A stretch of DNA of 64,000 nt. Source: Candidatus Woesearchaeota archaeon. GTDB taxonomy: Archaea; Nanobdellota; Nanobdellia; Woesearchaeales; WJIZ01. Where the stretch lies: NCBI GenBank assembly GCA_018221205.1, contig JAAOYF010000017.1, positions 863 to 64,862 on the forward strand, in the 5' to 3' direction. A program made the translations under genes and the position numbers. Shown here one piece after another: positions 1-64,000 of the stretch. The notes beneath the pieces were generated by a model. It did not search any database and was not told the DNA's origin. It was given only the letters and a program-made list of their open reading frames with translations. Numbering within the stretch: the stretch's first letter is position 1; each line of letters opens with the position of its first letter.

Positions 1-352
1 CATGTCCTTTTCTAAGGTGAGGAAGGATTGCTTTGACGACTTTCTCCATCTGTGTAAGGTCTGGCACAAAATCAAAATCTAAAGGGGTGCCAGGAACAAT
101 GATGAGATACTCAGAATCATATATCTTTTTATCATCGGTTGTACAGGTAAAATTTCCTTCCTTCAGGACCTGCTCAAGAATAGGCTGGGCATGGGGCTCG
201 ATGAATGGCATCTTTCCCTTACAGACCATATCGACAGCAATCTCATTGATATCGAGTGCGACAACATCCTTCTTCTTCTTTGCAAAAGACAATGCTAAAG
301 GCAGACCGACATGCCCACATCCCCCTACAATACAAACATCATGCTTGAACAT
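1..352 (-). CDS. UDP-sugar dehydrogenase family (UDP-ManNAc/UDP-Glc dehydrogenase-like), N-terminal part; gene runs off the window start
   Basis: Reverse-strand translation from ATG at 352-350 gives MFKHDVCIVGGCGHVGLPLALSFAKKK...DINEIAVD, a Rossmann GxGxxG NAD-binding N-terminus typical of WecC/Ugd-family dehydrogenases. No stop codon before position 1. It is not in the ORF track because it is truncated. Confidence 0.55.
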   Translation of the reverse strand, partial: MFKHDVCIVGGCGHVGLPLALSFAKKKKDVVALDINEIAVDMVCKGKMPFIEPHAQPILEQVLKEGNFTCTTDDKKIYDSEYLIIVPGTPLDFDFVPDLTQMEKVVKAILPHLRKGH

Positions 353-427
353 GTCAACAGTGAGAGTCAGGAAATTTATATATGTTTCGAAGATATGTTT
401 ATATATCTCCTTCATTTGCTCAGGGGG

Positions 428-1120
428 ATGATAAAGTTCAGCATAGTGATTCCCACATTCAATGAAGAGAAGCATATCAAGGGAACGCTGGAAAGAATCT
501 ATAGCAATCTCAAGAGACACAAACTGCAGGCTGAGATCATCATCGTAGACGACAGCACCGATTCTACACCAAAAATCATACGCTCTCTGAATCTCAAGGA
601 CCTCACCCTCATATACCGAAAAAAAGCGAGAGGTGTCGGCTCTGCGATCCGTGAAGGCATCTCTAAGGCAAAGGAAGAATATATCATTGTATTGATGGCT
701 GACGCACCTGATGATGTAAAATATCTTCCCAGTATGCTCAAGAGACTAGAGCAAGGCTATGATCTTGTCCAGACATCCCGTTTTTTTAAAGGCTGTAAAA
801 TGGAAGGTTATCCTGCAAAAAAACGTGTCTGCAACTGGCTCTGCAACAGCTTCATTAGGGTCTCCTTTTTAGAATTCAGGCTGAAGGATTTCAGCAGCTT
901 ATTCAAGGGATTCAATAGGAAAAAGATCCAAGATTTGAATCTGACAGCAAACGAATTCGATCTTGGACTCGAGATTGTCCTGAAGGCCATGAAAAGAAGA
1001 TATAAGATTATTGAAGTGCCTGTCAATTGGAAAGAACGGGAGACTGGTGAGAGCAAGCTGAAGTTATCAAAATATGCCAAGAACTATTTCTATCGGGTCA
1101 TGAAGATTTGGTTAAGCTAA
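428..1120 (+). CDS. Family-2 glycosyltransferase (DPM1-like dolichol-phosphate sugar synthase type)
   Basis: MIKFSIVIPTFNEE...IIVDDSTDST...ADAPDD motif set of the GT2 GT-A fold. Start taken at the internal Met (428) rather than the ORF-track start at 311. Confidence 0.75.
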   Translation: MIKFSIVIPTFNEEKHIKGTLERIYSNLKRHKLQAEIIIVDDSTDSTPKIIRSLNLKDLTLIYRKKARGVGSAIREGISKAKEEYIIVLMADAPDDVKYLPSMLKRLEQGYDLVQTSRFFKGCKMEGYPAKKRVCNWLCNSFIRVSFLEFRLKDFSSLFKGFNRKKIQDLNLTANEFDLGLEIVLKAMKRRYKIIEVPVNWKERETGESKLKLSKYAKNYFYRVMKIWLS

Positions 1121-1901
1121 GGATGTCTTCTTTATGCAATTCGAGCTCAGCACTTTTGAGATTCTCCTTCACATGCACTAAAGATCTGGATAAAGGGATA
1201 GTGACGACATTCTCCTGGCTGACCAACCAAGAAAGCGCGATCTGTGCATTCGTCACGCCATACTTCTGAGCAAGAGCAGATAATCGTGGATCATCCAATA
1301 ATCTCCCTCTTCCCAACGGCTTATAGGCAATGGTCATGATATCCTGTTTCTGGCAGAACGGTATCATCTCTCGGAGAGGTTCCTGGTGCTGTATATTGAA
1401 TTCTATCTGATGTGCTGCGATTGTATAGTACTGTTGGGCTTCTTTAAGCTGTTGAAGAGAGAAATTGCTCACGCCGATATGCTTTGCTTTTCCCATATCG
1501 ACAAGCTGTTTCATTGCATTCATGGTCTCTTTGAGTGGAATGTCTGGATTGGGCCAGTGGACAAGATAAAGATCGACATATTCTGTTCCGAGTCTTTGTA
1601 AGCTTCTCTCCATTGCAGAAATGACCCCCTCATATGAAAGATTGTCCTTCCATACTTTTGTTGTGAGAAAAAGTTTTCCTCTCTCAGAATATTGGATTGC
1701 TTTCCCGACGATCTTTTCAGCCTGGCCCTGCCCATAGTATTCTGCAGTGTCTATGTGTTCAACACCGGCAACAAGGGCATTCTTGATAAGGTCTATCTCT
1801 TCTTTCTCGTGAGAATCATCAAGTTCATGATCTCCTCCTATGCCCCATGTCCCCAGGCCTATGTCCGGGATGCGCATACTGCCGGCAGTTTTATACTTCA
1901 T
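1098..1901 (-). CDS. Aldo/keto reductase
   Basis: IPDIGLGTWG...IDTAEYYG...LYLVHWP AKR signatures. The start Met is ambiguous: Met15 (1901) or Met23 (1877). Confidence 0.75.
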   Translation of the reverse strand: MKYKTAGSMRIPDIGLGTWGIGGDHELDDSHEKEEIDLIKNALVAGVEHIDTAEYYGQGQAEKIVGKAIQYSERGKLFLTTKVWKDNLSYEGVISAMERSLQRLGTEYVDLYLVHWPNPDIPLKETMNAMKQLVDMGKAKHIGVSNFSLQQLKEAQQYYTIAAHQIEFNIQHQEPLREMIPFCQKQDIMTIAYKPLGRGRLLDDPRLSALAQKYGVTNAQIALSWLVSQENVVTIPLSRSLVHVKENLKSAELELHKEDILSLTKSS

Positions 1902-3096
1902 GAGGAGAAGGCAACGGTACGATGAACGTTCCCTTATATCCAAATTTTTTCAGTTTCGGAATCAGCTCTTCAGCGATATTCCAGGAAAGAAGCAGTGCAT
2001 AATCTGGCTGTTCATCAAAGAGCAGCTTCTCATCTCTTACAGGGATATGTCTTCCAGGAGTAAAAAGTCCTATCTTCAGTGTGCTTTTCTCGACAAGATA
2101 ATCTAAGACATCAGTATCGATGGCGCAGTAGTTCAAAAGGGTGTTTCCTTTTGCAGGTGCCCCTATACCTACAATTTTCTTTCCCTCTGCTTTGATGCGT
2201 CTGAGCATATTCTGGATCTTGAATTTATGCTCCCTTACTTTATCACCGAACGCAAGGTAGGTCGCTTTTTTATCAAGCCCTTTCTTCCGTTCCTCATCTA
2301 AGAGCTTCTGTAGGCGTTCTGTCTTCTCATAGCTTCCTTTCATGCTGACATACGTCCTGATTGAGCCTCCATGTGTAGGGACAGGTTCAGCATCAAAGAG
2401 CTCCAGGTCAAATTGATCGAACAGGCCCTGGAGTGAGAGCAGTGAATAATAACGAAGATGTTCATGATAGATAGAATCCCATTGCATCTTCGTAAGAAGA
2501 TTGAGAAGATAATGCGACTCCTGGATGAATATCCCTTTTTCTGAAAGCAGTTCTTTTATTCCTTTCATCAATGATGAAACATCTTTTACATGCGCAAACA
2601 CATTGGTCGCAGTGATTATTCTTGCTTTGCCCCTTTCTTTTACAATCTTCTTCGCCAACTCATGGGAAAAGAAATCATGGACCGTATCCACTCCATTTTT
2701 TATCGCAATCTCGGCGACACTGCTCGGATCCACCCCTAATATCTTCATCCTTCCTTCATATCCCTTCAGCAGTGTGCCGTCATTCGAGCCGATATCCACA
2801 GCCAGCTCTTCCTTCTCAGGAGAGAATCGCTGTAATGCCGTTTCCACTAACTCTTTGAAGTTTTTGATCAGGCTGTTGTTGCTGGAAGTGGTGTAGACAT
2901 AATCTCTGAACAAGATCTCAGGGTCAACAGCATAGCCAAGTTGGACAAGATAGCAATGTTCACAGAAAAAGACGTCTAAAGGAAAAGTGTTCTCTTCTTT
3001 ATTCAGCTCCTCTTCTTTGAGGAAGGCATCACTAGGTGCATGATGCCCTAATGAAAGGAATTTCGTTGTTTGTTTTCCGCAAAGCGTGCAGTTCAT
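1891..3096 (-). CDS. NDP-hexose C-methyltransferase (TylCIII/EvaC-like; N-terminal Zn-ribbon plus SAM methyltransferase plus C-methyltransferase C-terminal domain)
   Basis: MNCTLCGK..FFCEHCYLVQL (Zn ribbon), VDIGSNDGTLL (SAM motif I), NVFAHV, DSIYHEHLRYYSL, THGGSIR. These match the hallmark order of the sugar C-methyltransferase family. The ATG overlaps the upstream stop (ATGA). Confidence 0.8.
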   Translation of the reverse strand: MNCTLCGKQTTKFLSLGHHAPSDAFLKEEELNKEENTFPLDVFFCEHCYLVQLGYAVDPEILFRDYVYTTSSNNSLIKNFKELVETALQRFSPEKEELAVDIGSNDGTLLKGYEGRMKILGVDPSSVAEIAIKNGVDTVHDFFSHELAKKIVKERGKARIITATNVFAHVKDVSSLMKGIKELLSEKGIFIQESHYLLNLLTKMQWDSIYHEHLRYYSLLSLQGLFDQFDLELFDAEPVPTHGGSIRTYVSMKGSYEKTERLQKLLDEERKKGLDKKATYLAFGDKVREHKFKIQNMLRRIKAEGKKIVGIGAPAKGNTLLNYCAIDTDVLDYLVEKSTLKIGLFTPGRHIPVRDEKLLFDEQPDYALLLSWNIAEELIPKLKKFGYKGTFIVPLPSPHEV

Positions 3097-4040
3097 CGGT
3101 ACCACCCAACACATTTTTTCAATCCGCCTGATAAATCAACCTCTGGTTTCCATCCAAGTGCCTTAAGTTTTGTGATATCAGGGCATCTCCGCTCGACACT
3201 TCCTTCTGGAGCAGATTGCTCATCAATTTCCAGACTGACTTCCATGACTGAAAAAAGTTTCTTGGCCAAATCCATGATCTTGATCTCATCATCCGTACCG
3301 ATATGATACGTTTCCCCTTTCTTGCCTGATTCCATGACAAGTTGGGTGGCGCGGACCGCATCCTGTACATAGCAGAAAGCCCGTGTCTGCTTTCCACCGA
3401 AGATCTTGAATGGCTTTTCATTCTTCACCACACGTTCGATGAATTGGGGGATGACATGGTCATGCCCCATTCTTGGTCCATAGACATTATGATAACGGAC
3501 AATGGAATAATCGATATCATGATTCTTCGCATATGAATGAAAAGCGACCTCTCCTAATATCTTTGAAGCCCCATAGCTCCACCTCACATTAGTGGGATCT
3601 TCAACAATCAAAGGGACATGTTCTGGAGTAGGAAGCGGAAAATCAGGCAGAAGTTTCAAACCTGCACTATAGGCCTCAGAGCTCGAAGTGAAAACAATCT
3701 TTCCTTTCTTGCCGATGATCCAGTCAAGGAGGTTAATTGTGCCCAAGGTATTCACTCTGAGCACCTTTTCAGGGATCTTATAGAAATTTCCTGTGCCGTT
3801 GATGGCTGCAAGATGATAGATATAATCATAATCAGTGTCTAGCTGGCTGAATGCTTCCGTTGTGGTGATATCAGCCTTGATAAAACCCACATTCTCTTGA
3901 GAAATCAGGGTATCGAACTCTTTGTCTTTCTCTGCCCTGCCGAAATTATCAAGAATATCGACCTGCATGCCTTGTTCTGAAAGGTGTGAAGCTAGATGCA
4001 GCCCGACAAAGCCTGCTCCCCCAGTAACTAGTGCTTTCAT
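3093..4040 (-). CDS. NAD-dependent sugar epimerase/dehydratase (extended SDR)
   Basis: [14 protein letters not shown]-terminus and YGASK catalytic YxxxK motif. Confidence 0.8.
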   Translation of the reverse strand: MKALVTGGAGFVGLHLASHLSEQGMQVDILDNFGRAEKDKEFDTLISQENVGFIKADITTTEAFSQLDTDYDYIYHLAAINGTGNFYKIPEKVLRVNTLGTINLLDWIIGKKGKIVFTSSSEAYSAGLKLLPDFPLPTPEHVPLIVEDPTNVRWSYGASKILGEVAFHSYAKNHDIDYSIVRYHNVYGPRMGHDHVIPQFIERVVKNEKPFKIFGGKQTRAFCYVQDAVRATQLVMESGKKGETYHIGTDDEIKIMDLAKKLFSVMEVSLEIDEQSAPEGSVERRCPDITKLKALGWKPEVDLSGGLKKCVGWYR

Positions 4041-4066
4041 ACCTCTTCAACAAACCGAATTGCCTA

Positions 4067-4107
4067 TTTAAATTTAATTATTCAATGAGTCAAAAAGCTT
4101 TTAAAAT
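4067..4107. promoter_or_regulatory. Divergent promoter region with two TATA-like boxes (tttaaatt at 4067-4074 for the minus gene, ttttaaaata at 4098-4107 for the plus gene)
   Basis: A/T boxes matching the archaeal TTTAWATA consensus lie 20-35 nt upstream of the two divergent start codons (4040 minus, 4129 plus). Confidence 0.45.
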
Positions 4108-4128
4108 AAGCCTATTCCTGTCTTTTGA

Positions 4129-4830
4129 ATGAGTATTTACGACGATACAGGTGAAGAATCATTAAACGTCCTGAAGGATTCTAAGATTAACAAATACCAG
4201 TATAGTAGCATCAGAAAATTCGTCGGGAAACGCGTCTTGGAGATTGGCAGCGGAATAGGGAATATCAGCCAGTATATCCTCAAGGATAAGAAGCAGCTCG
4301 TCGTTCTTTCTGATATTTCCCCAGATTATATCAAGCAGCTGAAGAAGACATTTCCGAAGAAAGCGAAGTTTGAAGTGTATGATTTAGAGGATAAAAAGAC
4401 CGAGAAGTTCAAGAAGCATCGTCTGGATACTATCATCTGTCTCAATGTCCTCGAACATGTGAAGAATGATAGGCAGGCATTGAAAAATCTCTATAATATC
4501 TTGATTAAAGGTGGAAAACTGATACTCCTTGTACCCTCTCTCAGATTTCTCTATGGGGCACTGGACAAGAACTTAGGCCATTTCCGTAGGTATGAAACAG
4601 GAGAGGTAGTGAAGAAACTAAATCAGGCTGGATTTACTATAGAAAAGAGATATTTTATGAACGGGCTCGCCATACCCGGGTGGTGGTGGCAAGGTAAGAT
4701 TATGAAGAAGAAAGCAGTGAGTCAGGGAGATTTGAAACTCTATGATGCATTCTTTCCCCTGATCAGCCTTTTCGAGAGATTCATCCGGCCATTTATTGGG
4801 TTGTCCATTATCTGTATCGCAAAAAAATGA
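4129..4830 (+). CDS. Class I SAM-dependent methyltransferase
   Basis: VLEIGSGIGN (motif I) ... LNVLEHV ... GGKLIL (Methyltransf_11/23-like). Confidence 0.7.
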   Translation: MSIYDDTGEESLNVLKDSKINKYQYSSIRKFVGKRVLEIGSGIGNISQYILKDKKQLVVLSDISPDYIKQLKKTFPKKAKFEVYDLEDKKTEKFKKHRLDTIICLNVLEHVKNDRQALKNLYNILIKGGKLILLVPSLRFLYGALDKNLGHFRRYETGEVVKKLNQAGFTIEKRYFMNGLAIPGWWWQGKIMKKKAVSQGDLKLYDAFFPLISLFERFIRPFIGLSIICIAKK

Positions 4831-6479
4831 AATTGAAACTGAATGCCATCCTAGAGGTCATGTTCCTTGCACTAGTTCTGGGAATGGTGCTTTATGCTGC
4901 GCTTGGCCCGCTTTGGCAGCAAAAGATAAAGCACGATTTCCCGACCGGTTATTTTGCTTCGGATACCTTCATCCACCTCACCTTCGCAGAAGAGATAAAA
5001 GAAAGGGGCCATTATCGTTATTATCCCTCCTATATGGCATGGGGATTTGATGATGTTATCGGCCATTATCCCCCTATTATCCATCATCTTGCTGCACTCT
5101 TCTCGCTCACAAGTTCGCTCCAGACCTATGATACAATCCTCCTCATGCTTGCTGTCCTTATTGCGCTTTCTATAGGGACATTATATTTCATCCTGAAGAA
5201 ATACAACAAGAACATCGCACTGATGTCATTGCCTCTATCTCTATTAGTTTTTACAGGAAAGGCGACAATAGGGTTCAATTGGGGACAATGGGGGTACCTT
5301 ACTGGTGCTGCATTCCTTATAGGGGTATTTTGGGCAGTCACTCAGCTTGATGTAAAACATTCATACATCCTTCTTGGATTATTTATCGGGATAGATGCTC
5401 TTGCTCACACCTCTGAAGCCATGATGGGTGTGCTCTTCACTCTCCTGTATATAGGTATTAAGCTTATCATTCGCAAGGGAACAAAAGAGAATATCTTTGA
5501 TGTCGTGAAAGCTGGAATAATTGCAGCCGTCATTTCAGGGTATTATCTTATTATTTTCTACTTCACGTGGTTCGCAGCAGAGTTCGAGATTAAAGTGACA
5601 AAGACACTGGTAAGCTTCGGCGTGCAAGATACTGCAGTGAGAATGGATATTTTTGGGTTCTTTTTGCCCCTCGTTATTATTGGTATGGTAGTAGCAGCAT
5701 TGTTCATCATAAGGAAAAAGATCAATGTTGCCTCCCTTATGGGATTCTTCATGCTGCTTATGGGCTACAGCTATCTTTTGGGAGCTGGAAGACGTGCTAC
5801 TCAGGCACGAATCTTTTGGCCGCTTTACCTCGCGGTCTTTCTCGGCATCACCCTGTATTTTGGGTTGAGGATCATCATAAGGAAATGGAGCATCATCTAT
5901 TCATATGCTATTGGTATAATCCTGCTTATGGTAATATTTACCCAATTCTACACGCCTAATCATTCACCAGGCCTGATGAACAATGAGCATTGGCAGTATT
6001 TCCAATGGGCAAGAGAAAACCTGCCAGAAAATAGTGAGGTATTTTACTTTTATAGTGATACGTGGATGCAGAATGCTATGCTCTACTTGGACCAAAGGAA
6101 TTCCTTCATCACTTCCCAATCATTTTTAGGAGAATCGTTGCAGAACAGGACTATTCCTCGTGAGTTCCGAGGAAAAATGGTAACTGAAGGGGGAGCCAGG
6201 CTTCCCTACAGAAAGGGCCTTTTTTCCTATGGATACCATAGTGAAGAAGTAGATAAATCTCCTTTTGTTGGATCGTTTGATATATGTAAATATGATTTTT
6301 ATGCTTTTGACAAGTTCAGTGCAGTGCCTGTATTGGCGCAATATAACCTGCTTATACGTCAGCAGTTGCTTCAAAACAGTTACATGGAAGAAGTGTATGC
6401 CAATAACTTGGTGACTGTATTGAAGAATAACAATCCAAGCGAGGATTGTCTGCCAAGGGAAGGTGTAGTCTTTGTATAA
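4827..6479 (+). CDS. Polytopic integral membrane protein, GT-C-like (putative Dol-P-sugar-dependent glycosyltransferase) with a C-terminal soluble domain
   Basis: At least 10 predicted TM helices followed by a ~150-aa hydrophilic tail. ATGA overlap with the upstream methyltransferase. No WWDYG motif, so it is not AglB. Confidence 0.45.
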   Translation: MKLKLNAILEVMFLALVLGMVLYAALGPLWQQKIKHDFPTGYFASDTFIHLTFAEEIKERGHYRYYPSYMAWGFDDVIGHYPPIIHHLAALFSLTSSLQTYDTILLMLAVLIALSIGTLYFILKKYNKNIALMSLPLSLLVFTGKATIGFNWGQWGYLTGAAFLIGVFWAVTQLDVKHSYILLGLFIGIDALAHTSEAMMGVLFTLLYIGIKLIIRKGTKENIFDVVKAGIIAAVISGYYLIIFYFTWFAAEFEIKVTKTLVSFGVQDTAVRMDIFGFFLPLVIIGMVVAALFIIRKKINVASLMGFFMLLMGYSYLLGAGRRATQARIFWPLYLAVFLGITLYFGLRIIIRKWSIIYSYAIGIILLMVIFTQFYTPNHSPGLMNNEHWQYFQWARENLPENSEVFYFYSDTWMQNAMLYLDQRNSFITSQSFLGESLQNRTIPREFRGKMVTEGGARLPYRKGLFSYGYHSEEVDKSPFVGSFDICKYDFYAFDKFSAVPVLAQYNLLIRQQLLQNSYMEEVYANNLVTVLKNNNPSEDCLPREGVVFV

Positions 6480-6855
6480 AGTAAAAAATGAATTAACAGG
6501 TCTAGGATTCTCCTTTATCATAGTATTCATAATATTCAAGATCGCCTTTTGGCAAGAAACCTTTTCTACTGTACTGAGAACTGTCCTTGCCTTCTATTGG
6601 CTGTTTATCCTTCCGGGTTTTGCTCTTCTCTCCAATTGGCAAGATACTTTCTCTTTTGTTGAACGCTTTATAGTGGGGGCGCTTTTGGGAGGAGGACTAG
6701 TGGCGTTGATAAGCTATTATCTGGGCATCAGTGGATTGCATATCAGATATCACATATGGATACTGCCTCCTCTGCTCATCATCATTGGGCACTCCAGAAA
6801 ACTCATTTCTTTCTTAAGAAATAGGCCAAAGCAGACAGAGCCGCAAAAACAATAA
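6472..6855 (+). CDS. Small integral membrane protein (3-4 TM), function unknown
   Basis: The ORF is hydrophobic throughout and overlaps the upstream gene end. Confidence 0.35.
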   Translation: MYKVKNELTGLGFSFIIVFIIFKIAFWQETFSTVLRTVLAFYWLFILPGFALLSNWQDTFSFVERFIVGALLGGGLVALISYYLGISGLHIRYHIWILPPLLIIIGHSRKLISFLRNRPKQTEPQKQ

Positions 6856-7117
6856 CAACAACCATCCTGAATGAAAATAATCTTCCTGGCCAGTAGGTGA
6901 GCGCTGGAAACAGGGCAAGGCCGATAAAGATGGAATAGATCGCTTTCTCCCCCTGGCTGAGATTGAAAGTATCAAGGATGAAGTAAAAAGGAATAATGAT
7001 GATGATCCATCCCAAGAAAGTAAGCGATCCGCTCATCCCGAAGAAGATGAGTCCGAACAGTGCAAAGAGGATAGCAACAATGCCGATTGTGGTCTTTTCA
7101 TTTAACGCAAGTTTCAA
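6803..7117 (-). CDS. Small integral membrane protein (3 TM)
   Basis: Hydrophobic ORF. It overlaps the stop of the upstream 515-aa membrane protein gene by 4 nt (7114-7117), with its ATG nested in that overlap. Confidence 0.4.
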   Translation of the reverse strand: MKLALNEKTTIGIVAILFALFGLIFFGMSGSLTFLGWIIIIIPFYFILDTFNLSQGEKAIYSIFIGLALFPALTYWPGRLFSFRMVVVIVFAALSALAYFLRKK

Positions 7118-8661
7118 TTTCTATACACCCTGATGAATTCTGATTCATATACTGCTGTCTTGTTTGAAAAAGTCAGCTCAAGATTCTGAAGCGCGGCGAT
7201 GCTCTGTTGGTCTCGGATAAGGGCAAAATCTGACAAGTCAATGACAGTGTAAATGGGTGGTGCTTCCGCCTGTATCGTGCTAGGATAATGGTATCGGTGC
7301 CCGATCATCCACAACCATCGTGTCTTTGCAAGTGATAATGATCCGACATGGACAAATGAAGCATCTTCCTCAAGATCGCTTGAACGGAGCCATTCAGTGT
7401 ATTCGGACTGATGACCATTGATCCTGCCCACTCCTTGATAGGCTCCCTCGAGAAATCCCTGTGCACTTGGTCCTGTCGCGCTCAATAGCAGGACAGCGAA
7501 GACAATGATTGCTCCGTTTTGAAGATGCCCTCTCCATTTCCCTAACGCAGGTAAGAAAGACAATGCATAAAGCAGGCCGATGCTCATGAGAGGATAGAAG
7601 ATATGTGCAGTGCCGCTCAATGATCGATGCACTCTACCTGTCCCGAAGACATCGAGGTGGATCATGATATAGAGGCTGGCGAGCCAGGCAAGAAGCAGCA
7701 GGTCTTTGGACGATCTGCGCAGCAGCAGGAGAGCTATTCCCAGGACAAGAAAAAGGATGCTCCATAAAGGCCCTATCATATCACGGTATGAAAAATAACT
7801 GTCTGGCACACCAGGATTATTTTGAGGTGGCTTGAACCAGGAAAAGAATCTGCTGAAATCTCCCTTCTCGGCAGGATTGGCACCAGAATCCTGGCTTCTT
7901 CCCAGGACATTGAGGGTCTGATAGGGGAACATGCTGATGATGAGGAAAAAAAGCACAACCACAATGGCCATGTGCTTGATAGAAAAAAAGATCTTCTTTT
8001 CTCTGATGAGGATGAAGAGGCTGAAAAGGATCAATCCCAATAAGGTATGGAAAAATACCATCGGATGGATGAAAAGATTGAGTGCGAGGAGGATTGACAT
8101 AAGATAGAGATAGATGGTATTCGGCTTTCCTTTGATGAACGACATGACGTACTGATAGAAACTGTAGAGCACCAAAGGAACATAGGCAAAGGCCATCCGC
8201 TCAGGCCACTGTCCCCAGATGTAGATGAGGATATCCCTGATAGAGAACATGAGAAGGATGCCTGAAAGCAGGGCTGCCTTGAATCCGAAAAGCCTTCTCA
8301 CAACAAAATACACGCTGAGAATGATGAGCAGACAGAAGACTGCATTGGTAAGATAGACTGGCACGGTGCTGCTTCCTCCAAGAAATCCCCCAGTTGCAAG
8401 GCCCATGTGAAAAGGAGGAGGATACCAAAGGACATGTTCCTTGAAGGTATTGTCACGGCCATATCTCATATCAATATAATCAGGCAGGATTTCAATCGAT
8501 CTGTCCAAAGACAGGGTATAATCAGCGACAGCATAATGAGAGGCAGCATCGACTTCTCCATAAGGTAGTGGATTCTGTTGGATAGGCAAGGTCCAGAAAT
8601 AAAGCGCAGTCAGATAAAGAAGCGCAACAATGATGGCTTCGATATACCTGTTTATTTTCAT
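7114..8661 (-). CDS. Polytopic membrane protein, GT-C-like (putative glycosyltransferase or polymerase)
   Basis: About 12 TM helices with a large first extracytoplasmic loop. Confidence 0.5.
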   Translation of the reverse strand: MKINRYIEAIIVALLYLTALYFWTLPIQQNPLPYGEVDAASHYAVADYTLSLDRSIEILPDYIDMRYGRDNTFKEHVLWYPPPFHMGLATGGFLGGSSTVPVYLTNAVFCLLIILSVYFVVRRLFGFKAALLSGILLMFSIRDILIYIWGQWPERMAFAYVPLVLYSFYQYVMSFIKGKPNTIYLYLMSILLALNLFIHPMVFFHTLLGLILFSLFILIREKKIFFSIKHMAIVVVLFFLIISMFPYQTLNVLGRSQDSGANPAEKGDFSRFFSWFKPPQNNPGVPDSYFSYRDMIGPLWSILFLVLGIALLLLRRSSKDLLLLAWLASLYIMIHLDVFGTGRVHRSLSGTAHIFYPLMSIGLLYALSFLPALGKWRGHLQNGAIIVFAVLLLSATGPSAQGFLEGAYQGVGRINGHQSEYTEWLRSSDLEEDASFVHVGSLSLAKTRWLWMIGHRYHYPSTIQAEAPPIYTVIDLSDFALIRDQQSIAALQNLELTFSNKTAVYESEFIRVYRN

Positions 8662-8706
8662 ACAGTCATGGGCATATGCCGAGTTAATAAAGATTTCCCT
8701 GACCGG

Positions 8707-8720
8707 AAATTATATAAAAG
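8707..8720 (+). promoter_or_regulatory. TATA-like box (aaattatataaaag) upstream of rfbF
   Basis: Archaeal TATA consensus about 36-49 nt upstream of the ATG at 8756. Confidence 0.4.
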
Positions 8721-8755
8721 GTTTCGAGCACCAGTCTAGTAAATTTTGGGTGGAA

Positions 8756-9523
8756 ATGAAAGTAGTCATTTTGTGTGGTGGAAAAGGAACTCGTTTAAAA
8801 GAAAAGACAGAGTTCATTCCAAAAGTATTGGTTGAGATAGGAGGCTATCCTATCCTTTGGCATATCATGAAGATCTATTCTCATTTCGGATTCAAGGATT
8901 TCGTCCTTCTTCTTGGCTATAAGGGTGAGATGATCAAGGAATATTTTGCCAACAACGAGACATGGAAAAAAGAGGATTTTAGGCTGGATATGAAGAAGAA
9001 AGAGATCTCATATATCGGGCAGGAACTGGAGGACTGGACAATAGAGTTTATTGATACTGGCCCCGATACCAATACCGGTGGAAGGATCAAAAAGATTCAG
9101 CACCTCATAAAAGATGATACCTTTCTCTGCACCTATGGCGATGGCGTGGCTGATATCGATATAAAGAAGACTATAGAGTTCCATAAAAAGCATGATAAGA
9201 TCGCGACCATGGCTGTCGTGAATCCTCTGAGCCAGTTCGGCATAGTAGAGATAGGGGATGATGATGTAGTCACTGGATTCAAAGAGAAGCCTAAATTAAA
9301 AAGCTGGATCAATGGCGGCTTTTTCGTGTTCAATAAGAAGATATTTGATTTCATCGGCGAGAATGATGTCTTCGAGAAGGATCCGTTGGAGAGGCTGGTG
9401 AAAAAGGGCCAGCTGGCTGCATTCAAGTTCCAGGGATTCTGGGAATGTATGGATACCTACAAGGATAATGAGATGCTGAATGATCTTTGGCACACCCATC
9501 CACCATGGAAGGTGTGGAAATGA
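8756..9523 (+). CDS. rfbF: Glucose-1-phosphate cytidylyltransferase
   Basis: [14 protein letters not shown]...[24 protein letters not shown] is the textbook RfbF/DdhA N-terminus. Start set at the internal Met (8756). Confidence 0.85.
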
Positions 9524-10491
9524 GTTTCTGGAAAGATAAGAATGTCTTTGTCACCGGCGCAACAGGTATAGTCGGCTCAACATTGGTAAGTTTTCTACTC
9601 GAAAAAAAAGCACACGTGACAATCCTTCTAAAAGATGACGTTCCTAACTCTAATCTTATCTTATCAGGAAACATCAAGAAAGTCAACATAGTGAGGGGTA
9701 TTTTAGAGGACTATAAGCTTCTTCACCGCACAGTGCATGAATATGAGATCGATACGGTCTTCCATCTTGGAGCGCAGGCCATAGTGCAGACTGCAAATAG
9801 GTCTCCTCTGCCGACGTTCGAGACCAATATCCGTGGAACATGGAATATCTTAGAGGCAGCACGTACATCTGCCTTGATCAAACGCGTTGTCATCGCTTCC
9901 AGCGATAAAGCATATGGCGACCAAGAGAGGCTTCCTTATACTGAAGACGCTCCGTTGATAGGAAGGCATCCTTATGATGTCTCGAAAAGCTGCGCTGACC
10001 TGCTCTCGCAGGCATATGCCCATAGTTATGATCTGCCAGTTGCGATTGCGCGATGCGCAAATATCTATGGCCCTGGTGATCTGAATTTCAACAGGATCGT
10101 CCCTGAGACCATGAAAGCCGTCCTCGATGACGAGAATCCTAAGATAAGGAGCGATGGAAAGTTCATCCGTGATTACATCTATGTCAAAGATGTCGCCAAT
10201 GCCTATATGGAGCTGGCAGAACAGCTCGATAACAAAGAAGTGAAAGGCCAGGCCTTTAACTTCTCTGCTGGAAATAAGCTGACTGTGCTCGAGATAGTAG
10301 AAATAATCTTAAAAATAGCCGGAAAAAAAGAACTCAAGCCGGTTATCCTGAATCAGGCGAAGAACGAGATAAGGGATCAATATCTGGATGCTGCAAAAGC
10401 GAAGAAGATCCTGAACTGGAAAGCCAAATATGGATTGGAAGAGTCACTGAAACAGACCTTTGATTGGTACAAATCTTTCTTGGACGCATAA
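9520..10491 (+). CDS. rfbG: CDP-glucose 4,6-dehydratase
   Basis: [20 protein letters not shown]...[11 protein letters not shown] is RfbG/DdhB-like. ATGA overlap with rfbF. Confidence 0.85.
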
Positions 10492-11147
10492 TGCCAAAAA
10501 AACTCAAAATCAGAGTAGCGATGCCTACAAAGAATGAAGAAGAGAATGTGGGCTATATGATAAAAAGCTTGAGAAAATACGGTTTCAGCGATATCTACAT
10601 CGTCGATGAGCAGTCTGAAGACCGCACTGAAGAGATCGCCAAGAGCATGGGTGTGCCCGTCTATCAGAGAAAAGGAAAAGGCAAGGGGATGGGTGTCATT
10701 GAAGCTATCGAGATAGCGAAGAAATCAAAGACAGATTATATGATTTTTCCTGATTGTGATCGTACCTATCATCCGAAATACATTCCCAAGATAATCAAAT
10801 TCATACCAAAATATGATATGGTTGTCGCATGCAGAGATATGAAAGATATCAAATTCTTCCATCGTCTGCCTAATATGATCCATACACTCTTCATCAATCT
10901 GTTCTACAACGGCCGCATGCACGACATCAACTCTGGGATGCGGGCGATAAATGTCAATAAATTTTATAAGAAACTGGATGCAAAGGGATTTGACATCGAA
11001 GCACAGATCTCTATTGTCGCCTTGAAAGAGAAGATGAAGATAAAAGAGCTTTCTATCCAATATGAAGAGAGAAAAGGCTTCTCAAAGATCCGCATCAAAG
11101 ATGGTTTCATCATCCTTGCAAGGATTTTCAAAGAACTATTTCGCTAA
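10491..11147 (+). CDS. Family-2 glycosyltransferase
   Basis: [20 protein letters not shown]...IVDEQSEDRT...PDCDRTY GT-A motifs. The start overlaps the rfbG stop by 1 nt (TAATG). Confidence 0.7.
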   Translation: MPKKLKIRVAMPTKNEEENVGYMIKSLRKYGFSDIYIVDEQSEDRTEEIAKSMGVPVYQRKGKGKGMGVIEAIEIAKKSKTDYMIFPDCDRTYHPKYIPKIIKFIPKYDMVVACRDMKDIKFFHRLPNMIHTLFINLFYNGRMHDINSGMRAINVNKFYKKLDAKGFDIEAQISIVALKEKMKIKELSIQYEERKGFSKIRIKDGFIILARIFKELFR

Positions 11148-12353
11148 TCCCTTCTTTACCTGGTCAAAAACTCCTTTTACTTGGATTGCCTTAAGGCATC
11201 GTGCATTGGTGCAAGATGTTTTTCTATGGTTGAATGCGCTTACGCAAGGAGAACAGGCAAAATCAGCATACAAACCATGACAGTTCTTGCTCAATGGCTT
11301 GTAGAGTTTAGGTGTCTCAGGCCCGAAGAACACAAAAATCTCAATATCAGTCAGCGAAGCGAAGTGTGCAGGTCCAGAGTCATTGGTGATCAATACTTTC
11401 GACACGTTGTAGAGGTCAACCAATTCTCTTAGGTTGGTTTTTCCAGTGAAATCAATGCACCGGTCATCCTGGACGTGGTTGCAGATGGCCTGAGCATCTG
11501 GTTTTTCAGACGCAACTCCTGTAATGACGATGAACGTATCCTTCAAAGAGAGGATGTTCTTCGCAAGCTGCTGATAATAGGCAATAGGCCACCGTCTGAT
11601 AGGTAGAAGCTCGCTTGCGTTAGGATTGAAGAGAACAATCTTACTGTTAGAGGTGATATGGTTATGTTCATTCTTCAGTTTCTTGAGCATGCTGCTCTTC
11701 TGTTCAGCGCTTGACTTCACTTTTGCGCTTATCATATCAGAAGGGATATGCTGCTTCAATAAAGGCAATTCTCTGACATCTGCTCCCAGCGCATGCACCA
11801 AAGACATGAAGCTCCTGCTGATATGGTAATGAGGATTATACTGCACCTTATGTGTCAGGAAATTTCCTCGATACAGGCCTTCCATGTGATACTTATAGAA
11901 TCCTGATATGGCCTTGGCTCCGCTCAGATACGATAAGATGCTCGTGAATCTCGAGAACAGCTCCAGATCGACGATAGTGTCGATCTTAAGGCTTCGGATC
12001 TTCCAGAGTGCTGCTAATGTATCAAGAGCAAGAAGGAAAAAGGACTTGCTCCGTATCGTGATGATGTTTTTTTTAGGGATGATATCCAAAACCTTTACGC
12101 TTTGGTCATTCTCTTTGAAGATCATGAAAAAGATCTCAGCATTGAAGAGCTGCTTGGCTTTTTTCATAGCAGGATATGCTAAGATGGTGCTTCCCATCTC
12201 ACTCAACTCAAGGAAAAGCATCTTTCTTGGTTTGAAACCCTTCTTTATCTTCCGGAAACCGAAAAGGCGTTGGATTGATGTGAAGATCGAGAAGATAAAA
12301 CAGATAGGGACGCCTATCCAGCGGTCTATCCTCCTCATGGTATCGGGTTTCAT
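11136..12353 (-). CDS. GT9-family glycosyltransferase (heptosyltransferase-like)
   Basis: The C-terminal half reads ...VLITNDSGPAHFASLTDIEIFVFFGPETP, the GT9 signature. Start at Met16 is supported by a TATA box at 12374-12385. Confidence 0.65.
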   Translation of the reverse strand: MKPDTMRRIDRWIGVPICFIFSIFTSIQRLFGFRKIKKGFKPRKMLFLELSEMGSTILAYPAMKKAKQLFNAEIFFMIFKENDQSVKVLDIIPKKNIITIRSKSFFLLALDTLAALWKIRSLKIDTIVDLELFSRFTSILSYLSGAKAISGFYKYHMEGLYRGNFLTHKVQYNPHYHISRSFMSLVHALGADVRELPLLKQHIPSDMISAKVKSSAEQKSSMLKKLKNEHNHITSNSKIVLFNPNASELLPIRRWPIAYYQQLAKNILSLKDTFIVITGVASEKPDAQAICNHVQDDRCIDFTGKTNLRELVDLYNVSKVLITNDSGPAHFASLTDIEIFVFFGPETPKLYKPLSKNCHGLYADFACSPCVSAFNHRKTSCTNARCLKAIQVKGVFDQVKKGLAK

Positions 12354-12373
12354 TGCCTGATTGAGGTGGAAAT

Positions 12374-12410
12374 GATTATATAAGGTTTTCCCAAGCAAAC
12401 TTTATAAATG
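12374..12410. promoter_or_regulatory. Divergent promoter with two TATA boxes (gattatataagg and ctttataaatg)
   Basis: Each box sits about 22-31 nt upstream of its start codon (12353 minus, 12431 plus). Confidence 0.45.
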
Positions 12411-12430
12411 AGCGCTTCTCCTCGGGACAG

Positions 12431-13483
12431 ATGAAAGTTTTGGTGACAGGCTCAGGCGGCTTGATTGGTTCACAGGCTGTGAAGTTCTACGCTGAAAAGG
12501 CAGATCAGATTATAGGTATCGATAATAATATGCGAAAATATTTTTTTGGCCAGGTTGCCAGTACACAATGGAATGTCGATTCCCTAAAAAAGACGCATGC
12601 TAATTACACCCACACTGATGCTGACATCAGGGATGAGAAGCAGATTGCATCATTGTTCAAGAAGCATGGGCCGTTTGATCTCATCATACATGCGGCTGCT
12701 CAGCCCTCTCATGACTGGGCTGCCAAAGAGCCATTGACTGATTTCACAGTCAACGCGAATGGTACGTTAGTGCTGTTGGAGAATTTCCGTCTTCATTCTC
12801 CGGATGCAGCTTTTATCTTCTGCTCAACAAACAAAGTATATGGAGACACTCCAAATAAACTGCCGTTGGTGGAGCAGGAAAAAAGATATGAGATAAAGGC
12901 AGGACACAGATTCGAGAAAGGCATAGATGAATCGATGAGTATCGACAACAGTAAACATAGTCTCTTCGGCGCGTCAAAAGTGGCTGCAGATATTCTCGTG
13001 CAGGAATACGGAAAGTATTTTGATCTTCATACTGCATCGTTCCGCGGCGGCTGCCTCACTGGCCCCGACCATTCGGGTGCTGAACTCCATGGCTTCCTTG
13101 CCTATCTCGCAAAATGTATCATTGAAGGGAAAAAGTATCGCATCTTCGGCTACAAAGGGAAGCAGGTGAGAGATAATATCCATGCCCATGACCTCATAGC
13201 AGCGTTCGATCATTTCTACAATGCTCCCCGAAAAGGAGAGGTCTATAATATAGGAGGATCACGTTTCGCGAATATATCGATGAAAGAGGCTATTGAGAAG
13301 ATTGAAGAGATGACGAAAAAGAAGCTTGATGCTGAATATCTTGAAGAGAACAGGAGTGGAGACCATATCTGGTATGTTTCAGATGTCTCAAAATTCCAGG
13401 GTCATTATCCTAAATGGAGATTCGAATATGATATCGACCGAACTTTGCAGGAGATAGTCGATGCATTAGAAAAAAGAAAATGA
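12431..13483 (+). CDS. NAD-dependent epimerase/dehydratase, CDP-paratose/tyvelose-epimerase-like SDR
   Basis: [14 protein letters not shown]...[15 protein letters not shown]. It is adjacent to the CDP-hexose genes; the specific activity is inferred only. Confidence 0.7.
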
Positions 13484-14595
13484 ACATTCTCGTGACTGGC
13501 GGAGCAGGTTTTATCGGTTCTTTTCTTACTGACAAGCTTATCGAAAAAGGCCATACAGTAAGGATATTCGACAATCTCGATCCTCAGGTGCATCTTAAAG
13601 GCAATCCTCCTAACTATCTCAATAAAGGGGCAGAATTCATCAAAGGAGACATAAGGAATAAAGAGGAGCTTGAAAAGGCGCTCAAAGGTATTGATGCAAT
13701 ATACCATATGGCCGCAAAAGTAGGCATTGCACAATCAAATTACGAAGTTGAAGAATTTATCGACGTGAATTGTCGCGGTACAGCAAATCTCTTCAACCTC
13801 ATCATCAATAACAAGCTCAAGATGAAGAAAATTTTCATCCCTGGCTCCAATACGAGCTATGGTGAAGGCATGTATCACTGCAAAGCATGCGATGAAGATT
13901 TCCATGCAGAGGTAAGGCCTGTTGCTCAGCTTGAGAAGAAAGAATGGGGAGTGAAATGTCCAGGATGCGGAAAAGACACCAAACCTGTTCCGATCAAAGA
14001 AGATGCTCATCTCAAATGCAACTCTATCTACTCGATAACAAAGAAGTTCCAGGAAGAGACTGTTATGATGCTGGGAAAGATGTACAGCATCCCGATAACA
14101 GTCATGCGCTTCTTCAACGTCTACGGCGCGCGCCAATCCATAAACAACCCTTATTCGGGGGTGTCTGCCATTTTTCTGAGCAGACTGAAAAGTGATAATG
14201 TTCCGTTGATCTATGAAGACGGCCTGCAGACAAGGGACTTTGTCTCAGTCCATGATGTAATAGATGCAGCTCTCCTTTCCCTGACAGACAAGAAGACTGA
14301 CTATGAGATATTCAATATAGGCTCAAGAAATCCAGTGAGTATGTGTGATCTTGCTGCGATTCTTGCAAAGCATCTGAAAAAAGACATCAAGCCTATGATA
14401 AGCGGAAAATTCCGCAAAGGCGACATACGGAATTGCTATGGGGATATATCAAAGGCCGAGAAGGTTCTTGGTTATAGGCCGAAAGTGAGCTTTGAAGAGG
14501 GGATAAAGGAAGCTATCGGGTGGTCTGAGACAGAAGAATCAGTAGATAAGTTTGACAAAGCAGATAAAGAGCTGAAGGAGAAAGGTTTGGTATGA
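13480..14595 (+). CDS. NAD-dependent epimerase/dehydratase with an inserted CxxC...CxxC zinc-ribbon
   Basis: [14 protein letters not shown]...YSITKKF (YxxxK), with [10 protein letters not shown]...KCPGCGKD inserted in the middle. ATGA overlap with the upstream gene. Confidence 0.75.
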
Positions 14596-15296
14596 TGGAA
14601 TTATCGATTATTGTGCCGTTGTATAATGAAGAGGCAAATGTCCCTAGATTATCAGACGCCCTTATGCAGTTCATCAAGAAGGAAAAGATAGATGCAGAAA
14701 TTGTGCTCGTCAACGACAACAGTTCAGACAATACGAGGATGATTATCACTGCTCTCGAGAAAAAACATGCCCTCATCAGATCTATCCATAAGAGAAAAGG
14801 GAATAATGGTATGGGTGCTGCTCTGAAGACAGGGACAAAAAAAGCAAGAGGAAAATTTATTCTCTGGACTATGGGAGATAACTCTGACAGTGTAAGTACA
14901 TACCCTAAGATCCTGCATAAGTTAAGGGAAGGATATGATATGGTATTTGGCTCTCGATATATGCCGGGCGGCTCAGAAGGAAAGCTCGATCCGATGAAAG
15001 CATTTTTCAGTTCCTCATACACAAAGGTCTGCAAGCTCCTCTTTGGCATAAAGATGCATGACATCACCAATGCATTTCGGGGGTTCAAGAAAGAAGTCTT
15101 TGATACGATAGCCTTGGATTCAAATGATTATGCCATCTCACCAGAATTCTCTATCAAGGCCCAAAAACGTGGCTTTAAGCTCGCAGAAGTCCCGACATAT
15201 TATCATTATAGGAAAGAAGGAGATTCTAATTTTAAGATAACTCAGATGGGTCTTCATTACGGTCTGAAGATGTTCAAGCTTCTATTCGTAAAATAA
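14592..15296 (+). CDS. Family-2 glycosyltransferase (DPM1-like)
   Basis: LSIIVPLYNEEANV...VLVNDNSSDNT. Confidence 0.75.
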   Translation: MMELSIIVPLYNEEANVPRLSDALMQFIKKEKIDAEIVLVNDNSSDNTRMIITALEKKHALIRSIHKRKGNNGMGAALKTGTKKARGKFILWTMGDNSDSVSTYPKILHKLREGYDMVFGSRYMPGGSEGKLDPMKAFFSSSYTKVCKLLFGIKMHDITNAFRGFKKEVFDTIALDSNDYAISPEFSIKAQKRGFKLAEVPTYYHYRKEGDSNFKITQMGLHYGLKMFKLLFVK

Positions 15297-16781
15297 GCAG
15301 GCATCAGAGGTTCTTTTAATAATGGTCAGATCGCATACGAGAAGCTCTTCGCAGTAGCTCCCGAATGTCACAAGTTGTGTTATTTTTTGCTCTGTCATGA
15401 GTGAGATGATCCTATCGCATTTGGTTTGTTGGACAGCTGAGATGATGTCCTGATTAAATACCAATACGTCTGGATCAGCATTCTGTGTGATCCATCCCAT
15501 GGTGGTGGTCGCATTATTTATTATGGTGATATAACTGACTAACGCATTGCGATGGATGGTCGGATAGTCTGGGTGAGGAACGACAATAAATCGTTCATCT
15601 GCTGCATCTGCAACATCGATGGCTTGGAGATCCATGGGATTATGGGTGAAAGATCCGAGATTTGCGAAAAAAGGGACATAAATGAGCAAAGGGATGAACA
15701 TCTGATAGACAAAGACCAGAAACACGATTTTTTTGAGGCGTGATATCCTCGAGAAATCCAATGTGAATAAGAGATAAAGAAAGAGGAACCAGAAGAAACT
15801 CACAAAGATAAGATGGTACATGATATTGATGACAGGAAGGAAATAGGTTATCTTAAAGAGATAGAGGACAGAAAGGATAACTGCAGGAAGGAAGAAAAGC
15901 CCTTCTTTTTTCTTCTGACGAAGCGTGATGAAGAAAACAAAGAGAAAGGCGAGTATGACAATATCATGATAGATGTTCTTGGTGAAAAGCAAGGGATTAG
16001 AGAGGGAGAAATTATTCTGGAGATAGCTCAGTCCATAGAACGAACCGATACGTGACTGGCTCCCGCTCAGAAAAAGAGGTATCCACCAGAAAGAAGTCAA
16101 TAATAGGCTGAGCAAGAATGTCGCTGTGATCCTGATCTTATCCCTGAAATTCCGGATAAGAAAGAATCCAGCTAAAAGGGTAAGGGAGAGAAAATAGATC
16201 ATCGTGTTGCTCACGATGAGTGCTGCACTGGTGAATGCATATCCCATGATGAAAGTTCCTTTGATTTCCTTCTTTTTGTGGTAAAAAAGGATGAATGATT
16301 GAAGTGCGAAGATAGTCCATCCAAGCGCTTCTGGTAACCTGCCGAGATTGAGAGTATCGAATAAAAAGATGGGATTAAAGAAGAAAAGCCCGAAGAAAAG
16401 CCATGTGTTCCGACCAGAAAACCCTTTATGGAGTGAAGAATAACGGAGGATGATAAAAAGTGAGAGGACATACATGAGGACTATAGTGATAAAGACAGTG
16501 ACAGGAAGATGATCAGTTAAAAGATAGATTGGAAGGGCAAAAAAATAATATCCAAAATAATATGCCTGGAAAGGGTGAAATCCGTTGTACCAGTTAGGGG
16601 CTTCTGCATATCCATACTCCCGAAGAAAATGGATCCTGCCCATATGAGAAGAATAATCCTGATGGGATGTAGAAAGAGGGAAATGGGTCATGGAAGGGAT
16701 AAAATTGAGGAACAATATAATAAATAAGACGAGTGCGATGAAAGCAGCGGGTGTGGACAAAGAAAAGAAGTCCTTCTTCAT
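15282..16781 (-). CDS. Polytopic membrane protein, GT-C-like, with a C-terminal soluble domain
   Basis: About 11 TM helices followed by a ~120-aa hydrophilic C-terminus. Start at Met5 gives an ATGA overlap with the rmd-like gene. Confidence 0.5.
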   Translation of the reverse strand: MKKDFFSLSTPAAFIALVLFIILFLNFIPSMTHFPLSTSHQDYSSHMGRIHFLREYGYAEAPNWYNGFHPFQAYYFGYYFFALPIYLLTDHLPVTVFITIVLMYVLSLFIILRYSSLHKGFSGRNTWLFFGLFFFNPIFLFDTLNLGRLPEALGWTIFALQSFILFYHKKKEIKGTFIMGYAFTSAALIVSNTMIYFLSLTLLAGFFLIRNFRDKIRITATFLLSLLLTSFWWIPLFLSGSQSRIGSFYGLSYLQNNFSLSNPLLFTKNIYHDIVILAFLFVFFITLRQKKKEGLFFLPAVILSVLYLFKITYFLPVINIMYHLIFVSFFWFLFLYLLFTLDFSRISRLKKIVFLVFVYQMFIPLLIYVPFFANLGSFTHNPMDLQAIDVADAADERFIVVPHPDYPTIHRNALVSYITIINNATTTMGWITQNADPDVLVFNQDIISAVQQTKCDRIISLMTEQKITQLVTFGSYCEELLVCDLTIIKRTSDACLFYE

Positions 16782-17671
16782 CGCGACCTCCAATATCCAA
16801 GGATGTCCTTTAGTGTCTGTTCAAAAGGAATCTCCGGCTTCCAGCCAGTATCATGTGTGACTTTTGAATTATCTCCTATCATCACTTGGATATCCTGCTT
16901 CCGGAATTTCTCTGGAGATTGCTGGATGGCGATCTTATGGCTGCTCAGTTCCAGCATCTGCTGGAGGATATCGACAATCTTCTGCCCCTTTCCAGAACAG
17001 AGATTATAGGTCTCTCCGTACCTTCCTTTGGTAGCGAGAAGATAATATCCTCTGACAATATCTCTCACATCAGAGAAATCTCTCACTGCTTCCAGGTTCC
17101 CTATCTGGATATTGGCCTTCTTCCTTCCCTTCTCGATCTCAGCAATCTGTTTCGCAAAATCCGAGATGACGAATTGCTCTCGTTGTCCGGGTCCTGCATG
17201 GTTAAAGCTTCGGGAGATGATAATGGGCATGATGTCCTGATAAGACTTGCATAACTCTTCCTGTTCAAGTTTTGATTCGGCGTAAGGATTGAGTGGCCGT
17301 AAGGAACTGCTTTCAGTGAGAGGGACAGTCTCGGGCTTGCCATATACTTCAGCAGAGCTGACAAGCAGAAAAAAAGGCTTGTATGGTGCACACGCCTCGA
17401 GCAGATTCTTCGTTCCTTCAACATTTATCTTTTTCGTCAATGCTGGTTGTTTCCAGCTCATCTGGACAGAAGATTGGGCAGCAAGATGGAAGACATAATC
17501 AGGCTGCGTTTCCTTGATGAGCTGCCCTACTTCTTCCTTATTCGTGATATCGACAGCATAGTCGACATCTTGAGATATCTCGCTCGTGCTGACAACAGAA
17601 AAATGGTTCTCGAGATGTTTCCTGAGATAGGGGCCCACAAAACCGTTGGCTCCGGTGATCAGTGCCTTCAT
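16778..17671 (-). CDS. GDP-4-dehydro-6-deoxy-D-mannose reductase-like SDR (Rmd/Fcl family)
   Basis: [13 protein letters not shown]...PYAESK (YxxxK). It lies immediately downstream of gmd with a 4-nt overlap. Confidence 0.7.
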
Positions 17672-18630
17672 TGTTCTTTCTTGAGCTTCTCCAAGTCAGC
17701 ATCGACCATGATCTTGACAAGCTCCTTGAAAGTCACGCGGGGCTTCCAACCTAGGACCTTCTCTGCTTTGCCATAGTCTCCTATCAGCTGGTCTACTTCC
17801 GCAGGTCTTAAGAATTTCTTGTCCAATTTGACGTAATCCTCATAGTTCAGTCCGAGATGGCTGAAAGCATGCTCACAGAATTCTCTGACAGAATGCACCT
17901 CGTTCGTGGCGACGACGAAGTCTTCCGGAATCTTATGCTGCATCATGAGCCACATCGCCTCGACGTAATCAGGTGCATATCCCCAATCTCTTTTCGCATC
18001 CAGATTGCCCAACAAAAGTTCTTTTTGCAATCCTAATTTAATCTTTGCGGCAGTATTGGTGATCTTTCGGGTGACAAATTGAAGGCCCCTTCTTGGACTT
18101 TCATGATTGAAGAGGATACCGTTTGTCGTGAACATATTATAGCTCTCTCGATAGTTTTTCATTATCCAGAAAGCGAACACTTTTGAGACTCCATATGGGC
18201 TCCGTGGATAAAAAGGGGTTTTCTCGGTCTGGGGGATCTCCTGGACTTTGCCGAACATCTCTGATGAAGAGGCTTGATACACTTTTATCTTCGGATTGAT
18301 ATGGCGTACTGCTTCCAGGATGCGTAAGGCGCCTACTGCTGTGACATTTGCAGTAAGTGCTGGTTGTGTCCATGACACTGGAACGAAACTCTGTGCAGCT
18401 AAATTGTATATTTCATCTGGCCCTATATCTTTGATGGTCTCATTGAGAGAATTCTGATCAGTAAGATCTGCAGTGATCAAATTGACTTTGTCTTTGATAT
18501 GGTTGATACGCTCAAACGTATCTACACTGCTTCTCCGATAAAGTCCATAGACGTCATAGTTCTTCTTGAGCAGAAATTCCGCTAAGTAGGAGCCGTCCTG
18601 TCCAGTAATGCCGGTAATTATCGCTTTCAT
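17668..18630 (-). CDS. gmd: GDP-mannose 4,6-dehydratase
   Basis: [21 protein letters not shown]...YNLAAQSFV...YGVSK...FNHESPRRG are Gmd hallmark strings. Confidence 0.9.
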
Positions 18631-18652
18631 GCTATTCCCGAAATATTCAGGA

Positions 18653-18683
18653 CCTTTTAAAACTTATGGTAAACTATTTAAAG
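18653..18683. promoter_or_regulatory. Divergent promoter with two TATA boxes (ccttttaaaac and ctatttaaag)
   Basis: The boxes sit 20-30 nt upstream of the gmd start (18630, minus) and the GT4 start (18706, plus). Confidence 0.45.
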
Positions 18684-18705
18684 AACATGACGACAATAGT
18701 GATGA

Positions 18706-19719
18706 ATGAAAATTGCGATTTTGACACCCACCTTCTCGCATTTCTCTGGAATCGATCGATTGGTTGAGATACAGGCAAAGAAATTTATCAAGCAAGGCCA
18801 TAAAGTTGATATTTTTGCATTGCAGGCCTCGCTGAAACTGCCAAATGTCAATGTTTTTGTACTCGGAATGCCCAAAAATCCATTTATGGAAAGGATATAT
18901 CGATTATTTATGTTCCTCGATAGGAAAAAAGTTGAGAAATACGCTAAGATGCTGCAATCCTACGACATCGTATACAGCCATTTCTATCCTATGAATATCA
19001 TTGCATACAAAGCGAAAAAAGAAGGCAGAAAGATAAAGTATGTCTACCATAATGCTGGGGTGGGCATCGTCTCCACTTATTCCTTCTTCGAACGACTCTA
19101 TCTTCATCTCTTCAATATATTCAGCAACTGGACTGTAAAGAACTGTGATGAGGCCATCTCGATCTCGGAATTCCTAAGAAAAACACTAAGAAAGGAGACT
19201 GGTATTGACAGTAAGGTCGAATATATCCCTGTCGATACGAAAAGATTCAACAAGAAAGTATCTGGAAAAAGGATACGGAAAAAGTTCGGTATCAGGGATG
19301 GACCTGTCTTATTATATGTAGGAAGGATCAGTCCTCATAAAGGCATCCATCTGCTTCTCAAAGCATTTGCATTGGTGCAGAAAGAATATCCGAGAGCAAA
19401 ATTGATCATCGCAGGCAAGCATACATTCAAGAAGTATTCAGAGAAGCTGAAAAGGCTCGCAGGCAGGAATGTGATGTTCGCCGGATTCGTCCCTGACAAG
19501 GATCTTCCTGAATATTATGCTGCATGTGATATCTATACCTCCTGCTCGTTATGGGAAGGTTATGATATCCCTATTGTCGAAGCCTTTTATTCGGGAAAGC
19601 CATCCATCGCTTTTGATGTGGGTTCTCATCCTGAAGTCCTCAAGAAAGGGAAGCTGGTGAAAGAAAGTGATGTCGAAGCGTTTGCGAAGGCAATAATGTT
19701 TTATGTGAAGAAAAAGTGA
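18706..19719 (+). CDS. GT4-family glycosyltransferase (Glycos_transf_1)
   Basis: The C-terminal domain reads ...LLYVGRISPHKG...FVPDKDLPEYYAACD...EG..IPIVEA, the retaining GT-B GT4 fold. Confidence 0.8.
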   Translation: MKIAILTPTFSHFSGIDRLVEIQAKKFIKQGHKVDIFALQASLKLPNVNVFVLGMPKNPFMERIYRLFMFLDRKKVEKYAKMLQSYDIVYSHFYPMNIIAYKAKKEGRKIKYVYHNAGVGIVSTYSFFERLYLHLFNIFSNWTVKNCDEAISISEFLRKTLRKETGIDSKVEYIPVDTKRFNKKVSGKRIRKKFGIRDGPVLLYVGRISPHKGIHLLLKAFALVQKEYPRAKLIIAGKHTFKKYSEKLKRLAGRNVMFAGFVPDKDLPEYYAACDIYTSCSLWEGYDIPIVEAFYSGKPSIAFDVGSHPEVLKKGKLVKESDVEAFAKAIMFYVKKK

Positions 19720-19764
19720 ACGTGTTCAGGAAATTTTATATAGTAACCTAGAAGTATCTCCGGC

Positions 19765-20337
19765 ATGGCTTATCCTGGTACGCATGAAGCAGTGGTCCGT
19801 CTGGTTGAATCTTTCGACAAGAATAAACATGTTGTTGATTTGGGCTGCGGTAAGGGTGAAGTTGTTCGTGCATTGAAGAAGAAGGGTTTCTCTCATATAC
19901 AATACGCCGATTTGGTGGACAAGTATGATGGGAAAGTGAAGATTATGGATTTCAATGAGGGGCTGAAGTTCAAAGATGATATGTTTGATATCGTTGTCTC
20001 TTCAGAGACCATAGAGCATCTTGAGAACAAATATTTCTTTTTCGATGAGGTGAAGAGGATCTTGAAGCCCGGAGGGACATTTGTGTTCACTACCCCTAAT
20101 CTGACCAATCTGCCGAACAGGGTACAGTATCTGTTCAAGAAAGAATTCATCGCATTCCATGAGGAGATACATAAACAGGGCCATGTCAATCCTTATTTCC
20201 CGTGGCAGATCCCCTCTTACTTCAAAGTTGAGAAAGTGACGTATAATCGAGGATTTCTTCCGATCCTGAGGATTCAGGTGAAGAACGGGCCGATGTTCGG
20301 CCAATCTCTGGTGACCCAGTGCACACTCAAAAAATGA
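19765..20337 (+). CDS. Class I SAM-dependent methyltransferase
   Basis: VVDLGCGKGEVV...DIVVSSETIEHL...PGGTFVFTTPN. Confidence 0.7.
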   Translation: MAYPGTHEAVVRLVESFDKNKHVVDLGCGKGEVVRALKKKGFSHIQYADLVDKYDGKVKIMDFNEGLKFKDDMFDIVVSSETIEHLENKYFFFDEVKRILKPGGTFVFTTPNLTNLPNRVQYLFKKEFIAFHEEIHKQGHVNPYFPWQIPSYFKVEKVTYNRGFLPILRIQVKNGPMFGQSLVTQCTLKK

Positions 20338-21353
20338 AAATAGGTATGCTCAGCAGATTCCCTCCTGAAAAGGATGGTATAGGTATCTACACAGAAGAAT
20401 TGGTGCAGGCATTGAGGAAAAAAGTCAAGGTCATCAAGATTGGCTCTCTTCATTCAGATGCAGATTACTGTCTTGACATGAAATCTTCCCTTCTCCATGA
20501 AAAACTGAAGCATATCATCAAGAAAGAACAGCTTGATCTGCTCCACATACAATATATCGCGCCTTTCTACAGCAAGATGCTCAACTATAATCTCCTGAAG
20601 GCGCTCAAGCAGGCCATACCGGTGATAGTGACCCTGCATGAAGTGCAATATCATACAGAGACGATTAAGCAGATGGCGCTCGCAAAGATAGAGGGATTGG
20701 TCGTGAAAAGAGCAAGCCGGGTTATCGTTCATACTGAAAGACAGAAAGCATTTCTTGAGAAGAAATATGCCGTAAAGAATGTGAAAAACATACTCATGGG
20801 TTTCAATATGGAAGAGATGTCAAGGAAAGGAAAGAATCTCCTCTTCTTCGGCATGATATCGAGAGAAAAAGGCATTCCTTATCTGCTGAAGGCAATGTCC
20901 CTTCTCAAAGGGTTTCATCTCACTGTCAAAGGGAATCCCATCAGCAACCAGATAGGAGAAGAGATACATAACGAGCTGAGAAGATGTGAGGAGGTAGACT
21001 ATGAATTGGGTTGGATCCCTGATAAAGAGAAACAGGCATCATTCAGAAAAGCAAATATCGTCGTCCTTCCTTATACCTGGGGACCATATCAATCTGCAGT
21101 TATTGCAAATGCTATGGAATATGGCCTGCCGGTAGTGGTGAGTAAAGTAGGGGCGATCTGGGAGCTCGTAGAGGAAAATGGTTTGGGAGAGGTCGTCTCT
21201 CCAAGAAATCCGAAACAGATTGCAGACGCGATCAAAGAAGTCTACATCAACTATCCGTCCTATCTAAAAACCATCGCAGCATTCAGAAAGAAGGCCAATT
21301 GGTCGCAGAGCGCAGAAAAACATTATCAGATCTATAAAAATGTCACAAGCTAA
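20334..21353 (+). CDS. GT4-family glycosyltransferase
   Basis: GT-B fold with a conserved C-terminal E-x7-E-like region. ATGA overlap with the upstream methyltransferase. Confidence 0.7.
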   Translation: MKIGMLSRFPPEKDGIGIYTEELVQALRKKVKVIKIGSLHSDADYCLDMKSSLLHEKLKHIIKKEQLDLLHIQYIAPFYSKMLNYNLLKALKQAIPVIVTLHEVQYHTETIKQMALAKIEGLVVKRASRVIVHTERQKAFLEKKYAVKNVKNILMGFNMEEMSRKGKNLLFFGMISREKGIPYLLKAMSLLKGFHLTVKGNPISNQIGEEIHNELRRCEEVDYELGWIPDKEKQASFRKANIVVLPYTWGPYQSAVIANAMEYGLPVVVSKVGAIWELVEENGLGEVVSPRNPKQIADAIKEVYINYPSYLKTIAAFRKKANWSQSAEKHYQIYKNVTS

Positions 21354-22758
21354 GACAGTCGCAAAAAATACGTTCTCATTATTTCTAGGAGAGGCCGTGA
21401 ATAAGGTCCTTTCTTTTCTCCTCATCTTCATGATTGCCCGCTCACTAGGAAGTTCAGAGCTCGGAAAATACTCTTTTGCGTTCGCATTCATCGGCTTTGC
21501 TTTGTTTTTCTCAAATTTAGGTGCGATAGAATATATGATAAGGGAGATCGCGAAATTCCCCAAACATGCGAAGAAGCTCTATGACCATGTCTTCACCTTA
21601 CGCCTGATGATACTTGGAGTGATGTCCCTCAGTCTGGTGGCTGTCGTATTGCTATGGGATAAGTTGACAAACATTTTTCTCATCGCATTCATGATCATCG
21701 GCATTGAAGTGCTGAGAAATCTCTCCCAAAATATTACTGCAGTGTTCCAAGGGAAGGAAAAGATGGAATATGTTGCGCTGGTGACGATTATCGAGCGCAT
21801 CCTTTCAGTCCTGTTTTCCTTCATAGTCCTCTGGCAGGGATTTGGCCTGCGGGCTGTTGTTGTTGTCTTGCTTTCATCACAGCTCATCGCATACATTATT
21901 GGCCTCGTGGTATTGAAAAAGACGTGCATCAGTCCAGGTATGGCAGTCAATCTGCCATATTACAAATCAATTATCCGCCACTCTCTCCCTTTTCTGGTCT
22001 CGAATTTTTTCTATATCATGTTATTCAGGATTGACACCATCATCCTAACGGCGTTTACGACCTATAGTATCGTCGGAGTGTATGCAGCTGCGGCAAAGAT
22101 CATCGAGGCGCTTGCCGCTATTCCCGTCATTCTCATCAGGCCTGTCTATCCTATCATGTCCCGTCTCTCTCTAAAAGGGGGTGTGAAAGATATTGGTAAC
22201 AAGCTTGTCTATTATATGGTGGTGCTTGCCGTTCCGATGGTGATTGGTACAATGATGTTGAGTGAAAGACTCATTCAGATTGTATATCCTGCAGACTTCA
22301 GTGCAGCCTCCCTCATCCTCCGTATTCTCATTGTCGGCGCTGGATTTGTATTCCTTAATTTCACGATGGGATATATGCTCAACTCCATTGGAAAAGAGAA
22401 AAAATTCACCCTCTCTAATACGATTGTAGCAGGTCTGAATATCCTCCTCAATCTCTCTCTCATCCCGTTCTTCGGCATGGTTGGTGCTGCTCTCGCCACT
22501 GTGATAAGTCAATTCACCAATTCTATTCTCCTCTTCCTCTTCACTGCAAGAGAAAAGCTTAAGGTCCGTATTTTCCACCATGTGCAGAAGCCATTGATTG
22601 CCTCTTTCGTGATGGGTGTTCTCATCTACTTGATAAGATCCTTCTCTATCTTACTGATCGTCCCTTCTGCGATGATAACATATGCGATCTTCTTCTATTT
22701 TATCGGAGGCATAGGTGAATTCGAAAAAAGATTTTTGCGCGAAGTGATGAAAAGATAA
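21340..22758 (+). CDS. Oligosaccharide/polysaccharide flippase (Wzx/MOP family)
   Basis: 12-14 TM helices, N-terminus KNTFSLFLGEAVNKVLSFLLIFMIAR typical of Polysacc_synt flippases. Confidence 0.75.
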   Translation: MSQAKTVAKNTFSLFLGEAVNKVLSFLLIFMIARSLGSSELGKYSFAFAFIGFALFFSNLGAIEYMIREIAKFPKHAKKLYDHVFTLRLMILGVMSLSLVAVVLLWDKLTNIFLIAFMIIGIEVLRNLSQNITAVFQGKEKMEYVALVTIIERILSVLFSFIVLWQGFGLRAVVVVLLSSQLIAYIIGLVVLKKTCISPGMAVNLPYYKSIIRHSLPFLVSNFFYIMLFRIDTIILTAFTTYSIVGVYAAAAKIIEALAAIPVILIRPVYPIMSRLSLKGGVKDIGNKLVYYMVVLAVPMVIGTMMLSERLIQIVYPADFSAASLILRILIVGAGFVFLNFTMGYMLNSIGKEKKFTLSNTIVAGLNILLNLSLIPFFGMVGAALATVISQFTNSILLFLFTAREKLKVRIFHHVQKPLIASFVMGVLIYLIRSFSILLIVPSAMITYAIFFYFIGGIGEFEKRFLREVMKR

Positions 22759-22848
22759 TACAATTTCACACTGAAGTGTGGGGTTTTAGACCCGGTGAGA
22801 TTTTCAATAACAAAAATTCTTATATAGGGAATGCCATCTCTGAACACT

Positions 22849-23985
22849 ATGAAAAAATTTGTCCAGGTCGTGATGGCTGTCGGCTCTGGCTGCCATTATC
22901 AAACCTCTCCAAAAGAGAAATATTTCTATAATAGTATCGATGTCATGAAGAAAAAAGGATTCACTCCAGAATTTTGGACACTCAGGCAAAAAGGAGAGAA
23001 GAAAAAAGAGATAGTGGATAGAGTCATGGTAAGAAGGTTCCAGAATCCTTTTTCGCTCGTGGCTACGCTCCTGCTCAAACCAGAAGTGAAGATGATCCAT
23101 GCCCATTTGAGGCCTTTTCTTCCTTCATTGCTATCTCCTCTTGCGATGAAGAGGTGTGTCCTCACTCCTCATACGTATGAGCTCGGCTCAACTTCCCTTA
23201 TAAGAAAAATGTCAGTATTTTTCATGAAACGGTTCACGAAAGTCATTGCACTCACTCCCTATGAAAAAGAACTGTATGAAAAACAGGGCATGAAGAACGT
23301 TGTGCTGATGCCCCACGCTATTGACATAGCTTATTTTTCAAAAAAGCCGAAAGATCTCTCGAAAATAAGGAAGCAGTACAACATCAAGTCAAAAGACTTC
23401 GTCATCACCTCAGTGTCGAATTTCAGGAAATTCAAGAACTTGGATACGATGATAGAGGCCTTCGGTATAATGTCAAAGAAGATAAAAGATGCGAAATTCT
23501 TTCTGGTAGGCATCAACCAACTTGACAACCCTCGCTATAAAGAGCAATCGGGGATGCGCTACAAGGACGTCGCCAATCCAGGGACTATAATAAAGAAATA
23601 TGGGATTCAGGACAGGGTGATCCTCACTGGAGGCCTTGATTACCAGAAAGTACGCGATATCTTGGCGGTAAGCCATGTATTCATCAATAGCTCAGACCCC
23701 GAGACCATGGGTCTTTCAGTCTACGAGGCTGCTGCCCACGGCGTCCCGCTCTGTCTTTCACGTATCGGCTCATTTACGACGGTTTTTGGCGACAGGGTGC
23801 TCTACAGCCCTCCTCGCAGTCCCGAACAACTCGCTCTGCAGTATCAAAAATATTATAAGCAACCATCATTGCAGAAACAGAATGGGCAGAGGGTGAAGAG
23901 ACTCATGAAGCAATGGGACTATCCTTTGTTCATGAAGAAATTGGATAAGCTCTATTCAGATGTGATAGCATGCCGGAAATCGTAA
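22849..23985 (+). CDS. GT4-family glycosyltransferase
   Basis: GT-B fold, ...GLSVYEAAAHGVPL... TATA-like ttcttatatagg at about 22822. Confidence 0.65.
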   Translation: MKKFVQVVMAVGSGCHYQTSPKEKYFYNSIDVMKKKGFTPEFWTLRQKGEKKKEIVDRVMVRRFQNPFSLVATLLLKPEVKMIHAHLRPFLPSLLSPLAMKRCVLTPHTYELGSTSLIRKMSVFFMKRFTKVIALTPYEKELYEKQGMKNVVLMPHAIDIAYFSKKPKDLSKIRKQYNIKSKDFVITSVSNFRKFKNLDTMIEAFGIMSKKIKDAKFFLVGINQLDNPRYKEQSGMRYKDVANPGTIIKKYGIQDRVILTGGLDYQKVRDILAVSHVFINSSDPETMGLSVYEAAAHGVPLCLSRIGSFTTVFGDRVLYSPPRSPEQLALQYQKYYKQPSLQKQNGQRVKRLMKQWDYPLFMKKLDKLYSDVIACRKS

Positions 23986-24650
23986 ACGGACAAAGAAAAG
24001 TATGGAACCCTCTCGCGAGGTATTATATAGAACCGATTGGAGAGTGGATCGCTGAAAGGCTGAAAAATACTATCGTCACGCCGAATTTCATCACACTGAT
24101 AAATACAATTCTCAGTCCCGTTGCCGGGTTGCTTCTCTTCTCAGACAATTATCTTCATCTGGTGCTGTTTGCGATCTGGGTACGGATCTTCCATATCATA
24201 GATATCATTGACGGCCACCTAGCAAGGATAACCGACAAGAAGAGTAAATTTGGCGGTCTATTCGATGGCATCAGTGACCGTTTTGTCGTCGGTTCATGGT
24301 TTGCCTTAATCGCTATCTCTCTCTATGTGAAGTCATCAAACCATGTCTTCCTGCTATTTGGCATTCTCCTGCTCTTCGGAGAGTTCATCTACACAGATAC
24401 GGCTATGCTATCCGACAAGATTTATGTAGGCCATATAAAGAAAGACAAGGTCAAGCAGCAGCTGAAGCGGAATGCCTTTGCGAAGATCTTTCTTACGTTC
24501 ATCGACAATGACATAAGCTGGCATCTTCTGACTCTTGCTGCGTTGCTCAACAGATTAGATATATTCCTCATCTTCTATGCAATATATGTGAATCTTGTCT
24601 GGATGAGTTATCTGGGCTATTATTTCCTAAAGCATATCACAGGTGGATGA
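23970..24650 (+). CDS. CDP-alcohol phosphatidyltransferase family membrane protein
   Basis: DIIDGHLARITDKKSKFGGLFDGISDRF fits D-x2-DG-x2-AR...G-x3-D-x3-D. Confidence 0.65.
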   Translation: MPEIVNGQRKVWNPLARYYIEPIGEWIAERLKNTIVTPNFITLINTILSPVAGLLLFSDNYLHLVLFAIWVRIFHIIDIIDGHLARITDKKSKFGGLFDGISDRFVVGSWFALIAISLYVKSSNHVFLLFGILLLFGEFIYTDTAMLSDKIYVGHIKKDKVKQQLKRNAFAKIFLTFIDNDISWHLLTLAALLNRLDIFLIFYAIYVNLVWMSYLGYYFLKHITGG

Positions 24651-24651
24651 A

Positions 24652-26520
24652 TTGTGTGGTATCGTCGGAATCTATAATGGTCCGGTCTCAAAAGCTGTCC
24701 TGAAGAAGATGACTGACTGTCTTGCCCATAGGGGCCCTGATGATTCAGGCATCTATACGGATAAGAAGATTGGTCTCGGCCATCGCCGGCTTTCTATCCT
24801 TGACTTGAGCAAAAAAGGTCATCAGCCCATGCTTGACAGAGAGAAAAGTGTTATCATTTCTTATAATGGAGAGATCTATAATTTTCAGAAGATAAAGGAA
24901 GACCTCCAAGGTAAAGGATATTCCTTCAGCTCAGATACTGATACTGAAGTCATCTTATATGCATACAAAGAATGGGGCATCGACTGCATCAAGAGATTCA
25001 ATGGTATGTTCGCTTTCGCATTGTATGATAAAAAGAAAGATGTCCTCTATCTTGTAAGGGACCGCTTAGGGATAAAGCCGTTGAGATATACTGTCCAAGG
25101 AAAAGCAATAATCTTTGCCTCTGAGATAAAATCGATCCTTCACCATCCAAGCTACAAGAAGCTGCCCGATTGGAAAGCATTGAGCAGCTATCTCTCTTAC
25201 CGCTATGTCCTTGGTGAAGGGACATTCTTCAAAGGGATCAATGACATATTGCCTGGTCATTATCTAGAGATAAGCAAGGGAAAGATAAAGAAAGTGGAAT
25301 ATTGGGATATCCCTCTTCCAGAGAAGAAAGATCGCGGAAAAAGTTTCTACAAAAAGAAAGTCAGAGAGTTGATGGCTGAGTCTGTCCGGCTGAGGATGAT
25401 CAGCGACGTCCCTGTTGGAGCCTACTTGAGCGGAGGCCTTGACTCAAGCATCATCGTCTCCTTGATGTCCAAGGCAACGAATGAGCATGTGAAGACCTAC
25501 TCCATAGGTTTCAAGCAGAAAGAGTTCAATGAGCTCAAATATGCCAATCTTGTCGCAAAGCAATGCAGGACAAGACATAAGGATATCATGATAGACAGCA
25601 GAAAATACCTTAAGACCATGGAGAGACTCATAAGATTCAAGGACGCGCCCCTCGCAGTGCCGAATGAGATACCCATCTACTTGATGTCGAAAGTGCTGCG
25701 GAAAGATATAACTGTCGTCCTGTCAGGAGAAGGCGCAGATGAGATCTTCTCAGGTTATGGCCGCCTGTTCAGGAGCCCATTTGACTATAAACGTTTAGCA
25801 TTCAGGACAGAATCATTGGGAAAAAAGTATGGCACCCGTTCCTTTACTCAGCTGGACCATTTTCTCTTCCAGTACAACTACTTTCCGGTCGAGGAAAAGA
25901 ATGCCATCTATAATGGATTCATGAAGGGGCTTACTAAAAACGATGCTGGTCTGAAGAGAATATTCCAGAAATACTTCACAAAGGCAAGCCGTCTGAACTA
26001 TTATGACAAGATAAGCTATGTGTTCGAGAAACTCCACCTCGTCGGCCTGCTGGAAAGGGTCGACAACCCGACAATGGCTACCTCTGTCGAGGCAAGAGTG
26101 CCCTTTGTCGATCATAAATTAGTAGAATTCATGTTTTCAGTGCCGATGAAATACAAGCTGAAATGGAAATCTCCTCTTGCGTTCCTCAAAGCCCTTTCTA
26201 AGAACACCGACGAGATAAGTGAGAATCTCGACATAACCAAATACATCCTGAGAGAGAGCTTCAAGAAAGACATTCCTGCTGCAGTCATCAAGAGAAAGAA
26301 GCAGGGCTTCCCTGTTCCTTTGGATTTTTGGTTCAAGAAAGATTTTATAGCATATGCAAGGAGGATTCTCTTAGATCCTAAGGCAAAGATAAAGAAGATA
26401 ATCGATCAGGCTAGACTCGATGGCTGGATCCAGAAGAAAAAACAGTCAGGCGACAATGCATTTGGCCAAAAGATATGGATGTTGGTGAATATTGAGCTCT
26501 GGCTTCAGAATTATTTTTAA
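24652..26520 (+). CDS. asnB: Asparagine synthase (glutamine-hydrolysing) family amidotransferase
   Basis: CGIVGIY... Ntn-glutaminase N-terminus plus SGGLDSS PP-loop. The catalytic Cys must be residue 2, which implies a TTG start at 24652 rather than the ATG at 24643. Confidence 0.8.
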   Translation: MCGIVGIYNGPVSKAVLKKMTDCLAHRGPDDSGIYTDKKIGLGHRRLSILDLSKKGHQPMLDREKSVIISYNGEIYNFQKIKEDLQGKGYSFSSDTDTEVILYAYKEWGIDCIKRFNGMFAFALYDKKKDVLYLVRDRLGIKPLRYTVQGKAIIFASEIKSILHHPSYKKLPDWKALSSYLSYRYVLGEGTFFKGINDILPGHYLEISKGKIKKVEYWDIPLPEKKDRGKSFYKKKVRELMAESVRLRMISDVPVGAYLSGGLDSSIIVSLMSKATNEHVKTYSIGFKQKEFNELKYANLVAKQCRTRHKDIMIDSRKYLKTMERLIRFKDAPLAVPNEIPIYLMSKVLRKDITVVLSGEGADEIFSGYGRLFRSPFDYKRLAFRTESLGKKYGTRSFTQLDHFLFQYNYFPVEEKNAIYNGFMKGLTKNDAGLKRIFQKYFTKASRLNYYDKISYVFEKLHLVGLLERVDNPTMATSVEARVPFVDHKLVEFMFSVPMKYKLKWKSPLAFLKALSKNTDEISENLDITKYILRESFKKDIPAAVIKRKKQGFPVPLDFWFKKDFIAYARRILLDPKAKIKKIIDQARLDGWIQKKKQSGDNAFGQKIWMLVNIELWLQNYF

Positions 26521-27020
26521 TGCTCCTTCAGTTCTTTCCGCAATTTCTCCAGATCTTTGCTTTTCCGTGCATACACTTTCAGTTTTGAGAGTTCCTCTCT
26601 CTCTTTGATCAAGAGTGTATTGAGGACAGTCGAAGAGACCCCTTGAGTATAAGGGAAATAGATGACTTTGACTCCCATTTTCTTGAATTTCTTTTCAATA
26701 GAAGTCCATTTTTTTGTCTTGAACCAATCATCACCGACAAACATCACATCAAATTTCAGCCGTTCCCATTGCTTGAACTTATCCATGTCCTTTTGAGGGA
26801 CAACAGAATCGACATATTTGATTGAACGGACAATCTCGCAGCGTTCATTGAAGGGGATGATGGGGCTTTTGAACTTGTATGCGACAAGTTCGTCAGTGGT
26901 CACGCCGACAACAAGTCTGTCGCACATCGATTTTGCGTTGCGCAGCACATTAAGGTGTCCGATATGGAATAAGTCAAAGACGCCTGCAGTGTAGCCGACG
27001 ATTTCCTTCTTCTTTTTCAT
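26517..27020 (-). CDS. tagD: Glycerol-3-phosphate cytidylyltransferase
   Basis: GYTAGVFDLFHIGHLNVLRNAK shows the HxGH cytidylyltransferase motif, and the 167-aa size is TagD-like. The stop overlaps the asnB stop convergently. Confidence 0.8.
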   Translation of the reverse strand: MKKKKEIVGYTAGVFDLFHIGHLNVLRNAKSMCDRLVVGVTTDELVAYKFKSPIIPFNERCEIVRSIKYVDSVVPQKDMDKFKQWERLKFDVMFVGDDWFKTKKWTSIEKKFKKMGVKVIYFPYTQGVSSTVLNTLLIKEREELSKLKVYARKSKDLEKLRKELKEH

Positions 27021-27058
27021 GATTCTCTAAGTTGCAACTCGATTTAAATATCTTTCCT

Positions 27059-28909
27059 TTAGACGACTCGGAATATGATTGCTCCTGCTGTCTGGAATGC
27101 GACTGGAAATTGAGGAGATGTTCCTATCTCTTCAATCCTTTGTGAAAGGAGTTCTTGAGTGACGTTCTCCCCGAAGGTCCTGCTTAAGAAATTAAAAGAG
27201 CTTCCATCGACAACCAGATATTCATATTCATTTTCCTTAAGGAACTGGGAAAGCTCACTCGCATTCTTATAGAGGATCTCCTTTCTGAACGCGACCACGT
27301 CGTCACACCAAAGACAGCTGAATTTATCCATACCGATCAGATGCTCATCATAGGAATACGCAAAAACCTTCGTACCGACAGGCAATTGTCCTAACCAGAT
27401 ATATCCTTGGATCTCCTCATTCGAGGTCCATCCTACTCCTGGCGGCCATTGTGCTGTATTGACAGCATACTTCTGCATCCCGGATGTCTGCCATAGGAGT
27501 ATGATTAAGATGATGATGGTGACAAATTGAGGTATCTTGAATTGTCTGCCTAATCTTACCAGGAACGAAAATCCCTCCGCAGCAAGAAGAGAAAGCGGCA
27601 GTGCGAACAGCATCCAGAATCTGAAAGCGAAAAGCCCGAATGGAAGATTAAAGGTAAGGCTGTTGATGCCTAGGAAAGTAAACAGGCTCCAGAGTATAAT
27701 GATGAGTGTCTTTGTCTTCTTGTCCTTATTCATCGACTTGAAAGTGAAAGCGATAAGGATGATAGAAAACAGAGCAAGCAAGGTTATGACAACACCAAGA
27801 CCGATAGGATTATTGATCATGTTAGCAGACTTAGCGACAAAAAAGTCATCGAAGGTATAGATGCGGGTAGCTGTTCCGCTGCCTGGCGGGAATGCTTTTT
27901 TGAGCGCTTGCCAGAGGTTGAATCCTCCTGACGATACATCCACTGCACCATCAGATCCTTTGAAGATGATCTGTTTCCAGTTCCATGCCCACCAGATAAG
28001 TGATAAAAGATAGCCTCCGGCAATCGCAGTAAAATGGGGCAAAGAGAATTTTCTGTTCATAATCCATCTGACGATAAAAAAGATGCCATACATGAATGCA
28101 TATTTGATAGGTTGTGTGGGTTGAGTGAGAGCAATGCCTGCAATGACCATCATAGTAGGATACATCCAGCGTTTATCCTTCTCAATCTGGACAAGGCAAT
28201 AGAGAGAGACGATGAAAAGGGTAGTGACTAGGGAATGTGCCCAGATGAAATGGCTCAGATAACTGGGTACCATCGCCAGCGCAATAGTGGCATACAATGC
28301 TTTTGAGCTCTGCAAGAAATGTTTAGCGAAGAAATAGAAAAAAAGAATGCCGAGCGAGATGAATAAGGCATTGAAGAATTTTAAAGTCCACATCAATGAG
28401 GCACTGGTCTGATGAAGTATGCCTAAGATTGCGTCAAAGGCAGGTGGATAAGGCAGGATATAGAAAAACTGGTCATGGGGATCATCAATCTTCTTTTCAA
28501 CAGCTACATATTTAGCACCCACCGCATGAGCCCAAGGATCATCATCTTCAAGATAGGGATACACAAAAGCCCCTTTGGTATACATGAAAAGGGTCGCCCC
28601 GAAAATTAAGAGTACGATAAGAAAATAGATATGTGACTTCTTGAGGATGAATGCATGCAATTTAAAATTTTTGTAGTTCTTGAAAGCCATCACCAAAGGG
28701 CCGATTATACTGAGCAAAAGAATGATTCTCCAATCCAGCATGATATGCAAAAAATCGAGAAGCACGACCAAAAAGGCCAGTACACCAAGGCCTATGCCTA
28801 TTCTCATGATATGCCGTTCGATGATATCTTGCTTCTTTAAGAAAAAGCTTGCACTGAAGCCTAATCCATAGGCATAGATGAAAAATAAGAGTATAGTGAA
28901 AAAGCTCAT
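27059..28909 (-). CDS. GT-C-fold membrane glycosyltransferase (ArnT/PMT-like) with a C-terminal soluble domain
   Basis: About 13 TM helices. The first extracytoplasmic loop carries an acidic YPYLEDDDPW motif like the GT-C DD/DE catalytic motif. Confidence 0.55.
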   Translation of the reverse strand: MSFFTILLFFIYAYGLGFSASFFLKKQDIIERHIMRIGIGLGVLAFLVVLLDFLHIMLDWRIILLLSIIGPLVMAFKNYKNFKLHAFILKKSHIYFLIVLLIFGATLFMYTKGAFVYPYLEDDDPWAHAVGAKYVAVEKKIDDPHDQFFYILPYPPAFDAILGILHQTSASLMWTLKFFNALFISLGILFFYFFAKHFLQSSKALYATIALAMVPSYLSHFIWAHSLVTTLFIVSLYCLVQIEKDKRWMYPTMMVIAGIALTQPTQPIKYAFMYGIFFIVRWIMNRKFSLPHFTAIAGGYLLSLIWWAWNWKQIIFKGSDGAVDVSSGGFNLWQALKKAFPPGSGTATRIYTFDDFFVAKSANMINNPIGLGVVITLLALFSIILIAFTFKSMNKDKKTKTLIIILWSLFTFLGINSLTFNLPFGLFAFRFWMLFALPLSLLAAEGFSFLVRLGRQFKIPQFVTIIILIILLWQTSGMQKYAVNTAQWPPGVGWTSNEEIQGYIWLGQLPVGTKVFAYSYDEHLIGMDKFSCLWCDDVVAFRKEILYKNASELSQFLKENEYEYLVVDGSSFNFLSRTFGENVTQELLSQRIEEIGTSPQFPVAFQTAGAIIFRVV

Positions 28910-28930
28910 ACCCTCGAAAAAATGGAAACC

Positions 28931-28940
28931 TATTTAAATA
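28931..28940. promoter_or_regulatory. Perfectly palindromic TATA box (tatttaaata) in a divergent intergenic region
   Basis: It lies 22-31 nt from the minus-gene start (28909) and 37-46 nt from the plus-gene ATG (28977). Confidence 0.45.
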
Positions 28941-28976
28941 GTTTACCTCTTATCTCCGATAAAGAATGGGGGTACA

Positions 28977-29540
28977 ATGGCTTTACTTTCAACCTATTTA
29001 CGTCACCAACGTCTCAATCGTACACGACAATTCGTGAAGCAAGGTTTGCTGGAAGGAGATGTGCTTGATATTGGCTGTTGGGATGCAGAATTGCTGCAGT
29101 TCATCAAGCCAAAAAAGTATGTCGGGATTGATATTGAAAAGGAAAAGATCATAAAGAACAAGAAAAGATATCCGCAGCATGAGTTCTACATTATGGATCT
29201 AGAAAAAGACCCATTTCCACCTATCCAAAAAGTGGACACCATAATCCTCACCGCAGTCATCGAACATATCAATAATACAGGAAATTTCTTCTCTCAACTG
29301 CACAAAGTATTAAAAAAGCAAGGTAACTGTCTCATTACAACACCTACTCCGATAGGAAACTGGCTCCATGGCCTAGCTTCAAAGATCGGCTTGATGAGCA
29401 AGGAAGCAGCGCATGAGCATGTAAGCATCTACAATATCAAGAAGATGAAAAAAGAATGCCAAAATTACGGTCTGAGAGTAAAGAGACATAAAAGATATCA
29501 GGGCGGATTGAATCAATACTTTATTGTGGGTATAAAATGA
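28977..29540 (+). CDS. Class I SAM-dependent methyltransferase
   Basis: VLDIGCWDAELL...ILTAVIEHI...QGNCLITTP. Confidence 0.65.
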   Translation: MALLSTYLRHQRLNRTRQFVKQGLLEGDVLDIGCWDAELLQFIKPKKYVGIDIEKEKIIKNKKRYPQHEFYIMDLEKDPFPPIQKVDTIILTAVIEHINNTGNFFSQLHKVLKKQGNCLITTPTPIGNWLHGLASKIGLMSKEAAHEHVSIYNIKKMKKECQNYGLRVKRHKRYQGGLNQYFIVGIK

Positions 29541-30403
29541 AAATAATCGTAACAATTCCGGCATATAATGAGGAAAAGACCATTGCCAAAGTAGTGAAAG
29601 AGATAAAGAGAAATGTTCAGGCCGCTATCCTTGTTATTGATGATGGCAGTACTGATGACACCGTTAAAGAAGCGAAGCAGGCAGGCGCTTCTGTGATCTC
29701 TCATCCGATGAACTATGGTCTTGCTCTTACCTTTAGGACAGAGATGAAAGAGGCGTTAAAATTGAAGCCTGATATCATTGTGCATACAGACGCAGATGGT
29801 CAATATCTCGCTTCTGACATCCCTCGGCTTATCAAACCAGTTAAAGAGAAAAGGGCAGATCTTGTGTTGGGCTCTCGATTCAAAGGAAAGATTGAACATA
29901 TGGCATTCATCAAGCGTTTTGGCAACAAGGCTTTTTCAAGGATAATCTCAAAGATAGTCGGAAAAAAGATAAGTGATGCCCAGACAGGTTTCAGGGCTTT
30001 TACGCCAGAGATTGCAAAACTCCTGATTACTTCTAATCATACTTACACCCAAGAGCAGATCATCCGCGCAATGAAGGAAAAATTCAGTATAGTTGAAGTG
30101 CCTGTCTATTTCGCAAAGAGAAAGGACAAGAGCAGATTGATGAAACATCCATTTGAGTACGCATTGAAGGCATGGATAAATCTCATGCGGATTTATCGGG
30201 ATTATGAGCCGTTGAAGTTCTTTGGTTTTTTTGGGGCATCTTCAATAACCTTGGGTTTGATTCTTGGTGTATGGATACTCTATACGCTGCTCCAGACAGG
30301 ACAGGTGGGTGGCATTCCAAGAGTGATTCTCTCTGCCCTGTTTATTATGACTGGGGTGCAGATTTTCCTCTTTGGTTTCTTGGCTGACATGCATCGAAAA
30401 TGA
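29537..30403 (+). CDS. Family-2 glycosyltransferase with a C-terminal TM anchor (Dol-P-sugar synthase, AglD/DPM1-like)
   Basis: MKIIVTIPAYNEEKTI...VIDDGSTDDT...TDADGQY...QTGFRAF plus two C-terminal TM helices. Confidence 0.8.
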   Translation: MKIIVTIPAYNEEKTIAKVVKEIKRNVQAAILVIDDGSTDDTVKEAKQAGASVISHPMNYGLALTFRTEMKEALKLKPDIIVHTDADGQYLASDIPRLIKPVKEKRADLVLGSRFKGKIEHMAFIKRFGNKAFSRIISKIVGKKISDAQTGFRAFTPEIAKLLITSNHTYTQEQIIRAMKEKFSIVEVPVYFAKRKDKSRLMKHPFEYALKAWINLMRIYRDYEPLKFFGFFGASSITLGLILGVWILYTLLQTGQVGGIPRVILSALFIMTGVQIFLFGFLADMHRK

Positions 30404-31329
30404 AGCTGACGATAGTTAAGGTGTTGATAAGCATCATTTTAATTGGAGTTGTTATGTATGTCATTGGATTGCAGGAGATTGCCCAAAGTGCGATGCAGAT
30501 AGGTGTCATTCCTTTGCTTATTGCTCTGGTGATAATCCTTCTGGTAATGGTGCTCTTTGCAGTAAGAATGTATGTATTGGTAAGGGCAGTCAAGAGGATT
30601 CCATTCAAGACAGTGTTCAGGGATGCTGTTGCAGCTCTTTGTTTAGGTACATTTTCTCCGGGAAAGATAGGTGAGCTCTCTTTTGTCTATTCTCTCACAA
30701 AAGAGAAAGTGCCGGCTGGCTCTGCAAGCGCGATTTTCATCATTGATAGGGTAAATTCTCTTCTGACCATCGCATTCTTTGCTTTGCTAGGTGTTTTCGT
30801 CATAACTCCCCTGAAGCAGAATCTCTGGCTTATTGTCCTCATTATTGTGCTGCTGATCACAGGGGCATTTATGGTGACATCAAGAAAAGGGATTTCTATC
30901 ATAAAAAAATTGCTGATGAGGTCGATAAGGGAGAAATTTGTGGGCTATACGAAAGCAATGAAAAAAATGAAGGGTTTTGCCTACATCGAGAATCTTGCGC
31001 TGAATATACTGAACATCATCATACGGTCTATTGCGATATTCATTCTCCTGCTGTCGTTGAAAGAGCAGGTTCCATTCATCTTATTGGTGGCAGTGAATGG
31101 CATTATGACTCTTGCATCTTTGATACCCATCAGCCTGAGCGGCCTTGGTGTCCGTGAGGGCGGTGCTATCCTCTTGCTCCATTTAGCGGGCCTTGGTAAA
31201 GAGAATGTTGCTGTCGCGTATATATTCATATCTCTTGCCACCTATGTTTTCTCTGCAATCCTGCTCCTTTTTTTTGTCAAAACCAAAAAGTCTATTAAAC
31301 CCTCTCAGTTAATGAAAAAGAATGGTTAA
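30400..31329 (+). CDS. Flippase-like membrane protein (lysylphosphatidylglycerol-synthase TM-domain family)
   Basis: Eight TM helices. It sits immediately downstream of, and overlapping, a GT2 gene (ATGA). Confidence 0.5.
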   Translation: MKLTIVKVLISIILIGVVMYVIGLQEIAQSAMQIGVIPLLIALVIILLVMVLFAVRMYVLVRAVKRIPFKTVFRDAVAALCLGTFSPGKIGELSFVYSLTKEKVPAGSASAIFIIDRVNSLLTIAFFALLGVFVITPLKQNLWLIVLIIVLLITGAFMVTSRKGISIIKKLLMRSIREKFVGYTKAMKKMKGFAYIENLALNILNIIIRSIAIFILLLSLKEQVPFILLVAVNGIMTLASLIPISLSGLGVREGGAILLLHLAGLGKENVAVAYIFISLATYVFSAILLLFFVKTKKSIKPSQLMKKNG

Positions 31330-32389
31330 GATCGCTATTATTTTAGGGACACGGCCTGAGATCATAAAGATGTCTCCGGTCATCAGAGAATGCATCAGAA
31401 GAAAAACAGACTTTTTTATCTTGCATAGTGGCCAGCATTATTCCTATCGTATGGATGCGAAGTTCTTTGAGGATTTGGAATTGCCTTCTCCTAGATATAA
31501 TCTCAATGTAGGCTCTTCGAGCCATGCCGCCCAGACAAGCGACATTTTGGCAAAGACAGAAAGGATACTCCTTAAAGAAAAGCCCGATGTTGTCCTAGTG
31601 CAAGGAGATACCAATACTGTATTGGCTGGGGCGCTTGCTGCTGCCAAGCTGCATATTCCTGTCGGCCATATTGAAGCAGGTCTGAGAAGCGGAGATAAGA
31701 ACATGCCCGAAGAGATCAATAGGATCATGGCTGACCACTGTTCTGATTTCCTTTTCGCTCCGACAGTGGAGACAAAGAAAAACCTGAAGAAAGAAAACAT
31801 CACGTCAAAGATCATTGTGACAGGAAATACGATTGTCGATGCTGTCCAGCAATCCCTGAAGATCAGCAAAAAGAAATCAAAGATAATGGGCGCCTTAAGA
31901 TTGAAAAAGAATAGGTTCATGCTCCTCACCCTGCACCGGCAGGAGAACGTGGACAATAAGGCACGATTAAAGCAGATTCTTTCAGGAATCCAAAAGATCC
32001 ATGATCAATTCAATCTATTGATAATCTATCCAATTCATCCCCGGACAAAGAAGAGGATACAGCAGTTCAAGCTGAAAATGCCTAAAGGTGTGAAACAGAT
32101 CAGACCCATAGGCTTCCTTGACTTCCTTCAGTTGGAGAGCAATGCCGCTTTGCTCTTGACTGACAGCGGAGGAGTGCAGGAAGAGGGCTGTATCCTGAAA
32201 GTGCCTTGCGTCACGATACGCGACAGTACAGAACGCCCAGAGACCGTGCAAGTGAAAGCAAATACCATAGCAGGTCATAATCCCAAGAATATTCTGAAGA
32301 GTGCAGAAAAAATGTTTTCAGTGAAGAGGATATGGAAAAATCCATTCGGAAAAGGGGATGCAGGAAAAAGAATTCTTAATTCCTTTTGA
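31322..32389 (+). CDS. wecB: UDP-N-acetylglucosamine 2-epimerase (non-hydrolysing)
   Basis: MVKIAIILGTRPEIIKMSPVI...LHSGQHY...VQGDTNT...GHIEAGLRS. Confidence 0.85.
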   Translation: MVKIAIILGTRPEIIKMSPVIRECIRRKTDFFILHSGQHYSYRMDAKFFEDLELPSPRYNLNVGSSSHAAQTSDILAKTERILLKEKPDVVLVQGDTNTVLAGALAAAKLHIPVGHIEAGLRSGDKNMPEEINRIMADHCSDFLFAPTVETKKNLKKENITSKIIVTGNTIVDAVQQSLKISKKKSKIMGALRLKKNRFMLLTLHRQENVDNKARLKQILSGIQKIHDQFNLLIIYPIHPRTKKRIQQFKLKMPKGVKQIRPIGFLDFLQLESNAALLLTDSGGVQEEGCILKVPCVTIRDSTERPETVQVKANTIAGHNPKNILKSAEKMFSVKRIWKNPFGKGDAGKRILNSF

Positions 32390-33497
32390 ACTGTTCACAT
32401 ATCTTCACTATTTTCTCCGCATTGATAGGCCAGTCGCATTCCTTCAGAACAAATTTTCTTCCTCGACCCGTAATTTCTTTACGGAGTGTGGCAGATTCAA
32501 GCAATCTGATGATGCTTTTCCCTAAATCATCTGCATCTCCTGCGCTAAAGATTAATGCCCTCTTTGTATCGCCTACTTCTCGCATCATTCCATTCAGATC
32601 CGGTGCGATAAAGGGAAGCTCCATAGCCATGTATTCATATCCTTTCAGCGGAAGGCAGATATCGGTGGCAAGGCTCCGAAGGTGGGTGACCAATCCTACT
32701 TTTGCCTGTGCGAGTATGGGTGGAATATTATGATGGGGTGTCCATCCTTTGAACACAAAATGTTTTTCCAGGCGCAGTCTCTTGACAAGCTGCCGTAGGT
32801 TCTCGAAGTCCCTACCATCTCCTATGATGATAAATGTCATTGTCGGAAATTTCTTCAGGACTTGTTGAGCAGCGTAAGGAATGAGCAATGTTCCGTCATG
32901 CGGTTCAACACCTCCCATATACACAACCATTTCCTTCCTTTTTCCTTTCCGTGGCCCGAACAGTTTCAGATTGACGCCGTGGCGGACAATGGTGATATTG
33001 TGCACATTTCGCTTGCGGAGCTGCCGCTTCAGCTCAGAATACGCTGCGATGACTTTATCAGAATGCCTCGCGACATAACACTCAAGCAGCGGTCCATACT
33101 TTTCAACCAGCTTATATTTTGATAAGCCCATAGTAAAATCATCAATATCATACACTAAAGGCACTTTCTTTAGTTTAGAATAGATGAGTGAAGGGAATGC
33201 GCTGACAACATTATGTGCTAAGACAATGTCTGCTTTACGTTTTCTCAGTTCTTTGAAGATTCGCAGCCCTGTCTTTAGATAGACCCACTCCTTTTTCTTG
33301 ACAAATCGTGATACCTTGCCGATATTCACCAAAGTAGCTTTTGGAAACTCTTTCTCAACCCCTTTCAGTGAAAGAAATGGTGCAATGACCGTAACGTCAT
33401 GCTTCCTCTCCAATAATTTCTTGACAATCCAATAGACTCTCAGCCCTCCCCCTCCTCGTAAAGGCCAGAAGCTGTCATGTGATACAACAATGATGTT
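32376..33497 (-). CDS. GT4-family glycosyltransferase
   Basis: MNIIVVSHDSFWPLRGGGGLRV N-terminus and GT-B C-terminal domain. Confidence 0.75.
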   Translation of the reverse strand, partial: NIIVVSHDSFWPLRGGGGLRVYWIVKKLLERKHDVTVIAPFLSLKGVEKEFPKATLVNIGKVSRFVKKKEWVYLKTGLRIFKELRKRKADIVLAHNVVSAFPSLIYSKLKKVPLVYDIDDFTMGLSKYKLVEKYGPLLECYVARHSDKVIAAYSELKRQLRKRNVHNITIVRHGVNLKLFGPRKGKRKEMVVYMGGVEPHDGTLLIPYAAQQVLKKFPTMTFIIIGDGRDFENLRQLVKRLRLEKHFVFKGWTPHHNIPPILAQAKVGLVTHLRSLATDICLPLKGYEYMAMELPFIAPDLNGMMREVGDTKRALIFSAGDADDLGKSIIRLLESATLRKEITGRGRKFVLKECDWPINAEKIVKICEQFKRN

Positions 33498-33512
33498 CAT
33501 AATGATCAAAAA

Positions 33513-34445
33513 CTAAGTGAGATTTTTAAAATATTCTATTGTATGCTTGAGACCTTCCTCCAATTCAATCTTCGGTTCCCAATTAAGATGCTTTTTTGCA
33601 AGTGAGATATCTGGCTTGCGTTGGATAGGGTCAGCCGCATGTAATTCTTTATTGATAGGTTTTGATTTTGATCCGGTTAAATGGATGATCTTCTCTGCTA
33701 GTTCTAGAATAGTGAACTCATCTGGATTGCCTAGATTAACCGGCCCGATAGCCTTAACTTGATTCATCATAGCAACCATCCCATTGATAAGATCAGCAAC
33801 ATAACAAAAGCTTCTTGTCTGTTTGCCATCGCCATAAATGGTGATGTCTTTGTCTGCCAAAGCCTGAGAAATGAAATTTGAGACCACTCTTCCATCATTC
33901 CTCGCCATCCTCGGCCCATAAGTATTGAATATCCTGACAACCCTGATATCCAGTTTATGCTGACGGTGATAATCAAAGCAAAGCGTCTCCGCACATCTCT
34001 TCCCTTCATCATAGCATGCCCGTATGCCTATGGGATTGACATTGCCCCAATAACTCTCCTTTTGGGGATGCTCTTTCGGATCACCATAGACTTCCGATGT
34101 GCTTGCCTGCAGCATTCTTGCATTATGCTTCTTTGCCAGGCCGAGCATGTTGATTGTCCCTAGGACGTTCGCCTTGATGGTGCGGATGGCGTTGAATTGG
34201 TAATGGACTGGGGATGCCGGACAGGCAAGATTATAGATCTGGTCGATGTTCTCCTCAATAGCTAGGGGATCGATGATATCATGATTCATCATTGTGAAGT
34301 TTGGATTTTTCTTGAGGTGCTCTATATTCTTCTCATTTCCGGTGAAGAAATTATCGACGCAGATAACTTTATTCTCCTTGATAAGAACATCGCACAGATG
34401 GCTCCCTAAGAAACCAGCTCCCCCAGTGACAACGATCGTCTTCAT
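33513..34445 (-). CDS. uxs: UDP-glucuronate decarboxylase (UDP-xylose synthase)
   Basis: [19 protein letters not shown]...CVDNFFTG...[19 protein letters not shown]. Confidence 0.85.
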
Positions 34446-35164
34446 GAGAGGAACTCCTTCTCTGCAAGCTCTAATTGCTCGAGTGAACCGATATCAAACC
34501 ATTTTTTCTTGACTGGATAGCCGAAAACATCCTCTTTTGTATACAGCCACTCCAAGAAATCTCCTGCTTTGTCGCTTTTTTGGGTTGAATCGAGGAATTC
34601 GATGAGCTTTTGTATGGTTTGGGCAGGATAGAAGTAAACTCCTGTTGAAGAGAGGGTGGATCTTGGCTCTTGAGGCTTCTCTTCGAAATGGACAATCTTT
34701 CCGTTCTCGGCTATCGAGACTATTCCATAGAGTTTCGCTAGTTCCTTGTTCTGGACATCATAGAGCGCGACCACATTGTTCCTTTTTTCCTTGAAGTAAG
34801 AGTAGATCTCTTCCAGACCGAATTCAAAGAGATTATCTCCTGCGACAATAAGTAAATCCTCATTGAGGGAAAACTTGTCGATGACAAACCGGATATCTCC
34901 TAATGAACCGAGCCTGTCATCATTTGACATGGTGAGGTCATTCACGATAGTGATCGGCTTTGCTATGCTTTTCTTCCACTCCTCGAAATGGGAAAAGAAC
35001 TTATTGTTCGTAACAACATAGATATGATCGACTTCTTGAGGTATCTTCTCGATGATATAGTTGATGATCAGCTTTCCTTTGACATCAAGAAGAGGTTTTG
35101 GTTTGTCCTTAGTAAGAGGATATAGCCTGGTGGCATACCCTGCAGCAAGAATGATTGCTTTCAT
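34442..35164 (-). CDS. Sugar-1-phosphate nucleotidylyltransferase (short NTP_transferase)
   Basis: [26 protein letters not shown]. Confidence 0.7.
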
Positions 35165-36462
35165 CCTCTTCCTACCCCTACATAAGTGAAACCTTTCTTT
35201 CGCATCTCCCTCGGTTCATAGACATTCCTCCCATCTATCACTATGGGCTGTTTCATCAATGATTTTATCTTATCCTTATCCAGATCCCTGAACTCATTCC
35301 ATTCAGTGACGATGACCAATGCATCCACCTCCTCTAATGCTTCATAAGGTGTCTTTGTATACGTAATATCAGAGAGCATCTTCTTCGCCGTGTCCTCTGC
35401 TTCAGGATCAAAAGCGATGATCTCTGCCCCCTCTTTCTGCAGTTGCTCGATGATAACGATAGAAGGTGCTTCCCTCATATCATCTGTCTTCGGCTTGAAC
35501 GCCAATCCCCATATCGCGATCTTCCTCCCCTTCAGATCAGGAACTAACTTTTTTATCTTAGGCAGCAATGATTTTTTTTGTTCTGTATTCACTTTATCCA
35601 CTGCCCACAGTATCTGCCCTTCGACATTGTGGTCAAGCATAGTCTCCCTGAAGGCTGCGACATCTTTCGGAAAGCAGCTTCCCCCATATCCTACTCCTGC
35701 TTGAAGGAATCTCGTCCCTATACGTGTATCAAGTCCCATCCCCTTGGCAACTGCCTTGACATCAGCTCCGACCTTCTCGCACAATTGCGCGACTTCATTC
35801 ATGAAAGAGATCCTTGTTGCGAGCATTGCGTTGCTTGCGTACTTGATCATCTCAGCACTTTTGACATCAGTGAAAAGTATGGGTTTGTCTGTCCTCACAA
35901 CTCCCCTATATATCTCTTCCATTACTTTTTGTGCTTGTTCTAATTCTGTCCCCACAACAATCCTGTCTGGATTGGTGAAATCTCCTATTGCCTCTCCTTC
36001 GCGAAGAAATTCAGGGTTTGAGATGACATCAAAAGGGATCTCCCTCTTCTGGTGTTCACGGATGATGATGGCCACTCTCTCTGCAGTCCCTACCGGAACA
36101 GTGCTTTTGTCGATGACAACCTTATACTCATCCATATATGTACCTATGTCTTTAGCGACTGCATATATTGCTGTCAGATCTGCCTCGTGATTGGCTCCAG
36201 GAGGTGTTCCTACAGCTATGAAGATTGCCTTGGACTCATGTATAGCGTCCTTGATGGATGTGGTGAAGATTATCCTATCCTCTTTCTGATTGCGCTTGAG
36301 CATCTCTGCCAGGCCCGGCTCGTAGATAGGCACCTTGCCTTCATTCAGCATCTCCACTTTGGCCTTATCGATATCGGCACAGATGACATCATTGCCCAGA
36401 TCTGCTAAGCAGACCCCTGCTACCAGACCGACATATCCTGTTCCTATGACTGCGATTTTCAT
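35161..36462 (-). CDS. ugd: UDP-glucose 6-dehydrogenase
   Basis: MKIAVIGTGYVGLVAG...GGSCFPKD (catalytic Cys). Confidence 0.85.
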   Translation of the reverse strand: MKIAVIGTGYVGLVAGVCLADLGNDVICADIDKAKVEMLNEGKVPIYEPGLAEMLKRNQKEDRIIFTTSIKDAIHESKAIFIAVGTPPGANHEADLTAIYAVAKDIGTYMDEYKVVIDKSTVPVGTAERVAIIIREHQKREIPFDVISNPEFLREGEAIGDFTNPDRIVVGTELEQAQKVMEEIYRGVVRTDKPILFTDVKSAEMIKYASNAMLATRISFMNEVAQLCEKVGADVKAVAKGMGLDTRIGTRFLQAGVGYGGSCFPKDVAAFRETMLDHNVEGQILWAVDKVNTEQKKSLLPKIKKLVPDLKGRKIAIWGLAFKPKTDDMREAPSIVIIEQLQKEGAEIIAFDPEAEDTAKKMLSDITYTKTPYEALEEVDALVIVTEWNEFRDLDKDKIKSLMKQPIVIDGRNVYEPREMRKKGFTYVGVGRG

Positions 36463-36483
36463 ACAGCCGGATAGAGAAAGATG

Positions 36484-36522
36484 CTTTAAATATCTTACCA
36501 CTATCCTACCTTATCCGATATG
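36484..36522. promoter_or_regulatory. Divergent promoter with two TATA boxes (gctttaaatatc and tttatatac)
   Basis: Each box sits 24-38 nt upstream of its start codon (36462 minus, 36552 plus). Confidence 0.45.
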
Positions 36523-36551
36523 TTTATATACATATAATCTCTCCTATAAAC

Positions 36552-37349
36552 ATGAAAAGAAAGATCTCTGTGACGATCGATCAGGTCCTGCTCAAAGGAA
36601 TAGATTCCATTGTTGATAATATCTACATCAGAAACAGGAGCCAAGCCATCGAGCACTTGGTGAACCTTGCCTTAGGAGAGCATAAGACTGCTGTTATCCT
36701 TGCTGGTGGGCCCGAGGGGAAGATAAAGATAGACCGGAAGTTCAGGCCGACTGTGCAAGTCAATAAGAAAGCAGTCATAGAACGCGCTGTTGAGAGGTTA
36801 AGAGGGTCTGGCTTCAAGAATATCTATATCATCGCCCGACAGAATGTGCTTACGCAGATCTTCAATATCATAAAGGACGGCTCGATGTTCGGGGTAAACA
36901 TCAATTATGTTGAGGAGAAGAAGGCCACCGGGTCAGCAGATTCCTTGAGGCTCATAAAAGGTAAGGTAGACAATGATTTTCTGGTGGTCTATGGTGATAT
37001 ACTCTTCAAGAAGATTAATTTAGATGAGCTTTGGAACGATCATCTGAAGAATAATGCTATTGCCACGATGATGATGACCACTTCTTCAAGGCCCTCAGAG
37101 AAGGGTACCCTGCGTGTAGAGGGCAGTAAGGTGCTGACCTTCACCCAGAAACCGAAGGAATCTGACATCTATCTGGTATTCTCCCCCATATTTATCGCTA
37201 CGCCCGAACTTCTTGATTACCCAGGAACAAGCCTTGAGCGCAATATCTTCCCAGTATTGGCCTCGAAAGGCCTCTTGAATGGCCACCTAAGCTCAGAGAA
37301 AGAGCTCCATATACATACTACATCTGATGTGAGAAAACTGGAGAAGTAA
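36552..37349 (+). CDS. Ribbon-helix-helix (CopG-like) DNA-binding domain fused to a nucleotidyltransferase-like domain; putative regulator
   Basis: The N-terminal 45 aa (KISVTIDQVLLKGIDSIV...NRSQAIEHLVNLAL) are RHH-like. The rest is an NTP_transferase fold (AVILAGG..., GSADSL, VVYGDIL). Its G-loop lacks the canonical GxGTRL. Confidence 0.6.
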   Translation: MKRKISVTIDQVLLKGIDSIVDNIYIRNRSQAIEHLVNLALGEHKTAVILAGGPEGKIKIDRKFRPTVQVNKKAVIERAVERLRGSGFKNIYIIARQNVLTQIFNIIKDGSMFGVNINYVEEKKATGSADSLRLIKGKVDNDFLVVYGDILFKKINLDELWNDHLKNNAIATMMMTTSSRPSEKGTLRVEGSKVLTFTQKPKESDIYLVFSPIFIATPELLDYPGTSLERNIFPVLASKGLLNGHLSSEKELHIHTTSDVRKLEK

Positions 37350-37354
37350 AAAGG

Positions 37355-37470
37355 ATGGACAGCTTTCTTGGGTTCCCGTACGAAAGTACAGTACAACCAA
37401 AAACGGAAGCCGGTTTAACTGCCGAGTTCGAAATGGGATCGGGTGAACCCAGCCCCTATGGCCGTCCACT
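37355..37470 (-). rRNA. rrf: 5S ribosomal RNA
   Basis: The minus-strand read GGACGGCCAUAGGGGCUGGGUUCACCCGAUCCCAUUUCGAACUCGGCAGUUAAAC...GUUGUACUGUAC...GUACGGGAACCC...GCUGUCC has the universally conserved 5S loop sequences and a helix I that pairs 5' GGACGGC with 3' GCUGUCC. A T5 tract follows the 3' end and a TATA box lies 22-31 nt upstream. Ends are uncertain to ±3 nt. Confidence 0.8.
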
Positions 37471-37488
37471 CCTAAGAGATAGGAATCC

Positions 37489-37520
37489 CTTTATAAAGCT
37501 TACTAACAAACTATATAAAG
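37489..37520. promoter_or_regulatory. Palindromic TATA box ctttataaag (37489-37498, 5S promoter) and tatataaag (37512-37520, promoter of the downstream plus-strand gene)
   Basis: Both are positioned 22-31 nt from their transcript or ORF starts. Confidence 0.5.
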
Positions 37521-37541
37521 ACTCATGGGCATTTTGGGGAT

Positions 37542-38435
37542 ATGCGCGTCCATAAATTCGGCATTCTTTTAGCAAGATCATTATTGAGCATGTTCCTCTT
37601 TAGCCTTATTTTCATAAGCATCACTGACTTCAATAGTGATGCGGTCTTAGGTGGGTTATTCGGAGATATATTCGAATATGCTGATGCCCAGGCCCAGAAT
37701 CATGCAACAGGCCAGCTTGAGGAGATATGTGATGATTTCCTTATTGGTAATAAGAAAGACCTGCCTGAAGTGAGGAAAATCTGTGAAAATCAGGAGCTGA
37801 TAGATCAGATGGAGCAGAATTGCTTCACCTATTATGGACTCAGGGCAAAGAAAGAGACAGAAAGAAACCCTGATTTGGAAGAATCCTGCTTAGGGATCAT
37901 GGCAGGACAGTTCAGGGCCCAGTGCGAATCGATAACTTCTGTACAGGAGATCAATGTATCTTCGTTTGCATCCGTATGTGAGACGCATAGGAATAATCTT
38001 ATCAGCGACAGGGACTTTTTCCAGAATTTCATACTCGCCTCAGTGCCTTTCCAGAAATCGCTGCCGGTCAATCAGTTCATCATCCCCATTGCACTCATCG
38101 TACTCACCTTGATAGGCATTCTTTTGCTTCTCCATAAAGAAAGAAATTCTCAGCTGATGTTCACGCTTGGAAGGGTGATATTCAACGTGGGGATGATAGC
38201 GATGGCAGCCTTCCTCGTAGTCTTCATCTTTAATCAGGTCCGCCCTCCTGATACTACATTTATCCTCGAAGCGATCGGCGCCGAGCCGAGCCAGGATTTT
38301 GTGAAAAGGGCCCTACCGCTACTATTCCCTCTGGTCATCGCAAGGATTTTTACCATGAATTTCCTCATCATCGGAGGCATTCTGGCATTTGTGGGCCTGA
38401 TGATCAAGATAAAGTTCAAAAAGGGAAAAATATAA
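37542..38435 (+). CDS. Membrane protein with an N-terminal signal/anchor, a six-Cys extracellular domain and three C-terminal TM helices; function unknown
   Basis: Hydropathy pattern and Cys spacing only. No recognised family. Confidence 0.45.
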   Translation: MRVHKFGILLARSLLSMFLFSLIFISITDFNSDAVLGGLFGDIFEYADAQAQNHATGQLEEICDDFLIGNKKDLPEVRKICENQELIDQMEQNCFTYYGLRAKKETERNPDLEESCLGIMAGQFRAQCESITSVQEINVSSFASVCETHRNNLISDRDFFQNFILASVPFQKSLPVNQFIIPIALIVLTLIGILLLLHKERNSQLMFTLGRVIFNVGMIAMAAFLVVFIFNQVRPPDTTFILEAIGAEPSQDFVKRALPLLFPLVIARIFTMNFLIIGGILAFVGLMIKIKFKKGKI

Positions 38436-38460
38436 CTAGGTTCAGATATTCTTCATAAGA

Positions 38461-39918
38461 ATGAAATCTATGTATGTGAAGAAGGACATACAGCAGGCGA
38501 TGGTGGAGAACGCGAGGAATAGGGAGATCGCGATCCGCTATGGTAATCATTTCGGCAAAAGGCCAGATATTATAACCTATCCTGATGAGGTCCTTGATCT
38601 CATCAAACAAGGCGCGACAAGCTTCCATGCATCTGAAGAGCTATGGGAAAATCCGAAGCTGATTGTTTCGGATATGAGACCGGCTGATGTTGCAAAGCTG
38701 CGCAAAGGATGGGATCTTATTCTAGACATCGACTCCCCTGTCTGGAAAATATCAAAGATAACTGCCTGGCTCATCATTCAGGCGTTGAAAGATTTCGGCA
38801 TCTCCTCGATTTCTGTGAAATTCTCTGGCAACAAGGGCTTTCATATCGGCGTACCTTTTGAAGCCTTCCCCGAGACATATAGAGAACAGAAGACAAAGGA
38901 TCTTTTTCCCGATGCTCCGAGAAGGATCGCAACCTTCCTCTTGGATTATATCAACCAGACCTACATCGCTGTCAAAGAGAACCAGATCGTCTTCGGAGAA
39001 GGCCTGAAGAGAAGATTTCGTGTCCCCTATGAAAAGCTGTTGAAAGTGACCGGAAAGAGCATGGAAAAGCTGACATTTCGGCATTGTTCAAAGTGTAGAA
39101 AGAAGATTGATGTAAAGACAGAGAGAAAAGTCGAATTCTATTGTCCAAAGTGCAGCAATTCAATAAAGAGTGAAGATAAGCAATTCGAGAAATGTCCAAA
39201 ATGCAAGATACTGATGGAAAAATTCGAAGGGAAGAAAAGCTTATGCTCATGCGGAAGCAATGAATCCTATATCATGTTCAATCCATCTTCCATAATCGAA
39301 GTAGATACCATCCTTATCTCCTCAAGGCATCTCTTCAGGATGCCCTATTCGATGCATGAAAAATCAGGATTGGTTTCGATTCCTTTTAATCCAGATAAGA
39401 TTCTTGAGTTTGAGAAGAAATATGCCCGTCCAGAGATCATTAAAGTGTCGAAGCATATATTCATCGATAGGGATAAGACAGAAAGAAACGAAGCGTCCAT
39501 GCTGTTGGGAAAAGCATTGGCATTCTCAGATCAGAAAGAGGAAGTGAAGATAAAGAAAGAATATGAAGAAGTGGGTGAAGCAGTTCCCGAAACACTATTC
39601 CCTCCGACAATCAAAAAGATGCTGGAAGGATTGGAAGATGGAAGAAAAAGGGCATTATTCATCCTCATCAATTTTCTCAAATGTGTCGGTTGGAGCCATG
39701 ATCTGATTGAGAAAAGGATAAAAGAATGGAACAAGAAGAATAAAGGGCCCTTAAAAGAGCAAATAATCATAGGTCAATTACGTTATCAGAAGAATAAAGA
39801 AAGGGTTCCTCCTCCGAACTATGATAAAGACTATTACTCTGGAATCGGCATTACACCCGCAGAAGAGGAGATGCGTTTCAAGAATCCAGTACGGTATGCG
39901 CTTGCAAGAAGGGGATAA
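38461..39918 (+). CDS. priS: DNA primase catalytic subunit (archaeo-eukaryotic primase, PriS) with a Zn-ribbon insert and a C-terminal PriCT-like helical domain
   Basis: DLILDIDSP (DxD), FSGNKGFHIGV (SGxRGFH), RHLFRMPYSMHEKSGL, two CxxC pairs. The C-terminal ~110 aa (GRKRALFILINFLKCVGWSHDLIEKRIKEWNKKNKGPL) resembles a primase C-terminal (PriCT) module. Confidence 0.7.
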   Translation: MKSMYVKKDIQQAMVENARNREIAIRYGNHFGKRPDIITYPDEVLDLIKQGATSFHASEELWENPKLIVSDMRPADVAKLRKGWDLILDIDSPVWKISKITAWLIIQALKDFGISSISVKFSGNKGFHIGVPFEAFPETYREQKTKDLFPDAPRRIATFLLDYINQTYIAVKENQIVFGEGLKRRFRVPYEKLLKVTGKSMEKLTFRHCSKCRKKIDVKTERKVEFYCPKCSNSIKSEDKQFEKCPKCKILMEKFEGKKSLCSCGSNESYIMFNPSSIIEVDTILISSRHLFRMPYSMHEKSGLVSIPFNPDKILEFEKKYARPEIIKVSKHIFIDRDKTERNEASMLLGKALAFSDQKEEVKIKKEYEEVGEAVPETLFPPTIKKMLEGLEDGRKRALFILINFLKCVGWSHDLIEKRIKEWNKKNKGPLKEQIIIGQLRYQKNKERVPPPNYDKDYYSGIGITPAEEEMRFKNPVRYALARRG

Positions 39919-39940
39919 TTTTTTATAGTGATTTCGGTTC

Positions 39941-40678
39941 GTGAAAAAGATGATATTGGATAAATATATACAGACATATACTCTTCCTTCATTCCTGAAG
40001 CTTGTTCTGAATCGGCTTGGCATACATCGCTTATGGAAGCTCGGGCTGCGCAACAAGACAGTGATGTATGTGCGTGGAAGCACGCAGGACTCAGGGACAG
40101 TGAGTGAGACATGGATAGATAAGACCTACCTAAAGTGGATTAAAGGCATCTCAGGAACGATCATTGACATCGGAGCAAATATCGGCTCCTTCACAGTATT
40201 CGCAGCGAAGCAGAAAGAGACAAAGGTATTCTCATTTGAGCCTATGCCGGATAATTTCAGGATGCTGGACAAGAATGTAAAAGCGAACAATCTTCATAAC
40301 GTGCAGGTGTTCCCGACTGCCGTCTCTGGGAAGAAGACAAAAGTCAAGGTATTCAGAGGGGAAAAATCAGGAATGCATAGCATGTACGGATCAGGAAAAG
40401 AGTATGAGACTGTCCAGACAACAACCATTAAAGAGATCATGGATCATCATAATATTAAAAGATGTGGCTTTCTGAAATTGGATTGTGAAGGGGCCGAATA
40501 TGAGATTTTGATGAGCACTCCTAAAGGATATCTTAAGAGAATCAAGAACATTGCTTTAGAATATCATGATGTAGGAACTGCAAGAAGGGATGAATTGGTT
40601 GAATTTCTTAAGAAGGCAGGGTTTACCGTAAGGGCAAAGGGAAATGAGAAGATCGGCATCATGTATGCATCTATCTAG
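39941..40678 (+). CDS. FkbM-family methyltransferase
   Basis: IIDIGANIGSFTVFAA...FEP...LKLDCEGAEYEIL. Confidence 0.7.
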   Translation: MKKMILDKYIQTYTLPSFLKLVLNRLGIHRLWKLGLRNKTVMYVRGSTQDSGTVSETWIDKTYLKWIKGISGTIIDIGANIGSFTVFAAKQKETKVFSFEPMPDNFRMLDKNVKANNLHNVQVFPTAVSGKKTKVKVFRGEKSGMHSMYGSGKEYETVQTTTIKEIMDHHNIKRCGFLKLDCEGAEYEILMSTPKGYLKRIKNIALEYHDVGTARRDELVEFLKKAGFTVRAKGNEKIGIMYASI

Positions 40679-41168
40679 AGTATTCTTTCACCGACGTAGT
40701 TCCATCAGCAAGAAAAGTTGTCCTGTCAAACATCTCACCAAACTCCTTGCCCCAGGAATAAGCACCCCTCCTGCATACCTCAAGATATTTTTTGATAGGA
40801 GAGATGTTTTCAAGTAGGATTTTCTCACCCATGTTATTTTTCTCATTCGAGACAAAGATGACGCTTGTACCTATATGCTTTCTGGCTTCATAATCATAGA
40901 TTGGCACGGTGATGGTGTGATATTCGATCTCCCGCAACCTTAGTTCCTCATATTCCTTATCAGAGATATCATAACAGATAGCATTGAAAGAATCTCCAGG
41001 TGATTTCATGATATTCAGCACCGCACTCTCCTTTCCTTTAGGATTCCAATGTGACCTCATCGCATTTCTATTCAGGATGCGTTTCCAGTCTTTGATCATG
41101 ATTTTTTTAGGAGAAGAAGCTGAAAACTCTTTAGAATTCATCAGGCTACCATAGACGATGAGCTTCAT
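40671..41168 (-). CDS. Gamma-glutamylcyclotransferase-like (AIG2/GGCT fold) protein
   Basis: MKLIVYGSLM N-terminus (YGSL motif); size about 165 aa. Confidence 0.45.
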   Translation of the reverse strand: MKLIVYGSLMNSKEFSASSPKKIMIKDWKRILNRNAMRSHWNPKGKESAVLNIMKSPGDSFNAICYDISDKEYEELRLREIEYHTITVPIYDYEARKHIGTSVIFVSNEKNNMGEKILLENISPIKKYLEVCRRGAYSWGKEFGEMFDRTTFLADGTTSVKEYSR

Positions 41169-41198
41169 AAAGGCATTAAGAAGTCAGGATATATAAAA

Positions 41199-42215
41199 TT
41201 AATTCGGTTTCATCCGTGAAGAGCCATAATCCTCCATTGCCACTTCCTTCTTCTGAGAAAGCTCAAAAAACTTCTGAAAATCGATGAACCGATACTGCTT
41301 TTTGTCTTTTCTGATGAATAAGATGACGCGAGAGGGTTTGTGATCATCGACAATCTCATAATCAAGCATTATTTTCTCTAATTTTTTTGCAAACTCACTC
41401 ACATAAGCATGATAAGGCATATTTTCTTTCTTCAATATCCTTATAGACACTCCGACATGGACATATCCTTTGACTTCGATGAAATCTGGCTTACCGCGCT
41501 CAATCAATTCCTTATATCCTTCAAGATCACTATCATTCTGGCCTTTGATGATCGTCAATCTTATCGTGCTTCGATATTTTTTCTTAGCCATGATGTCCAG
41601 ACATTTCAGCAATCGCTCATAATAATCATCGAACAAAGGCCGATCGATCTTCTTCAGCAATTTTTTGTTAGGTGCATCCACAGAGATGTACATCTGCGTC
41701 ACATTTTTCACTTTCTCCATCTGTTCTGGATATTGGCCGTTCGTGACTAAGAAAGTAGATATCTTTCTTCTATGGAATTCATCAAGAATCTCATTCATCC
41801 GTGGATAGGTGATTGGTTCTCCAGTGAGAGACAAAGCAACATGGCGGACATCTTCCCAACTTCGATGAAGTTTTTTAGGTACTTTAGGATTTCCTCCCAT
41901 TCCTTGCAATAATCCAATCTGCTCGTCGATAGCATGTTCGACAATATGCTTAGGATCATCGATCGGCCCGTACCAATCCTTGCTTACAGGGGCCTTTTGC
42001 CCTCTCCAACAGAACGTGCATCGATTAGCGCAGAACATTGATGTGGTCATCTGTAAGCATTGATGGCTTCGGATGCCGTAGAAAGTGAATTTGTAGCATC
42101 CTCCCTCATTCCTAAGAAATTTTCGGGTCCAGAGGCATACTTTGACAGCGCTATGATTGCCTACGAATCGATACTGCTGCTTTATCAGGTTTTTTTTGGC
42201 GAAATCACTTAACAT
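41199..42215 (-). CDS. taw1: tRNA 4-demethylwyosine synthase (radical SAM, TYW1/Taw1)
   Basis: YRFVGNHSAVKVCLWTRK...CYKFTFYGIRSHQCLQMTTSMFCANRCTFCWR has the radical-SAM CxxxCxxC plus an upstream Cys cluster, as in archaeal Taw1. Confidence 0.7.
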   Translation of the reverse strand: MLSDFAKKNLIKQQYRFVGNHSAVKVCLWTRKFLRNEGGCYKFTFYGIRSHQCLQMTTSMFCANRCTFCWRGQKAPVSKDWYGPIDDPKHIVEHAIDEQIGLLQGMGGNPKVPKKLHRSWEDVRHVALSLTGEPITYPRMNEILDEFHRRKISTFLVTNGQYPEQMEKVKNVTQMYISVDAPNKKLLKKIDRPLFDDYYERLLKCLDIMAKKKYRSTIRLTIIKGQNDSDLEGYKELIERGKPDFIEVKGYVHVGVSIRILKKENMPYHAYVSEFAKKLEKIMLDYEIVDDHKPSRVILFIRKDKKQYRFIDFQKFFELSQKKEVAMEDYGSSRMKPN

Positions 42216-42915
42216 TTTCTAGTGCTTGTATCGGATCAAGTGCATCATTGATATTGATCAAAGGCTTTGGCATATGTGCAATATCATCAAACCCTATCCG
42301 TGGACAGGCAGTATTGACCCAGCATTCGATGAATGGGTAATTTTCCATCTCGCTGAAGTCAAAAGTATCGCCGACAAACACAAAATATTCTTTATCAGCC
42401 TTCTCTTTGAGCAAAAGTGCATTTTTCAAGTACTGCTGGCCTGTTTTTGTGCTGACAAGTATACCTATTTTCTTAGATGCGACATATCTTGTAAGATTTG
42501 CTTTGTACTTCTTCAATTGTTTTTCCAGATCTGCTTGTGTAAGCACACTCATTTCAGTTGTCCGAGGATTGAATTGTATGACATCGATCTTTTTCTGTGC
42601 CAATATCAATGCTTTAGGATGGAATAATCCGTCTCCGATATAGAGAATGGCGTCTGCATGAGAGATATCTTCAGAAAAAGAGTTAGCAAAACAGTCGCAG
42701 CCGAGCAATTGATATTTTCCAGAAGTTCGTTTGCCGTGTGCAGCGATGATTTTAATACTCAATTCTGTTAATTGTTCTTCGACTCTTTCCAATGTGATGA
42801 ATTGGACACTTCCAAACAAAGCAATCTTCTTGAAACACTTGATTCTGTCCAGAACTTCTTGAGATAGTTCTATCTTCTCCTTAAAATATCCTGGAACAAG
42901 CATGAATTCTACCAT
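42205..42915 (-). CDS. dph2: Diphthamide synthesis Dph2 (2-(3-amino-3-carboxypropyl)histidine synthase), C-terminal 236 aa, separated from the N-terminal part by a frameshift
   Basis: ...LLGCDCFANSF...YIGDGLFHP...ECWVNTACPRIGFDD are Dph2 domain 2-3 motifs. Confidence 0.6.
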   Translation of the reverse strand: MVEFMLVPGYFKEKIELSQEVLDRIKCFKKIALFGSVQFITLERVEEQLTELSIKIIAAHGKRTSGKYQLLGCDCFANSFSEDISHADAILYIGDGLFHPKALILAQKKIDVIQFNPRTTEMSVLTQADLEKQLKKYKANLTRYVASKKIGILVSTKTGQQYLKNALLLKEKADKEYFVFVGDTFDFSEMENYPFIECWVNTACPRIGFDDIAHMPKPLININDALDPIQALENVK

Positions 42916-43181
42916 CCTTTCACATCCTTCACATATTTATTATGGCCGAATGCAATGACCAGATCGACTCCAAGAGCCTGAACACTGATAGGAAGATCGC
43001 ATGCACCAAAATTAGTCCCATACCACACTAAAATGCTTGCGTTAGTCTCCTTTTCAAGCTTAGGAACTAAGTGTTCAACTTCTGTCTTAAGCCCATCAGG
43101 CAATTGCAGAAGCACTTTCTTATAGTTTCCACTAATAATCTTCTCGATTATCTTGCTTTCCTCTAAATCATAGACTGACAT
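42909..43181 (-). CDS. dph2: Dph2 N-terminal 90-aa fragment (domain 1)
   Basis: YDLEESKIIEKIISGNYKKVLLQLPDGLK...GACDL...LGVDLVIAFGH. It ends in a stop 7 nt past the start of the C-terminal ORF, in a different frame. Confidence 0.6.
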   Translation of the reverse strand: MSVYDLEESKIIEKIISGNYKKVLLQLPDGLKTEVEHLVPKLEKETNASILVWYGTNFGACDLPISVQALGVDLVIAFGHNKYVKDVKGW

Positions 43182-43203
43182 GTCCTTATGTAGTTATAAT
43201 TTG

Positions 43204-43240
43204 CTTTATAAAGGCTATGCCTGCACAACGTTTTTAAAGC
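43204..43240. promoter_or_regulatory. Divergent promoter with palindromic TATA box ctttataaag (43204-43213) and tttttaaagc (43231-43240)
   Basis: The boxes lie 20-32 nt upstream of the dph2 start (43181, minus) and the GGR-like start (43260, plus). Confidence 0.45.
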
Positions 43241-43259
43241 AAAGGAGATTAGTTTTAGT

Positions 43260-44339
43260 ATGATTTCCGTCATAGGAGCAGGACCAGCTGGCTGCTATTA
43301 TGCCTCAAAAGAAAAGGGAGATGTCCACATCTTTGAAGAGCACGCTTCAGTAGGCAACCCTATAGCTTGCACTGGGATTCTGACAGATTCGGTGTTGCAA
43401 TTTACTGATATTCCCAAAGATCTCATCATCAGCAAGATAAATAAGTTCAAGATGGTCGCCCCGAATGGAAAATCCCTCTATGTCGACCTGAATAAGACTA
43501 ATATGGTACTGCATCGTGCCAAATTCGACCAGTTTGTCTTGCAGAAAGCCCTTGATAACGGAGCAAAACTTCATCTGAATGAAAAATTTCTTGGTTACAG
43601 ACAAAATGGCACTGCCTACAAACTGAAAACATCAAAAAAGACGTATGATTCTGAAATGATTATCGGTGCAGACGGCCCTCATAGTGCTGTCGCAAAAGCA
43701 GCAGGCATCTATGGAAAGAGAAAGTTCGTCAAAGGCTACCAGGCAAGGTGTAAGGTCAAAGATTTAGAAGAAGGTGTGACTGAAGTGCATCTCAATCTGG
43801 GAGAATTCTCTTGGGTCGTACCAGAAGACGATAAGATAGCACGAATAGGTGTTATCGGTGTCGATGATGAGAAGCTGAAAGCAGATTATAAGAAGCTCAT
43901 AGGGAATAGTGAAGTGCTTGAGGACCAATCTGGCATAATTCCTCTCTATAACCCGCGCCAGAAGATAAAAAAAGGAAACATATTTCTGCTCGGAGATGCT
44001 GCAACCCATGTAAAAGCCTCGACGTATGGTGGGATAATCTATGGGATGATAGCTGGTGATTACTTGGCCAAGAATAAAGGGACATTCGTAAGCAATATCA
44101 ACAAGAAATTATCAAAAGATTTATGGATAAGCTTGAAGATGAGGAATATGATGAATGCCATGAACGAAAAACAGGCTAATGAATTGATAGATATCTTCGA
44201 AAAAAAGAGGAATAATAAGATTCTTTCAGAGTATGACAGGAATTTCCCGAGCAAATTCATCGTTCAGCTATTGATGAAAGAAGCAAAACTTTGGAAATTA
44301 GGTTTCAAGATATTCGCAAACAGGGCTTTAGGAAAATGA
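43260..44339 (+). CDS. Geranylgeranyl reductase family FAD-dependent oxidoreductase
   Basis: MISVIGAGPAGCYYA (GxGxxG FAD site)...IGADGPHSAVAK...LLGDAA. Confidence 0.7.
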   Translation: MISVIGAGPAGCYYASKEKGDVHIFEEHASVGNPIACTGILTDSVLQFTDIPKDLIISKINKFKMVAPNGKSLYVDLNKTNMVLHRAKFDQFVLQKALDNGAKLHLNEKFLGYRQNGTAYKLKTSKKTYDSEMIIGADGPHSAVAKAAGIYGKRKFVKGYQARCKVKDLEEGVTEVHLNLGEFSWVVPEDDKIARIGVIGVDDEKLKADYKKLIGNSEVLEDQSGIIPLYNPRQKIKKGNIFLLGDAATHVKASTYGGIIYGMIAGDYLAKNKGTFVSNINKKLSKDLWISLKMRNMMNAMNEKQANELIDIFEKKRNNKILSEYDRNFPSKFIVQLLMKEAKLWKLGFKIFANRALGK

Positions 44340-45520
44340 CAGTCGAAGTAAGAGTAGGAAAGATCGGCATTGGTGGAGATAATCCTGTCCGCATTCAATC
44401 TATGACCAATACCCCTACCCAAGACGAGAAAGTGACTGCTAAACAGATAATGGAATTAGCAGATGCTGGCTCAGAATTAGTCCGTTTTACGATAATGGAT
44501 GGTCATGGTGCAGAAAAAGTAGTAAAGATCAAGGAGATTCTTGAGAAAGAGAAATATGACGTGCCTTTGATTGGAGATTTTCATTTCAACGGCCATTTAT
44601 TGTTAGAAAGATTCCCTGATATGGCTCAGATTCTTGATAAATACCGGATCAATCCCGGAAATGTTGGCCATGGTGAGAAACATGATCCGAATTTCCGCAT
44701 CATGATCGAAAAAGCAATCGATAATAAGAAACCTGTCCGAATCGGGGTGAATTTCGGCTCTATCGACAAACAAGTGTATATGAAATTGATGGATGAGAAC
44801 AAAGAAAAAAGCTCTGAAGAACTTGCTATCGATGCGATGGTCGTATCAGCCATGCAATCAATAAAGAAAGCGATTGAATATGGACTAGGAAAAGATAAGA
44901 TAATTGTCTCAACAAAAGCAAGTAGTGTTCCATCGATGATCCGAGCGTATGAAGAACTCGCAAAAAGGACAGACCAGCCCCTGCATTTGGGCGTGACAGA
45001 AGCAGGTATGGGTGATAAAGGTATCATTGCCTCAACAGCTGGTCTATCAACACTCTTGCAGCAAGGGATTGGAGACACTATTAGGGTCTCTTTGACACCT
45101 GAGCCTGGCTCTTCTCGGACAAAGGAGGTTGAAGTGGCTCAACAGATCCTACAGCAGAATGGACTGAGACAGTTTATGCCCATAGTGATCAGCTGCCCGG
45201 GGTGCGGTCGGACAACCTCTATCTTATTCCAAGAAATCGCAAAGGAAATAACTGAATATCTTAAAGAAAATGCTCCAAAATGGAAAAAAGCCGGCTACAA
45301 AGGATTTGAAGATATGAAAGTAGCAGTCATGGGTTGCATTGTCAATGGTCCAGGAGAGAGCAAAGAAGCCAATATTGGTTTAAGTCTCCCCGGCGTAGGA
45401 GAAGACCCTGTCTCGCCGGTCTACATCGACGGCAAACCAGTAGAAAAGCTGAAAGGAGACAAAAGAATCGATGACTTCAAGAAGTTGATTGATGATTATG
45501 TGAAAAGTCATTACGGTTAA
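44336..45520 (+). CDS. ispG: 4-hydroxy-3-methylbut-2-enyl diphosphate synthase (IspG/GcpE)
   Basis: PVRIQSMTNT...INPGNVG...RIGVNFGS...GVTEAGMG...SCPGCGRT...GCIVNGPGE matches all conserved IspG blocks including the 3-Cys Fe-S site. Start at the internal Met (ATGA overlap). Confidence 0.85.
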   Translation: MTVEVRVGKIGIGGDNPVRIQSMTNTPTQDEKVTAKQIMELADAGSELVRFTIMDGHGAEKVVKIKEILEKEKYDVPLIGDFHFNGHLLLERFPDMAQILDKYRINPGNVGHGEKHDPNFRIMIEKAIDNKKPVRIGVNFGSIDKQVYMKLMDENKEKSSEELAIDAMVVSAMQSIKKAIEYGLGKDKIIVSTKASSVPSMIRAYEELAKRTDQPLHLGVTEAGMGDKGIIASTAGLSTLLQQGIGDTIRVSLTPEPGSSRTKEVEVAQQILQQNGLRQFMPIVISCPGCGRTTSILFQEIAKEITEYLKENAPKWKKAGYKGFEDMKVAVMGCIVNGPGESKEANIGLSLPGVGEDPVSPVYIDGKPVEKLKGDKRIDDFKKLIDDYVKSHYG

Positions 45521-45566
45521 AGTTCTTTTCGAAACATATAAGAACATAAGCTCTTCAAAAAGTTCA

Positions 45567-46544
45567 ATGCAAGCAAGTAAATATATTTGGGAAGTTCTAC
45601 CAGATATTTCAAGAACCTTTGCCTATACTATCCCCAAATTGCCTCCAGGACTTGATTTTGATACTGCACTGACCTACGCGATGTATCGTATTATAGATAC
45701 CATTGAAGATTCTCCGCTAGCACTTGCTAAGAAGACAGAATTAATGGATTTATTTTTCAGTCTTTTTGAGAGTGAGAAAAATTTAACCAGATTTCAAGAA
45801 GAAGTAAAATCAATTCCAAAAAACCAGTATAGTGGTCTGCTTGCAAACGCTTTTAAGATTGTTGAAGCGTTAAAGTCCCGACCGATAGATATCCAAAAAA
45901 CAATTCTCGGGGGTGGGAAAAAGATGGCTGGGGGGTTTCTCAGAGAGGAAGTTCAGCAAATTAACACCTTAGAGGATCAGAACATCTATTGCTATTATGC
46001 AGCAGGTCTGGTGGGAGAAGTTATGAATGAGTTGACCATGCATCACCACCTTATCACAAAGGAGAAAAGTGTAGAACTAAAAGAAAAAGCAAAAGGGATA
46101 GGTCTAGCTTTTCAAAAAGTGAACATCCTTAAAGACATTAAGGTTGATATGGACGAAGACAGGTTCTATTGGCCAAAAGATATCCTAGAAATGAATAATG
46201 TGACTTACTTGACCATCGGAAAAGATGGACATATGGAAGATTCGCTGTCGGTGATTGGTGATTTAACTAAAGATGTAAAACACTATTTTGATCAAGGCTT
46301 AGGATTCATAAACGGGCTCCCGCATAAGCCAGCAGGCCTGCGAATTTTTTGGGCAATCAATCTTATGATGGCAATAGCGACCGTTCGCGTTATTAGGGAT
46401 CCTGCATTATTTGATGATACTATCAAGATTACACGATTAGAAGTAATGGCAATTGATGCAGCAGTGACAAAATGTGTTGAAAATAAAGAAAGTCTAAATC
46501 AGTTAGCACATGCCGTTGCGAAATCAGATATATCCGTATCCTGA
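45567..46544 (+). CDS. Squalene/phytoene synthase family (head-to-head prenyl synthase, SQS/HpnC-HpnD-like)
   Basis: RIIDTIEDS (first Asp-rich motif of SQS), YCYYAAGLVGEVM, GLAFQKVNILKDIKVDMDEDRFYWP (second motif). Confidence 0.7.
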   Translation: MQASKYIWEVLPDISRTFAYTIPKLPPGLDFDTALTYAMYRIIDTIEDSPLALAKKTELMDLFFSLFESEKNLTRFQEEVKSIPKNQYSGLLANAFKIVEALKSRPIDIQKTILGGGKKMAGGFLREEVQQINTLEDQNIYCYYAAGLVGEVMNELTMHHHLITKEKSVELKEKAKGIGLAFQKVNILKDIKVDMDEDRFYWPKDILEMNNVTYLTIGKDGHMEDSLSVIGDLTKDVKHYFDQGLGFINGLPHKPAGLRIFWAINLMMAIATVRVIRDPALFDDTIKITRLEVMAIDAAVTKCVENKESLNQLAHAVAKSDISVS

Positions 46545-46559
46545 ATTGAATCAATATAA

Positions 46560-47480
46560 TCATTCCAAACCGGGGGGCATGATAAAGGTGACTTTCTCAG
46601 TGACGTGATCTAGGGTTTGTATTGTACAAGAAGTGTTTTTCTTTCTGATAGCTGTGATGACTCCTTCAACAAGATAATCAGGAACACTCGCACCAGAAGT
46701 TATCCCCAAGGTTTCGATATTTTCCAGCCATTCTTCTTCAATTCCCTTCTCATCCGGGATAAGATATGATTCCGTGCCAGAATATTTGGCAGTTTCCATT
46801 AATCTGACTGAATTCGAGCTTGTAGGGCTGCCGACAACAAGGATAAGTTCTGCCTGCTGTGCCATTTCCTTGACCGCACCTTGCCTGTTCGTTGTCGCAT
46901 AGCAGATATCCTCTTTCGGCGGTGCCTCGGCTTGGGGATATCTCGCTAAGATCTCCCCCATAATCTCCCTCATATCATCAATTGATAATGTTGTCTGTGT
47001 CAAAATGACGATTTTCTCATTATTCAGAGCAAGCTGCTTGACATCTTCAACATTCTCGACGAGATGCATCGGCGAAATGGCCGTAACACCGACAGCTTCT
47101 TGATGTCCTTTATGGCCGATATAGATGATGTCATACCCGTTTCTATGGAATCTCCGTGCCTCAACATGCACTTTCGTTACTAAAGGACATACTGCATCTA
47201 TTGGGAGGATGCCCATTTCAGCCGCTTTTTCCTTCAAAGCAGGTGGACTGCCATGTGCACTGAAGATGACTTTGCTTCCTTTAGGCACCTCATCCAAAGA
47301 TTCGACAAATATCACTCCTTTCTTCTCCAATTCCTTGACAACATGGGCATTATGAACGATTGCGTGCCTTACATAGATGGGTTTGCCGAATTTCTCTAGG
47401 GCTTTCTCTACAATATCGATTGCTCTGCTCACTCCGGCACAATATCCTCGTGGGCTTGCAAGAATGATTTTCTTGACCAT
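46560..47480 (-). CDS. ispH: 4-hydroxy-3-methylbut-2-enyl diphosphate reductase (IspH/LytB)
   Basis: PRGYCAGVSRAI...VRHAIVHN...SAHG...AVCPLVTKVH...ICYATTNRQ...VVGS.TSSNS shows all three Cys ligands and the conserved blocks. Confidence 0.85.
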   Translation of the reverse strand: MVKKIILASPRGYCAGVSRAIDIVEKALEKFGKPIYVRHAIVHNAHVVKELEKKGVIFVESLDEVPKGSKVIFSAHGSPPALKEKAAEMGILPIDAVCPLVTKVHVEARRFHRNGYDIIYIGHKGHQEAVGVTAISPMHLVENVEDVKQLALNNEKIVILTQTTLSIDDMREIMGEILARYPQAEAPPKEDICYATTNRQGAVKEMAQQAELILVVGSPTSSNSVRLMETAKYSGTESYLIPDEKGIEEEWLENIETLGITSGASVPDYLVEGVITAIRKKNTSCTIQTLDHVTEKVTFIMPPGLE

Positions 47481-47553
47481 ACTCCTTACGACTCCTCGAT
47501 AACTTATAAAGATTATGCATAGATTTAAAAGAAAAAAGCGAACTCAACAGTTC

Positions 47554-48822
47554 ATGAAAGTACAGTTCATAACACAAGGATGTAGTGCAAATCAGGCAGA
47601 TTCTGAGATAATGGCAGGACTGTTGAAGAGGAAAGGCTATGAGATAACAGATGATGCCAAAACAGTTGTCTTCAATACCTGCACGGTAAAAGGCCCGACT
47701 GAATCATTCTATAGAAGAAAACTGAAAAAACTGGAAGAGGAAGGAAAGAAAATCATCATCGCAGGCTGCATTCCACAAGCAAAAGGCCCTCTAAAAGATC
47801 ATTCTACTGTAGGCAACTTCCAATTAGAGAAGATTGAAGAGGCAATCAAAGAGACAGCTAAAGGAAATGTTGTTTCTTTCCTAGAAAGAAACCATAAATC
47901 ACGGTTGAATCTGCCAAAAATAAGATCAAGAGAGACGATTGAGATCGTTCCCATATCTGATGGCTGTTTGAGTTCATGTTCATTCTGCAAGACAAAGCAT
48001 GCAAGGGGAAATTTATACTCATATCCTGAAAAAGACATCGTAAGACATATCAGCAACGCAGTTCGAGAAGGTGCAAAAGAAATCTGGCTCACTTCTCAAG
48101 ACAGTTCTGCATATGGCCTGGACAATAAAACAAATTTAGCTGAATTATTGAAGAAAATAGTAGAGATTCCAAGAGATTTTCGATTACGGGTAGGTATGGC
48201 CAACCCCGATTACTTCAAATCTTTCTTAGATGAATTTATTGAAGTCATGAAAAATGAAAAGATCTTCAAGTTCTGCCATATTCCAGTGCAATCCGGCAAC
48301 AATTCAGTATTGAAAGATATGAAAAGGAATTATACCGTCGAGGAATATAAGCGAATTGTAAGAAAGATAAAGAAAGAGATTCCTGAAATAAACATCGCAA
48401 CAGACATCATCTGTGGGTTTCCGACAGAAACAAAAGAGCAATTCAACGATACGTTAAGATTAGTCAAAGAAACCAGGCCAGATATCATCAATATCTCCCG
48501 TTTTTGGCCTCGTCCTGGAACGCCGGCAGCAAGAATGGAGCAGATCGGAGGCAGAGAGATCAAAAAAAGGACAAGGTTGCTGACAGAACTCTTTCGCAAA
48601 GTCGCAGAAGAGAATAATAAGAGCTGGCTTGGCTGGAAAGGCAAGATCTGGATCAACGAAAAAAGAAAAAATAGCTCTATGCTAGGAAGAAACTTCGCCT
48701 ACAAGCAAGTGGTTGTTCCAGGAACATTCAAGATAGGCCAAGAACTGGATGTTGAAGTGATTGATTCAACATCCTTCTATCTGAGAGCAAAAATATTAGA
48801 GAAATCTATTTCTTCCGTCTAA
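47554..48822 (+). CDS. MiaB-like tRNA methylthiotransferase (radical SAM MTTase, archaeal/eukaryal e-MtaB type)
   Basis: MKVQFITQGCSANQADSE...NTCTV (UPF0004 domain), ISDGCLSSCSFCKTKH (CxxxCxxC), C-terminal TRAM domain. Confidence 0.75.
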   Translation: MKVQFITQGCSANQADSEIMAGLLKRKGYEITDDAKTVVFNTCTVKGPTESFYRRKLKKLEEEGKKIIIAGCIPQAKGPLKDHSTVGNFQLEKIEEAIKETAKGNVVSFLERNHKSRLNLPKIRSRETIEIVPISDGCLSSCSFCKTKHARGNLYSYPEKDIVRHISNAVREGAKEIWLTSQDSSAYGLDNKTNLAELLKKIVEIPRDFRLRVGMANPDYFKSFLDEFIEVMKNEKIFKFCHIPVQSGNNSVLKDMKRNYTVEEYKRIVRKIKKEIPEINIATDIICGFPTETKEQFNDTLRLVKETRPDIINISRFWPRPGTPAARMEQIGGREIKKRTRLLTELFRKVAEENNKSWLGWKGKIWINEKRKNSSMLGRNFAYKQVVVPGTFKIGQELDVEVIDSTSFYLRAKILEKSISSV

Positions 48823-49273
48823 AAATAACAAACTCCCATTCATCATGGTCTTCTTTCTTCTCGATTTCCCATTCAGTTTCATCCCATTGTGGAAAGAAAG
48901 TATCTCCTTCATACTCTTTTTTGATGAAAGAAAGGTACATCTTATCGAGTTTGTCAATAGTCTGCCTGTAGATCTCGGCTCCGCCAATGACAAATATTGT
49001 TTTTTCATACGATTTTGATTTCTCTAATGCTTCATCAACACTTTTAGCTGTTTCACAGCCCTCAATCTTGTCCATAGAACGAGAAATGACAATATTTACT
49101 CTGTTCGGCATCGGCCTATTGATGCTTCTATAGGTCTTGCCGCCCATAATCACAACAGAATCCTTTGTTTGCTTCCTAAAATGATCCAATTCTTCCTTGA
49201 TATCCCACGGCATCCAGTTATCTTTACCGATAACGTGTTTCTTCTTCGTCATTGCTGCAATTGCTATTATCAT
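48806..49273 (-). CDS. folA: Dihydrofolate reductase
   Basis: MIIAIAAMTKKKHVIGKDNWMPWDIKEELDHFRK..TKDSVVIMGGKTY...IFVIGGAEIY. Confidence 0.8.
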   Translation of the reverse strand: MIIAIAAMTKKKHVIGKDNWMPWDIKEELDHFRKQTKDSVVIMGGKTYRSINRPMPNRVNIVISRSMDKIEGCETAKSVDEALEKSKSYEKTIFVIGGAEIYRQTIDKLDKMYLSFIKKEYEGDTFFPQWDETEWEIEKKEDHDEWEFVIFRRKK

Positions 49274-50133
49274 ATGGCTATGGGGAATTTTATATGTGGA
49301 TGACTTTCATAATCCTCCACCGTACTATCAGTGTATTTCCAATCAAAGATTGATGTAAACTCTGTTTTTATCGTCGGCAATTTCTTCGGCTCTCTGCTGA
49401 TCTGCTCTCTTACGCCTTCGACATGATTATCATAGATATGTGTATCTCCCAGAAATCCAACGAGTTTTCCTTCCTCAAATCCAGATTCCTTAGCAAGGAG
49501 ATGCAACAACAGAGCATAACTCGCAATATTGAAAGGTAATCCTAACATAGTATCAACAGAACGCTGGTTCCACAACAAATTCAATTTGTTTCCTATGACA
49601 TTCACCTGGATAGACCAATGGCAAGGTGGCAAGGCCATTTTCTTAAGATCAAGAGGATTCCATGCTGACATGATCATTCTTCTGCTCGTCGGCTCTTCTT
49701 TAAGCAATCTGATGATTTCTTTAAGCTGATCAAATCCCTTTCCAGTATAAGAAGTATGTTGATCTTGATAGTCAGCACCGAAAAAACGCCATTGGAATCC
49801 GTAGACAGGTCCCAGATCCTTTTCTTCCATCATTTTCTTCTGTGCTTCTTCACTATGGCCGTAAGGCACTTTAGTAGGAGAGCACCATTCATCCCAGATA
49901 TGGTTCTTTCTCTCCTGCAGCCATGCTTTGTCAGTCTTGCCCTTGATAAAAAACTCCAGTTCAGAAGCAACTAACCGAAAAGGCACTTTCTTCGTCGTCA
50001 GAAGAGGAAATCCTTCACTCATATCATGCTCGAATTTCACTCCAAAAACTGCTTTATTCCCTACTCCGGTCCTGTCTTTCTTCGCCACCCCTTTCTCTAG
50101 GATGTGTTTGACAATATCTAAGTAACCCCTCAT
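49270..50133 (-). CDS. thyA: Thymidylate synthase (ThyA type)
   Basis: DRTGVG...PLLTTKKV...SAWNPLDL..MALPPCH...DTHIYDNH. ATGA overlap with folA. Confidence 0.9.
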   Translation of the reverse strand: MRGYLDIVKHILEKGVAKKDRTGVGNKAVFGVKFEHDMSEGFPLLTTKKVPFRLVASELEFFIKGKTDKAWLQERKNHIWDEWCSPTKVPYGHSEEAQKKMMEEKDLGPVYGFQWRFFGADYQDQHTSYTGKGFDQLKEIIRLLKEEPTSRRMIMSAWNPLDLKKMALPPCHWSIQVNVIGNKLNLLWNQRSVDTMLGLPFNIASYALLLHLLAKESGFEEGKLVGFLGDTHIYDNHVEGVREQISREPKKLPTIKTEFTSIFDWKYTDSTVEDYESHPHIKFPIAI

Positions 50134-50185
50134 AGGATTAGATAAAAGGAAAGGATTTTTAACAGTTATGGTTTACTCATAGGTT

Positions 50186-50956
50186 ATGGATATCCGTCGA
50201 TTCCAAAAGAAAATCTTCAGTCACTATGAAGAAAAAGGCCGTGATCTGCCCTGGCGACGTACTAAAGACCCCTACAAGATTCTTCTCTCTGAAATAATGC
50301 TCCAGCAGACCCAGGTAGACCGGGTCATCGACTATTATAAAAAATGGACAAAAAAGTGGCCCGCAGTGAAAAAACTGGCAAATGCATCAAGAAAGGATAT
50401 CCTAAAAGCATGGATGGGTCTCGGGTATAACAATCGTGCCATTAATCTGCATAAAACAGCTAAGATCATTTCAGACCATTTTAAGGGAAATATAATTAAT
50501 GCTGTTCAGAACCATGAAATTCTTCCTGGCATAGGTCCCTATACTTCTGCAGCAGTCCAGATCTTCGCTAAAAATGCCGATATCGTAACTATAGATACGA
50601 ATATCAGAAGGGTCCTGATGCATGAATTCAATATTATGGATGATAAAGTTCCAGAAATGGCGAAAAAATGTCTGCCAAAAGGAAAAAGCCGCATTTGGCA
50701 TAATGCCTTGATGGATTACGGCCAGATTCTATCGTCGAGAAAGACAGGAATCAAGCCAAAAACCCAACAAACTAAGTTCGAAGGCTCTGACAGACAAGTA
50801 AGAGCAAGAATTATGAGGTTATTGCTAAAAAAGAGTCACTCTTTTACCGAGTTGAAAGATTCTCTAACAGTTAAAACATCAAGATTAAATAAAATCATTG
50901 AAAAAATGCTCAAAGAAAAAGTGATAAAAGAAAAAAATAAGAGATATTCTATCTAA
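50186..50956 (+). CDS. HhH-GPD superfamily DNA glycosylase (MutY/Nth-like N-terminal domain, no Fe-S cluster loop)
   Basis: GRDLPWRRTKDPYKILLSEIMLQQTQVDRVI matches the MutY N-terminal signature. Only one Cys is present, so no C-x6-C-x2-C-x5-C cluster. Confidence 0.6.
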   Translation: MDIRRFQKKIFSHYEEKGRDLPWRRTKDPYKILLSEIMLQQTQVDRVIDYYKKWTKKWPAVKKLANASRKDILKAWMGLGYNNRAINLHKTAKIISDHFKGNIINAVQNHEILPGIGPYTSAAVQIFAKNADIVTIDTNIRRVLMHEFNIMDDKVPEMAKKCLPKGKSRIWHNALMDYGQILSSRKTGIKPKTQQTKFEGSDRQVRARIMRLLLKKSHSFTELKDSLTVKTSRLNKIIEKMLKEKVIKEKNKRYSI

Positions 50957-51978
50957 ATATCCTCAATACCCTTGCCAGTGATCACAAATCCGGCTTCTCC
51001 GTCTGGCAAGTAAGGACTATCTACAAGTTTAGCAACTCTCGTTCCTTTCTTACCTCTGCGAAGATATATCCTTGTCTGGGAATTGTGCCCGACGATATTT
51101 CCGCCGATAGCTTCTGTTGGATCACCGAAGAACTGGTCTGGCTTGGCCATCACTTGGTTTGTGACATACACACATAAGTTGTGGATGTCTGCAAGCTTTG
51201 ACAAGACATGCATATGCTTATTCAGCTTCTGCTGCCTGCCTGCAAGTGTTCCTCTGCCCACAAACTCAGCCCTGAAATGCGCAGTCAGTGAATCAACAAC
51301 AACAAGCTTGATTTTATGGCCGTCTTTCACGATAAGGTCCTCGATCTTCTCAGCAAGCAACATCTGATGGTCTGAGTTATAGGCTCGAGCGACCATGATG
51401 TTCTTCAGTACTTTATCAGGATCCATTCCTGCACCTTTGGCAATCTCGACGATTCTTTCAGGTCTAAAGGTAGATTCAGTATCTATGTAGACGACTTTGC
51501 CATCAGTTCCGCCTTTATCAGCAGGCAATTGTGCCCGGATAGCTATGATGTGTGCTATTTGAGATTTACCAGAGCCGTATTGGCCATATGTTTCAGTAAT
51601 GCCGTTGGTCTCTATGCCACCACCGAGCAATTTATCGACTTCTTTGCTTCCTGTGGTTATCTTCATCACATTTTTCCGTTTCTCGAGCAGATCCAATCCA
51701 GAAGAGAATCCCATATCGAGCATACTTCTGCCTGCTGCGATAATTTTCTTGGCAGCTACCTCAGTCATGCCTGTAGCATCGGTCAACTCGCCGGGTGTAG
51801 CGACAGCCACCCCCATCAGGTCATTAAAGCCCGCGATTTGCAACTTCTCTATAGTCGCTGCTCCGACTCCTGGAAGATCTTCTAATGTCTTTTCTTGTTT
51901 GATTTCCTTTTCCATCTTGATTTCTATGACTTTTGTTTCTTGTTTCATAGTTCCGTCCTCGTTTTTATGTTTTTTCAT
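50953..51978 (-). CDS. radA: DNA repair and recombination protein RadA
   Basis: N-terminal HhH (LEDLPGVGAATIEKL), Walker A GQYGSGKSQ, Walker B KLVVVDS. Confidence 0.85.
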   Translation of the reverse strand: MKKHKNEDGTMKQETKVIEIKMEKEIKQEKTLEDLPGVGAATIEKLQIAGFNDLMGVAVATPGELTDATGMTEVAAKKIIAAGRSMLDMGFSSGLDLLEKRKNVMKITTGSKEVDKLLGGGIETNGITETYGQYGSGKSQIAHIIAIRAQLPADKGGTDGKVVYIDTESTFRPERIVEIAKGAGMDPDKVLKNIMVARAYNSDHQMLLAEKIEDLIVKDGHKIKLVVVDSLTAHFRAEFVGRGTLAGRQQKLNKHMHVLSKLADIHNLCVYVTNQVMAKPDQFFGDPTEAIGGNIVGHNSQTRIYLRRGKKGTRVAKLVDSPYLPDGEAGFVITGKGIEDI

Positions 51979-52017
51979 TGTAAAGCCTCATTAAAAAATA
52001 AAAAAATAAGAGATAAG

Positions 52018-52302
52018 TTACATCACAATCTCTTCAAAGACCTCTTCTTCAGCTGAATCAGTATCTCGTAGGATGAGATACTCATAAGCCTTATTCAAGA
52101 CAAGTGCTGCCTTAGGCAGGTCATTAAGTCTCAGAGAATTAGTGCTCTGCCATTCGTCATTCTTGTCTTTATACCTTCGCTGTAAAGATATAGTTCTAAA
52201 CTCTACAGCCTGGCCGGTTTTACTAGTGCCAGAATTCTTCCATATAGCAGCACTGATAGCGCCAGTGCTAAATTTTTTTTCAGGTTTGTCCATTCTTACC
52301 AA
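52018..52302 (-). CDS. Small hypothetical protein (94 aa); possibly a PC4-like ssDNA-binding fold
   Basis: No firm family. A weak pattern resemblance (W...EF.tISL.RRY.D...EW...SLRL..L) to PC4/YdbC-like proteins. Confidence 0.3.
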   Translation of the reverse strand: MVRMDKPEKKFSTGAISAAIWKNSGTSKTGQAVEFRTISLQRRYKDKNDEWQSTNSLRLNDLPKAALVLNKAYEYLILRDTDSAEEEVFEEIVM

Positions 52303-52593
52303 CCTCCTTCCTTATCGGATCTTGTTTCAACATCCCCTTTATTATGGGCTGGTGCAAGCACTGCCCCAGGGATGGGATTTTCGGTAAGCGTGATTATGAT
52401 GGGGTGAGGGGCCGCTTGTGGGAGAGAACTCGCGGCCACTTGCCCAAGCAATACTATATAGGGCATGCTTCTTTATATAGGTTAGCCGCCCAGGAACATG
52501 TCCAGTGCCACCGAAATTTTAAGGAAGTAAGCAGGGTAATACTCAAATATTAAAGAATCTTGCCTGTCCAGTGCCGCAATATTTCCGACGATA

Positions 52594-53046
52594 TTAGAAA
52601 ACCAAGAGAATGATGCCTACAACTATCAGAAAGAAGAATATTTTCTCTAAAATCCCTCCTGTCTTGACAAATCCTTTGGCCTTGAAACCCAGAGGCCAGA
52701 ACGGTCTGATGCCTTTTTTTGTCAAAGCATCCAAAATAAGGTGAGATGCTGTTCCAAATAAGAATCCGAAAGCAACTTCTTGATAAGGCAAAAAAGAAAG
52801 CAGGATATATCCTGCCAAGACAAACCATATTGAATGAAAAAACGTCCGATGCCCGAAGATAAGCTTAAGGAATGAAGAAAGCATGCCAATTTTCTTGCCG
52901 GCTTTTGATTTCGGCTCATCAATATCTACAAAAGCAGTGAAGAGAATCAACGAAGCAAAGAATAAAATGTTGCTTTGAAAAGAAAAATAACGTAAAGAAA
53001 CTATACCGATAAGGATTGAGAACACTAAATGGGTATAAAATAGCAT
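52594..53046 (-). CDS. Membrane-bound metal-dependent hydrolase (YdjM/DUF457 family)
   Basis: Four TM helices and a HLILDALT motif. The start overlaps the rpa stop by 1 nt. Confidence 0.5.
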   Translation of the reverse strand: MLFYTHLVFSILIGIVSLRYFSFQSNILFFASLILFTAFVDIDEPKSKAGKKIGMLSSFLKLIFGHRTFFHSIWFVLAGYILLSFLPYQEVAFGFLFGTASHLILDALTKKGIRPFWPLGFKAKGFVKTGGILEKIFFFLIVVGIILLVF

Positions 53047-54050
53047 TATTGTACAGCTTCGGCTTCTTTCTCTAATCTTTTTAATTCTTCATCTGGATTT
53101 GGATCAGGAAACACTTGTTGGGAGATGAATTCAATCCTATCAAACATCTCGTTTTTAGTCACCCTGCCGACAATCTTGACAATTTTTCCCAATAATCCAT
53201 CTTTGATTGCTTGAAATTCTGCAGTATTCTCTTTTAATTTGAGAATTTCATCATTATTTTTTTGCAGGAGATTATTCATCTGATTCCTGAAGAAAATCGT
53301 CCGTATCGTCGAGGTTCCATCATCCAGGACAGTATTCATCACATACCCATATGCTGTTGCAACGCTTCCATGTGTCGGACATTCAAATCCGTTCTCTTTC
53401 TGCTTTGCTCTCTTCCCGCATTCCGGACACACTTCATAGAACCGAGGCTCAAAAGCCTGGACAATAGTGCCCAATAGCTCGATATTGCTCTCATTTTCCT
53501 TGAGATCAGCGATTTTTCTCCTACCTACAACGGGCTGGGCAACCTCACCGACAGTCTCACCCTCTGGATTCGGGATGATCTCTCCTTTTGTAGCAAGGTG
53601 TATCTCTAGATTATTATTATTATTCCGGGAATACGCACCAACAACCTTGACGATAATGCCCATTTTAAGATCCTTCACAATATCTGTCTGTTCATTCCAT
53701 AATACGACCCTGATAGTGCCTGTTTCATCTCCGATAGTAAATGCTAAGACCTTCCCGGCACTCCCATCTTTCCGATTGAACTCCTTGACATCGAACAATT
53801 GGGTGATTTTGCCGACAGTCTCAACACTCCTCATCCCTTCGAGAATACGTTTGATCTTGACTTTGGTCTGTGATTCATCAAAAAGCTTCACTCCCAATTC
53901 ATTGGCTATGATGTGGGCGGCTCCTTCTTTGGAGATCAGCCCAGAAAGCTGGTCCATCTTGGACTTGATCTTGGCATCGATCTCTCCGTCGCTGATCTTG
54001 GCCTGCTCTTTGATCTTCTCAACTAACATGTCAAAAGGTACTTTAATCAT
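53046..54050 (-). CDS. rpa: Replication protein A (ssDNA-binding, euryarchaeal RPA with OB folds and Zn ribbon)
   Basis: OB-fold blocks plus CPECGKRAKQKENGFECPTHG zinc ribbon. Its TATA box (ctttaaatag, 54082-54091) overlaps the last codons of the upstream gene. Confidence 0.7.
   Translation of the reverse strand: MIKVPFDMLVEKIKEQAKISDGEIDAKIKSKMDQLSGLISKEGAAHIIANELGVKLFDESQTKVKIKRILEGMRSVETVGKITQLFDVKEFNRKDGSAGKVLAFTIGDETGTIRVVLWNEQTDIVKDLKMGIIVKVVGAYSRNNNNNLEIHLATKGEIIPNPEGETVGEVAQPVVGRRKIADLKENESNIELLGTIVQAFEPRFYEVCPECGKRAKQKENGFECPTHGSVATAYGYVMNTVLDDGTSTIRTIFFRNQMNNLLQKNNDEILKLKENTAEFQAIKDGLLGKIVKIVGRVTKNEMFDRIEFISQQVFPDPNPDEELKRLEKEAEAVQ
53609..53623. repeat. (ATT)5 trinucleotide microsatellite inside rpa, encoding an Asn5 linker
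   Basis: attattattattatt, read on the coding strand as AAT x5 = NNNNN in RPA. Confidence 0.6.
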
Positions 54051-54082
54051 CCTGTTCTAGAACTTCCTATGCTTTAAATAGT

Positions 54083-55576
54083 TTATGGGATAGTTATCGT
54101 AGCTATTGCATAGAGTATGGGGAATTCATTGCGATATTCGGGCCTGACTCGTAAGATCGTTATTCCTTCTTTCTGGTCTTTTTCCACAGGATTCCCGGCT
54201 TTATCTGCCACAAGAACAGCGACACAGTAAGTTTTCCCTGGCATGAACAGCCCAAGAACATCATTCTTCTCTCTTCGTTGCCCGCCTAGGACCCCTTCAC
54301 CATCCATAGTGACAACGTCAGTGCAATCTCCTTCCTTGATATAATAGTAAACATCAAGATTTTCCTCAGCCAGATCCATAGTGATGTCGCTTACAGTTAA
54401 TTGAAGATTTGTTGCTGCCGGAGGAGCGAGCCTATCTTGTGGGGTGAATGTTCTGGTGAGAGGGTCTGCCATATTGCTGTTCTTATCGACTCCGGTGATA
54501 GTGAAGGTATATTCCTTGTCCTCAAGATTAGGGATAAGGTAATGATACAAAGAATCTGAATAAAGGAAAAATGATTTCATCTCTTTTACATAAGGTTGCG
54601 CATCTTTTATTGAAGCAGAAAGCGATGTTGAATCAAATTCGATGTTGAAATGATCAATGTCCTTATCATCGGCCTTCCATGAGAGAATGACTCCTTTGTC
54701 CAGTTTAGAGGCTATCTCTACAACCAATCCACCAAGCTGCGGTGCTGTGTCTCTGAAATAGACCGCAAATTTGACTTTTTGTTGTTTCTCTGAAAGCCCT
54801 TTCCCCTGAGGGATTAGATAATGGTTATTGGTCGAGGCGCAGAACAAGAATGTCCTGTCATCATCATTATCCTTCTTCTCACAATCGATTTCTAATAATA
54901 TGATTTGTCTCTTATTGAAATCATCGACTGCTTTGGTTACGCAGCTGGAAAGCTGCGCACTCCTCTCGCAATCTACAACATCAGAAAAGATCTGAGAGAA
55001 TTCTTGCCATAAAGTATCATAGATGGAAGTATCATAGGCAAGAGTGAGGTCAAAACTAGGTTTCAAAGTAAGATTCCCTATCTTATCGTTCTTGAATTCT
55101 ATAGGCTGCACAAGATTCTGCAATGCAATGCCTATGATCTGCAGTCCTCTATTCTCTCGGCTGTAGAATTCATAGTCGATATCCAAGCCTGCTTTATCCA
55201 GGTTGCTTTTGAGAAGCGGAAGAAGCGCTTGATGGAGGTTCTTGAACAGGATATTCTGTTCTGGAAAGCAGATGCTGTCTTTTGTCTGCCACAAGACATA
55301 TTCTACGCTGCCGCAGGGAAACGTTTGATAATATCCTCCTCTCTCCTCTAAAAGAGAGAGTGCCTGATAGGAAGAGAATTTCGCAGCGTGGTCAATATAG
55401 AACAAGGATTGCTGTTGCTTGCTTGAGATGTCCAAGATCTCAAACTGCAGTTCCCCTATCTTGGCAGAGAAATCCCCTTTCATGTTGTCGAGAGTGATGA
55501 ACAGGCTGGGAAAGATCATGCCGATCATGAAAAGTGACAGCAGCAGTATGAACACCATCCCTTTTTTTGATCTCAT
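54083..55576 (-). CDS. Secreted or cell-surface protein with a class-III (prepilin-like) signal peptide; function unknown
   Basis: N-terminus MRSKKG|MVFILLLSLFMIGMIF, the rest hydrophilic. Last gene of the long minus-strand operon. Confidence 0.5.
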   Translation of the reverse strand: MRSKKGMVFILLLSLFMIGMIFPSLFITLDNMKGDFSAKIGELQFEILDISSKQQQSLFYIDHAAKFSSYQALSLLEERGGYYQTFPCGSVEYVLWQTKDSICFPEQNILFKNLHQALLPLLKSNLDKAGLDIDYEFYSRENRGLQIIGIALQNLVQPIEFKNDKIGNLTLKPSFDLTLAYDTSIYDTLWQEFSQIFSDVVDCERSAQLSSCVTKAVDDFNKRQIILLEIDCEKKDNDDDRTFLFCASTNNHYLIPQGKGLSEKQQKVKFAVYFRDTAPQLGGLVVEIASKLDKGVILSWKADDKDIDHFNIEFDSTSLSASIKDAQPYVKEMKSFFLYSDSLYHYLIPNLEDKEYTFTITGVDKNSNMADPLTRTFTPQDRLAPPAATNLQLTVSDITMDLAEENLDVYYYIKEGDCTDVVTMDGEGVLGGQRREKNDVLGLFMPGKTYCVAVLVADKAGNPVEKDQKEGITILRVRPEYRNEFPILYAIATITIP

Positions 55577-56019
55577 GTATACCCCAGGATTGCTAGTCGT
55601 ATCGGTAATGGTCCTTCAGGACTCGCGATGTCCATCGATTGTTCAAGAAGCACCTGTTTTTTCTCACAATCTACACTGTACAGCGTCTGATCATCCTGCC
55701 ACAATGCCCAGCATATGGGCTGTGCCTGTCCATATACACTGTTCAATGCATGATTGATTACATTCTTTGCCAGATCCCTTGACGGATTTTCAATAGTGAG
55801 CAGGACTTCATCTGCAACAGTGGTTGATTCGGTCACAGGGGTCTGCAGGATGCTGATGAGGATGCCTTTGTCATCAAGATAGCCTTTCTGGATTGAGATT
55901 TCATACGTGATATCTCCGATAAGGAATGAATAAGCGACAAACCATGCTACCATCCCCAAAAAGAAGAAAAACCAACCTAGCATATCTGTAAATATGCCCA
56001 AAAATCCTTTCTTATTCAT
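55573..56019 (-). CDS. Small pilin-like protein (class-III signal peptide)
   Basis: MNKKG|FLGIFTDMLGWFFFFLGMVAWFV. 4-nt overlap with the downstream gene. Confidence 0.5.
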   Translation of the reverse strand: MNKKGFLGIFTDMLGWFFFFLGMVAWFVAYSFLIGDITYEISIQKGYLDDKGILISILQTPVTESTTVADEVLLTIENPSRDLAKNVINHALNSVYGQAQPICWALWQDDQTLYSVDCEKKQVLLEQSMDIASPEGPLPIRLAILGYT

Positions 56020-56473
56020 ATTCCACCGTCTTTATCTGCATCTTTCCCTCGCTTCCGTTGTGGCTGACGAGATATCTCCAGAAAAGATTATCATGAAATT
56101 TGCTGAATTTTGACAAAGGCTCATCTCTCTCAAACCATTTTTGATTGTAGAAGATCTCCTTCTGCTGCCCATCTCTCTCTAAGATGATCCGTGCGCTGAA
56201 CGTGTCCTCTGCATCGTCAGCCCTAATCAATTCCTCTGGTAACTTTTCCTTGATCACACCAGGATATGTCCGCAACGCGAGTGGTGATTCGTGGCTCAAT
56301 TCTCCATAGATCGCGCGATGAGAGAAGATCACAGCCCGAAGATCATAAAGTTCAATCTTGTTGTTGACATGCGTACTCACGAGCAGCCACAACGTGAAGA
56401 AGATGATGACTAGGAAAAGCATTCTCCAGAATCCATAATTCAGTATCTTGAATCCATCTCCTTTTTTGTTCAT
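56012..56473 (-). CDS. Small pilin-like protein (class-III signal peptide)
   Basis: MNKKG|DGFKILNYGFWRMLFLVIIFFTLWLL. Confidence 0.5.
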   Translation of the reverse strand: MNKKGDGFKILNYGFWRMLFLVIIFFTLWLLVSTHVNNKIELYDLRAVIFSHRAIYGELSHESPLALRTYPGVIKEKLPEELIRADDAEDTFSARIILERDGQQKEIFYNQKWFERDEPLSKFSKFHDNLFWRYLVSHNGSEGKMQIKTVEYE

Positions 56474-57477
56474 ATGAACCCCGAATGTAAGGCAATCTTC
56501 AAAGCCTGGAGCTTTTCTGTAGTGAACTCCTCTTTGATACTTATCTCTATGATAAGCTGTGCCGGATTTCCTATCTTTTCTTCAAGGGTGAATGCTGATG
56601 CAGGTATCGATGCAGAGATTTCTGTGCCGAATCCATCATCGACAAGGCCATTGACAAGGCTGCATGAAAGCCCGATCAGATCAGCATTATCAGCAAAGTA
56701 GTAGCTCTTGACTGAATCAGTGCTTTGTTTGTCAGAGAACAGAAGATAGGTGATTGTCCCTGAGGCAGCATCCCTTTTCTTGATCTCTCCTCGCTCTCCC
56801 AGGAAATTCTTGACATCAAGATAGGGATCATTATCCTCTGTGATGAAGACCAGATCAGTGATAGGCCTGGATTTAGGGCAATTAAGAAAGTTTGGCTGCT
56901 TTTCTTCAAGTGTCGAGCTCACGGTGAGTTGATTAGGCGTCTTATAGAAGTAAAGATTCATGCCTTCTTCTCTCTTCACTTTGTTTTTGCGCAGCACCTC
57001 AAGTATAGGCATATACTTTGAGATGAATCCTTTCTTCGGCGGCTGGATATTTGAAGTGAGCAGCGCTGGTTTGATGGTAACAGAAGGGTTCTGGATGAAA
57101 TGCTCTCGTTCTCTCTCTGTGGTTGGTTCATCTCTTTTCTCAAAGACCTCGATCCGGTCTGTCTTGAGTTCCAGTCCGAACCAATAAGTATCTTGAGGAT
57201 AATGCAAAAATGCATTTCCCGGAACCGAAAGTAAAGTATCTGTCAATAGCGCAGTATCTTTTGCCAATAGTCTCTTCTGATAGAATGATTGCTCTCCTAC
57301 TTCTCCGATATAGCGGAAGATAAGAAGGAGTATAACAAGAAGTATGAAAAGATCGATGAACCAAAAGATGGCCTCTCCCTCTACACCCTTTTTTCCCAGT
57401 AGTTTAGCAGTAAACATTGACTCCTTTCTCACTTTTCCGTAATGTGCATGTATAGGTAACAGCATTCTCTTCATCAA
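56470..57477 (-). CDS. Pilin-like or secreted protein (class-III signal peptide); alternative start Met21 at 57417
   Basis: ...MFTAKLLGKKG|VEGEAIFWFIDLFILLVILLLIF followed by a ~280-aa hydrophilic domain. Confidence 0.5.
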   Translation of the reverse strand: MMKRMLLPIHAHYGKVRKESMFTAKLLGKKGVEGEAIFWFIDLFILLVILLLIFRYIGEVGEQSFYQKRLLAKDTALLTDTLLSVPGNAFLHYPQDTYWFGLELKTDRIEVFEKRDEPTTEREREHFIQNPSVTIKPALLTSNIQPPKKGFISKYMPILEVLRKNKVKREEGMNLYFYKTPNQLTVSSTLEEKQPNFLNCPKSRPITDLVFITEDNDPYLDVKNFLGERGEIKKRDAASGTITYLLFSDKQSTDSVKSYYFADNADLIGLSCSLVNGLVDDGFGTEISASIPASAFTLEEKIGNPAQLIIEISIKEEFTTEKLQALKIALHSGFI

Positions 57478-57868
57478 GCTTCGGCTCTGCCCTGAAATCC
57501 TCGACTAAGGCCTTCTCCAGCTCAATGCATTTCTTCAGTGCCTTGTTCTGGCAGTTTGAATCCTTGATACAGATGCACACGCAGGATTTTGTTGACGTGC
57601 ATCCTAATTGGCTGATCCCTTTGGTGAATCCTTGGATTTCATGGATCTCATCGATGTACATGGGAATTTGCTCCTCGATCTTCACCATGTTATCGATCTC
57701 TATCTGTAATCGTTCAAGGCTGCTCCTCGTTCCAGTCTCAAGATCCTGGACCCAGTAGCCGGTGAGCATGATGAAGATTTTCCATGCGATGAAAGAAAGT
57801 AAGACAAAGAACAATACCTCGATGAACAGCTTGATGCCGAATCCTTTCTTATTGACAGGTCGAAGCAT
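57404..57868 (-). CDS. Pilin-like protein (class-III signal peptide) with a Cys-rich C-terminus
   Basis: MLRPVNKKG|FGIKLFIEVLFFVLLSFIAW. Seven Cys in the C-terminal half. The ORF track's longer start (57907) would overlap the upstream gene by 59 nt. Confidence 0.45.
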   Translation of the reverse strand: MLRPVNKKGFGIKLFIEVLFFVLLSFIAWKIFIMLTGYWVQDLETGTRSSLERLQIEIDNMVKIEEQIPMYIDEIHEIQGFTKGISQLGCTSTKSCVCICIKDSNCQNKALKKCIELEKALVEDFRAEPKLDEENAVTYTCTLRKSEKGVNVYC

Positions 57869-58136
57869 CCTTGGTCCGTAGACTCCATTCCTCTCCTTTG
57901 CATTCATACAAATCTTTCCCTCTGCATTCCGTTTGTCCTGATGTGCATTTTCGTAATCCTAATCCTTCTAAAGCCTCGTTATTGCCGTCTCCTGCCCCCC
58001 GAGTAAGCTCCTTGAACGCATCAGAGATGCCTCCCATCCTTCCGGTGAAGATCGCGATGATGACAAACAATACTACAAGCAGAATAGCCGCGACAATCAC
58101 TGTATTCATCGTTAATTCCATTCCTTTTTTCATCAT
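57849..58136 (-). CDS. Small archaeal type IV pilin-like protein (class-III signal peptide, Cys4 C-terminal domain)
   Basis: MMKKG|MELTMNTVIVAAILLVVLFVIIAIFTGR, then C-x7-C-x7-C-x13-C. Confidence 0.6.
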   Translation of the reverse strand: MMKKGMELTMNTVIVAAILLVVLFVIIAIFTGRMGGISDAFKELTRGAGDGNNEALEGLGLRKCTSGQTECRGKDLYECKGEEWSLRTKDASTCQ

Positions 58137-58870
58137 CTCACCATCATATATGTTATGTCTTGTTCATCTCCCCTCATGAGAGCAACCAAGCTTGATTGTG
58201 ATATCTCCCCAATGACGATGCCTCCTCTCCGTGCGCTCGCCTCATACCATCCTATATTCTCGATCTTATCGATATACACACCATTTTGGCCTGAAGAGAA
58301 ATCAAAAGGCCGTTGACTGATCTTTCCTCTGAAATCATTTGCCCAGAGGATATTCGTGAATTCCAGTTCTCTCTTCCAATCCTCATCGACAAAGATATAG
58401 AACACGAATCTACCTTCCTCTTCTCGTGCAAGAACAAAGCCGTTGATGATGCCGTCATGAGGATCAAATTCATGCCCGATGCTCATCGCAACTAATTCAT
58501 CAGCCAATGCCCTCTTTTCAGACAGGCCCATCCCTCGTGTCTTGTTAAAAAAATCAGCAGGCAGATATTCTGAATCGAATTCCTCTCCTTTGTACATCCC
58601 TTGATAGAAGAATGAAGTCAATCCTTCAGAGGTGAAATAATCCTGCTGTGATTTCAACGTCTTTAAGCTGCCTTCTGTCGCCAGATACGTGTCGACGACA
58701 ACCTCTGCAGGATCTGTCGGGCTTTCATACACCCAATCTGAAGGATTATCAGTGAAGAATACTTTCTCTCGAGTAGGCTTCGGTGTCAATTCAGATATTA
58801 AGAATATCCCGGCAACTACCAAAACCAAAACTAATCCTATAATGATGATTATCTTCTTCATATTAATCAT
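58133..58870 (-). CDS. Secreted or anchored protein (N-terminal hydrophobic anchor), function unknown
   Basis: MINMKKIIIIIGLVLVLVVAGIFLI, then a hydrophilic acidic domain. Confidence 0.45.
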   Translation of the reverse strand: MINMKKIIIIIGLVLVLVVAGIFLISELTPKPTREKVFFTDNPSDWVYESPTDPAEVVVDTYLATEGSLKTLKSQQDYFTSEGLTSFFYQGMYKGEEFDSEYLPADFFNKTRGMGLSEKRALADELVAMSIGHEFDPHDGIINGFVLAREEEGRFVFYIFVDEDWKRELEFTNILWANDFRGKISQRPFDFSSGQNGVYIDKIENIGWYEASARRGGIVIGEISQSSLVALMRGDEQDITYMMVR

Positions 58871-61847
58871 GACTCGGCCACTGGCTAGGTATATCGATAG
58901 CTGCTTCTTTCAATACTTCCCCACTCACTCCTGTCGCCATTCCTACCCCTGCCATACAAACAGGTATGAGGGGGGGTGCAGCAACAAAAACTACGCATGC
59001 AAAAGGTGCAAGAACCTCTGTTATACTTACAACGGCTTTGAAAGTGGTATCAAAATCGCTAATGCCATGATAACAGTAATTATCCTCTCCGAAATTCTCA
59101 ACTTGCGGATTTATTTGGATACAAAGAGGTGTATAGATCGGATTTGCAAAACTTACAGTTTCTACAAAGCTCTTAGGGTGACATTCTTTTATTGCATTAT
59201 GTTCATTGTCAATACTATAGAGCATTGTGCTATCACCATCAAAATGATCATAATCAAGAAATATTCCAGTTGGTTTCCCCTCTCCATCCTTTATCTCGTA
59301 TTTTTTCCCTGTTTTGTATACTCCTGATTCCTCATTTTCATCATAATAACATTCACAGCTACTTACTTCAAGAAGGATATCTGTTTGGCAGGGACTGACA
59401 AGATGGAACCGTTGAGGATCCTGATCAAACCATCCTTTATCTTTGGTTAGAGATAGATAATAGCGATTGGTCTCAGGCAACATGCCTTGTAAACCTGGTT
59501 CACCGTAATCTTCTAGGAATTGTTTTGCAAGTTCTTTATGACTTTCAACTTTTTTTGTCTGATCAGTCGATGCTATCCCATCAGTAAAGTTGTTGATATC
59601 AGAGTAACTCACATCAAGGAAGTTAAATTCGCCGTAGGTAGCAGTATGCAGATAGGGTGTTTTCAGTCCCATCGCATTGGTACCTATTGGATAATATTTT
59701 GCTTCCATACTTTCAAGTCTGGTTGCTATCACACCGACTGCCATAGCCAGAAGGTGTCTCTTCTTCATTAATGGATTTGTCATATCTAACCCCCTTGATG
59801 CAACGCTTAGATACATTCGTTCTGTTCTAGAAACAAGTGCCCGCACGTCAGTAGAGGTGACGAAGTTTTTTAATTCTCTCAACGCTTGCTTTTTTGCCTC
59901 GTCAGTAAATTCTCTCCCGGTTTGGCCAAGAATGAATTCCCCCGTCTCTTGATTTAGGATGAGTTTTTGTGCTTTCCTTTGATTTGCCAAGAATATTCGA
60001 AGTTCGTTAGGGCTCATTTTAGTGAGCATTGTCTCGCTATCTCTCAAAATGCCAATAAGAAACCCCTTTCTTTCTGCCTCACTCATATCTAATGCTGCAT
60101 GCTTGAGCATATTGTTTGCCCTATTAGCTGTCCTTTGGGTGTTTAGCGCAGCTCTTGCTAATAATTTCCAGGTGGCATCATACATCTCTTTGCCCATGGT
60201 GGTTCCTAAATCTCTAATCACACTATCAAAATTTGGGATATCTCGCTTAAGCGCATTCATGATCAGCCGGTCTTCTGCACTATCCTTAAATGTCCCTTGC
60301 ATCACTCGGCTGAATTCCCCACCAAAAGCTTCTCTGCCCTGGGTTGTTATCCTGCCTGCGCTATCAAACGCATCATCTCCTAGACTACCAAATGCCTCAG
60401 CAGCTTTTTTCTTCATAAGTAATATAGAGTCCTCTCCTAGCTCTTCGACTGCTTCCTTACCTAGTCTCTTTCGTAATGTTTCCTTGATGATGATCTCTCC
60501 TGCTTCTTCTATAGTATCGGCAGCTACACCTCTTCGCAGAATAAACCTGGCTGAATTCTTGATGGCTGTTAAGAAAACATCTCCTACAGCCCCCACCGCT
60601 GCACGCATCTGTTGTTTGAACGGTACAATCTTTCCTGCTAGCTTTACTGTTCCTCCGACTAATTTGCCTCCTACTTTTACAACGCCTACTAATGGTCGGA
60701 TAACTGGGGCCGCGATCCTTCCAAGGCCCATAGTGATTACACTTAAGGTGCTGATAGCGATTTCTGTACCGATAATAGCAGCAAAACCAACTTGATAGCT
60801 ATCCATTTCCCAGTAAGTTGCCTCCTCTTGTGGAAATTTCTCATAGAATAAGATATAATTAGGATCTCCATAAGCTGCTAACCATTCTTCAGAAAGATAG
60901 CCGATTGCTCCCCCAACCCCACTTCTCTCAGCAAATTCCTGCGGCAACGCAAAATTATTCACTTTATAGCCGAAAGATAATCTATTAGTATCAGCTTCAC
61001 AGGCATTTCCTAAAGAGTCGGCGTGAAAAAATACTTCATTAAGGCCATCATTATTTGCGCAGATGCTCACTTGCTGGCCTTCTCTGCTTGTAAAATAATC
61101 ATCCGGCAGTTTCTCCCAGTTGAGGTTCTCAGAATTGAAAATACTATACCAGCTTCCGCCTGTGATATCCTCGACTTCATTAGCGCAGGTATCTTTAGGA
61201 ATGTGTTTGAATCGCTCGCTGAGATAATAACAGATATTCCACTTCTCCTTTTCCAGATAGGAAAGAAAGTCCTTTTCAGAGAGTTTATCAATTGCAGGAA
61301 GATGTTTATACCCATCCTCAAAGACAATAGAATAACAATTAGTATTTTCAGTATCTTTATCATGGAAGATAAGCCAGCAGTTGATCGTACCGATAGCCAA
61401 TTCCCGTAATCCTTCATCATACGTAGCAGAAGGAGAGACAAACACCGTCTCCCTATCATAATACGTCGGCTTGATATCGACGCTGCCGAAAGATCTCATA
61501 TAAGGCTCCTGCAGTTTCTTCCGTTCTGCAGGTGTTTTGAACACATTGGGATCGAAAAGGCCAAGGACTTTGTCCTTCTCCTCTTTATAAGTATCAATAT
61601 AAGCCAGGCTATTGACAGCAAATATCAATCCATTGACAGAATTGACAGCATTCTGGTTCATCTGTTGGGTAAGGTTGAATCGTTCCTGCATCTCCTGATC
61701 GAATTGGCTGATATTCGCATTTCCCAGAAGATATTGCACCGGTGTGCTGCTCAGGTCAGCCATGATTCTCCAGCCCGATACGATGACAAAGAATACTATG
61801 ATTCCTTTTATAATCGTGGCCAGTGTGAATGCTTCTCCTTTTTTCAT
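58863..61847 (-). CDS. Giant (994 aa) surface or membrane protein with a class-III-like N-terminus, internal Gly-rich hydrophobic segments and a C-terminal hydrophobic anchor
   Basis: MKKG|EAFTLATIIKGIIVFFVIVSGW; central GFAAIIGTEIAISTLSVITMGLGRIAAPVIRPLVGVVKVGG; C-terminal FACVVFVAAPPLIPVCMAGVGMATGV. No known domains recognised. Confidence 0.5.
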   Translation of the reverse strand: MKKGEAFTLATIIKGIIVFFVIVSGWRIMADLSSTPVQYLLGNANISQFDQEMQERFNLTQQMNQNAVNSVNGLIFAVNSLAYIDTYKEEKDKVLGLFDPNVFKTPAERKKLQEPYMRSFGSVDIKPTYYDRETVFVSPSATYDEGLRELAIGTINCWLIFHDKDTENTNCYSIVFEDGYKHLPAIDKLSEKDFLSYLEKEKWNICYYLSERFKHIPKDTCANEVEDITGGSWYSIFNSENLNWEKLPDDYFTSREGQQVSICANNDGLNEVFFHADSLGNACEADTNRLSFGYKVNNFALPQEFAERSGVGGAIGYLSEEWLAAYGDPNYILFYEKFPQEEATYWEMDSYQVGFAAIIGTEIAISTLSVITMGLGRIAAPVIRPLVGVVKVGGKLVGGTVKLAGKIVPFKQQMRAAVGAVGDVFLTAIKNSARFILRRGVAADTIEEAGEIIIKETLRKRLGKEAVEELGEDSILLMKKKAAEAFGSLGDDAFDSAGRITTQGREAFGGEFSRVMQGTFKDSAEDRLIMNALKRDIPNFDSVIRDLGTTMGKEMYDATWKLLARAALNTQRTANRANNMLKHAALDMSEAERKGFLIGILRDSETMLTKMSPNELRIFLANQRKAQKLILNQETGEFILGQTGREFTDEAKKQALRELKNFVTSTDVRALVSRTERMYLSVASRGLDMTNPLMKKRHLLAMAVGVIATRLESMEAKYYPIGTNAMGLKTPYLHTATYGEFNFLDVSYSDINNFTDGIASTDQTKKVESHKELAKQFLEDYGEPGLQGMLPETNRYYLSLTKDKGWFDQDPQRFHLVSPCQTDILLEVSSCECYYDENEESGVYKTGKKYEIKDGEGKPTGIFLDYDHFDGDSTMLYSIDNEHNAIKECHPKSFVETVSFANPIYTPLCIQINPQVENFGEDNYCYHGISDFDTTFKAVVSITEVLAPFACVVFVAAPPLIPVCMAGVGMATGVSGEVLKEAAIDIPSQWPSHD

Positions 61848-61993
61848 GTTCCGAAAAGATTATCTAAAAGGGCAAACGAGCTCCCCTTGAATTTTCCGAT
61901 GATCAGTAGGATGACGATAAGTACTAAGAGTACAAAGAGGAACCATCCGATAAAGTCCCATGTTATTGCTTTCTTCAGGCGAGTACGTCGCAT
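61844..61993 (-). CDS. Unannotated small ORF (49 aa), single-TM protein, translationally coupled to the 994-aa gene
   Basis: Manual translation gives MRRTRLKKAITWDFIGWFLFVLLVLIVILLIIGKFKGSSFALLDNLFGT. Its TGA overlaps the ATG of the downstream gene (ATGA). Confidence 0.35.
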   Translation of the reverse strand: MRRTRLKKAITWDFIGWFLFVLLVLIVILLIIGKFKGSSFALLDNLFGT

Positions 61994-62820
61994 ATTTGAG
62001 CCACCTCACTGTAAAGTACTACATCCATCACATTGACAAATTCCTTTCCTTCCTCTGTCTCAATGCTTAGCCAATTCTCCTTGATATAATCCCATGCGCT
62101 AGATGAAAGAGCATCTACTTGATGTTGGTTTATTGCCTTGAACACAATAGCGTAGGATTCTTTCAAAGAATAATCATAATAGGGAAACTGAAACGCATCT
62201 ACGGGATCCAGCGTCAGTTCATAATAGCTGATCTCATGATACTTGGGTTTTTTCGACCGCATATAATTATCGAGTGTAAGATCCAGACCAGAGTATTCTA
62301 ATGGACCGAATTTTGAATAGCGGACTTCATTATCTATGATACCCTCGAATTTTTTCTGGACAGAAGTATCAAAGGTGAATTGCGCGCACATCACACATTG
62401 TCTGCTCGTGTCCCATGCATCCAACACTTGCAGCCTGCCTTGAGCAAATTGGTCCCAGCAGTCAAATATCAACCCAGAGATGACTTTATTGGAGGCATTG
62501 AGATAGCATTCCTGACCTTTCTCATTGTCGAGTTTCCCGCATTTGATCTTGTGCTCAGTATCTGTCTTCCTAGATTCAATAGTGTATTTATTCTCAAAGA
62601 GCGTGACATATCTGGTTGGACAATCAAGTTCAAAGCCTTCTGTATTGGCGACCGGCAACCTGCCTTTTGAGTTCCAGATGACTGATTGTACACAGGTCTG
62701 TTTATCATAGAAAGGGGATGTTCCCTGATCTATCTTCTTGATGAGCAGCATCCCTATTCCGCTCACTACCAAAGCGAGGATAAGCATAGCCAAAAACCCA
62801 GCTGCGATTCCTTTTTTCAT
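61975..62820 (-). CDS. Pilin-like or secreted protein (class-III signal peptide) with a Cys-rich domain
   Basis: MKKG|IAAGFLAMLILALVVSGIGMLLI. Eight Cys in the mature part. Confidence 0.5.
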   Translation of the reverse strand: MKKGIAAGFLAMLILALVVSGIGMLLIKKIDQGTSPFYDKQTCVQSVIWNSKGRLPVANTEGFELDCPTRYVTLFENKYTIESRKTDTEHKIKCGKLDNEKGQECYLNASNKVISGLIFDCWDQFAQGRLQVLDAWDTSRQCVMCAQFTFDTSVQKKFEGIIDNEVRYSKFGPLEYSGLDLTLDNYMRSKKPKYHEISYYELTLDPVDAFQFPYYDYSLKESYAIVFKAINQHQVDALSSSAWDYIKENWLSIETEEGKEFVNVMDVVLYSEVAQICDVLA

Positions 62821-62969
62821 GGTAGTCTAAGATAGGTTGAAGCATATCTATAGATGATGATGAGCAGAACAATGACAAAGATCCATATCCAGATCATATT
62901 GGTGCCGCTTTCAATAGGCTGACCCTCTGCCGCTAACTCTGCTCTCTTACCTAAAACTCCATTCTCCAT
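62817..62969 (-). CDS. Unannotated small ORF (50 aa), single-TM protein, translationally coupled to the downstream 281-aa gene
   Basis: Manual translation gives MENGVLGKRAELAAEGQPIESGTNMIWIWIFVIVLLIIIYRYASTYLRLP. ATGA overlap with the next gene. A/T-rich TATA-like sequence lies 15-35 nt upstream (62975-63005). Confidence 0.3.
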   Translation of the reverse strand: MENGVLGKRAELAAEGQPIESGTNMIWIWIFVIVLLIIIYRYASTYLRLP

Positions 62970-63008
62970 CCTAATCAGTATAAAAATTGCTATACTAGTA
63001 TATAAATA

Positions 63009-63263
63009 TTATCCTTCAATCAGGCAACAGACCTTATTTGGAGGCACATCATAGAATTGCCCATTGACAGGGCTTCCTTTCTCTAGACAATCAGACTTAG
63101 AAAGGGTGCTTTTATTCTCTCCGGCGCAAGACACGCTTGCTGTACTTTTTTCCAGATCATCAGTGAAGGAGATGATGCCTGAAAAGAAAAAGAGGACAAT
63201 CACAAGAAAGATAACAGCAGAGATAACAGCAAAGACTTTAGTGGGATTGACGGTTACCATCAA
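63009..63263 (-). CDS. Small pilin-like protein with an N-terminal TM helix and a Cys4 C-terminal domain (paralog of 63270-63572)
   Basis: Hydrophobic VFAVISAVIFLVIVLFFF, then C-x12-C-x20-CC. Confidence 0.5.
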   Translation of the reverse strand: MMVTVNPTKVFAVISAVIFLVIVLFFFSGIISFTDDLEKSTASVSCAGENKSTLSKSDCLEKGSPVNGQFYDVPPNKVCCLIEG

Positions 63264-63269
63264 CCCATG

Positions 63270-63572
63270 CTAACCCACTTTCTTCTTCGAACAGCAGATA
63301 TTATCGCCTTCCACATCAAGATATCTGCCTGGAAGCACCTGATCGCATTCTGATCTCAGTGTGGGTTCTCCACCTAATGAAACGCATTTTTGCGCTTCAT
63401 CTATTCCCAAGCCGAATAAACTGATCCTTCCAGTGAAGACAGCGATAAGAACAACAAGTACAATCAGAGCTATAGCAGCTACAATGATGACATTGATGGA
63501 TATGCCTTGTGCCTTCCTTGAAAATCCTTGATTTTCGAGGCGCTCGAACATCTTTGATGGTTGACGTTTCAT
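63270..63572 (-). CDS. Small archaeal type IV pilin-like protein (class-III signal peptide, Cys4 domain); alternative start Met8 at 63551
   Basis: ...SRKA|QGISINVIIVAAIALIVLVVLIAVFTGR. The pilin N-terminus and the FTGR motif are shared with 57849-58136. C-x10-C-x16-CC. Confidence 0.55.
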   Translation of the reverse strand: MKRQPSKMFERLENQGFSRKAQGISINVIIVAAIALIVLVVLIAVFTGRISLFGLGIDEAQKCVSLGGEPTLRSECDQVLPGRYLDVEGDNICCSKKKVG

Positions 63573-63628
63573 AGTATCCCTCTTTTAGTTTGTTTCCGGA
63601 TTTCTATTATATAAATATATCGATAAGT

Positions 63629-64000
63629 TCAGTCCCCCTCACAGATAAACAAGCTCAAATAAAGGGTATTGGGTGGGTTTAAAGGAAGGGGCTGCTGCTT
63701 CATCCTCCTATTGCCTGTGCAATCGTCGTCATCAAAAGTGAGTATGTCCTTGCTCGTCCCTTCAATATCATTAGGATCAAAGCTGGCATAAAAATTGTAA
63801 TTGATGTTCCATGAGTTGAAGGTGGACCCGAATAGCTCACCGAGCTTGTTGCGGAGATAAAAGCAGGAATACGCATCAGGATTGCTGCATCGTATTCTTC
63901 CATCTGGAGGATTGTTAGCACAATCCTGGAAAAGCGTGCTCATCTTGATATCTGAGCAATCTGGGTTGTTCGTCTCCATCATCGCATTCAGAAAGTTTGC
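63629..64000 (-). CDS. C-terminal fragment of a Cys-rich secreted protein; the ORF continues past the window end
   Basis: The reading frame is open from 64000 down to the stop at 63629. Cys-rich, Asn/Asp-rich, no TM segment. Confidence 0.35.
   Translation of the reverse strand, partial: ANFLNAMMETNNPDCSDIKMSTLFQDCANNPPDGRIRCSNPDAYSCFYLRNKLGELFGSTFNSWNINYNFYASFDPNDIEGTSKDILTFDDDDCTGNRRMKQQPLPLNPPNTLYLSLFICEGD

Follow-up and report, generated by a model that had tools for sequence, protein, structure and literature searches.

A candidate transcription factor of DPANN archaea that joins a NikR-like ribbon-helix-helix domain to a catalytically decayed nucleotidyltransferase fold

A gene in the window (the whole stretch of 64,000 nucleotides of Woesearchaeotal DNA that was analysed) most likely codes for a transcription factor of tiny DPANN archaea that has not been described before, in which a NikR-like ribbon-helix-helix (RHH) domain is followed by a catalytically decayed nucleotidyltransferase (NT). 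We consider it fairly probable that this RHH-NT protein is a one-component transcription factor, with predicted DNA binding, repression and UDP-sugar sensing. Literature searches for RHH-NT fusions or for regulators that bind UDP-sugars turned up no published account. The original prediction spoke of a novel regulatory architecture, which holds for the family; the principle, an enzyme-derived sensor combined with a DNA-binding domain, is already known, and RHH-NT is therefore a new family and not a new principle. The features discussed below are collected in Table 1.

Table 1. Features of the RHH-NT gene, the intergenic region and the divergent operon (positions in the window)
Feature	Position	Strand	Evidence or remark
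RHH-NT fusion gene	36552..37349	+	265 aa plus stop, ATG start; candidate transcription factor
NikR/CopG-type RHH domain, residues 1-45	36552..36686	+	profile vs PDB, Pfam RHH_1
Sugar-1-phosphate NT-fold domain, residues 47-265	36690..37346	+	predicted non-catalytic ligand sensor
Degenerate former catalytic G-loop, L50-R65, LAGGPEGKIKIDRKFR	36699..36746	+	alignment to 8x7s and 3hl3
Second TATA-like element TTTATATA	36523..36530	+	centred ~25 nt upstream of RHH-NT ATG; leaderless-type arrangement
Predicted operator, three direct boxes	36491..36519	.	cross-locus conservation
Operator box 1, TATCTTAC	36491-98		
Operator box 2, TATCCTAC	36502-09		
Operator box 3, TATCCGAT	36512-19		
TATA-like element TTTAAATA, ugd-proximal	36485..36492	.	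centre ~26 nt from ugd ATG; overlaps box 1 by 2 nt
ugd, UDP-glucose 6-dehydrogenase, first gene of divergent operon	35161..36462	-	Pfam three-domain match; NCBIfam NDP-sugar dehydrogenase 1.8e-144
NT2, canonical sugar-1-phosphate nucleotidyltransferase	34442..35164	-	Pfam 7.5e-40, NCBIfam, PDB
UXS, UDP-glucuronate decarboxylase (UDP-xylose synthase)	33513..34445	-	PDB human UXS1 E=4.8e-118
GT4 glycosyltransferase, last gene of same-strand run	32376..33509	-	Pfam Glycos_transf_1, Glyco_transf_4

The open reading frame lies exactly at the coordinates given in the original prediction, and its product matches GOV09_02355, from a Ca. Woesearchaeota archaeon, at 100% identity. A total of 677 homologues were found at E<1e-3, the best 120 of which are full length and 56-75% (mostly 62-75%) identical. 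The RHH and NT fusion is widespread both in DPANN archaea and in CPR bacteria, the loop of the latter being near-canonical; more than 1,000 CPR proteins match at E<=1e-20, one CPR fusion compared with the window protein is 31% identical over the full length, and in a metagenome scan run with the sub-family alignment one RHH motif alone recovered 499 loci. The family numbers hundreds to thousands of proteins. A wrongly called start can be ruled out, and so can a fusion produced by artefact, the N-terminus being the most conserved part of the protein in hundreds of homologues. Recent duplication of NT2 is ruled out as well (22% identity, E=6e-6, against the 31% shared with the CPR fusion), and so is an RHH of the toxin-antitoxin type, as the gene is single, highly conserved and syntenic and has no partner toxin.

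The first ~45 residues had been taken for a CopG/RHH DNA-binding module, and both a NikR profile match and Pfam RHH_1 agree with this. As a single sequence the window's N-terminus matches NikR weakly (NCBIfam E=0.0033, PDB E=0.31) and does not by itself reach the Pfam RHH_1 threshold. A profile of 32 N-terminal sequences compared with the PDB has E. coli NikR as its best match (E=1.3e-6, spanning the complete RHH, residues 2-46), further matches being P. horikoshii NikR, an RHH antitoxin and CopG, and Pfam RHH_1 matches 51 of 108 diverse homologues (best E=2.6e-9). In the beta-strand, K4-I-S6-V-T8-I (residues 4-9), K4, S6 and T8 are invariant in the clade. No segment of the protein is more conserved than helix 2 (entropy of 0.09 bits), which has the motif IRNRSQAIEHL; within it NRSQAIE lines up with the NRSEAIR of NikR. 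The ACT-like C-terminal domain of NikR, with its His/Cys nickel site, is absent, since the C-terminal half has the NTP_transferase fold and the NikR NCBIfam models match residues 4-45 only. The AlphaFold monomer model has helices at residues 11-21 and 29-41 and no strand, with pLDDT <50 over residues 1-40; low pLDDT is expected for an obligate-dimer fold, so the monomer model neither confirms nor refutes the RHH.

The assignment of the remaining residues to the NTP_transferase fold is borne out by Pfam (PF00483, residues 47-223, E=8e-19), by AF2 (pLDDT ~90 over most of the domain) and by Foldseek, whose best matches are the CugP-type UGPase 8x7s, RmlA, MurU and GMPPB (E ~1e-15, TM ~0.7), with probability 1.0 to RmlA, UGPase, GMPPB and MurU. 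The loop reads VILAGGPEGKIKIDRKFRPT, as quoted originally. GxGTR is replaced by GGPEGK, and GGPEGKI aligns with GGTGSRL and AGKGTRV of solved enzymes; the G-loop GxG(T/S)R(L/M)xP with its catalytic Arg is absent (GGPEGKIK in the window), and in the consensus of the clade, GGxE(E/D/G)x(L/I)(K/R), the catalytic Arg position is variable. The Lys of the PK(P/A)(L/M) motif is replaced by R65 (R65-P-T) and WxDxGT by H253-I-H255 (HIH), by which the second metal-binding Asp is gone; the first one, D149 of the GD motif, is kept in 102 of 108 homologues. GxG[TS][RK], the PK motif and WxDxGT are all missing from 119 of 120 close homologues, so that the loop is degenerate as had been proposed. Residues 54-64 are the most variable internal segment (1.67 bits of entropy vs a protein mean of 0.76) and, judged by such sequence comparison, constraint on the former catalytic loop is relaxed throughout the Woesearchaeal family. 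LAGG, G127-T/S-A, GD and K200 (in QKP here, in EKP in enzymes) are kept, and residues 172-214 are nearly invariant across the family. The pocket is remodelled: Glu122 stands where RmlA-type enzymes have their base-reading Gln, and the sugar-contacting residues are changed as well, Asn (of GDN) to Ile150 and Glu (of EKP) to Gln199. The idea that the domain binds a ligand instead of catalysing is consistent with the degenerate loop and its relaxed constraint; the sensing itself we infer. As counter-evidence the original prediction had named homologues with an intact loop and no DNA-binding region; intact-loop homologues do exist but keep the RHH.

The gene content places RHH-NT, as predicted, at the edge of a glycan island (~20 to 36.5 kb, with GT4s, a flippase, a GT2, a methyltransferase, a UDP-GlcNAc 2-epimerase, UXS, an NT and Ugd), divergent from the ugd operon. 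The products of ugd, the canonical NT and UXS, here accompanied by a GT4, together make UDP-xylose, and NT2 is probably the UGPase of the pathway. The proposed survey for RHH-NT fusions adjoining glycan clusters was strongly positive: ugd, and with it a UDP-sugar operon, lies divergently upstream of the RHH-NT gene in ~47 of 57 species-level genomes, and the downstream side is not conserved. At four loci the ugd linkage is absent. Variant loci still face genes of UDP- or NDP-sugar metabolism, namely a GHMP kinase with a GalU-like UGPase (L008), an epimerase-NT-NT-GT2 run (L062) and a PGM/PMM (L143).

The true start codon of ugd is the ATG at 36462 and not the GTG at 36501, which gives an intergenic region of 89 bp. 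The original prediction spoke of a shared TATA-box region; the window has two TATA-like elements there, and most relatives have a shared palindromic TATA. The ugd-proximal one is the palindrome TATTTAAATA in most relatives and approaches 2 bits per column across loci, and the second, TTTATATA, is present only in the window's sub-clade. The boxes of the predicted operator have the form TATC(C/T)TAC, are spaced by 11 and 10 bp and abut the TATA box; on the ugd-sense strand they read GTAAGATA, GTAGGATA and ATCGGATA. In 51 non-redundant loci the block has an identity of 0.87 vs 0.31-0.40 in the flanks, box 1 being kept in 51/51 and box 2 in 46/51, and 45 loci each have a single copy of a 14-base core, always at this position. 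No box is present at L029 and L051. Where insertions move the regulator gene 200-300 bp off, the block stays with the ugd-side promoter. In the window the core occurs once without mismatch (0.4 matches are expected by chance at <=2 mismatches), and the other matches to the box pattern, at 52294 and 61906 with two mismatches each, are no more than chance would give. The three boxes are not perfect copies of each other but differ at position 5, and were for that reason not detected by a within-window exact-seed repeat finder (seed 6). The same program returned a perfect 9-nt inverted repeat, ATGTTTATA-N16-TATAAACAT, which takes in the second TATA-like element as well as the start codon, and an inverted CGGATA close to where ugd begins; as the relatives conserve neither of them, both are attributed to chance. 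Part of the invariance of the block must come from its TATA/BRE function.

The box sequence co-varies with the RHH beta-strand in three combinations: R-T-T with GTATGA, K-S-T with GTAGGA and R-S-T with GTAATA. The strand R-x-T-x-T accompanies GTATGA in CPR subfamily B (37/70 loci), in the Diapherotrites locus L143 and in E. coli NikR, the operator of which is GTATGA-N16-TCATAC (PMC7055735). K-x-S-x-T accompanies GTAGGA in the window clade, L062 and L145, and R-x-S-x-T accompanies GTAATA in L144. The GTATGA boxes of CPR subfamily B are arranged in tandem at 10 bp, downstream of a -35-like TTGAC, and the 3' box resembles a -10 hexamer. Boxes are found in both direct and inverted orientation (L062, L053 and L052). 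This co-variation of operator and recognition strand supports, at the level of sequence, a tie between the RHH-NT protein and the ugd promoter.

The mechanism that we favour would be as follows. The NikR-like RHH would dimerise and its K4, S6, T8 strand would enter the major groove of the GTA(G/A)GATA boxes; with three boxes at intervals of one helical turn between the divergent promoters, several dimers should be aligned on the same side of the DNA. The box array extends over the position of the ugd operon's BRE and adjoins the TATA of that operon, and in most relatives it also fills the gap between the shared palindromic TATA and the regulator's own start codon, and occupancy should therefore block recruitment of TBP/TFB or RNA polymerase. 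The operon leading from UDP-glucose over UDP-glucuronate to UDP-xylose would thus be repressed, usually together with the regulator. The C-terminal domain, from which the triphosphate-handling catalytic loop is gone and in which parts of the nucleoside and sugar-phosphate pocket are kept, would bind an NDP-sugar rather than make one, a separate canonical NT (NT2) being encoded in the predicted target operon. The ligand is probably a UDP-sugar, most likely one of the adjacent pathway, UDP-xylose or UDP-glucuronate, and its binding would alter oligomerisation or DNA affinity. We infer both the ligand and the direction of regulation, for which we prefer co-repression by the end product; a factor bound directly upstream of an archaeal TATA box can also act as an activator.

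The conserved Mg-binding D149, sugar-phosphate Lys K200 and GTA motif could also be read as signs of a bifunctional enzyme-repressor in the manner of BirA, NadR or PutA, with an NT that catalyses via a non-canonical loop, in which K57 and R65 could in principle replace the canonical Arg and Lys, and whose catalytic state or in situ product controls DNA binding. CPR and some DPANN relatives do have a near-canonical loop together with the RHH, which means that an enzyme-plus-regulator state probably existed and may persist there. This explanation is nevertheless very unlikely: the loop positions are the most variable ones of the protein in the window clade, with K, H, N, R or S at position 57, position 55 is acidic in place of Gly, the second metal Asp is a His, and the regulated operon encodes a canonical NT of its own.

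The NT-like domain could, on the other hand, be only an oligomerisation scaffold of a DNA-binding regulator, or a sensor of something other than an NDP-sugar, for example a metal. The invariant H253-x-H255 and H245 could form a metal site that echoes NikR, to which the RHH is closest, the invariant HIH that replaces WxDxGT is specific to the clade and the sugar-contacting residues are remodelled. We regard this as unlikely, since the nucleoside-binding LAGG and G-T/S-A are conserved along with residues 172-214, which form the sugar-binding lobe in NT enzymes, most of the wider family lacks the HIH motif, and the genomic partner is always NDP-sugar metabolism and never metal transport. It is also quite improbable that the conserved block is just the core of a bidirectional promoter or the site of another factor, with RHH-NT acting elsewhere or as an activator and the synteny reflecting only co-expression. 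The TATA box and the BRE position do fall within the block, sites immediately upstream of BRE/TATA are common for archaeal activators, and L029 and L051 lack boxes, but the box tracks the RHH strand across unrelated promoter types (archaeal TATA and bacterial -35/-10), it agrees with the half-site known from NikR where the strand residues are the same, and its occurrence in direct and inverted orientations speaks against a pure promoter element.

Gene regulation in DPANN archaea and CPR bacteria is, to our knowledge, almost entirely uncharted, since few of them have been cultured. It is possible, at somewhat less than an even chance, that RHH-NT is the founder of a hitherto undescribed family of transcription factors that respond to NDP-sugars and are common to these two ultra-small radiations, with a series from bifunctional enzyme-repressors to pseudoenzyme sensors and with a readable RHH code. 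At the start of the series would then stand proteins with a near-canonical loop, their own product as corepressor and boxes over the core promoter of their own gene, and at its end pure pseudoenzyme sensors that exert feedback control on the UDP-xylose operon, so that the decay of an enzyme-regulator fusion into a pure sensor could be followed. RHH-NT would be a rare transcription factor reading an activated sugar directly, and an NT-fold pseudoenzyme would join the known repertoire of sensor domains. The strand and box combinations would constitute the first predictable cis-regulatory grammar in uncultured DPANN/CPR and would permit prediction of regulons for the synthesis of cell-surface glycans, which is likely central to the host interaction of these episymbionts. 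The locus is a complete and cheaply testable regulatory unit, consisting of a 265-aa protein, a predicted operator of 30 bp and a short list of candidate ligands.

Among known systems NikR is the closest by RHH sequence and has the same layout of an N-terminal RHH and a C-terminal sensor, and its half-site GTATGA adjoins those RHH-NT relatives that have the same R-x-T-x-T strand. However, the sensor of NikR is an ACT-like tetramerisation and metal-binding domain whereas that of RHH-NT has the NT (GT-A-like) fold, the NikR operator is an inverted repeat with N16 whereas RHH-NT boxes are in tandem at 10-11 bp, and the target is nickel uptake in one case and, by prediction, UDP-sugar synthesis in the other. 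RmlA, CugP-type UGPase, GMPPB and MurU share with RHH-NT the fold, LAGG, G-T/S-A, GD and the motif Lys. In RHH-NT, by contrast, GxGTR, the Lys of PK and the Asp of WxDxGT are lost and freely evolving, and a DNA-binding domain is present. A precedent for NDP-sugar sensing by an NT-fold pseudoenzyme is GMPPA, a paralogue of GDP-mannose pyrophosphorylase without catalysis of its own, which exerts feedback control by binding the NDP-sugar product (PMC11228364). Its partner GMPPB is among the top structural matches of RHH-NT; GMPPA regulates that enzyme by protein-protein contact, whereas the readout of RHH-NT would be transcription via the fused RHH. BirA, NadR and PutA, the last of which is an RHH plus an enzyme, are enzyme-derived one-component regulators, and B. 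subtilis PurR is a PRT-fold pseudoenzyme that senses PRPP. All four resemble RHH-NT in joining a DNA-binding domain to an enzyme, active or decayed, from the pathway under control, and differ from it in fold, in the combination with the DNA-binding domain, in ligand class and in host lineages (DPANN and CPR for RHH-NT). By analogy, the CPR relatives with near-canonical loops may be similar to BirA and NadR, and the window clade to PurR.

The product of the RHH-NT gene, identical to hypothetical protein GOV09_02355 of Candidatus Woesearchaeota archaeon, is very likely a transcription factor of the ugd promoter acting through conserved boxes between the two genes. The original prediction had placed an RHH/CopG module at its N-terminus, which is confirmed at the level of the family. 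The window protein alone matched NikR weakly (NCBIfam, E=0.0033, residues 4-45; PDB 1q5v, E=0.31). A profile of the first ~48 residues of 32 diverse family members matched E. coli NikR along the whole ribbon-helix-helix (E=1.3e-6), followed by P. horikoshii NikR (2.2e-4), the RHH antitoxin Rv0298 and CopG, and a Pfam RHH_1 match was obtained for 51 of the 108 diverse homologues (best E=2.6e-9). The AF2 monomer shows helices 11-21 and 29-41 in this region with low confidence, which speaks neither for nor against an RHH because these domains fold only as intertwined dimers.

The remainder of the protein was claimed to have an NTP_transferase fold with a degenerate G-loop, and both parts of this claim hold. 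Residues 47-223 matched Pfam NTP_transferase (E=8e-19), the best solved relatives being CugP-type UTP-glucose-1-phosphate uridylyltransferase (8x7s), RmlA-type enzymes and GDP-mannose pyrophosphorylases. The AlphaFold model, made with 24 homologues as input, is confident in this domain (pLDDT ~90), with 8x7s, RmlA, MurU and GMPPB as Foldseek neighbours (E ~1e-15, TM ~0.7). Pairwise alignments place GGPEGKI where solved enzymes have GGTGSRL or AGKGTRV, the G-loop being the signature motif of NT enzymes when active; likewise the lysine of the PK motif is R65, and WxDxGT has become L-H-I-H-T near the C-terminus. GxG[TS][RK], PK and WxDxGT are all absent from 119 of 120 close full-length homologues (mostly 62-75% identical). 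Column entropy at residues 54-64, the old loop, is the highest among internal segments (1.67 bits vs a protein mean of 0.76), with 0.09 bits in RHH helix 2 and 0.08 bits at residues 204-214; the old catalytic loop is drifting, beyond mere substitution. The position of its second glycine is occupied by a nearly invariant acidic residue, E55. Retained are LAGG, G127-(T/S)-A, the GD aspartate D149 and the lysine of the EKP-type motif (K200, in Q-K-P), presumably the parts which hold the nucleoside and the sugar phosphate. The sensor domain shares only 22% identity with NT2, a canonical nucleotidyltransferase encoded two genes away. Since the loop is lost and drifting, the pocket motifs are kept and a separate canonical enzyme is encoded nearby, the most likely role of the domain is ligand binding without catalysis, and we consider with good confidence that the protein is non-catalytic.

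Features of the window around the RHH-NT gene and related observations
Feature	Position	Strand	Remarks
RHH-NT gene	36552-37349	+	ATG-initiated ORF, 265 aa
ugd	35161-36462	-	true start ATG at 36462
NT2	34442-35164	-	canonical NT
UDP-glucuronate decarboxylase (UXS)	33513-34445	-	human UXS1 match, E=4.8e-118
GT4	32376-33509	-	transferase, fourth gene of minus-strand run
ugd-proximal TATA element TTTAAATA	36485-36492		centre ~26 nt from ugd ATG
Box 1 TATCTTAC	36491-36498		present in 51/51 loci
Box 2 TATCCTAC	36502-36509		present in 46/51 loci
Box 3 TATCCGAT	36512-36519		more variable; TATACTAC in most relatives
Second TATA element	36523-36530		~25 nt upstream of regulator ATG; window's sub-clade
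5S rRNA gene	37354-37469	-	Rfam RF00001, 69.5 bits, E=5.5e-14
Primase-like gene	38461-39918	+	485 aa; PF01896 small subunit (E=3.5e-11), weak PF04104 large subunit
TTTAAATATCTTTCC	27045-27060		upstream of TgpA_N-like gene
TgpA_N-like gene	27059-28909	-	616 aa

As predicted, the gene lies divergent from ugd at the edge of the glycan island (~20 to 36.5 kb), whose end is the four-gene minus-strand run ugd-NT2-UXS-GT4. By annotation, the four genes together cover every step from Glc-1-P to UDP-xylose and add a transferase. On the other side, the 5S rRNA gene starts 5 nt past the RHH-NT stop codon on the opposite strand, and short ORFs called over it are spurious. The primase-like protein resembles a fused PriS-PriL, and among the relatives only the closest ones (L003-L005, L007) have its gene 3' of the regulator.

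Scanning the species representatives of GTDB gave 57 loci, 56 of them from relatives 51-75% identical in Woesearchaeota and Nanoarchaeota. Their neighbours were surveyed by tblastn with the genes flanking RHH-NT in the window. The fusion recurs beside glycan genes: ugd is immediately upstream on the opposite strand in ~47 of 57 loci, usually followed by NT2 and UXS, and the downstream side is not conserved. Elsewhere the gene stands opposite a GHMP-type kinase and a GalU-like UGPase (L008), an epimerase-NT-NT-GT2 operon (L062, Tiddalikarchaeum, 35% identical) or PGM/PMM (L143, Diapherotrites), or adjoins an epimerase and a C-methyltransferase-like gene (L052). The sugar linkage is lost only in L029, L051 and L049, the first two being behind a tRNA-endonuclease-like gene. 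Some relatives carry peculiarities of their own. The UXS homologue of L001 (3737-5692, minus strand, identical to L022) has 651 aa arranged as Epimerase, LAGLIDADG_3 (faint match) and Epimerase, which suggests an intein within UDP-xylose synthase. For Ugd, the tblastn matches were partial or split in L017, L026 and L042, a hint of insertions of this kind in those loci too. Woesearchaeal-type gene and operator also occur in several GTDB representative MAGs titled 'uncultured Methanosarcinales archaeon' (L010, L011, L016, L023 and others), probably mislabelled records.

The intergenic region contains the block TATTTAAATA-TCTTACC-nTTA-TCCTAC-TTTAT-nCTAC, almost invariant though the proteins of the same species share only ~53-60% identity. 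Among 51 non-redundant loci its mean pairwise identity is 87%, vs 40% and 31% in the adjacent flanks, and many columns reach 2.0 bits. Its 14-base core TCTTACCNNNATCCTAC occurs exactly once per locus in 45 loci, with constant position and orientation, and has one exact match in the window (0.4 expected by chance with up to two mismatches); simple arithmetic gives an expectation of about one occurrence in 2.7e8 positions for a 14-base pattern. The block breaks down into three boxes of 8 bp at spacings of 11 and 10 bp, the first sharing 2 nt with the ugd-proximal TATA element. Most relatives have an intergenic region of just 56-70 bp, where both genes seem to depend on one palindromic TATTTAAATA, with the boxes taking up the stretch between it and the regulator start codon. 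Where 170-300 bp are inserted between the genes, the block remains at the ugd-side promoter. Several enlarged regions of 220-510 bp (L018 ~965-1195, L025 ~5700-5990, L030, L059, L014, L017, L020) have GC-rich, palindrome-rich inserts with a common motif such as GGGTTTCGCCCCTTGAGGACGAGGAACTTTTTGCGAAAAAGTTCCATCAAAAA, the operator being on the ugd side; the inserts may represent MITE-like elements or else structured small RNAs. The sequence TTTAAATATCTTTCC shares a TATA element and TATCTT with the operator region, lacks the second box and is probably merely a similar core promoter.

Box sequence follows the recognition strand of the RHH across lineages. On the ugd-sense strand the boxes read GTAAGATA and GTAGGATA, and GTAGGA-type boxes accompany the strand K-x-S-x-T (in the window clade, L062 and L145), also forming perfect inverted repeats in L062 and L053; L144 (R-x-S-x-T) has GTAATA palindromes. 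A large subfamily from Patescibacteria (Buchanan-, Falkow- and Paceibacteria), found through the motif IRNRSHAIE, yielded 499 metagenomic loci and, at E<=1e-20, >1,000 proteins. Its strand is R-L-T-I-T-L, and 37 of 70 loci have GTATGAT boxes upstream of the subfamily gene itself, typically a tandem pair of GTATGATA with a 10-bp spacing. In this arrangement a -35-like element, TTGAC, precedes the pair, and the 3' box looks like a -10 hexamer. E. coli NikR, with the strand R-V-T-I-T-L, has GTATGA itself as the half-site of its operator, GTATGA-N16-TCATAC (PMC7055735). The Diapherotrites member (R-V-T-I-T-I) carries tandem GTATGATA and GTATGACA boxes between TATA box and ATG. This covariation holds in archaeal and bacterial promoter types alike, and would be difficult to account for if the fused RHH domain did not read the boxes. 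Upstream of CPR subfamily-B genes (L075, L078, L084, L081, L076, L067) we also observed long 7-bp arrays, (GTAGGAA)n or (GTAGGTT)n, followed by the complement (AACCTAC)n to form large palindromes; the unit includes the CCTAC core of the archaeal box.

According to the model we propose, RHH dimers would sit on the three boxes on one DNA face, with inter-dimer contacts through the NT domains. Their occupancy over the BRE position and the TATA-box edge would repress the ugd operon, and over the regulator's core promoter region the regulator too. Binding of a pathway UDP-sugar by the NT-like domain would tune DNA binding. That the ligand is a pathway nucleotide-sugar or precursor we consider moderately probable, UDP-xylose or UDP-glucuronate being the best candidates. 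End-product co-repression is our preferred direction, and this corepressor mode, as against inducer or activator, is put forward tentatively.

Among representatives clustered at 50%, the best 150 are without exception RHH-NT fusions or fragments of these, the full-length ones ~28-50% identical. The CPR subfamily has the loop GGxG(L/V/T)K(M/L)RPFTYEMPK and mostly keeps WxDxG; a few DPANN members have fully canonical motifs (P0153, P0155, P0164, P0208, P0226, P0233), and in most the loop is degenerate or deleted. Because lost canonical motifs are not plausibly regained, the ancestral fusion was probably an active enzyme with an RHH, from which the window clade would have arisen later as pseudoenzymes. 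The architecture is shared by CPR bacteria and DPANN archaea at ~30% identity over the full length (L063-L142), which points to inter-domain transfer between these two ultra-small radiations. CPR neighbours are of central sugar metabolism (PGM/PMM, GAPDH, PFK, PGK, NagB, a TrmB-like regulator).

Source annotations call the family hypothetical, NDP-sugar pyrophosphorylase family or NTP transferase domain-containing, and our literature search found nothing relevant on the RHH-NT fusion, RHH regulators in DPANN/CPR or UDP-sugar-binding regulators. What seems new is a transcription-factor family with a sensor fold not previously so used, together with its predicted operator and recognition code; the regulation of these lineages is, to our knowledge, essentially unexplored. 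The claim of a novel regulatory architecture would therefore stand for the family and its sensor fold and not for the principle, because fusions of a DNA-binding domain to an enzyme-derived sensor are already established. The putative ancestral fusion would formally be like BirA, NadR or PutA. For a non-catalytic ligand-binding module of the NT fold one documented precedent is GMPPA, the non-catalytic paralogue of GDP-mannose pyrophosphorylase which binds GDP-mannose for feedback control (PMC11228364).

Follow-up and report, generated by a model that had tools for sequence, protein, structure and literature searches.

A 64-kb stretch of archaeal DNA (64,000 nucleotides, referred to below as the window) carries a gene for a PriS-type primase whose chain continues far beyond the catalytic domain. 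What is this C-terminal extension, and does the protein still hold the [4Fe-4S] cluster, which is regarded in the literature as a highly conserved feature of the primases of archaea and eukaryotes and is termed "highly conserved" in the study of NEQ395, the primase of N. equitans (PMC10250227)? Our analysis makes it highly probable that the gene encodes a single-chain PriS-PriL fusion which serves as the cellular replicative primase of a Woesearchaeota (DPANN) archaeon and has no [4Fe-4S] cluster.

The open reading frame (ORF), as given in the ORF list, begins with ATG, and its length and coordinates agree with those of the first-pass annotation (Table 1). Its product is 100% identical to NCBI GOV09_02370, a "hypothetical protein" from a metagenome-assembled genome (MAG) of a Candidatus Woesearchaeota archaeon; GOV09_02370 is carried on a 67.6-kb contig. 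We found more than 5000 homologues of ~500 aa with the same architecture, nearly all of them from Woesearchaeota, Nanoarchaeota or Nanobdellota MAGs, and the nearest relatives of the window primase also come from MAGs of these groups.

Table 1. Features of the primase gene, in window coordinates.
Feature	Coordinates	Strand	Basis or remark
Complete primase gene	38461..39918	+	ORF list; 485 aa plus stop; predicted monomeric PriS-PriL(CTD) fusion
AEP/PriS catalytic domain, aa 1-345	38461..39495	+	PF01896, Foldseek, AF2 pLDDT >90
Motif I, DLILDID (D89, D91, metal ligands)	38713..38733	+	Invariant in alignment; equivalent to NEQ395 D87/D89
Motif II, SGNKGFH (S122, K125, H128)	38824..38844	+	Invariant; equivalent to NEQ395 S119/K122/H125
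Nested double zinc-ribbon insert, aa 205-266	39073..39258	+	C209, C212, C228, C231, C245, C248, C262, C264
Motif III region, DTILISSRHLFR (D282, H290, R293)	39304..39339	+	Invariant; equivalent to NEQ395 D194/H202/R205
Linker: long alpha-helix, aa 346-367, then flexible loop, aa 368-381	39496..39603	+	AF2; resembles NEQ395 linker
PriL-CTD-like helical domain without Fe-S ligands, aa 382-485	39604..39915	+	
T383 at Fe-S ligand Cys1 position (FPPC to FPPT)	39607..39609	+	Cys in 110/120 homologues
RKRALF (R395-K396-R397, F400)	39643..39660	+	Predicted site for initiating NTP / primer 5' end
Remodelled former Fe-S loop, aa 449-485	39805..39915	+	PPNY454, Cys3 deleted, E470, KNPVRY kept

Domain architecture of the window primase

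The N-terminal part of the protein is a PriS catalytic domain. Pfam PF01896 (PriS, DNA_primase_S) matched residues 88-310 above the Pfam cut-off (E 3.5e-11), and a Foldseek search with the full-length AlphaFold2 (AF2) model, which has a mean pLDDT of 91.6, matched human Pri1, Pyrococcus PriS, Prim-PolC and LigD polymerase domains. The set of catalytic and nucleotide-binding residues is intact (H56, D89, D91, S122, K125, H128, D282, H290 and R293), and these residues align one-to-one with H58, D87, D89, S119, K122, H125, D194, H202 and R205 of NEQ395, the mutation of which inactivates that enzyme (PMC10250227). The first-pass annotation had reported that all AEP catalytic motifs were present; we recovered motifs I to III, each equivalent to essential NEQ395 residues.

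The PriS domain contains an insert of ~85 aa relative to the 393-aa NEQ395, and the insert holds two nested zinc ribbons. The window primase is 92 aa longer than NEQ395 because of this insert and not because of its C-terminal extension. Thus, the earlier statement that the protein is ~140 aa longer than a typical PriS describes the ~140-aa extension correctly but does not account for the excess over NEQ395. The eight zinc-ribbon cysteines are 94-97% conserved among close homologues, the outer and inner pairs have been lost independently in different sequences, and the whole insert is missing in about half of the family representatives. Some homologues are wrongly annotated as ribosomal protein L37AE or RpoP, owing to the zinc ribbon.

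The C-terminal part follows a linker whose loop, at residues 368-381, is the place where the AF2 pLDDT dips to ~63. The segment that the first-pass annotation had quoted from the extension, GRKRALFILINFLKCVGWSHDLIEKRIKEWNKKNKGPLKEQIIIGQL, was located at residues 394-440 of the 485-aa protein. That annotation called the extension a PriCT-like domain, which proved to be the wrong family label. A Pfam search with the full-length protein gave a weak match to PF04104 (DNA_primase_lrg; E 1e-3) together with NCBIfam PriL models, and no PriCT match (PriCT_1 PF08708, PriCT_2 PF08707) even at E <= 10. When the C-terminal domains of homologues were scanned one by one, PF04104 was found in 38 of 38, with a best E of 2.6e-12, while PriCT_1 gave sub-threshold matches in eight (best E 0.022), PriCT_2 in none, and RepB_primase_C was matched by one. 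Furthermore, a profile of the C-terminal domain matched the solved P. abyssi PriL (9f26_B) with an E of 2.5e-7, via FPPC and PPNC...C.PD..C..KNP..Y. Since the full-length Foldseek search returned matches to the catalytic domain only, a domain-only model was needed for the structural comparison; this model (pLDDT 89.7, no cofactor) had PriL-CTD and PriX as its best structural matches. The PF04104 match in every domain scanned and the match to P. abyssi PriL identify the extension as homologous to the C-terminal domain of PriL (PriL-CTD). The earlier resemblance to PriCT is explained by remote homology, as PriCT-1/PriCT-2 and helix-bundle domains are remote homologues of PriL-CTD, with PriCT itself confined to mobile-element primases (Kazlauskas et al. 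2018).

An AEP domain with a PriCT-type module, as on plasmids, phages and integrated elements, would make the protein a mobile-element primase-polymerase instead of a cellular replicative primase. The mobile-element primases pRN1 ORF904, RepB' and PolpTN2 likewise join, in a single chain, an AEP domain to a helical accessory domain on its C-terminal side, and this accessory domain too has been proposed to act in dinucleotide formation. We consider such an identity very unlikely for the window protein. Besides the PF04104 assignment and the PriL-CTD and PriX structural matches, sequence motifs are common to the window family and P. abyssi PriL. In addition, the neighbouring genes are housekeeping genes (Tyw1, Dph2, ThyA, RadA and RPA), a chromosomal context, and no integrase, helicase or other mobile-element gene was found adjacent to the primase. 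A pattern-based scan of IMG/VR viral contigs, which could miss distant relatives, detected none, and the literature reports vertical inheritance of the fused gene across DPANN cluster 2 (PMC7414124).

The PriL-CTD assignment places the protein among primases that are already known. Iyer et al. 2005 (as cited in PMC3914693) reported a PriS-PriL fusion in N. equitans, and later work added Nanohaloarchaea and Parvarchaeota (PMC3914693). All DPANN cluster 2 lineages, together with Undinarchaeota, have the fusion as a shared derived trait (PMC7414124; Raymann 2014; Dombrowski 2020), and DPANN cluster 1 retains separate priS and priL genes (PMC7414124). NEQ395 (Schneider et al. 2023, PMC10250227) is a monomeric enzyme and the only AEP in its genome; its PriS domain is followed by a helix of ~30 residues, a protease-sensitive hinge and a PriL domain, which is needed in cis for initiation, and the length of the linker controls primer length. 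The window primase has the same order of PriS, long linker helix, flexible hinge and PriL-CTD, its catalytic and initiation residues correspond, it comes from the same superphylum and its context is chromosomal, but it differs from NEQ395 in having no equivalents of C289, C364, C376 and C384. Compared with the canonical PriS-PriL enzymes (P. abyssi 9F26, human 4RR2/5EXR, yeast PriL-CTD 3LGB), it has the AEP catalytic fold in common and shares with archaeal PriL the PriL-CTD fold and the motifs FPPx, PPNx and KNPxxY, whereas it has no PriL N-terminal domain, forms one polypeptide and apparently carries no Fe-S cluster. The single-chain architecture is already known and is expected for a Woesearchaeon. 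The earlier suggestion of a single-chain or otherwise unusual primase was therefore right about the single chain but did not point to anything new. The fusion itself is textbook for DPANN, and its relevance here lies in the correct annotation of a "hypothetical protein".

Candidates for stand-alone PriL-like genes were also considered. A search with the C-terminal domain gave only proteins of <200 aa, and for the two that lie on long contigs a frameshift or an intein was found to have split what is one primase gene, so these short proteins do not argue for a split architecture. The short PriL-like fragments often adjoin PCNA. In family members of 880-1020 aa we found inteins that carry LAGLIDADG endonucleases, and inteins are common in essential replication proteins.

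Fe-S ligand positions and initiation residues

The [4Fe-4S] cluster of NEQ395 is ligated by C289, C364, C376 and C384 (PMC10250227). In an alignment of the 120 nearest homologues of the window primase (90% clusters), the four corresponding columns, in the motifs FPPC, PPNC, C.PD and ..C..KNP, hold Cys in 88-93% of the sequences; altogether the four cysteines are kept by about 85-95% of homologues, as they are in NEQ395. In the window protein we found none of them. Alignments place T383 at Cys1, Y454 at Cys2, a deletion at Cys3 and E470 at Cys4. The sole Cys in the C-terminal domain is C408, which is conserved in 27% of relatives, and the sole His is H413. Judged from its sequence, the window primase appears to have no [4Fe-4S] cluster, its former cluster loop having been rebuilt around aromatic and acidic residues, and because all four Fe-S cysteines are absent it is best placed as a variant of the NEQ395-type family and not as a typical member. 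Several Fe-S enzymes are encoded in the window (Tyw1, Dph2, IspG, IspH and a MiaB-like radical-SAM protein), which argues that the organism still makes Fe-S clusters and that the loss in the primase is not a side effect of losing Fe-S biogenesis.

Ligation of Fe-S clusters by residues other than Cys (His, Asp, Glu or Ser) exists in other proteins. With E470 at the Cys4 position and the acidic EEE of residues 467-469 nearby, the C-terminal domain might be thought to bind an Fe-S cluster or another metal centre through non-canonical ligands. This is highly improbable given that the domain offers one Cys, C408, and one His, that ligand 3 is deleted, and that nearly every cysteine-less relative has Tyr or Phe at ligand 2. 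The combination of Tyr/Phe and deletion is what would be expected if hydrophobic side chains filled the cluster cavity, and not if a new set of ligands had formed.

The residues for primer initiation are retained. Counted from ligand position 1, R395, R397 and F400 are found at +12, +14 and +17, the same spacing as R301, R303 and F306 of NEQ395, and mutation of these three abolishes priming (PMC10250227). The RKR of the window protein is also equivalent to the 72-RKR-74 motif of PriX, which contacts the NTP triphosphate (PMC5700102). In all 21 of the cysteine-less proteins compared, the initiation residues (R/K, K, R and F400) were kept, and so were all catalytic residues plus N453, N475 and P476; compared with one another, these proteins are only 40-60% identical. 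The rebuilt loop itself, PPN[YF]..YY..G[IV]..P..EE..[FY]KNPV, is conserved among proteins with an overall identity of only 50-60%. It was modelled by AF2 with a pLDDT of 85-95, a confidence that is no proof of cofactor-free folding because AlphaFold models no cofactors. From these conserved positions, the cysteine-less proteins look functional. Engineered enzymes point the same way: each NEQ395 Cys-to-Ala mutant loses the cluster and retains or gains primase activity (PMC10250227), and an S. solfataricus primase engineered to lack the cluster domain is fully active (PMC5700102).

By analogy with NEQ395, PriX and human PriL-CTD, we propose that the C-terminal domain would swing onto the PriS active site. 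There, R395-K396-R397 would hold the triphosphate of the initiating NTP, and F400 would stack on the template/primer junction. With this NTP held by the C-terminal domain, PriS could make the first dinucleotide, after which the C-terminal domain may remain on the primer 5' end, the length of the tether determining the length of the primer. This mechanism is one that we infer for the window protein, as are its enzymatic activity, its cofactor-free folding and its status as the sole replicative primase.

The RKR motif and a cluster-free fold are common to PriX and the window domain. PriX is a separate third subunit, crenarchaeal, that stands beside a canonical cluster-bearing PriL, whereas the window domain is fused to PriS, is PF04104 by sequence and has no other PriL beside it in the 64-kb window. 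Membership in PriX was rejected because of this fusion, the stand-alone copies elsewhere being frameshift or intein fragments. By analogy, the window domain would work like PriX without being a member of it.

Distribution and origin of the cysteine-less state

The cysteine-less pattern (S/T/A, Y/F, gap and E at the four positions) recurs in independent assemblies. We detected it in 8 of 120 full-length homologues, in about 25 of 50 matches to the C-terminal domain and in 4 of 80 species-representative genomes. When 1.84 billion 50%-identity representatives were searched exhaustively, 694 family members were obtained at E <= 1e-3. Among the 122 of these representatives that could be evaluated, 19 (16%) were cysteine-less by direct count, defined as at most one Cys in the C-terminal domain, and nearly all of them had PPN[YF] instead of PPNC. 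Ligand loss thus affects 5-16% of family members, depending on the sample. It was found both in sequences with the zinc-ribbon insert (10/46) and in those without (10/67). One cysteine-less copy lies on JACJVV010000001.1, a near-complete contig of 712 kb.

The window sequence derives from a metagenome-assembled genome, and frameshifted copies of the primase gene occur in other assemblies, so missing cysteines produced by sequencing or assembly had to be considered. We regard this as exceedingly improbable. An artefact would require errors in four separate codons as well as a false in-frame deletion, and the same substitution pattern appears in many independent assemblies from different studies. 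This recurrence in independent data sets indicates that the loss is not an assembly error.

The trees and the loop gave different pictures of how the cysteine-less proteins are related. In neighbour-joining (NJ) trees built on the PriS domain, the cysteine-less sequences formed a clade in 0 of 200 bootstraps. With residues 1-375, the window protein fell inside a group of nine cluster-bearing sequences (135/200 bootstraps), nested in a 16-member clade (172/200) that also holds other cysteine-less sequences of the window type. Parsimony on the NJ tree required 5-6 state changes among 193 sequences. The tree of 50%-identity representatives was without usable signal, because its parsimony count of 17 changes was no better than that for shuffled tips (mean 18.6). 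Region-by-region identity grouped the window protein with cluster-bearing sequences everywhere but in the former Fe-S loop, where identity was 51-69% to cysteine-less and 33-39% to cluster-bearing proteins. The conflict between loop and tree could reflect a single loss obscured by an artefact of the tree, convergent remodelling, or recombination at the 3' end.

Replacement of Cys by Ser, Tyr or Phe takes a single-nucleotide change at codon position 2, so mutation can readily produce these replacements more than once; the shared deletion and the EE..R motif are harder to account for in this way. The replacement patterns differ among cysteine-less proteins, for example SYPM, SYET and SYIN. Because the cysteine-less state is present in subfamilies both with and without the zinc-ribbon insert, and with different replacement patterns, we conclude from sequence comparison that it probably arose by at least two losses, and likely by more than two.

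Cellular role and the need for the cluster

Whether the window protein is the organism's replicative primase depends in part on what other primases are encoded. The first-pass annotation had noted no PriL nearby, and this holds across the 64-kb window. When 59 ORFs with a length of 148 aa or more, which span the whole window, were scanned against Pfam, the primase gene was the only PriS or PriL match. Likewise, an unfiltered hmmsearch with the full-length and C-terminal family profiles found no second PriS- or PriL-like sequence among the 703 stop-to-stop ORFs of at least 40 aa in the window. Archaeal DnaG, which is generally linked to the exosome, is probably encoded elsewhere in the genome.

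The inspected sequence is 64 kb of the genome, and no other member of its immediate clade has a former Fe-S loop as divergent as that of the window protein. Both points would suit a relaxed, secondary or decaying paralogue, with priming carried out by another primase encoded outside the window. We think this unlikely. The ORF is intact. All catalytic and initiation residues survive in the window protein as well as in each of the 21 cysteine-less relatives compared, and the rebuilt loop shows conservation of its own; these two observations indicate long-term purifying selection. Moreover, no assembly with two primase loci was found among the 80 best genome matches, and in the literature the fused gene is the sole form reported for genomes of DPANN cluster 2 (PMC7414124).

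The absence of all four Fe-S ligands in the window primase appears to be new. We found no description of a naturally cluster-free cellular primase in the literature, our coverage of which lies mostly outside subscription journals; since that coverage is incomplete, the novelty is provisional. Our tentative reading is that, here and in 5-16% of related lineages, the sole replicative primase may have naturally discarded its cluster, probably on repeated occasions and with Tyr or Phe almost always taking the place of Cys2.

The role of the PriL [4Fe-4S] cluster is disputed, being seen either as structural or as a DNA-mediated redox switch, and evidence that it is dispensable has so far come from engineered enzymes in vitro, namely a PriX-PriL chimera and the NEQ395 Cys-to-Ala mutants. 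The window primase, if it is the only primase of its genome, would be the natural counterpart to these enzymes. In that case neither the cluster nor the proposed redox switching would be needed in vivo for chromosomal priming. A cluster-free cellular lineage would extend dispensability to living cells, would show how the fold compensates, and would offer small, oxygen-insensitive, monomeric model primases that could be studied aerobically. The window primase thus represents a natural test of whether a primase needs its Fe-S cluster.

Conflicting signals among the primase regions

We found that different parts of the window primase point to different relatives. Its former Fe-S loop, the stretch that corresponds to the cluster-binding segment of the PriL-CTD-like domain, shares 51-69% identity with other primases lacking the four cluster-ligand cysteines, whereas all regions outside this loop are closest to cluster-bearing primases. 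On sequence comparison, there is thus a phylogenetic conflict between domains. Recombination could have brought together segments of separate ancestry, convergence could have made the loop resemble those of the other cysteine-less proteins, and an artefact of the tree could produce the same picture; each is a possible explanation.

We also examined residue S92, directly after motif I. Close homologues read DIDC here in 83% of cases, and the window primase carries serine. Position 92 is not cysteine in any of the window-type cysteine-less relatives. However, other cysteine-less groups have cysteine there, so any tie between residue 92 and the Fe-S state would be weak.

The zinc-ribbon insert and unusual family members

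The primase has an insert between AEP motifs II and III, a nested double zinc ribbon whose cysteines form four CxxC/CxC pairs. One or the other set of pairs is missing in different homologues, and this covariation suggests an outer site formed by C209, C212, C262 and C264 and an inner site formed by C228, C231, C245 and C248. About half of the family representatives lack the insert, as do proteins of the size of NEQ395, the cluster-bearing primase of Nanoarchaeum equitans. Because of the insert, homologues have been mis-annotated as ribosomal protein L37AE or RpoP.

Other family members are also unusual. In five primases of 880-1020 aa (P0210, P0240, P0275, P0285 and P0301), the PriS domain is interrupted by an intein that contains a LAGLIDADG homing endonuclease, and in P0190 (769 aa) an alpha/beta-hydrolase is fused at the C-terminal end. 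In two loci from other assemblies, L081 (1920-4558) and L082 (2982-4471), the primase gene consists of overlapping ORFs in different frames, reflecting either a real frameshift or an assembly error. These split ORFs were called as separate small proteins and consequently look like stand-alone PriL-like genes.

Genes around the primase

Coordinates of features in and around the window primase
Feature	Window position	Strand	Remarks
Glycan/cell-surface polysaccharide cluster	311-36501		~30 genes
Residue S92	38734-38736
Zinc-ribbon insert	39073-39258		aa 205-266
Former Fe-S loop	39805-39915	+	aa 449-485
IspG (GcpE) and IspH (LytB) either side of squalene/phytoene-synthase-like gene	44291-45520, 45567-46544, 46560-47480	+, +, -
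ThyA (thymidylate synthase) with DHFR	48806-50133	-
RadA recombinase	50953-51978	-
RPA-like OB-fold protein	53046-54050	-
Eight consecutive ORFs	54083-62820	-	497, 148, 153, 335, 167, 245, 994, 281 aa

The very large cluster for biosynthesis of glycan or cell-surface polysaccharide fills more than half of the window. Among its products are glycosyltransferases of families GT2, GT4 and GT9, numerous epimerases and dehydratases acting on NDP-sugars, a C-methyltransferase and an asparagine synthase, as well as two membrane proteins with DUF6541 and a flippase. The eight-ORF run, without a Pfam match at E <= 1e-4, could belong to an integrated element or encode a surface structure. An ARAGORN search of the whole 64 kb (1-64000) returned no tRNA genes.

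IspG and IspH catalyse the last steps of isoprenoid synthesis by the bacterial-type MEP pathway. Since Archaea normally use the mevalonate route, these genes may have been acquired horizontally.

Downstream of the primase, at a distance of 9-14 kb, the ThyA/DHFR, RadA and RPA-like genes make up a loosely spaced group with roles in DNA metabolism. PCNA adjoins the primase in L081 and L082 but is not adjacent to it in the window.

Follow-up and report, generated by a model that had tools for sequence, protein, structure and literature searches.

Bacterial-type IspG and IspH beside a resident reductase gene and a squalene synthase-like gene in a Woesearchaeota genome

The window analyzed here, a 64-kb stretch of a 67.6-kb contig, comes from a metagenome-assembled genome (MAG) of Candidatus Woesearchaeota (DPANN), and at positions 43260-47480 it carries four uninterrupted open reading frames. 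The first (43260..44339, + strand) encodes a 359 aa FAD-dependent reductase of the geranylgeranyl reductase (GGR) family, and it is followed on the same strand by genes for IspG/GcpE (HMBPP synthase, 394 aa, 44336..45520) and for a squalene synthase-like (SQS-like) head-to-head prenyl-diphosphate synthase (325 aa, 45567..46544). IspH/LytB (HMBPP reductase, 306 aa) is encoded on the - strand (46560..47480), convergent with the SQS-like gene across a gap of 15 bp. The IspG ATG overlaps the GGR-like stop codon by 4 bp (ATGA), which implies co-transcription of the two genes, and an alternative IspG start is a TTG at 44291. Between the GGR-like gene and the N-terminal ORF of Dph2 lies a divergent, AT-rich intergenic region of 78 bp (43182..43259, no strand assigned), a putative promoter region in which TATA-like boxes (TTATAA, TTTATAAA and TTTTTAAA) can be read directly, as can a GGAG about 13 nt 5' of the GGR-like ATG; a sigma-70 scan returned 10 sites against 11.7 expected, the consensus being uninformative for archaea. 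Pfam scans, which covered essentially all window ORFs of at least 150 aa, identified archaeal genes on both sides of the locus (TYW1, Dph2, PriS, RadA and an RPA-like protein), and GC content is uniform at 0.40-0.41. These flanks, together with the Candidatus Woesearchaeota proteins MBR9699282/3, bear out the archaeal host genome of the preliminary description.

Both MEP-pathway enzymes are complete and bacterial-type, as had been proposed, with Fe-S ligands and catalytic residues intact. IspG scores 431.8 bits against NF001540 (cutoff 345) and 379.7 bits against PF04551, and its alignment with Thermus IspG (4s38, 478 bits) retains the cluster ligands in CPGCGRT and GC..NGPGE. IspH, which is 100% identical to MBR9699283.1, scores 310 bits against TIGR00216 (cutoff 188) and in alignment with the E. 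coli enzyme keeps the three Cys ligands and the equivalents of H41, H74, H124, E126, T167, S225-N227 and S269. By sequence, IspG is of a "long," Thermus-like type and IspH of a "long," proteobacterial/actinobacterial-like type. IspG is 62-71% identical to five DPANN relatives, and IspH falls among about 55 sequences of 54-66% identity that form a DPANN long-type clade of its own. Codon usage and GC of both genes are host-like.

The assignments of the two other genes in the preliminary description also hold. The GGR-like protein scores 176 bits against the NCBIfam geranylgeranyl reductase family TIGR02032 (cutoff 158.8), and alignment with the Thermoplasma GGR 3oz2 shows GxGxxG, the catalytic Cys (PIACTG), FSWVVP...G.IG and GDAA to be kept. 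It is a resident DPANN gene that usually adjoins Dph2: the protein is 66-73% identical in four relatives, its codon usage is typical of the window, and GGR relatives occur at 80 metagenome loci in archaeal contexts, often beside split Dph2 and RadA. IspG adjoins a GGR relative in just one of the 41 metagenome loci with at least 1.3 kb of downstream sequence. The GGR-like enzyme is likely to saturate prenyl chains of a lipid, dolichol or squalene-type compound.

The SQS-like protein belongs to the squalene/phytoene synthase family (PF00494 SQS_PSY, 110 bits, cutoff 26), with the DTIED and YCYYAAGLVG motifs present, and its score against the NCBIfam squalene synthase TIGR01559 (112.6 bits) lies under the cutoff of 286.75. 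Its best PDB sequence match is the fungal SQS 7wgh (92 bits), and its AF2 model (pLDDT 96.6) has the T. cruzi, human and A. flavus SQS as top fold matches at TM ~0.8, compared with TM ~0.65 for CrtM. Sequence and model thus assign it to a soluble, eukaryote/FDFT1-type enzyme of a rare DPANN clade, about 14 homologues of more than 37% identity being found among 5.8 billion proteins. The nearest of these lie in archaeal contexts that contain neither IspG nor IspH. The gene is accessory rather than a fixed member of the locus, and the slot that it occupies between IspG and IspH is variable, being empty in some relatives and in others filled by an unrelated 555-aa ORF or by an inverted SQS-like gene of 40% identity.

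The preliminary description read the four genes as a horizontally acquired block resembling hpn loci, and it proposed comparisons of composition and phylogeny. Composition sets only the SQS-like gene apart, with a GC3 of 0.34 (window mean 0.47, sd 0.05) and the largest codon-usage distance among genes of at least 300 codons; the IspG, IspH and GGR-like genes are host-like. The phylogenetic side went against the block, with IspG and IspH in a DPANN-specific clade and the SQS-like protein eukaryote/FDFT1-type rather than of the bacterial hpn type. The locus is not one hpn-like block; the GGR-like gene, the IspG/IspH pair and the SQS-like gene have three different histories.

A bacterial MEP-pathway cluster of Woesearchaeota is said to have been described by Castelle and Banfield in 2018. 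The bacterial MEP pathway in Woesearchaeota/DPANN was published in 2017 (PMC5383146) and appears again in Castelle et al. 2021 (PMC8204110) and Huang et al. 2021 (PMC8421398), so that the earlier expectation that archaea do not use this pathway does not apply here. In a canonical cluster (L180) the order is IspG (351 aa)..Dxr-IspDF-x-IspE-IspH (320 aa)-prenyl synthase, and its MEP proteins are Firmicutes-like and short-type. The window IspG and IspH are 39% and 33% identical, respectively, to these counterparts, and all 13 Woesearchaeota IspG sequences examined from the Huang 2021 alignment (PMC8421398) are short-type. On this sequence evidence the window pair is a DPANN-specific long-type lineage distinct from the published Woesearchaeota pair. 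Its synteny is kept in independent assemblies (L007, GCA_030647105.1; L009; L010/L011, GCA_018303125.1; L023; L097), and the GGR-IspG-IspH arrangement occurs in at least five (NCBI, ENA, JGI, Logan). At L097 the neighbors of the pair are a SUF operon, a 2Fe-2S ferredoxin and an FNR-like reductase, a context that would speak for a real reductase function. Long-type IspH also occurs alone in archaeal contexts, at L098 near GGR and UbiB, and at L099 with a cis-prenyltransferase directly 3' and BacA nearby.

As the preliminary description noted, dxs, dxr and ispDEF were not found in the 64-kb window, either by Pfam (ORFs of at least 150 aa) or by tblastn with E. coli Dxs, Dxr, IspD, IspE and IspF; tblastn with Woesearchaeota-cluster MEP proteins matched IspG and IspH alone. 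The window also showed no prenyl-diphosphate synthase and no ferredoxin or FNR-like electron-donor gene. Upstream MEP genes were also not seen within 10 kb of long-type IspH in eight relative loci (L007-L011, L097-L099), five of which bear long-type IspG as well, nor within 10 kb of the L023 IspG. Dxr is itself very widespread in DPANN, where matches at 66% identity or more make up at least 120 database clusters. Judged by NCBI accession block and among the matches listed, none of nine MAGs carrying long-type IspH was also the source of any of 13 Dxr accessions drawn from 10 named clusters of that set. In Huang 2021 (PMC8421398), Woesearchaeota subgroups B, C, E and I show IspH and no other MEP gene, subgroup G has ispH and ispE alone, each in about 1/30 MAGs, and the frequency of IspG never exceeds those of IspD, IspE and IspF in any subgroup (Fig. 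3a). From these subgroups it follows that a long-type IspH need not be accompanied by the pathway.

We favor, by a modest measure, a composite isoprenoid locus of three layers in a Woesearchaeota genome that would probably provide for its own MEcPP. A resident archaeal gene of the GGR family would form the first layer and an anciently acquired, bacterial-type pair of long-type IspG and IspH the second, IspG having presumably joined the transcription unit of the GGR gene, in the sub-lineage of the window, through the ATGA overlap; the third would be the accessory SQS-like gene. The locus would most likely make IPP and DMAPP and then a squalene-type hydrocarbon. The [4Fe-4S] enzyme IspG would convert MEcPP to HMBPP, and IspH, also [4Fe-4S], would convert HMBPP to IPP and DMAPP. 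From FPP or GGPP, supplied by a prenyl-diphosphate synthase encoded elsewhere, the SQS-like enzyme would join two molecules head to head, probably with NADPH reduction, and the GGR-family enzyme would saturate the prenyl chains. The least certain element is the source of MEcPP, which would most likely come from Dxs-IspF encoded elsewhere in the genome, in which case the long-type pair would either replace the usual short-type terminal enzymes or be present in addition to them. An endogenous supply is supported by the very wide spread of DPANN Dxr and by IspG nowhere outnumbering IspD, IspE and IspF in the Huang 2021 subgroups (PMC8421398). Against this reading stand the lack of any upstream MEP gene in the window or within 10 kb of the long-type relatives inspected (canonical DPANN MEP genes being compactly clustered and including an IspG and IspH of their own), the window's lack of a prenyl-diphosphate synthase, the sub-cutoff score of the SQS-like protein, the IspH-only subgroups and, a weak point, the disjoint MAGs of long-type IspH and listed Dxr.

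The same observations lend some weight to a possible but less probable account, a two-step salvage in a genome devoid of Dxs-IspF; salvage, of HMBPP, was already raised in the preliminary description. The pair would convert MEcPP and/or HMBPP from bacterial neighbors or hosts to IPP and DMAPP, precursors for carrier and membrane lipids and for the SQS-like product. On this account IspH by itself, salvaging HMBPP, would have come first, and IspG would have been added later as an extension backward along the pathway. MEcPP is accumulated and exported by bacteria under oxidative stress, and DPANN archaea are typically episymbionts that scavenge metabolites. Consistent with salvage, no upstream gene turned up in the window or inside 10 kb of the long-type loci, no listed Dxr falls in the MAGs of the nine long-type anchors, long-type IspH stands alone at L098 and L099, IspH is the sole MEP gene in four subgroups (ispE joining it in G at an equally low frequency), and the long-type pair and the pair of the complete cluster belong to separate lineages. 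However, the absence of Dxs-IspF is drawn from window and locus searches in incomplete MAGs, Dxr is very common in DPANN, the genes adjoining the locus include no identified transporter for highly charged diphosphates, and we know of no prokaryote for which MEcPP or HMBPP uptake is established. That IspG nowhere exceeds IspD, IspE and IspF in the Huang 2021 subgroups (PMC8421398) also speaks against salvage.

The remaining accounts are improbable to differing degrees. A non-precursor role for IspG and IspH, in MEcPP/HMBPP redox or stress signaling or in another reductive dehydroxylation, would fit the upstream genes unseen in the window and has a parallel in bacterial partial MEP pathways, for which non-isoprenogenic roles have been proposed (PMC13001223); it is unlikely, given that all substrate-binding and catalytic residues for HMBPP/MEcPP chemistry are kept and that the genes lie next to those of isoprenoid enzymes, GGR and SQS-like in the window and a cis-prenyltransferase at L099. 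More doubtful still, and largely refuted, is a single recent transfer of a bacterial hpn-like or squalene block (reductase-IspG-SQS-IspH). The adjacency of four isoprenoid genes and the bacterial type of IspG and IspH would suit it, and ispH does occur in some bacterial hopanoid loci, but the GGR-like gene is a DPANN resident seldom linked to IspG, the IspG/IspH pair is compositionally ameliorated and sits in a deep DPANN clade, and relatives lack the SQS-like gene, have another ORF in its place or carry it inverted, its nearest homologues lying in archaeal contexts that contain neither IspG nor IspH. An assembly or binning artifact, in which a bacterial fragment was chimerically joined to an archaeal contig, has nothing in its favor beyond the bacterial character of the two MEP enzymes; it is refuted for practical purposes by the archaeal flanks on one contig, the recurrence of the arrangement, the uniform GC and the overlap of IspG with a resident gene.

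Set beside known systems, the locus shares with bacterial hpn loci a squalene/phytoene synthase-family gene near ispH, but the SQS-like protein is not of the HpnC/HpnD type (38.7 bits against HpnC, cutoff 250; 53 bits against HpnD, cutoff 279), the flavoenzyme is GGR-family where HpnE belongs to the amine oxidase family, and no squalene-hopene cyclase (Shc), HpnE, HpnH or other hpn gene turned up in the Pfam scans of window ORFs (150 aa or longer). The window IspG is highly similar in sequence to that of Thermus thermophilus (PDB 4s38, 2y0f; 478 bits) and the window IspH to that of E. coli (PDB 3ke8, 3f7t; 294 bits), and both share the domain layout and all Fe-S ligands and catalytic residues of these enzymes, though the host here is an archaeon. 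Compared with archaeal geranylgeranyl reductases (Thermoplasma 3oz2 and the digeranylgeranylglycerophospholipid reductases), the GGR-like protein belongs to the same superfamily and keeps the FAD-binding, catalytic Cys and FxWxxP motifs, but it is shorter and divergent, falls far under the equivalog cutoffs of the latter (46 vs 780; 36 vs 580) and carries a strongly conserved C-terminal helix, FPSKFIVQLLMKEAKLWKLGF; candidate substrates are archaeol, dolichol or squalene-type. With FDFT1-type SQS (human 1ezf/3vj8, T. cruzi 3wca, A. flavus 7wgh) the SQS-like protein shares the fold over its full length, the SRxF flap, the first DTxED motif, the catalytic Tyr (YCxY), the QxxN..D..D second motif, RxxWP and a Phe288 equivalent, yet it is merely 19-23% identical, has DIKVD in place of DYLED as its second Asp-rich motif and lacks the C-terminal membrane anchor; its putative substrate is C15 or C20, with putative NADPH use. 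The published Woesearchaeota MEP cluster has in common with the window the phylum, bacterial-type isoprenoid-precursor genes for which horizontal transfer into DPANN is inferred, and identical IspG and IspH reactions. That cluster, however, is compact and has its own IspG and IspH, whereas the window pair, of the long types described above, is unlinked to any upstream gene, is joined to the resident gene of the GGR family and lies with an SQS-like gene that has no mention in PMC8204110 or PMC8421398. Bacterial isoprenoid genes in Woesearchaeota were already known; the window differs in the lineage of its IspG/IspH pair and in its rare SQS-like gene.

The four genes that the preliminary description placed between 43260 and 47480 lie exactly where it had placed them, and none is interrupted in the list of open reading frames. 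Together they form a composite locus rather than a single block, consisting of a geranylgeranyl-reductase-family (GGR-like) gene, an IspG gene whose ATG overlaps the GGR-like stop codon (ATGA), a squalene-synthase-like (SQS-like) gene, and a convergent IspH gene. IspH and the SQS-like protein match MBR9699283.1 and MBR9699282.1, respectively, at 100% identity; both are assigned at NCBI to "Candidatus Woesearchaeota archaeon" and lie on a contig of 67,594 bp. The locus is flanked by archaeal genes (TYW1, Dph2, the primase small subunit, RadA, and an RPA-like protein) and by a lone 5S rRNA.

The two Fe-S enzymes are of bacterial type and complete, as had been supposed, with their Fe-S ligands and catalytic residues kept in alignments and with family scores above the cutoffs. 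IspG (44336-45520, plus strand) scores 431.8 bits against 345 for NF001540 and 384.7 against 280.25 for TIGR00612, and it aligns with Thermus IspG over its full length (478 bits, residues 4-393), including the N-terminal TIM-barrel domain. Its SCPGCGRT and MGCIVNGPGES motifs align with the Thermus Cys297, Cys300, Cys343, and Glu350 region, and the cluster ligands are invariant across six DPANN sequences of the same long type. In the case of IspH (46560-47480, minus strand), the scores are 310.4 bits against 187.85 for TIGR00216 and 302.6 against 24.5 for PF02401, and alignment with the E. coli enzyme finds the three [4Fe-4S] cysteines and the equivalents of His41, His74, His124, Glu126, Thr167, Ser225-Asn227, and Ser269 all kept, with the ligand and catalytic residues invariant across an 11-sequence DPANN/CPR alignment. 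The window IspH is a predicted HMBPP reductase.

Between IspG and IspH lies a protein of the squalene/phytoene-synthase family (45567-46544, plus strand; PF00494, 110 bits), an assignment made earlier from its DTIED and YCYY motifs and upheld here. Among family models, that of the eukaryote-type (FDFT1) squalene synthase, TIGR01559, leads with 112.6 bits, which is below its trusted cutoff of 286.75, followed by HpnD (53 bits), CrtB (44.5 bits), and HpnC (38.7 bits), and the closest solved relatives are the squalene synthases of A. flavus (92 bits) and then human (57 bits). The SRTF flap, DTIED, YCYY, QKVNILKDIKVD, RFYWP, and RIFW are all present, covering the two Asp-rich Mg-binding motifs, the Tyr171 and Phe288 equivalents, and the SRxF flap, and they are kept in a DPANN clade of about 14 members (the window protein, that of the relative locus L009, and the homologues P0122-P0133), which comprises all sequences above about 37% identity among 5.8 billion proteins. 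The AlphaFold (AF2) model has a pLDDT of 96.6, and the 41 PDB structures that fit its fold best are squalene synthases without exception (TM 0.75-0.81), the fold including the C-terminal helices that are absent from CrtM and CrtB; matches to CrtM-type folds have TM scores of 0.64-0.70. From these motifs and the model we conclude that the protein is a predicted functional enzyme for the head-to-head joining of prenyl diphosphates, closest to squalene synthase and perhaps NADPH-dependent, though it may act on C20 substrates to give lycopaoctaene-type products. No relevant paper came up when the literature was searched for a DPANN squalene synthase, neither PMC8204110 nor PMC8421398 mentions one, and the clade would be the first indication found of squalene-type hydrocarbon synthesis in DPANN. 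The closest homologues of the window protein (43-48% identity) occur in other archaeal contexts with neither IspG nor IspH nearby. A 354-aa gene that follows the SQS-like homologue in locus L001 was considered as a GGR and rejected on testing.

The first gene (43260-44339, plus strand) is a GGR-family flavoenzyme, as described, with a TIGR02032 score of 176 bits (cutoff 158.8), and alignment with the Thermoplasma GGR 3oz2 shows that the FAD motif, the catalytic Cys, Y/FxWxxP...G, and GDAA are kept. It does not reach the DGGGPL reductase equivalogs, scoring 46.4 against 780 for NF041160, 36.5 against 580 for NF041080, and 25.6 against 700 for NF041385. The GGR-like gene is a resident gene: a metagenome scan placed its relatives at 80 loci with archaeal surroundings, where they often diverge from Dph2 and have RadA close by. 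A conserved triad of GGR-like, IspG, and IspH genes, which is what four relatives with 66-73% GGR-like identity would suggest, was rejected because IspG adjoins the GGR-like gene in only one of the 41 loci having at least 1.3 kb downstream. With relatives restricted to at least 56% identity, and the same downstream length, the count is one of 24, and where 5 kb or more of downstream sequence is available (24 loci), neither IspG nor IspH was present. Translations read by eye give no isoprenoid theme downstream of the gene elsewhere, the neighbors being Pelota-like, ribosomal S6e-like, MFS, and ThiF-like. The C-terminus of the GGR-like protein (44231-44339), formed by the last ~35 residues FPSKFIVQLLMKEAKLWKLGF..., hardly varies among relatives that elsewhere share 66-73% identity; the Thermoplasma GGR alignment stops short of this segment, at residue 271 of 359, and the segment may be a membrane-binding or partner-binding helix.

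Within a sub-lineage, IspG and IspH keep together. The same order of GGR-like gene, IspG, variable slot, and convergent IspH occurs in the relative loci L007 (GCA_030647105.1), L009, and L010/L011 (GCA_018303125.1), and in L023 the GGR-like gene is followed by IspG on a contig that ends without an IspH match. The slot is empty in L010; in L007 (10928-12595) a 555-aa ORF with no Pfam match takes the place of the SQS-like gene, and in L009 it holds an SQS-like gene in the opposite orientation that is only 40% identical to that of the window. Composition had been proposed as a check on foreign origin, and it sets apart the SQS-like gene but none of its neighbors. Measured against a window-wide codon-usage baseline (GC3 mean 0.47, sd 0.05; distance mean 0.16, sd 0.04), the SQS-like gene has a GC3 of 0.34 and a distance of 0.24, the largest among genes of at least 300 codons, but the GGR-like gene (0.11), IspG (0.15), and IspH (0.13) are ordinary, and GC is flat across the region at 0.40-0.41. 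The proposal that all four genes were acquired horizontally as one block is therefore not sustained, since three differing histories are apparent, with a resident GGR-like gene, an IspG/IspH pair of host-like codon usage, and an SQS-like gene in a variable slot. In another relative with long-type IspH, L097 (JGI Ga0210057_1000177, 3843-9577), IspH and IspG directly follow a SUF operon (SufB, SufD, SufS, NifU-like, and SufC), a 2Fe-2S ferredoxin, and an FNR-like FAD/NAD reductase, and these genes are likely a maturation and electron-donor module for both Fe-S reductases.

Several features of the surrounding sequence are recorded here. The first 37 kb of the window are occupied by a glycan and sugar-nucleotide cluster (311-37349, ~37 kb) of glycosyltransferases, sugar-nucleotide epimerases and dehydratases, nucleotidyltransferases, and methyltransferases, together with a Wzx-like flippase, an asparagine synthase, a CDP-alcohol phosphatidyltransferase, and a flippase-like domain protein. 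The 5S rRNA (37354-37469, minus strand; Rfam, 69.5 bits) stands alone, and no 16S rRNA, 23S rRNA, or tRNA was found in the 64 kb. Dph2, a gene of diphthamide synthesis (42205-43181, minus strand), comes as two ORFs that overlap, an N-terminal one of 90 aa (42909-43181) and a C-terminal one of 236 aa (42205-42915); because adjacent ORFs in the same order recur in many relatives (L007, L016-L018, L053, L078, and L097), the split is a genuine feature of the lineage and not a frameshift error. A radical-SAM gene of MiaB/CDKAL type has its start region at 47515-47554, with a listed start only 34 bp from that of IspH and a TATA-like TTATAAAG immediately before it, though the true start is probably 47554, because the conserved N-terminus MKVQFITQGC begins 13 codons further in. 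Adjacent genes for the thymidylate synthase ThyA (PF00303) and DHFR (PF00186) at 48806-50133 (minus strand) form a pairing commoner among bacteria than among archaea, and the pair is also found in L009 with an identity of only 44-45%. Successive ORFs without a Pfam match, of which one is 994 aa long (58863-61847), fill 54083-62820 (minus strand), and after them come two small Cys-containing proteins (63009-63572, minus strand) whose N-terminal hydrophobic segments resemble archaeal pilin-type (class III) signal peptides. A scan for bacterial promoters and terminators gave no signal above the shuffled expectation.

That genes of the MEP pathway should occur in an archaeon had been presented as unexpected, and while the genes are real and their host is archaeal, the phenomenon has already been published. 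A 2017 groundwater study describes "either mevalonate or MEP/DOXP" in DPANN (PMC5383146), Castelle et al. (2021) described 52 Woesearchaeota genomes, forming one monophyletic clade, that have the pathway with its genes co-located (PMC8204110), and Huang et al. (2021), who found no other route than MEP in the phylum, reported that IspD and IspF are fused (IspD/F) and concluded that the genes had been acquired from bacteria (PMC8421398), so bacterial MEP genes in Woesearchaeota are not new. The canonical cluster is exemplified by L180 (GCA_016180235.1, a 436-kb contig), a compact arrangement of IspG (351 aa)..Dxr-IspDF-x-IspE-IspH (320 aa)-prenyl synthase. The window IspG and IspH are 39% and 33% identical to the L180 pair and differ from it in their best NCBIfam subfamilies; they are far closer to Thermus IspG and to the IspH of E. 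coli, Burkholderiales, and actinobacteria (47-52% for IspH). All 13 of the Woesearchaeota IspG sequences in the part of the Huang et al. alignment consulted are of the short type (PMC8421398). An IspH profile search of genome contigs with universal motifs returned only bacteria, at 47-52% identity, among the matches listed. Of the phylogenies that had been proposed, that of IspH was built, and in this neighbor-joining tree, which carries no support values, about 55 long-type DPANN sequences form one clade apart from the CPR, Acidobacteriota, Actinomycetota, and proteobacterial groups sampled, with the L180 type as a remote outgroup. Identity within the clade (54-66%) is similar to that of resident genes such as RadA and the GGR-like gene; this and the host-like codon usage both indicate that the IspH/IspG pair was acquired long ago and has since descended vertically. 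On these comparisons the window carries a second, independent pair of terminal Fe-S enzymes of the long type, distinct from the published one.

If the predicted activities hold, IspG would convert MEcPP to HMBPP, IspH would convert HMBPP to IPP and DMAPP, the SQS-like enzyme would turn prenyl diphosphates into a squalene-type hydrocarbon, and the GGR-like enzyme would saturate chains. The MEcPP may be made in the cell or salvaged. Dxs, Dxr, IspD, IspE, and IspF were not found in the window either by Pfam scans of essentially all ORFs of at least 150 aa or by tblastn with E. coli and DPANN MEP proteins, which agrees with the preliminary description, and the same Pfam scans found no prenyl-diphosphate synthase, squalene-hopene cyclase, or mevalonate enzymes there. 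We nevertheless lean slightly towards a complete MEP pathway in the genome, with the long-type enzymes at the terminal steps, because Dxr is very common in the phylum (at least 120 database entries under the names Woesearchaeota or Nanoarchaeota, among them the Dxr of L180, match a Woesearchaeota query from the supplementary alignment of PMC8421398 at 66% identity or more) and because IspG is never commoner than IspD, IspE, or IspF in any subgroup (Fig. 3a of PMC8421398).

Salvage of MEP intermediates without a complete upstream pathway, which we regard as possible but rather unlikely, would fit the lack of upstream MEP genes in the 64-kb window and within 10 kb at every relative locus inspected. 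It would also fit the fact that the canonical L180 cluster already holds its own IspG and IspH. Long-type IspH is found alone in L098, and in L099, a Nanoarchaeia locus (IspH in the 10001-11708 region), the next gene on the same strand, directly after it, encodes a UppS-like cis-prenyltransferase, with the undecaprenyl-diphosphatase BacA 7 kb away (18178-18939) and with IspG and other MEP genes absent within 10 kb of IspH, an arrangement that hints at a stand-alone IspH feeding carrier-lipid synthesis. An AA_kinase near this IspH was considered as isopentenyl phosphate kinase and rejected, as it is an archaeal UMP kinase (TIGR02076, 201 bits). Further in favor of salvage, IspH is the sole MEP gene seen in subgroups B, C, E, and I, with G also having ispE at the same low frequency (PMC8421398), and in a weak test no Dxr accession fell in the accession blocks of nine MAGs with long-type IspH when these were compared with 13 accessions from 10 Dxr clusters among the matches listed. 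Slightly less likely is the fuller proposal that a widespread DPANN lineage of stand-alone long-type IspH, joined here by a matching IspG, draws bacterial HMBPP and MEcPP from a host or neighbor into IPP and DMAPP in organisms without mevalonate or a complete MEP pathway, and in a few lineages onward to an SQS-like C30/C40 hydrocarbon, perhaps saturated by GGR.

DPANN archaea need isoprenoids for their membranes and, in this case, for dolichol-type carriers to serve the large glycan cluster of the same contig; since glycan synthesis needs a polyprenyl-phosphate carrier, that cluster is one plausible sink for IspH-derived IPP. The published answer for Woesearchaeota is one compact, laterally acquired MEP cluster, and the present locus adds a second, independent set of terminal Fe-S enzymes, old enough to have taken on host-like composition and joined to a lipid gene resident in the archaeon. 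Should the genome hold the upstream genes, as the slightly favored complete pathway has it, the locus would represent a transferred pathway in which xenologous replacement has taken place. Should it lack them, the locus would give the first sign of isoprenoid-precursor salvage by way of intermediates and of a metabolic dependency on bacteria, a reading that would be of considerably greater interest if confirmed by whole-genome surveys.

The locus had been likened to bacterial hpn loci, a resemblance that does not survive comparison: squalene-hopene cyclase (Shc), HpnC, HpnD, HpnE, and HpnH were not found in any window ORF scanned, the SQS-like protein scores only 38.7 bits with HpnC and 53 bits with HpnD against cutoffs near 250-279, and the flavoenzyme of the locus is of the GGR family. 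In contrast with the published MEP cluster, no dxr, ispDF, ispE, or prenyl synthase is co-located in the window, nor does any lie within 10 kb at the relative loci inspected, and the window's long-type IspG and IspH stand at 39% and 33% identity to the short-type proteins of that cluster and in different subfamilies. A second, long-type IspG/IspH lineage grafted onto a resident GGR gene, with a rare DPANN SQS-like clade in the variable slot between IspG and IspH, appears to be undescribed in the literature searched.
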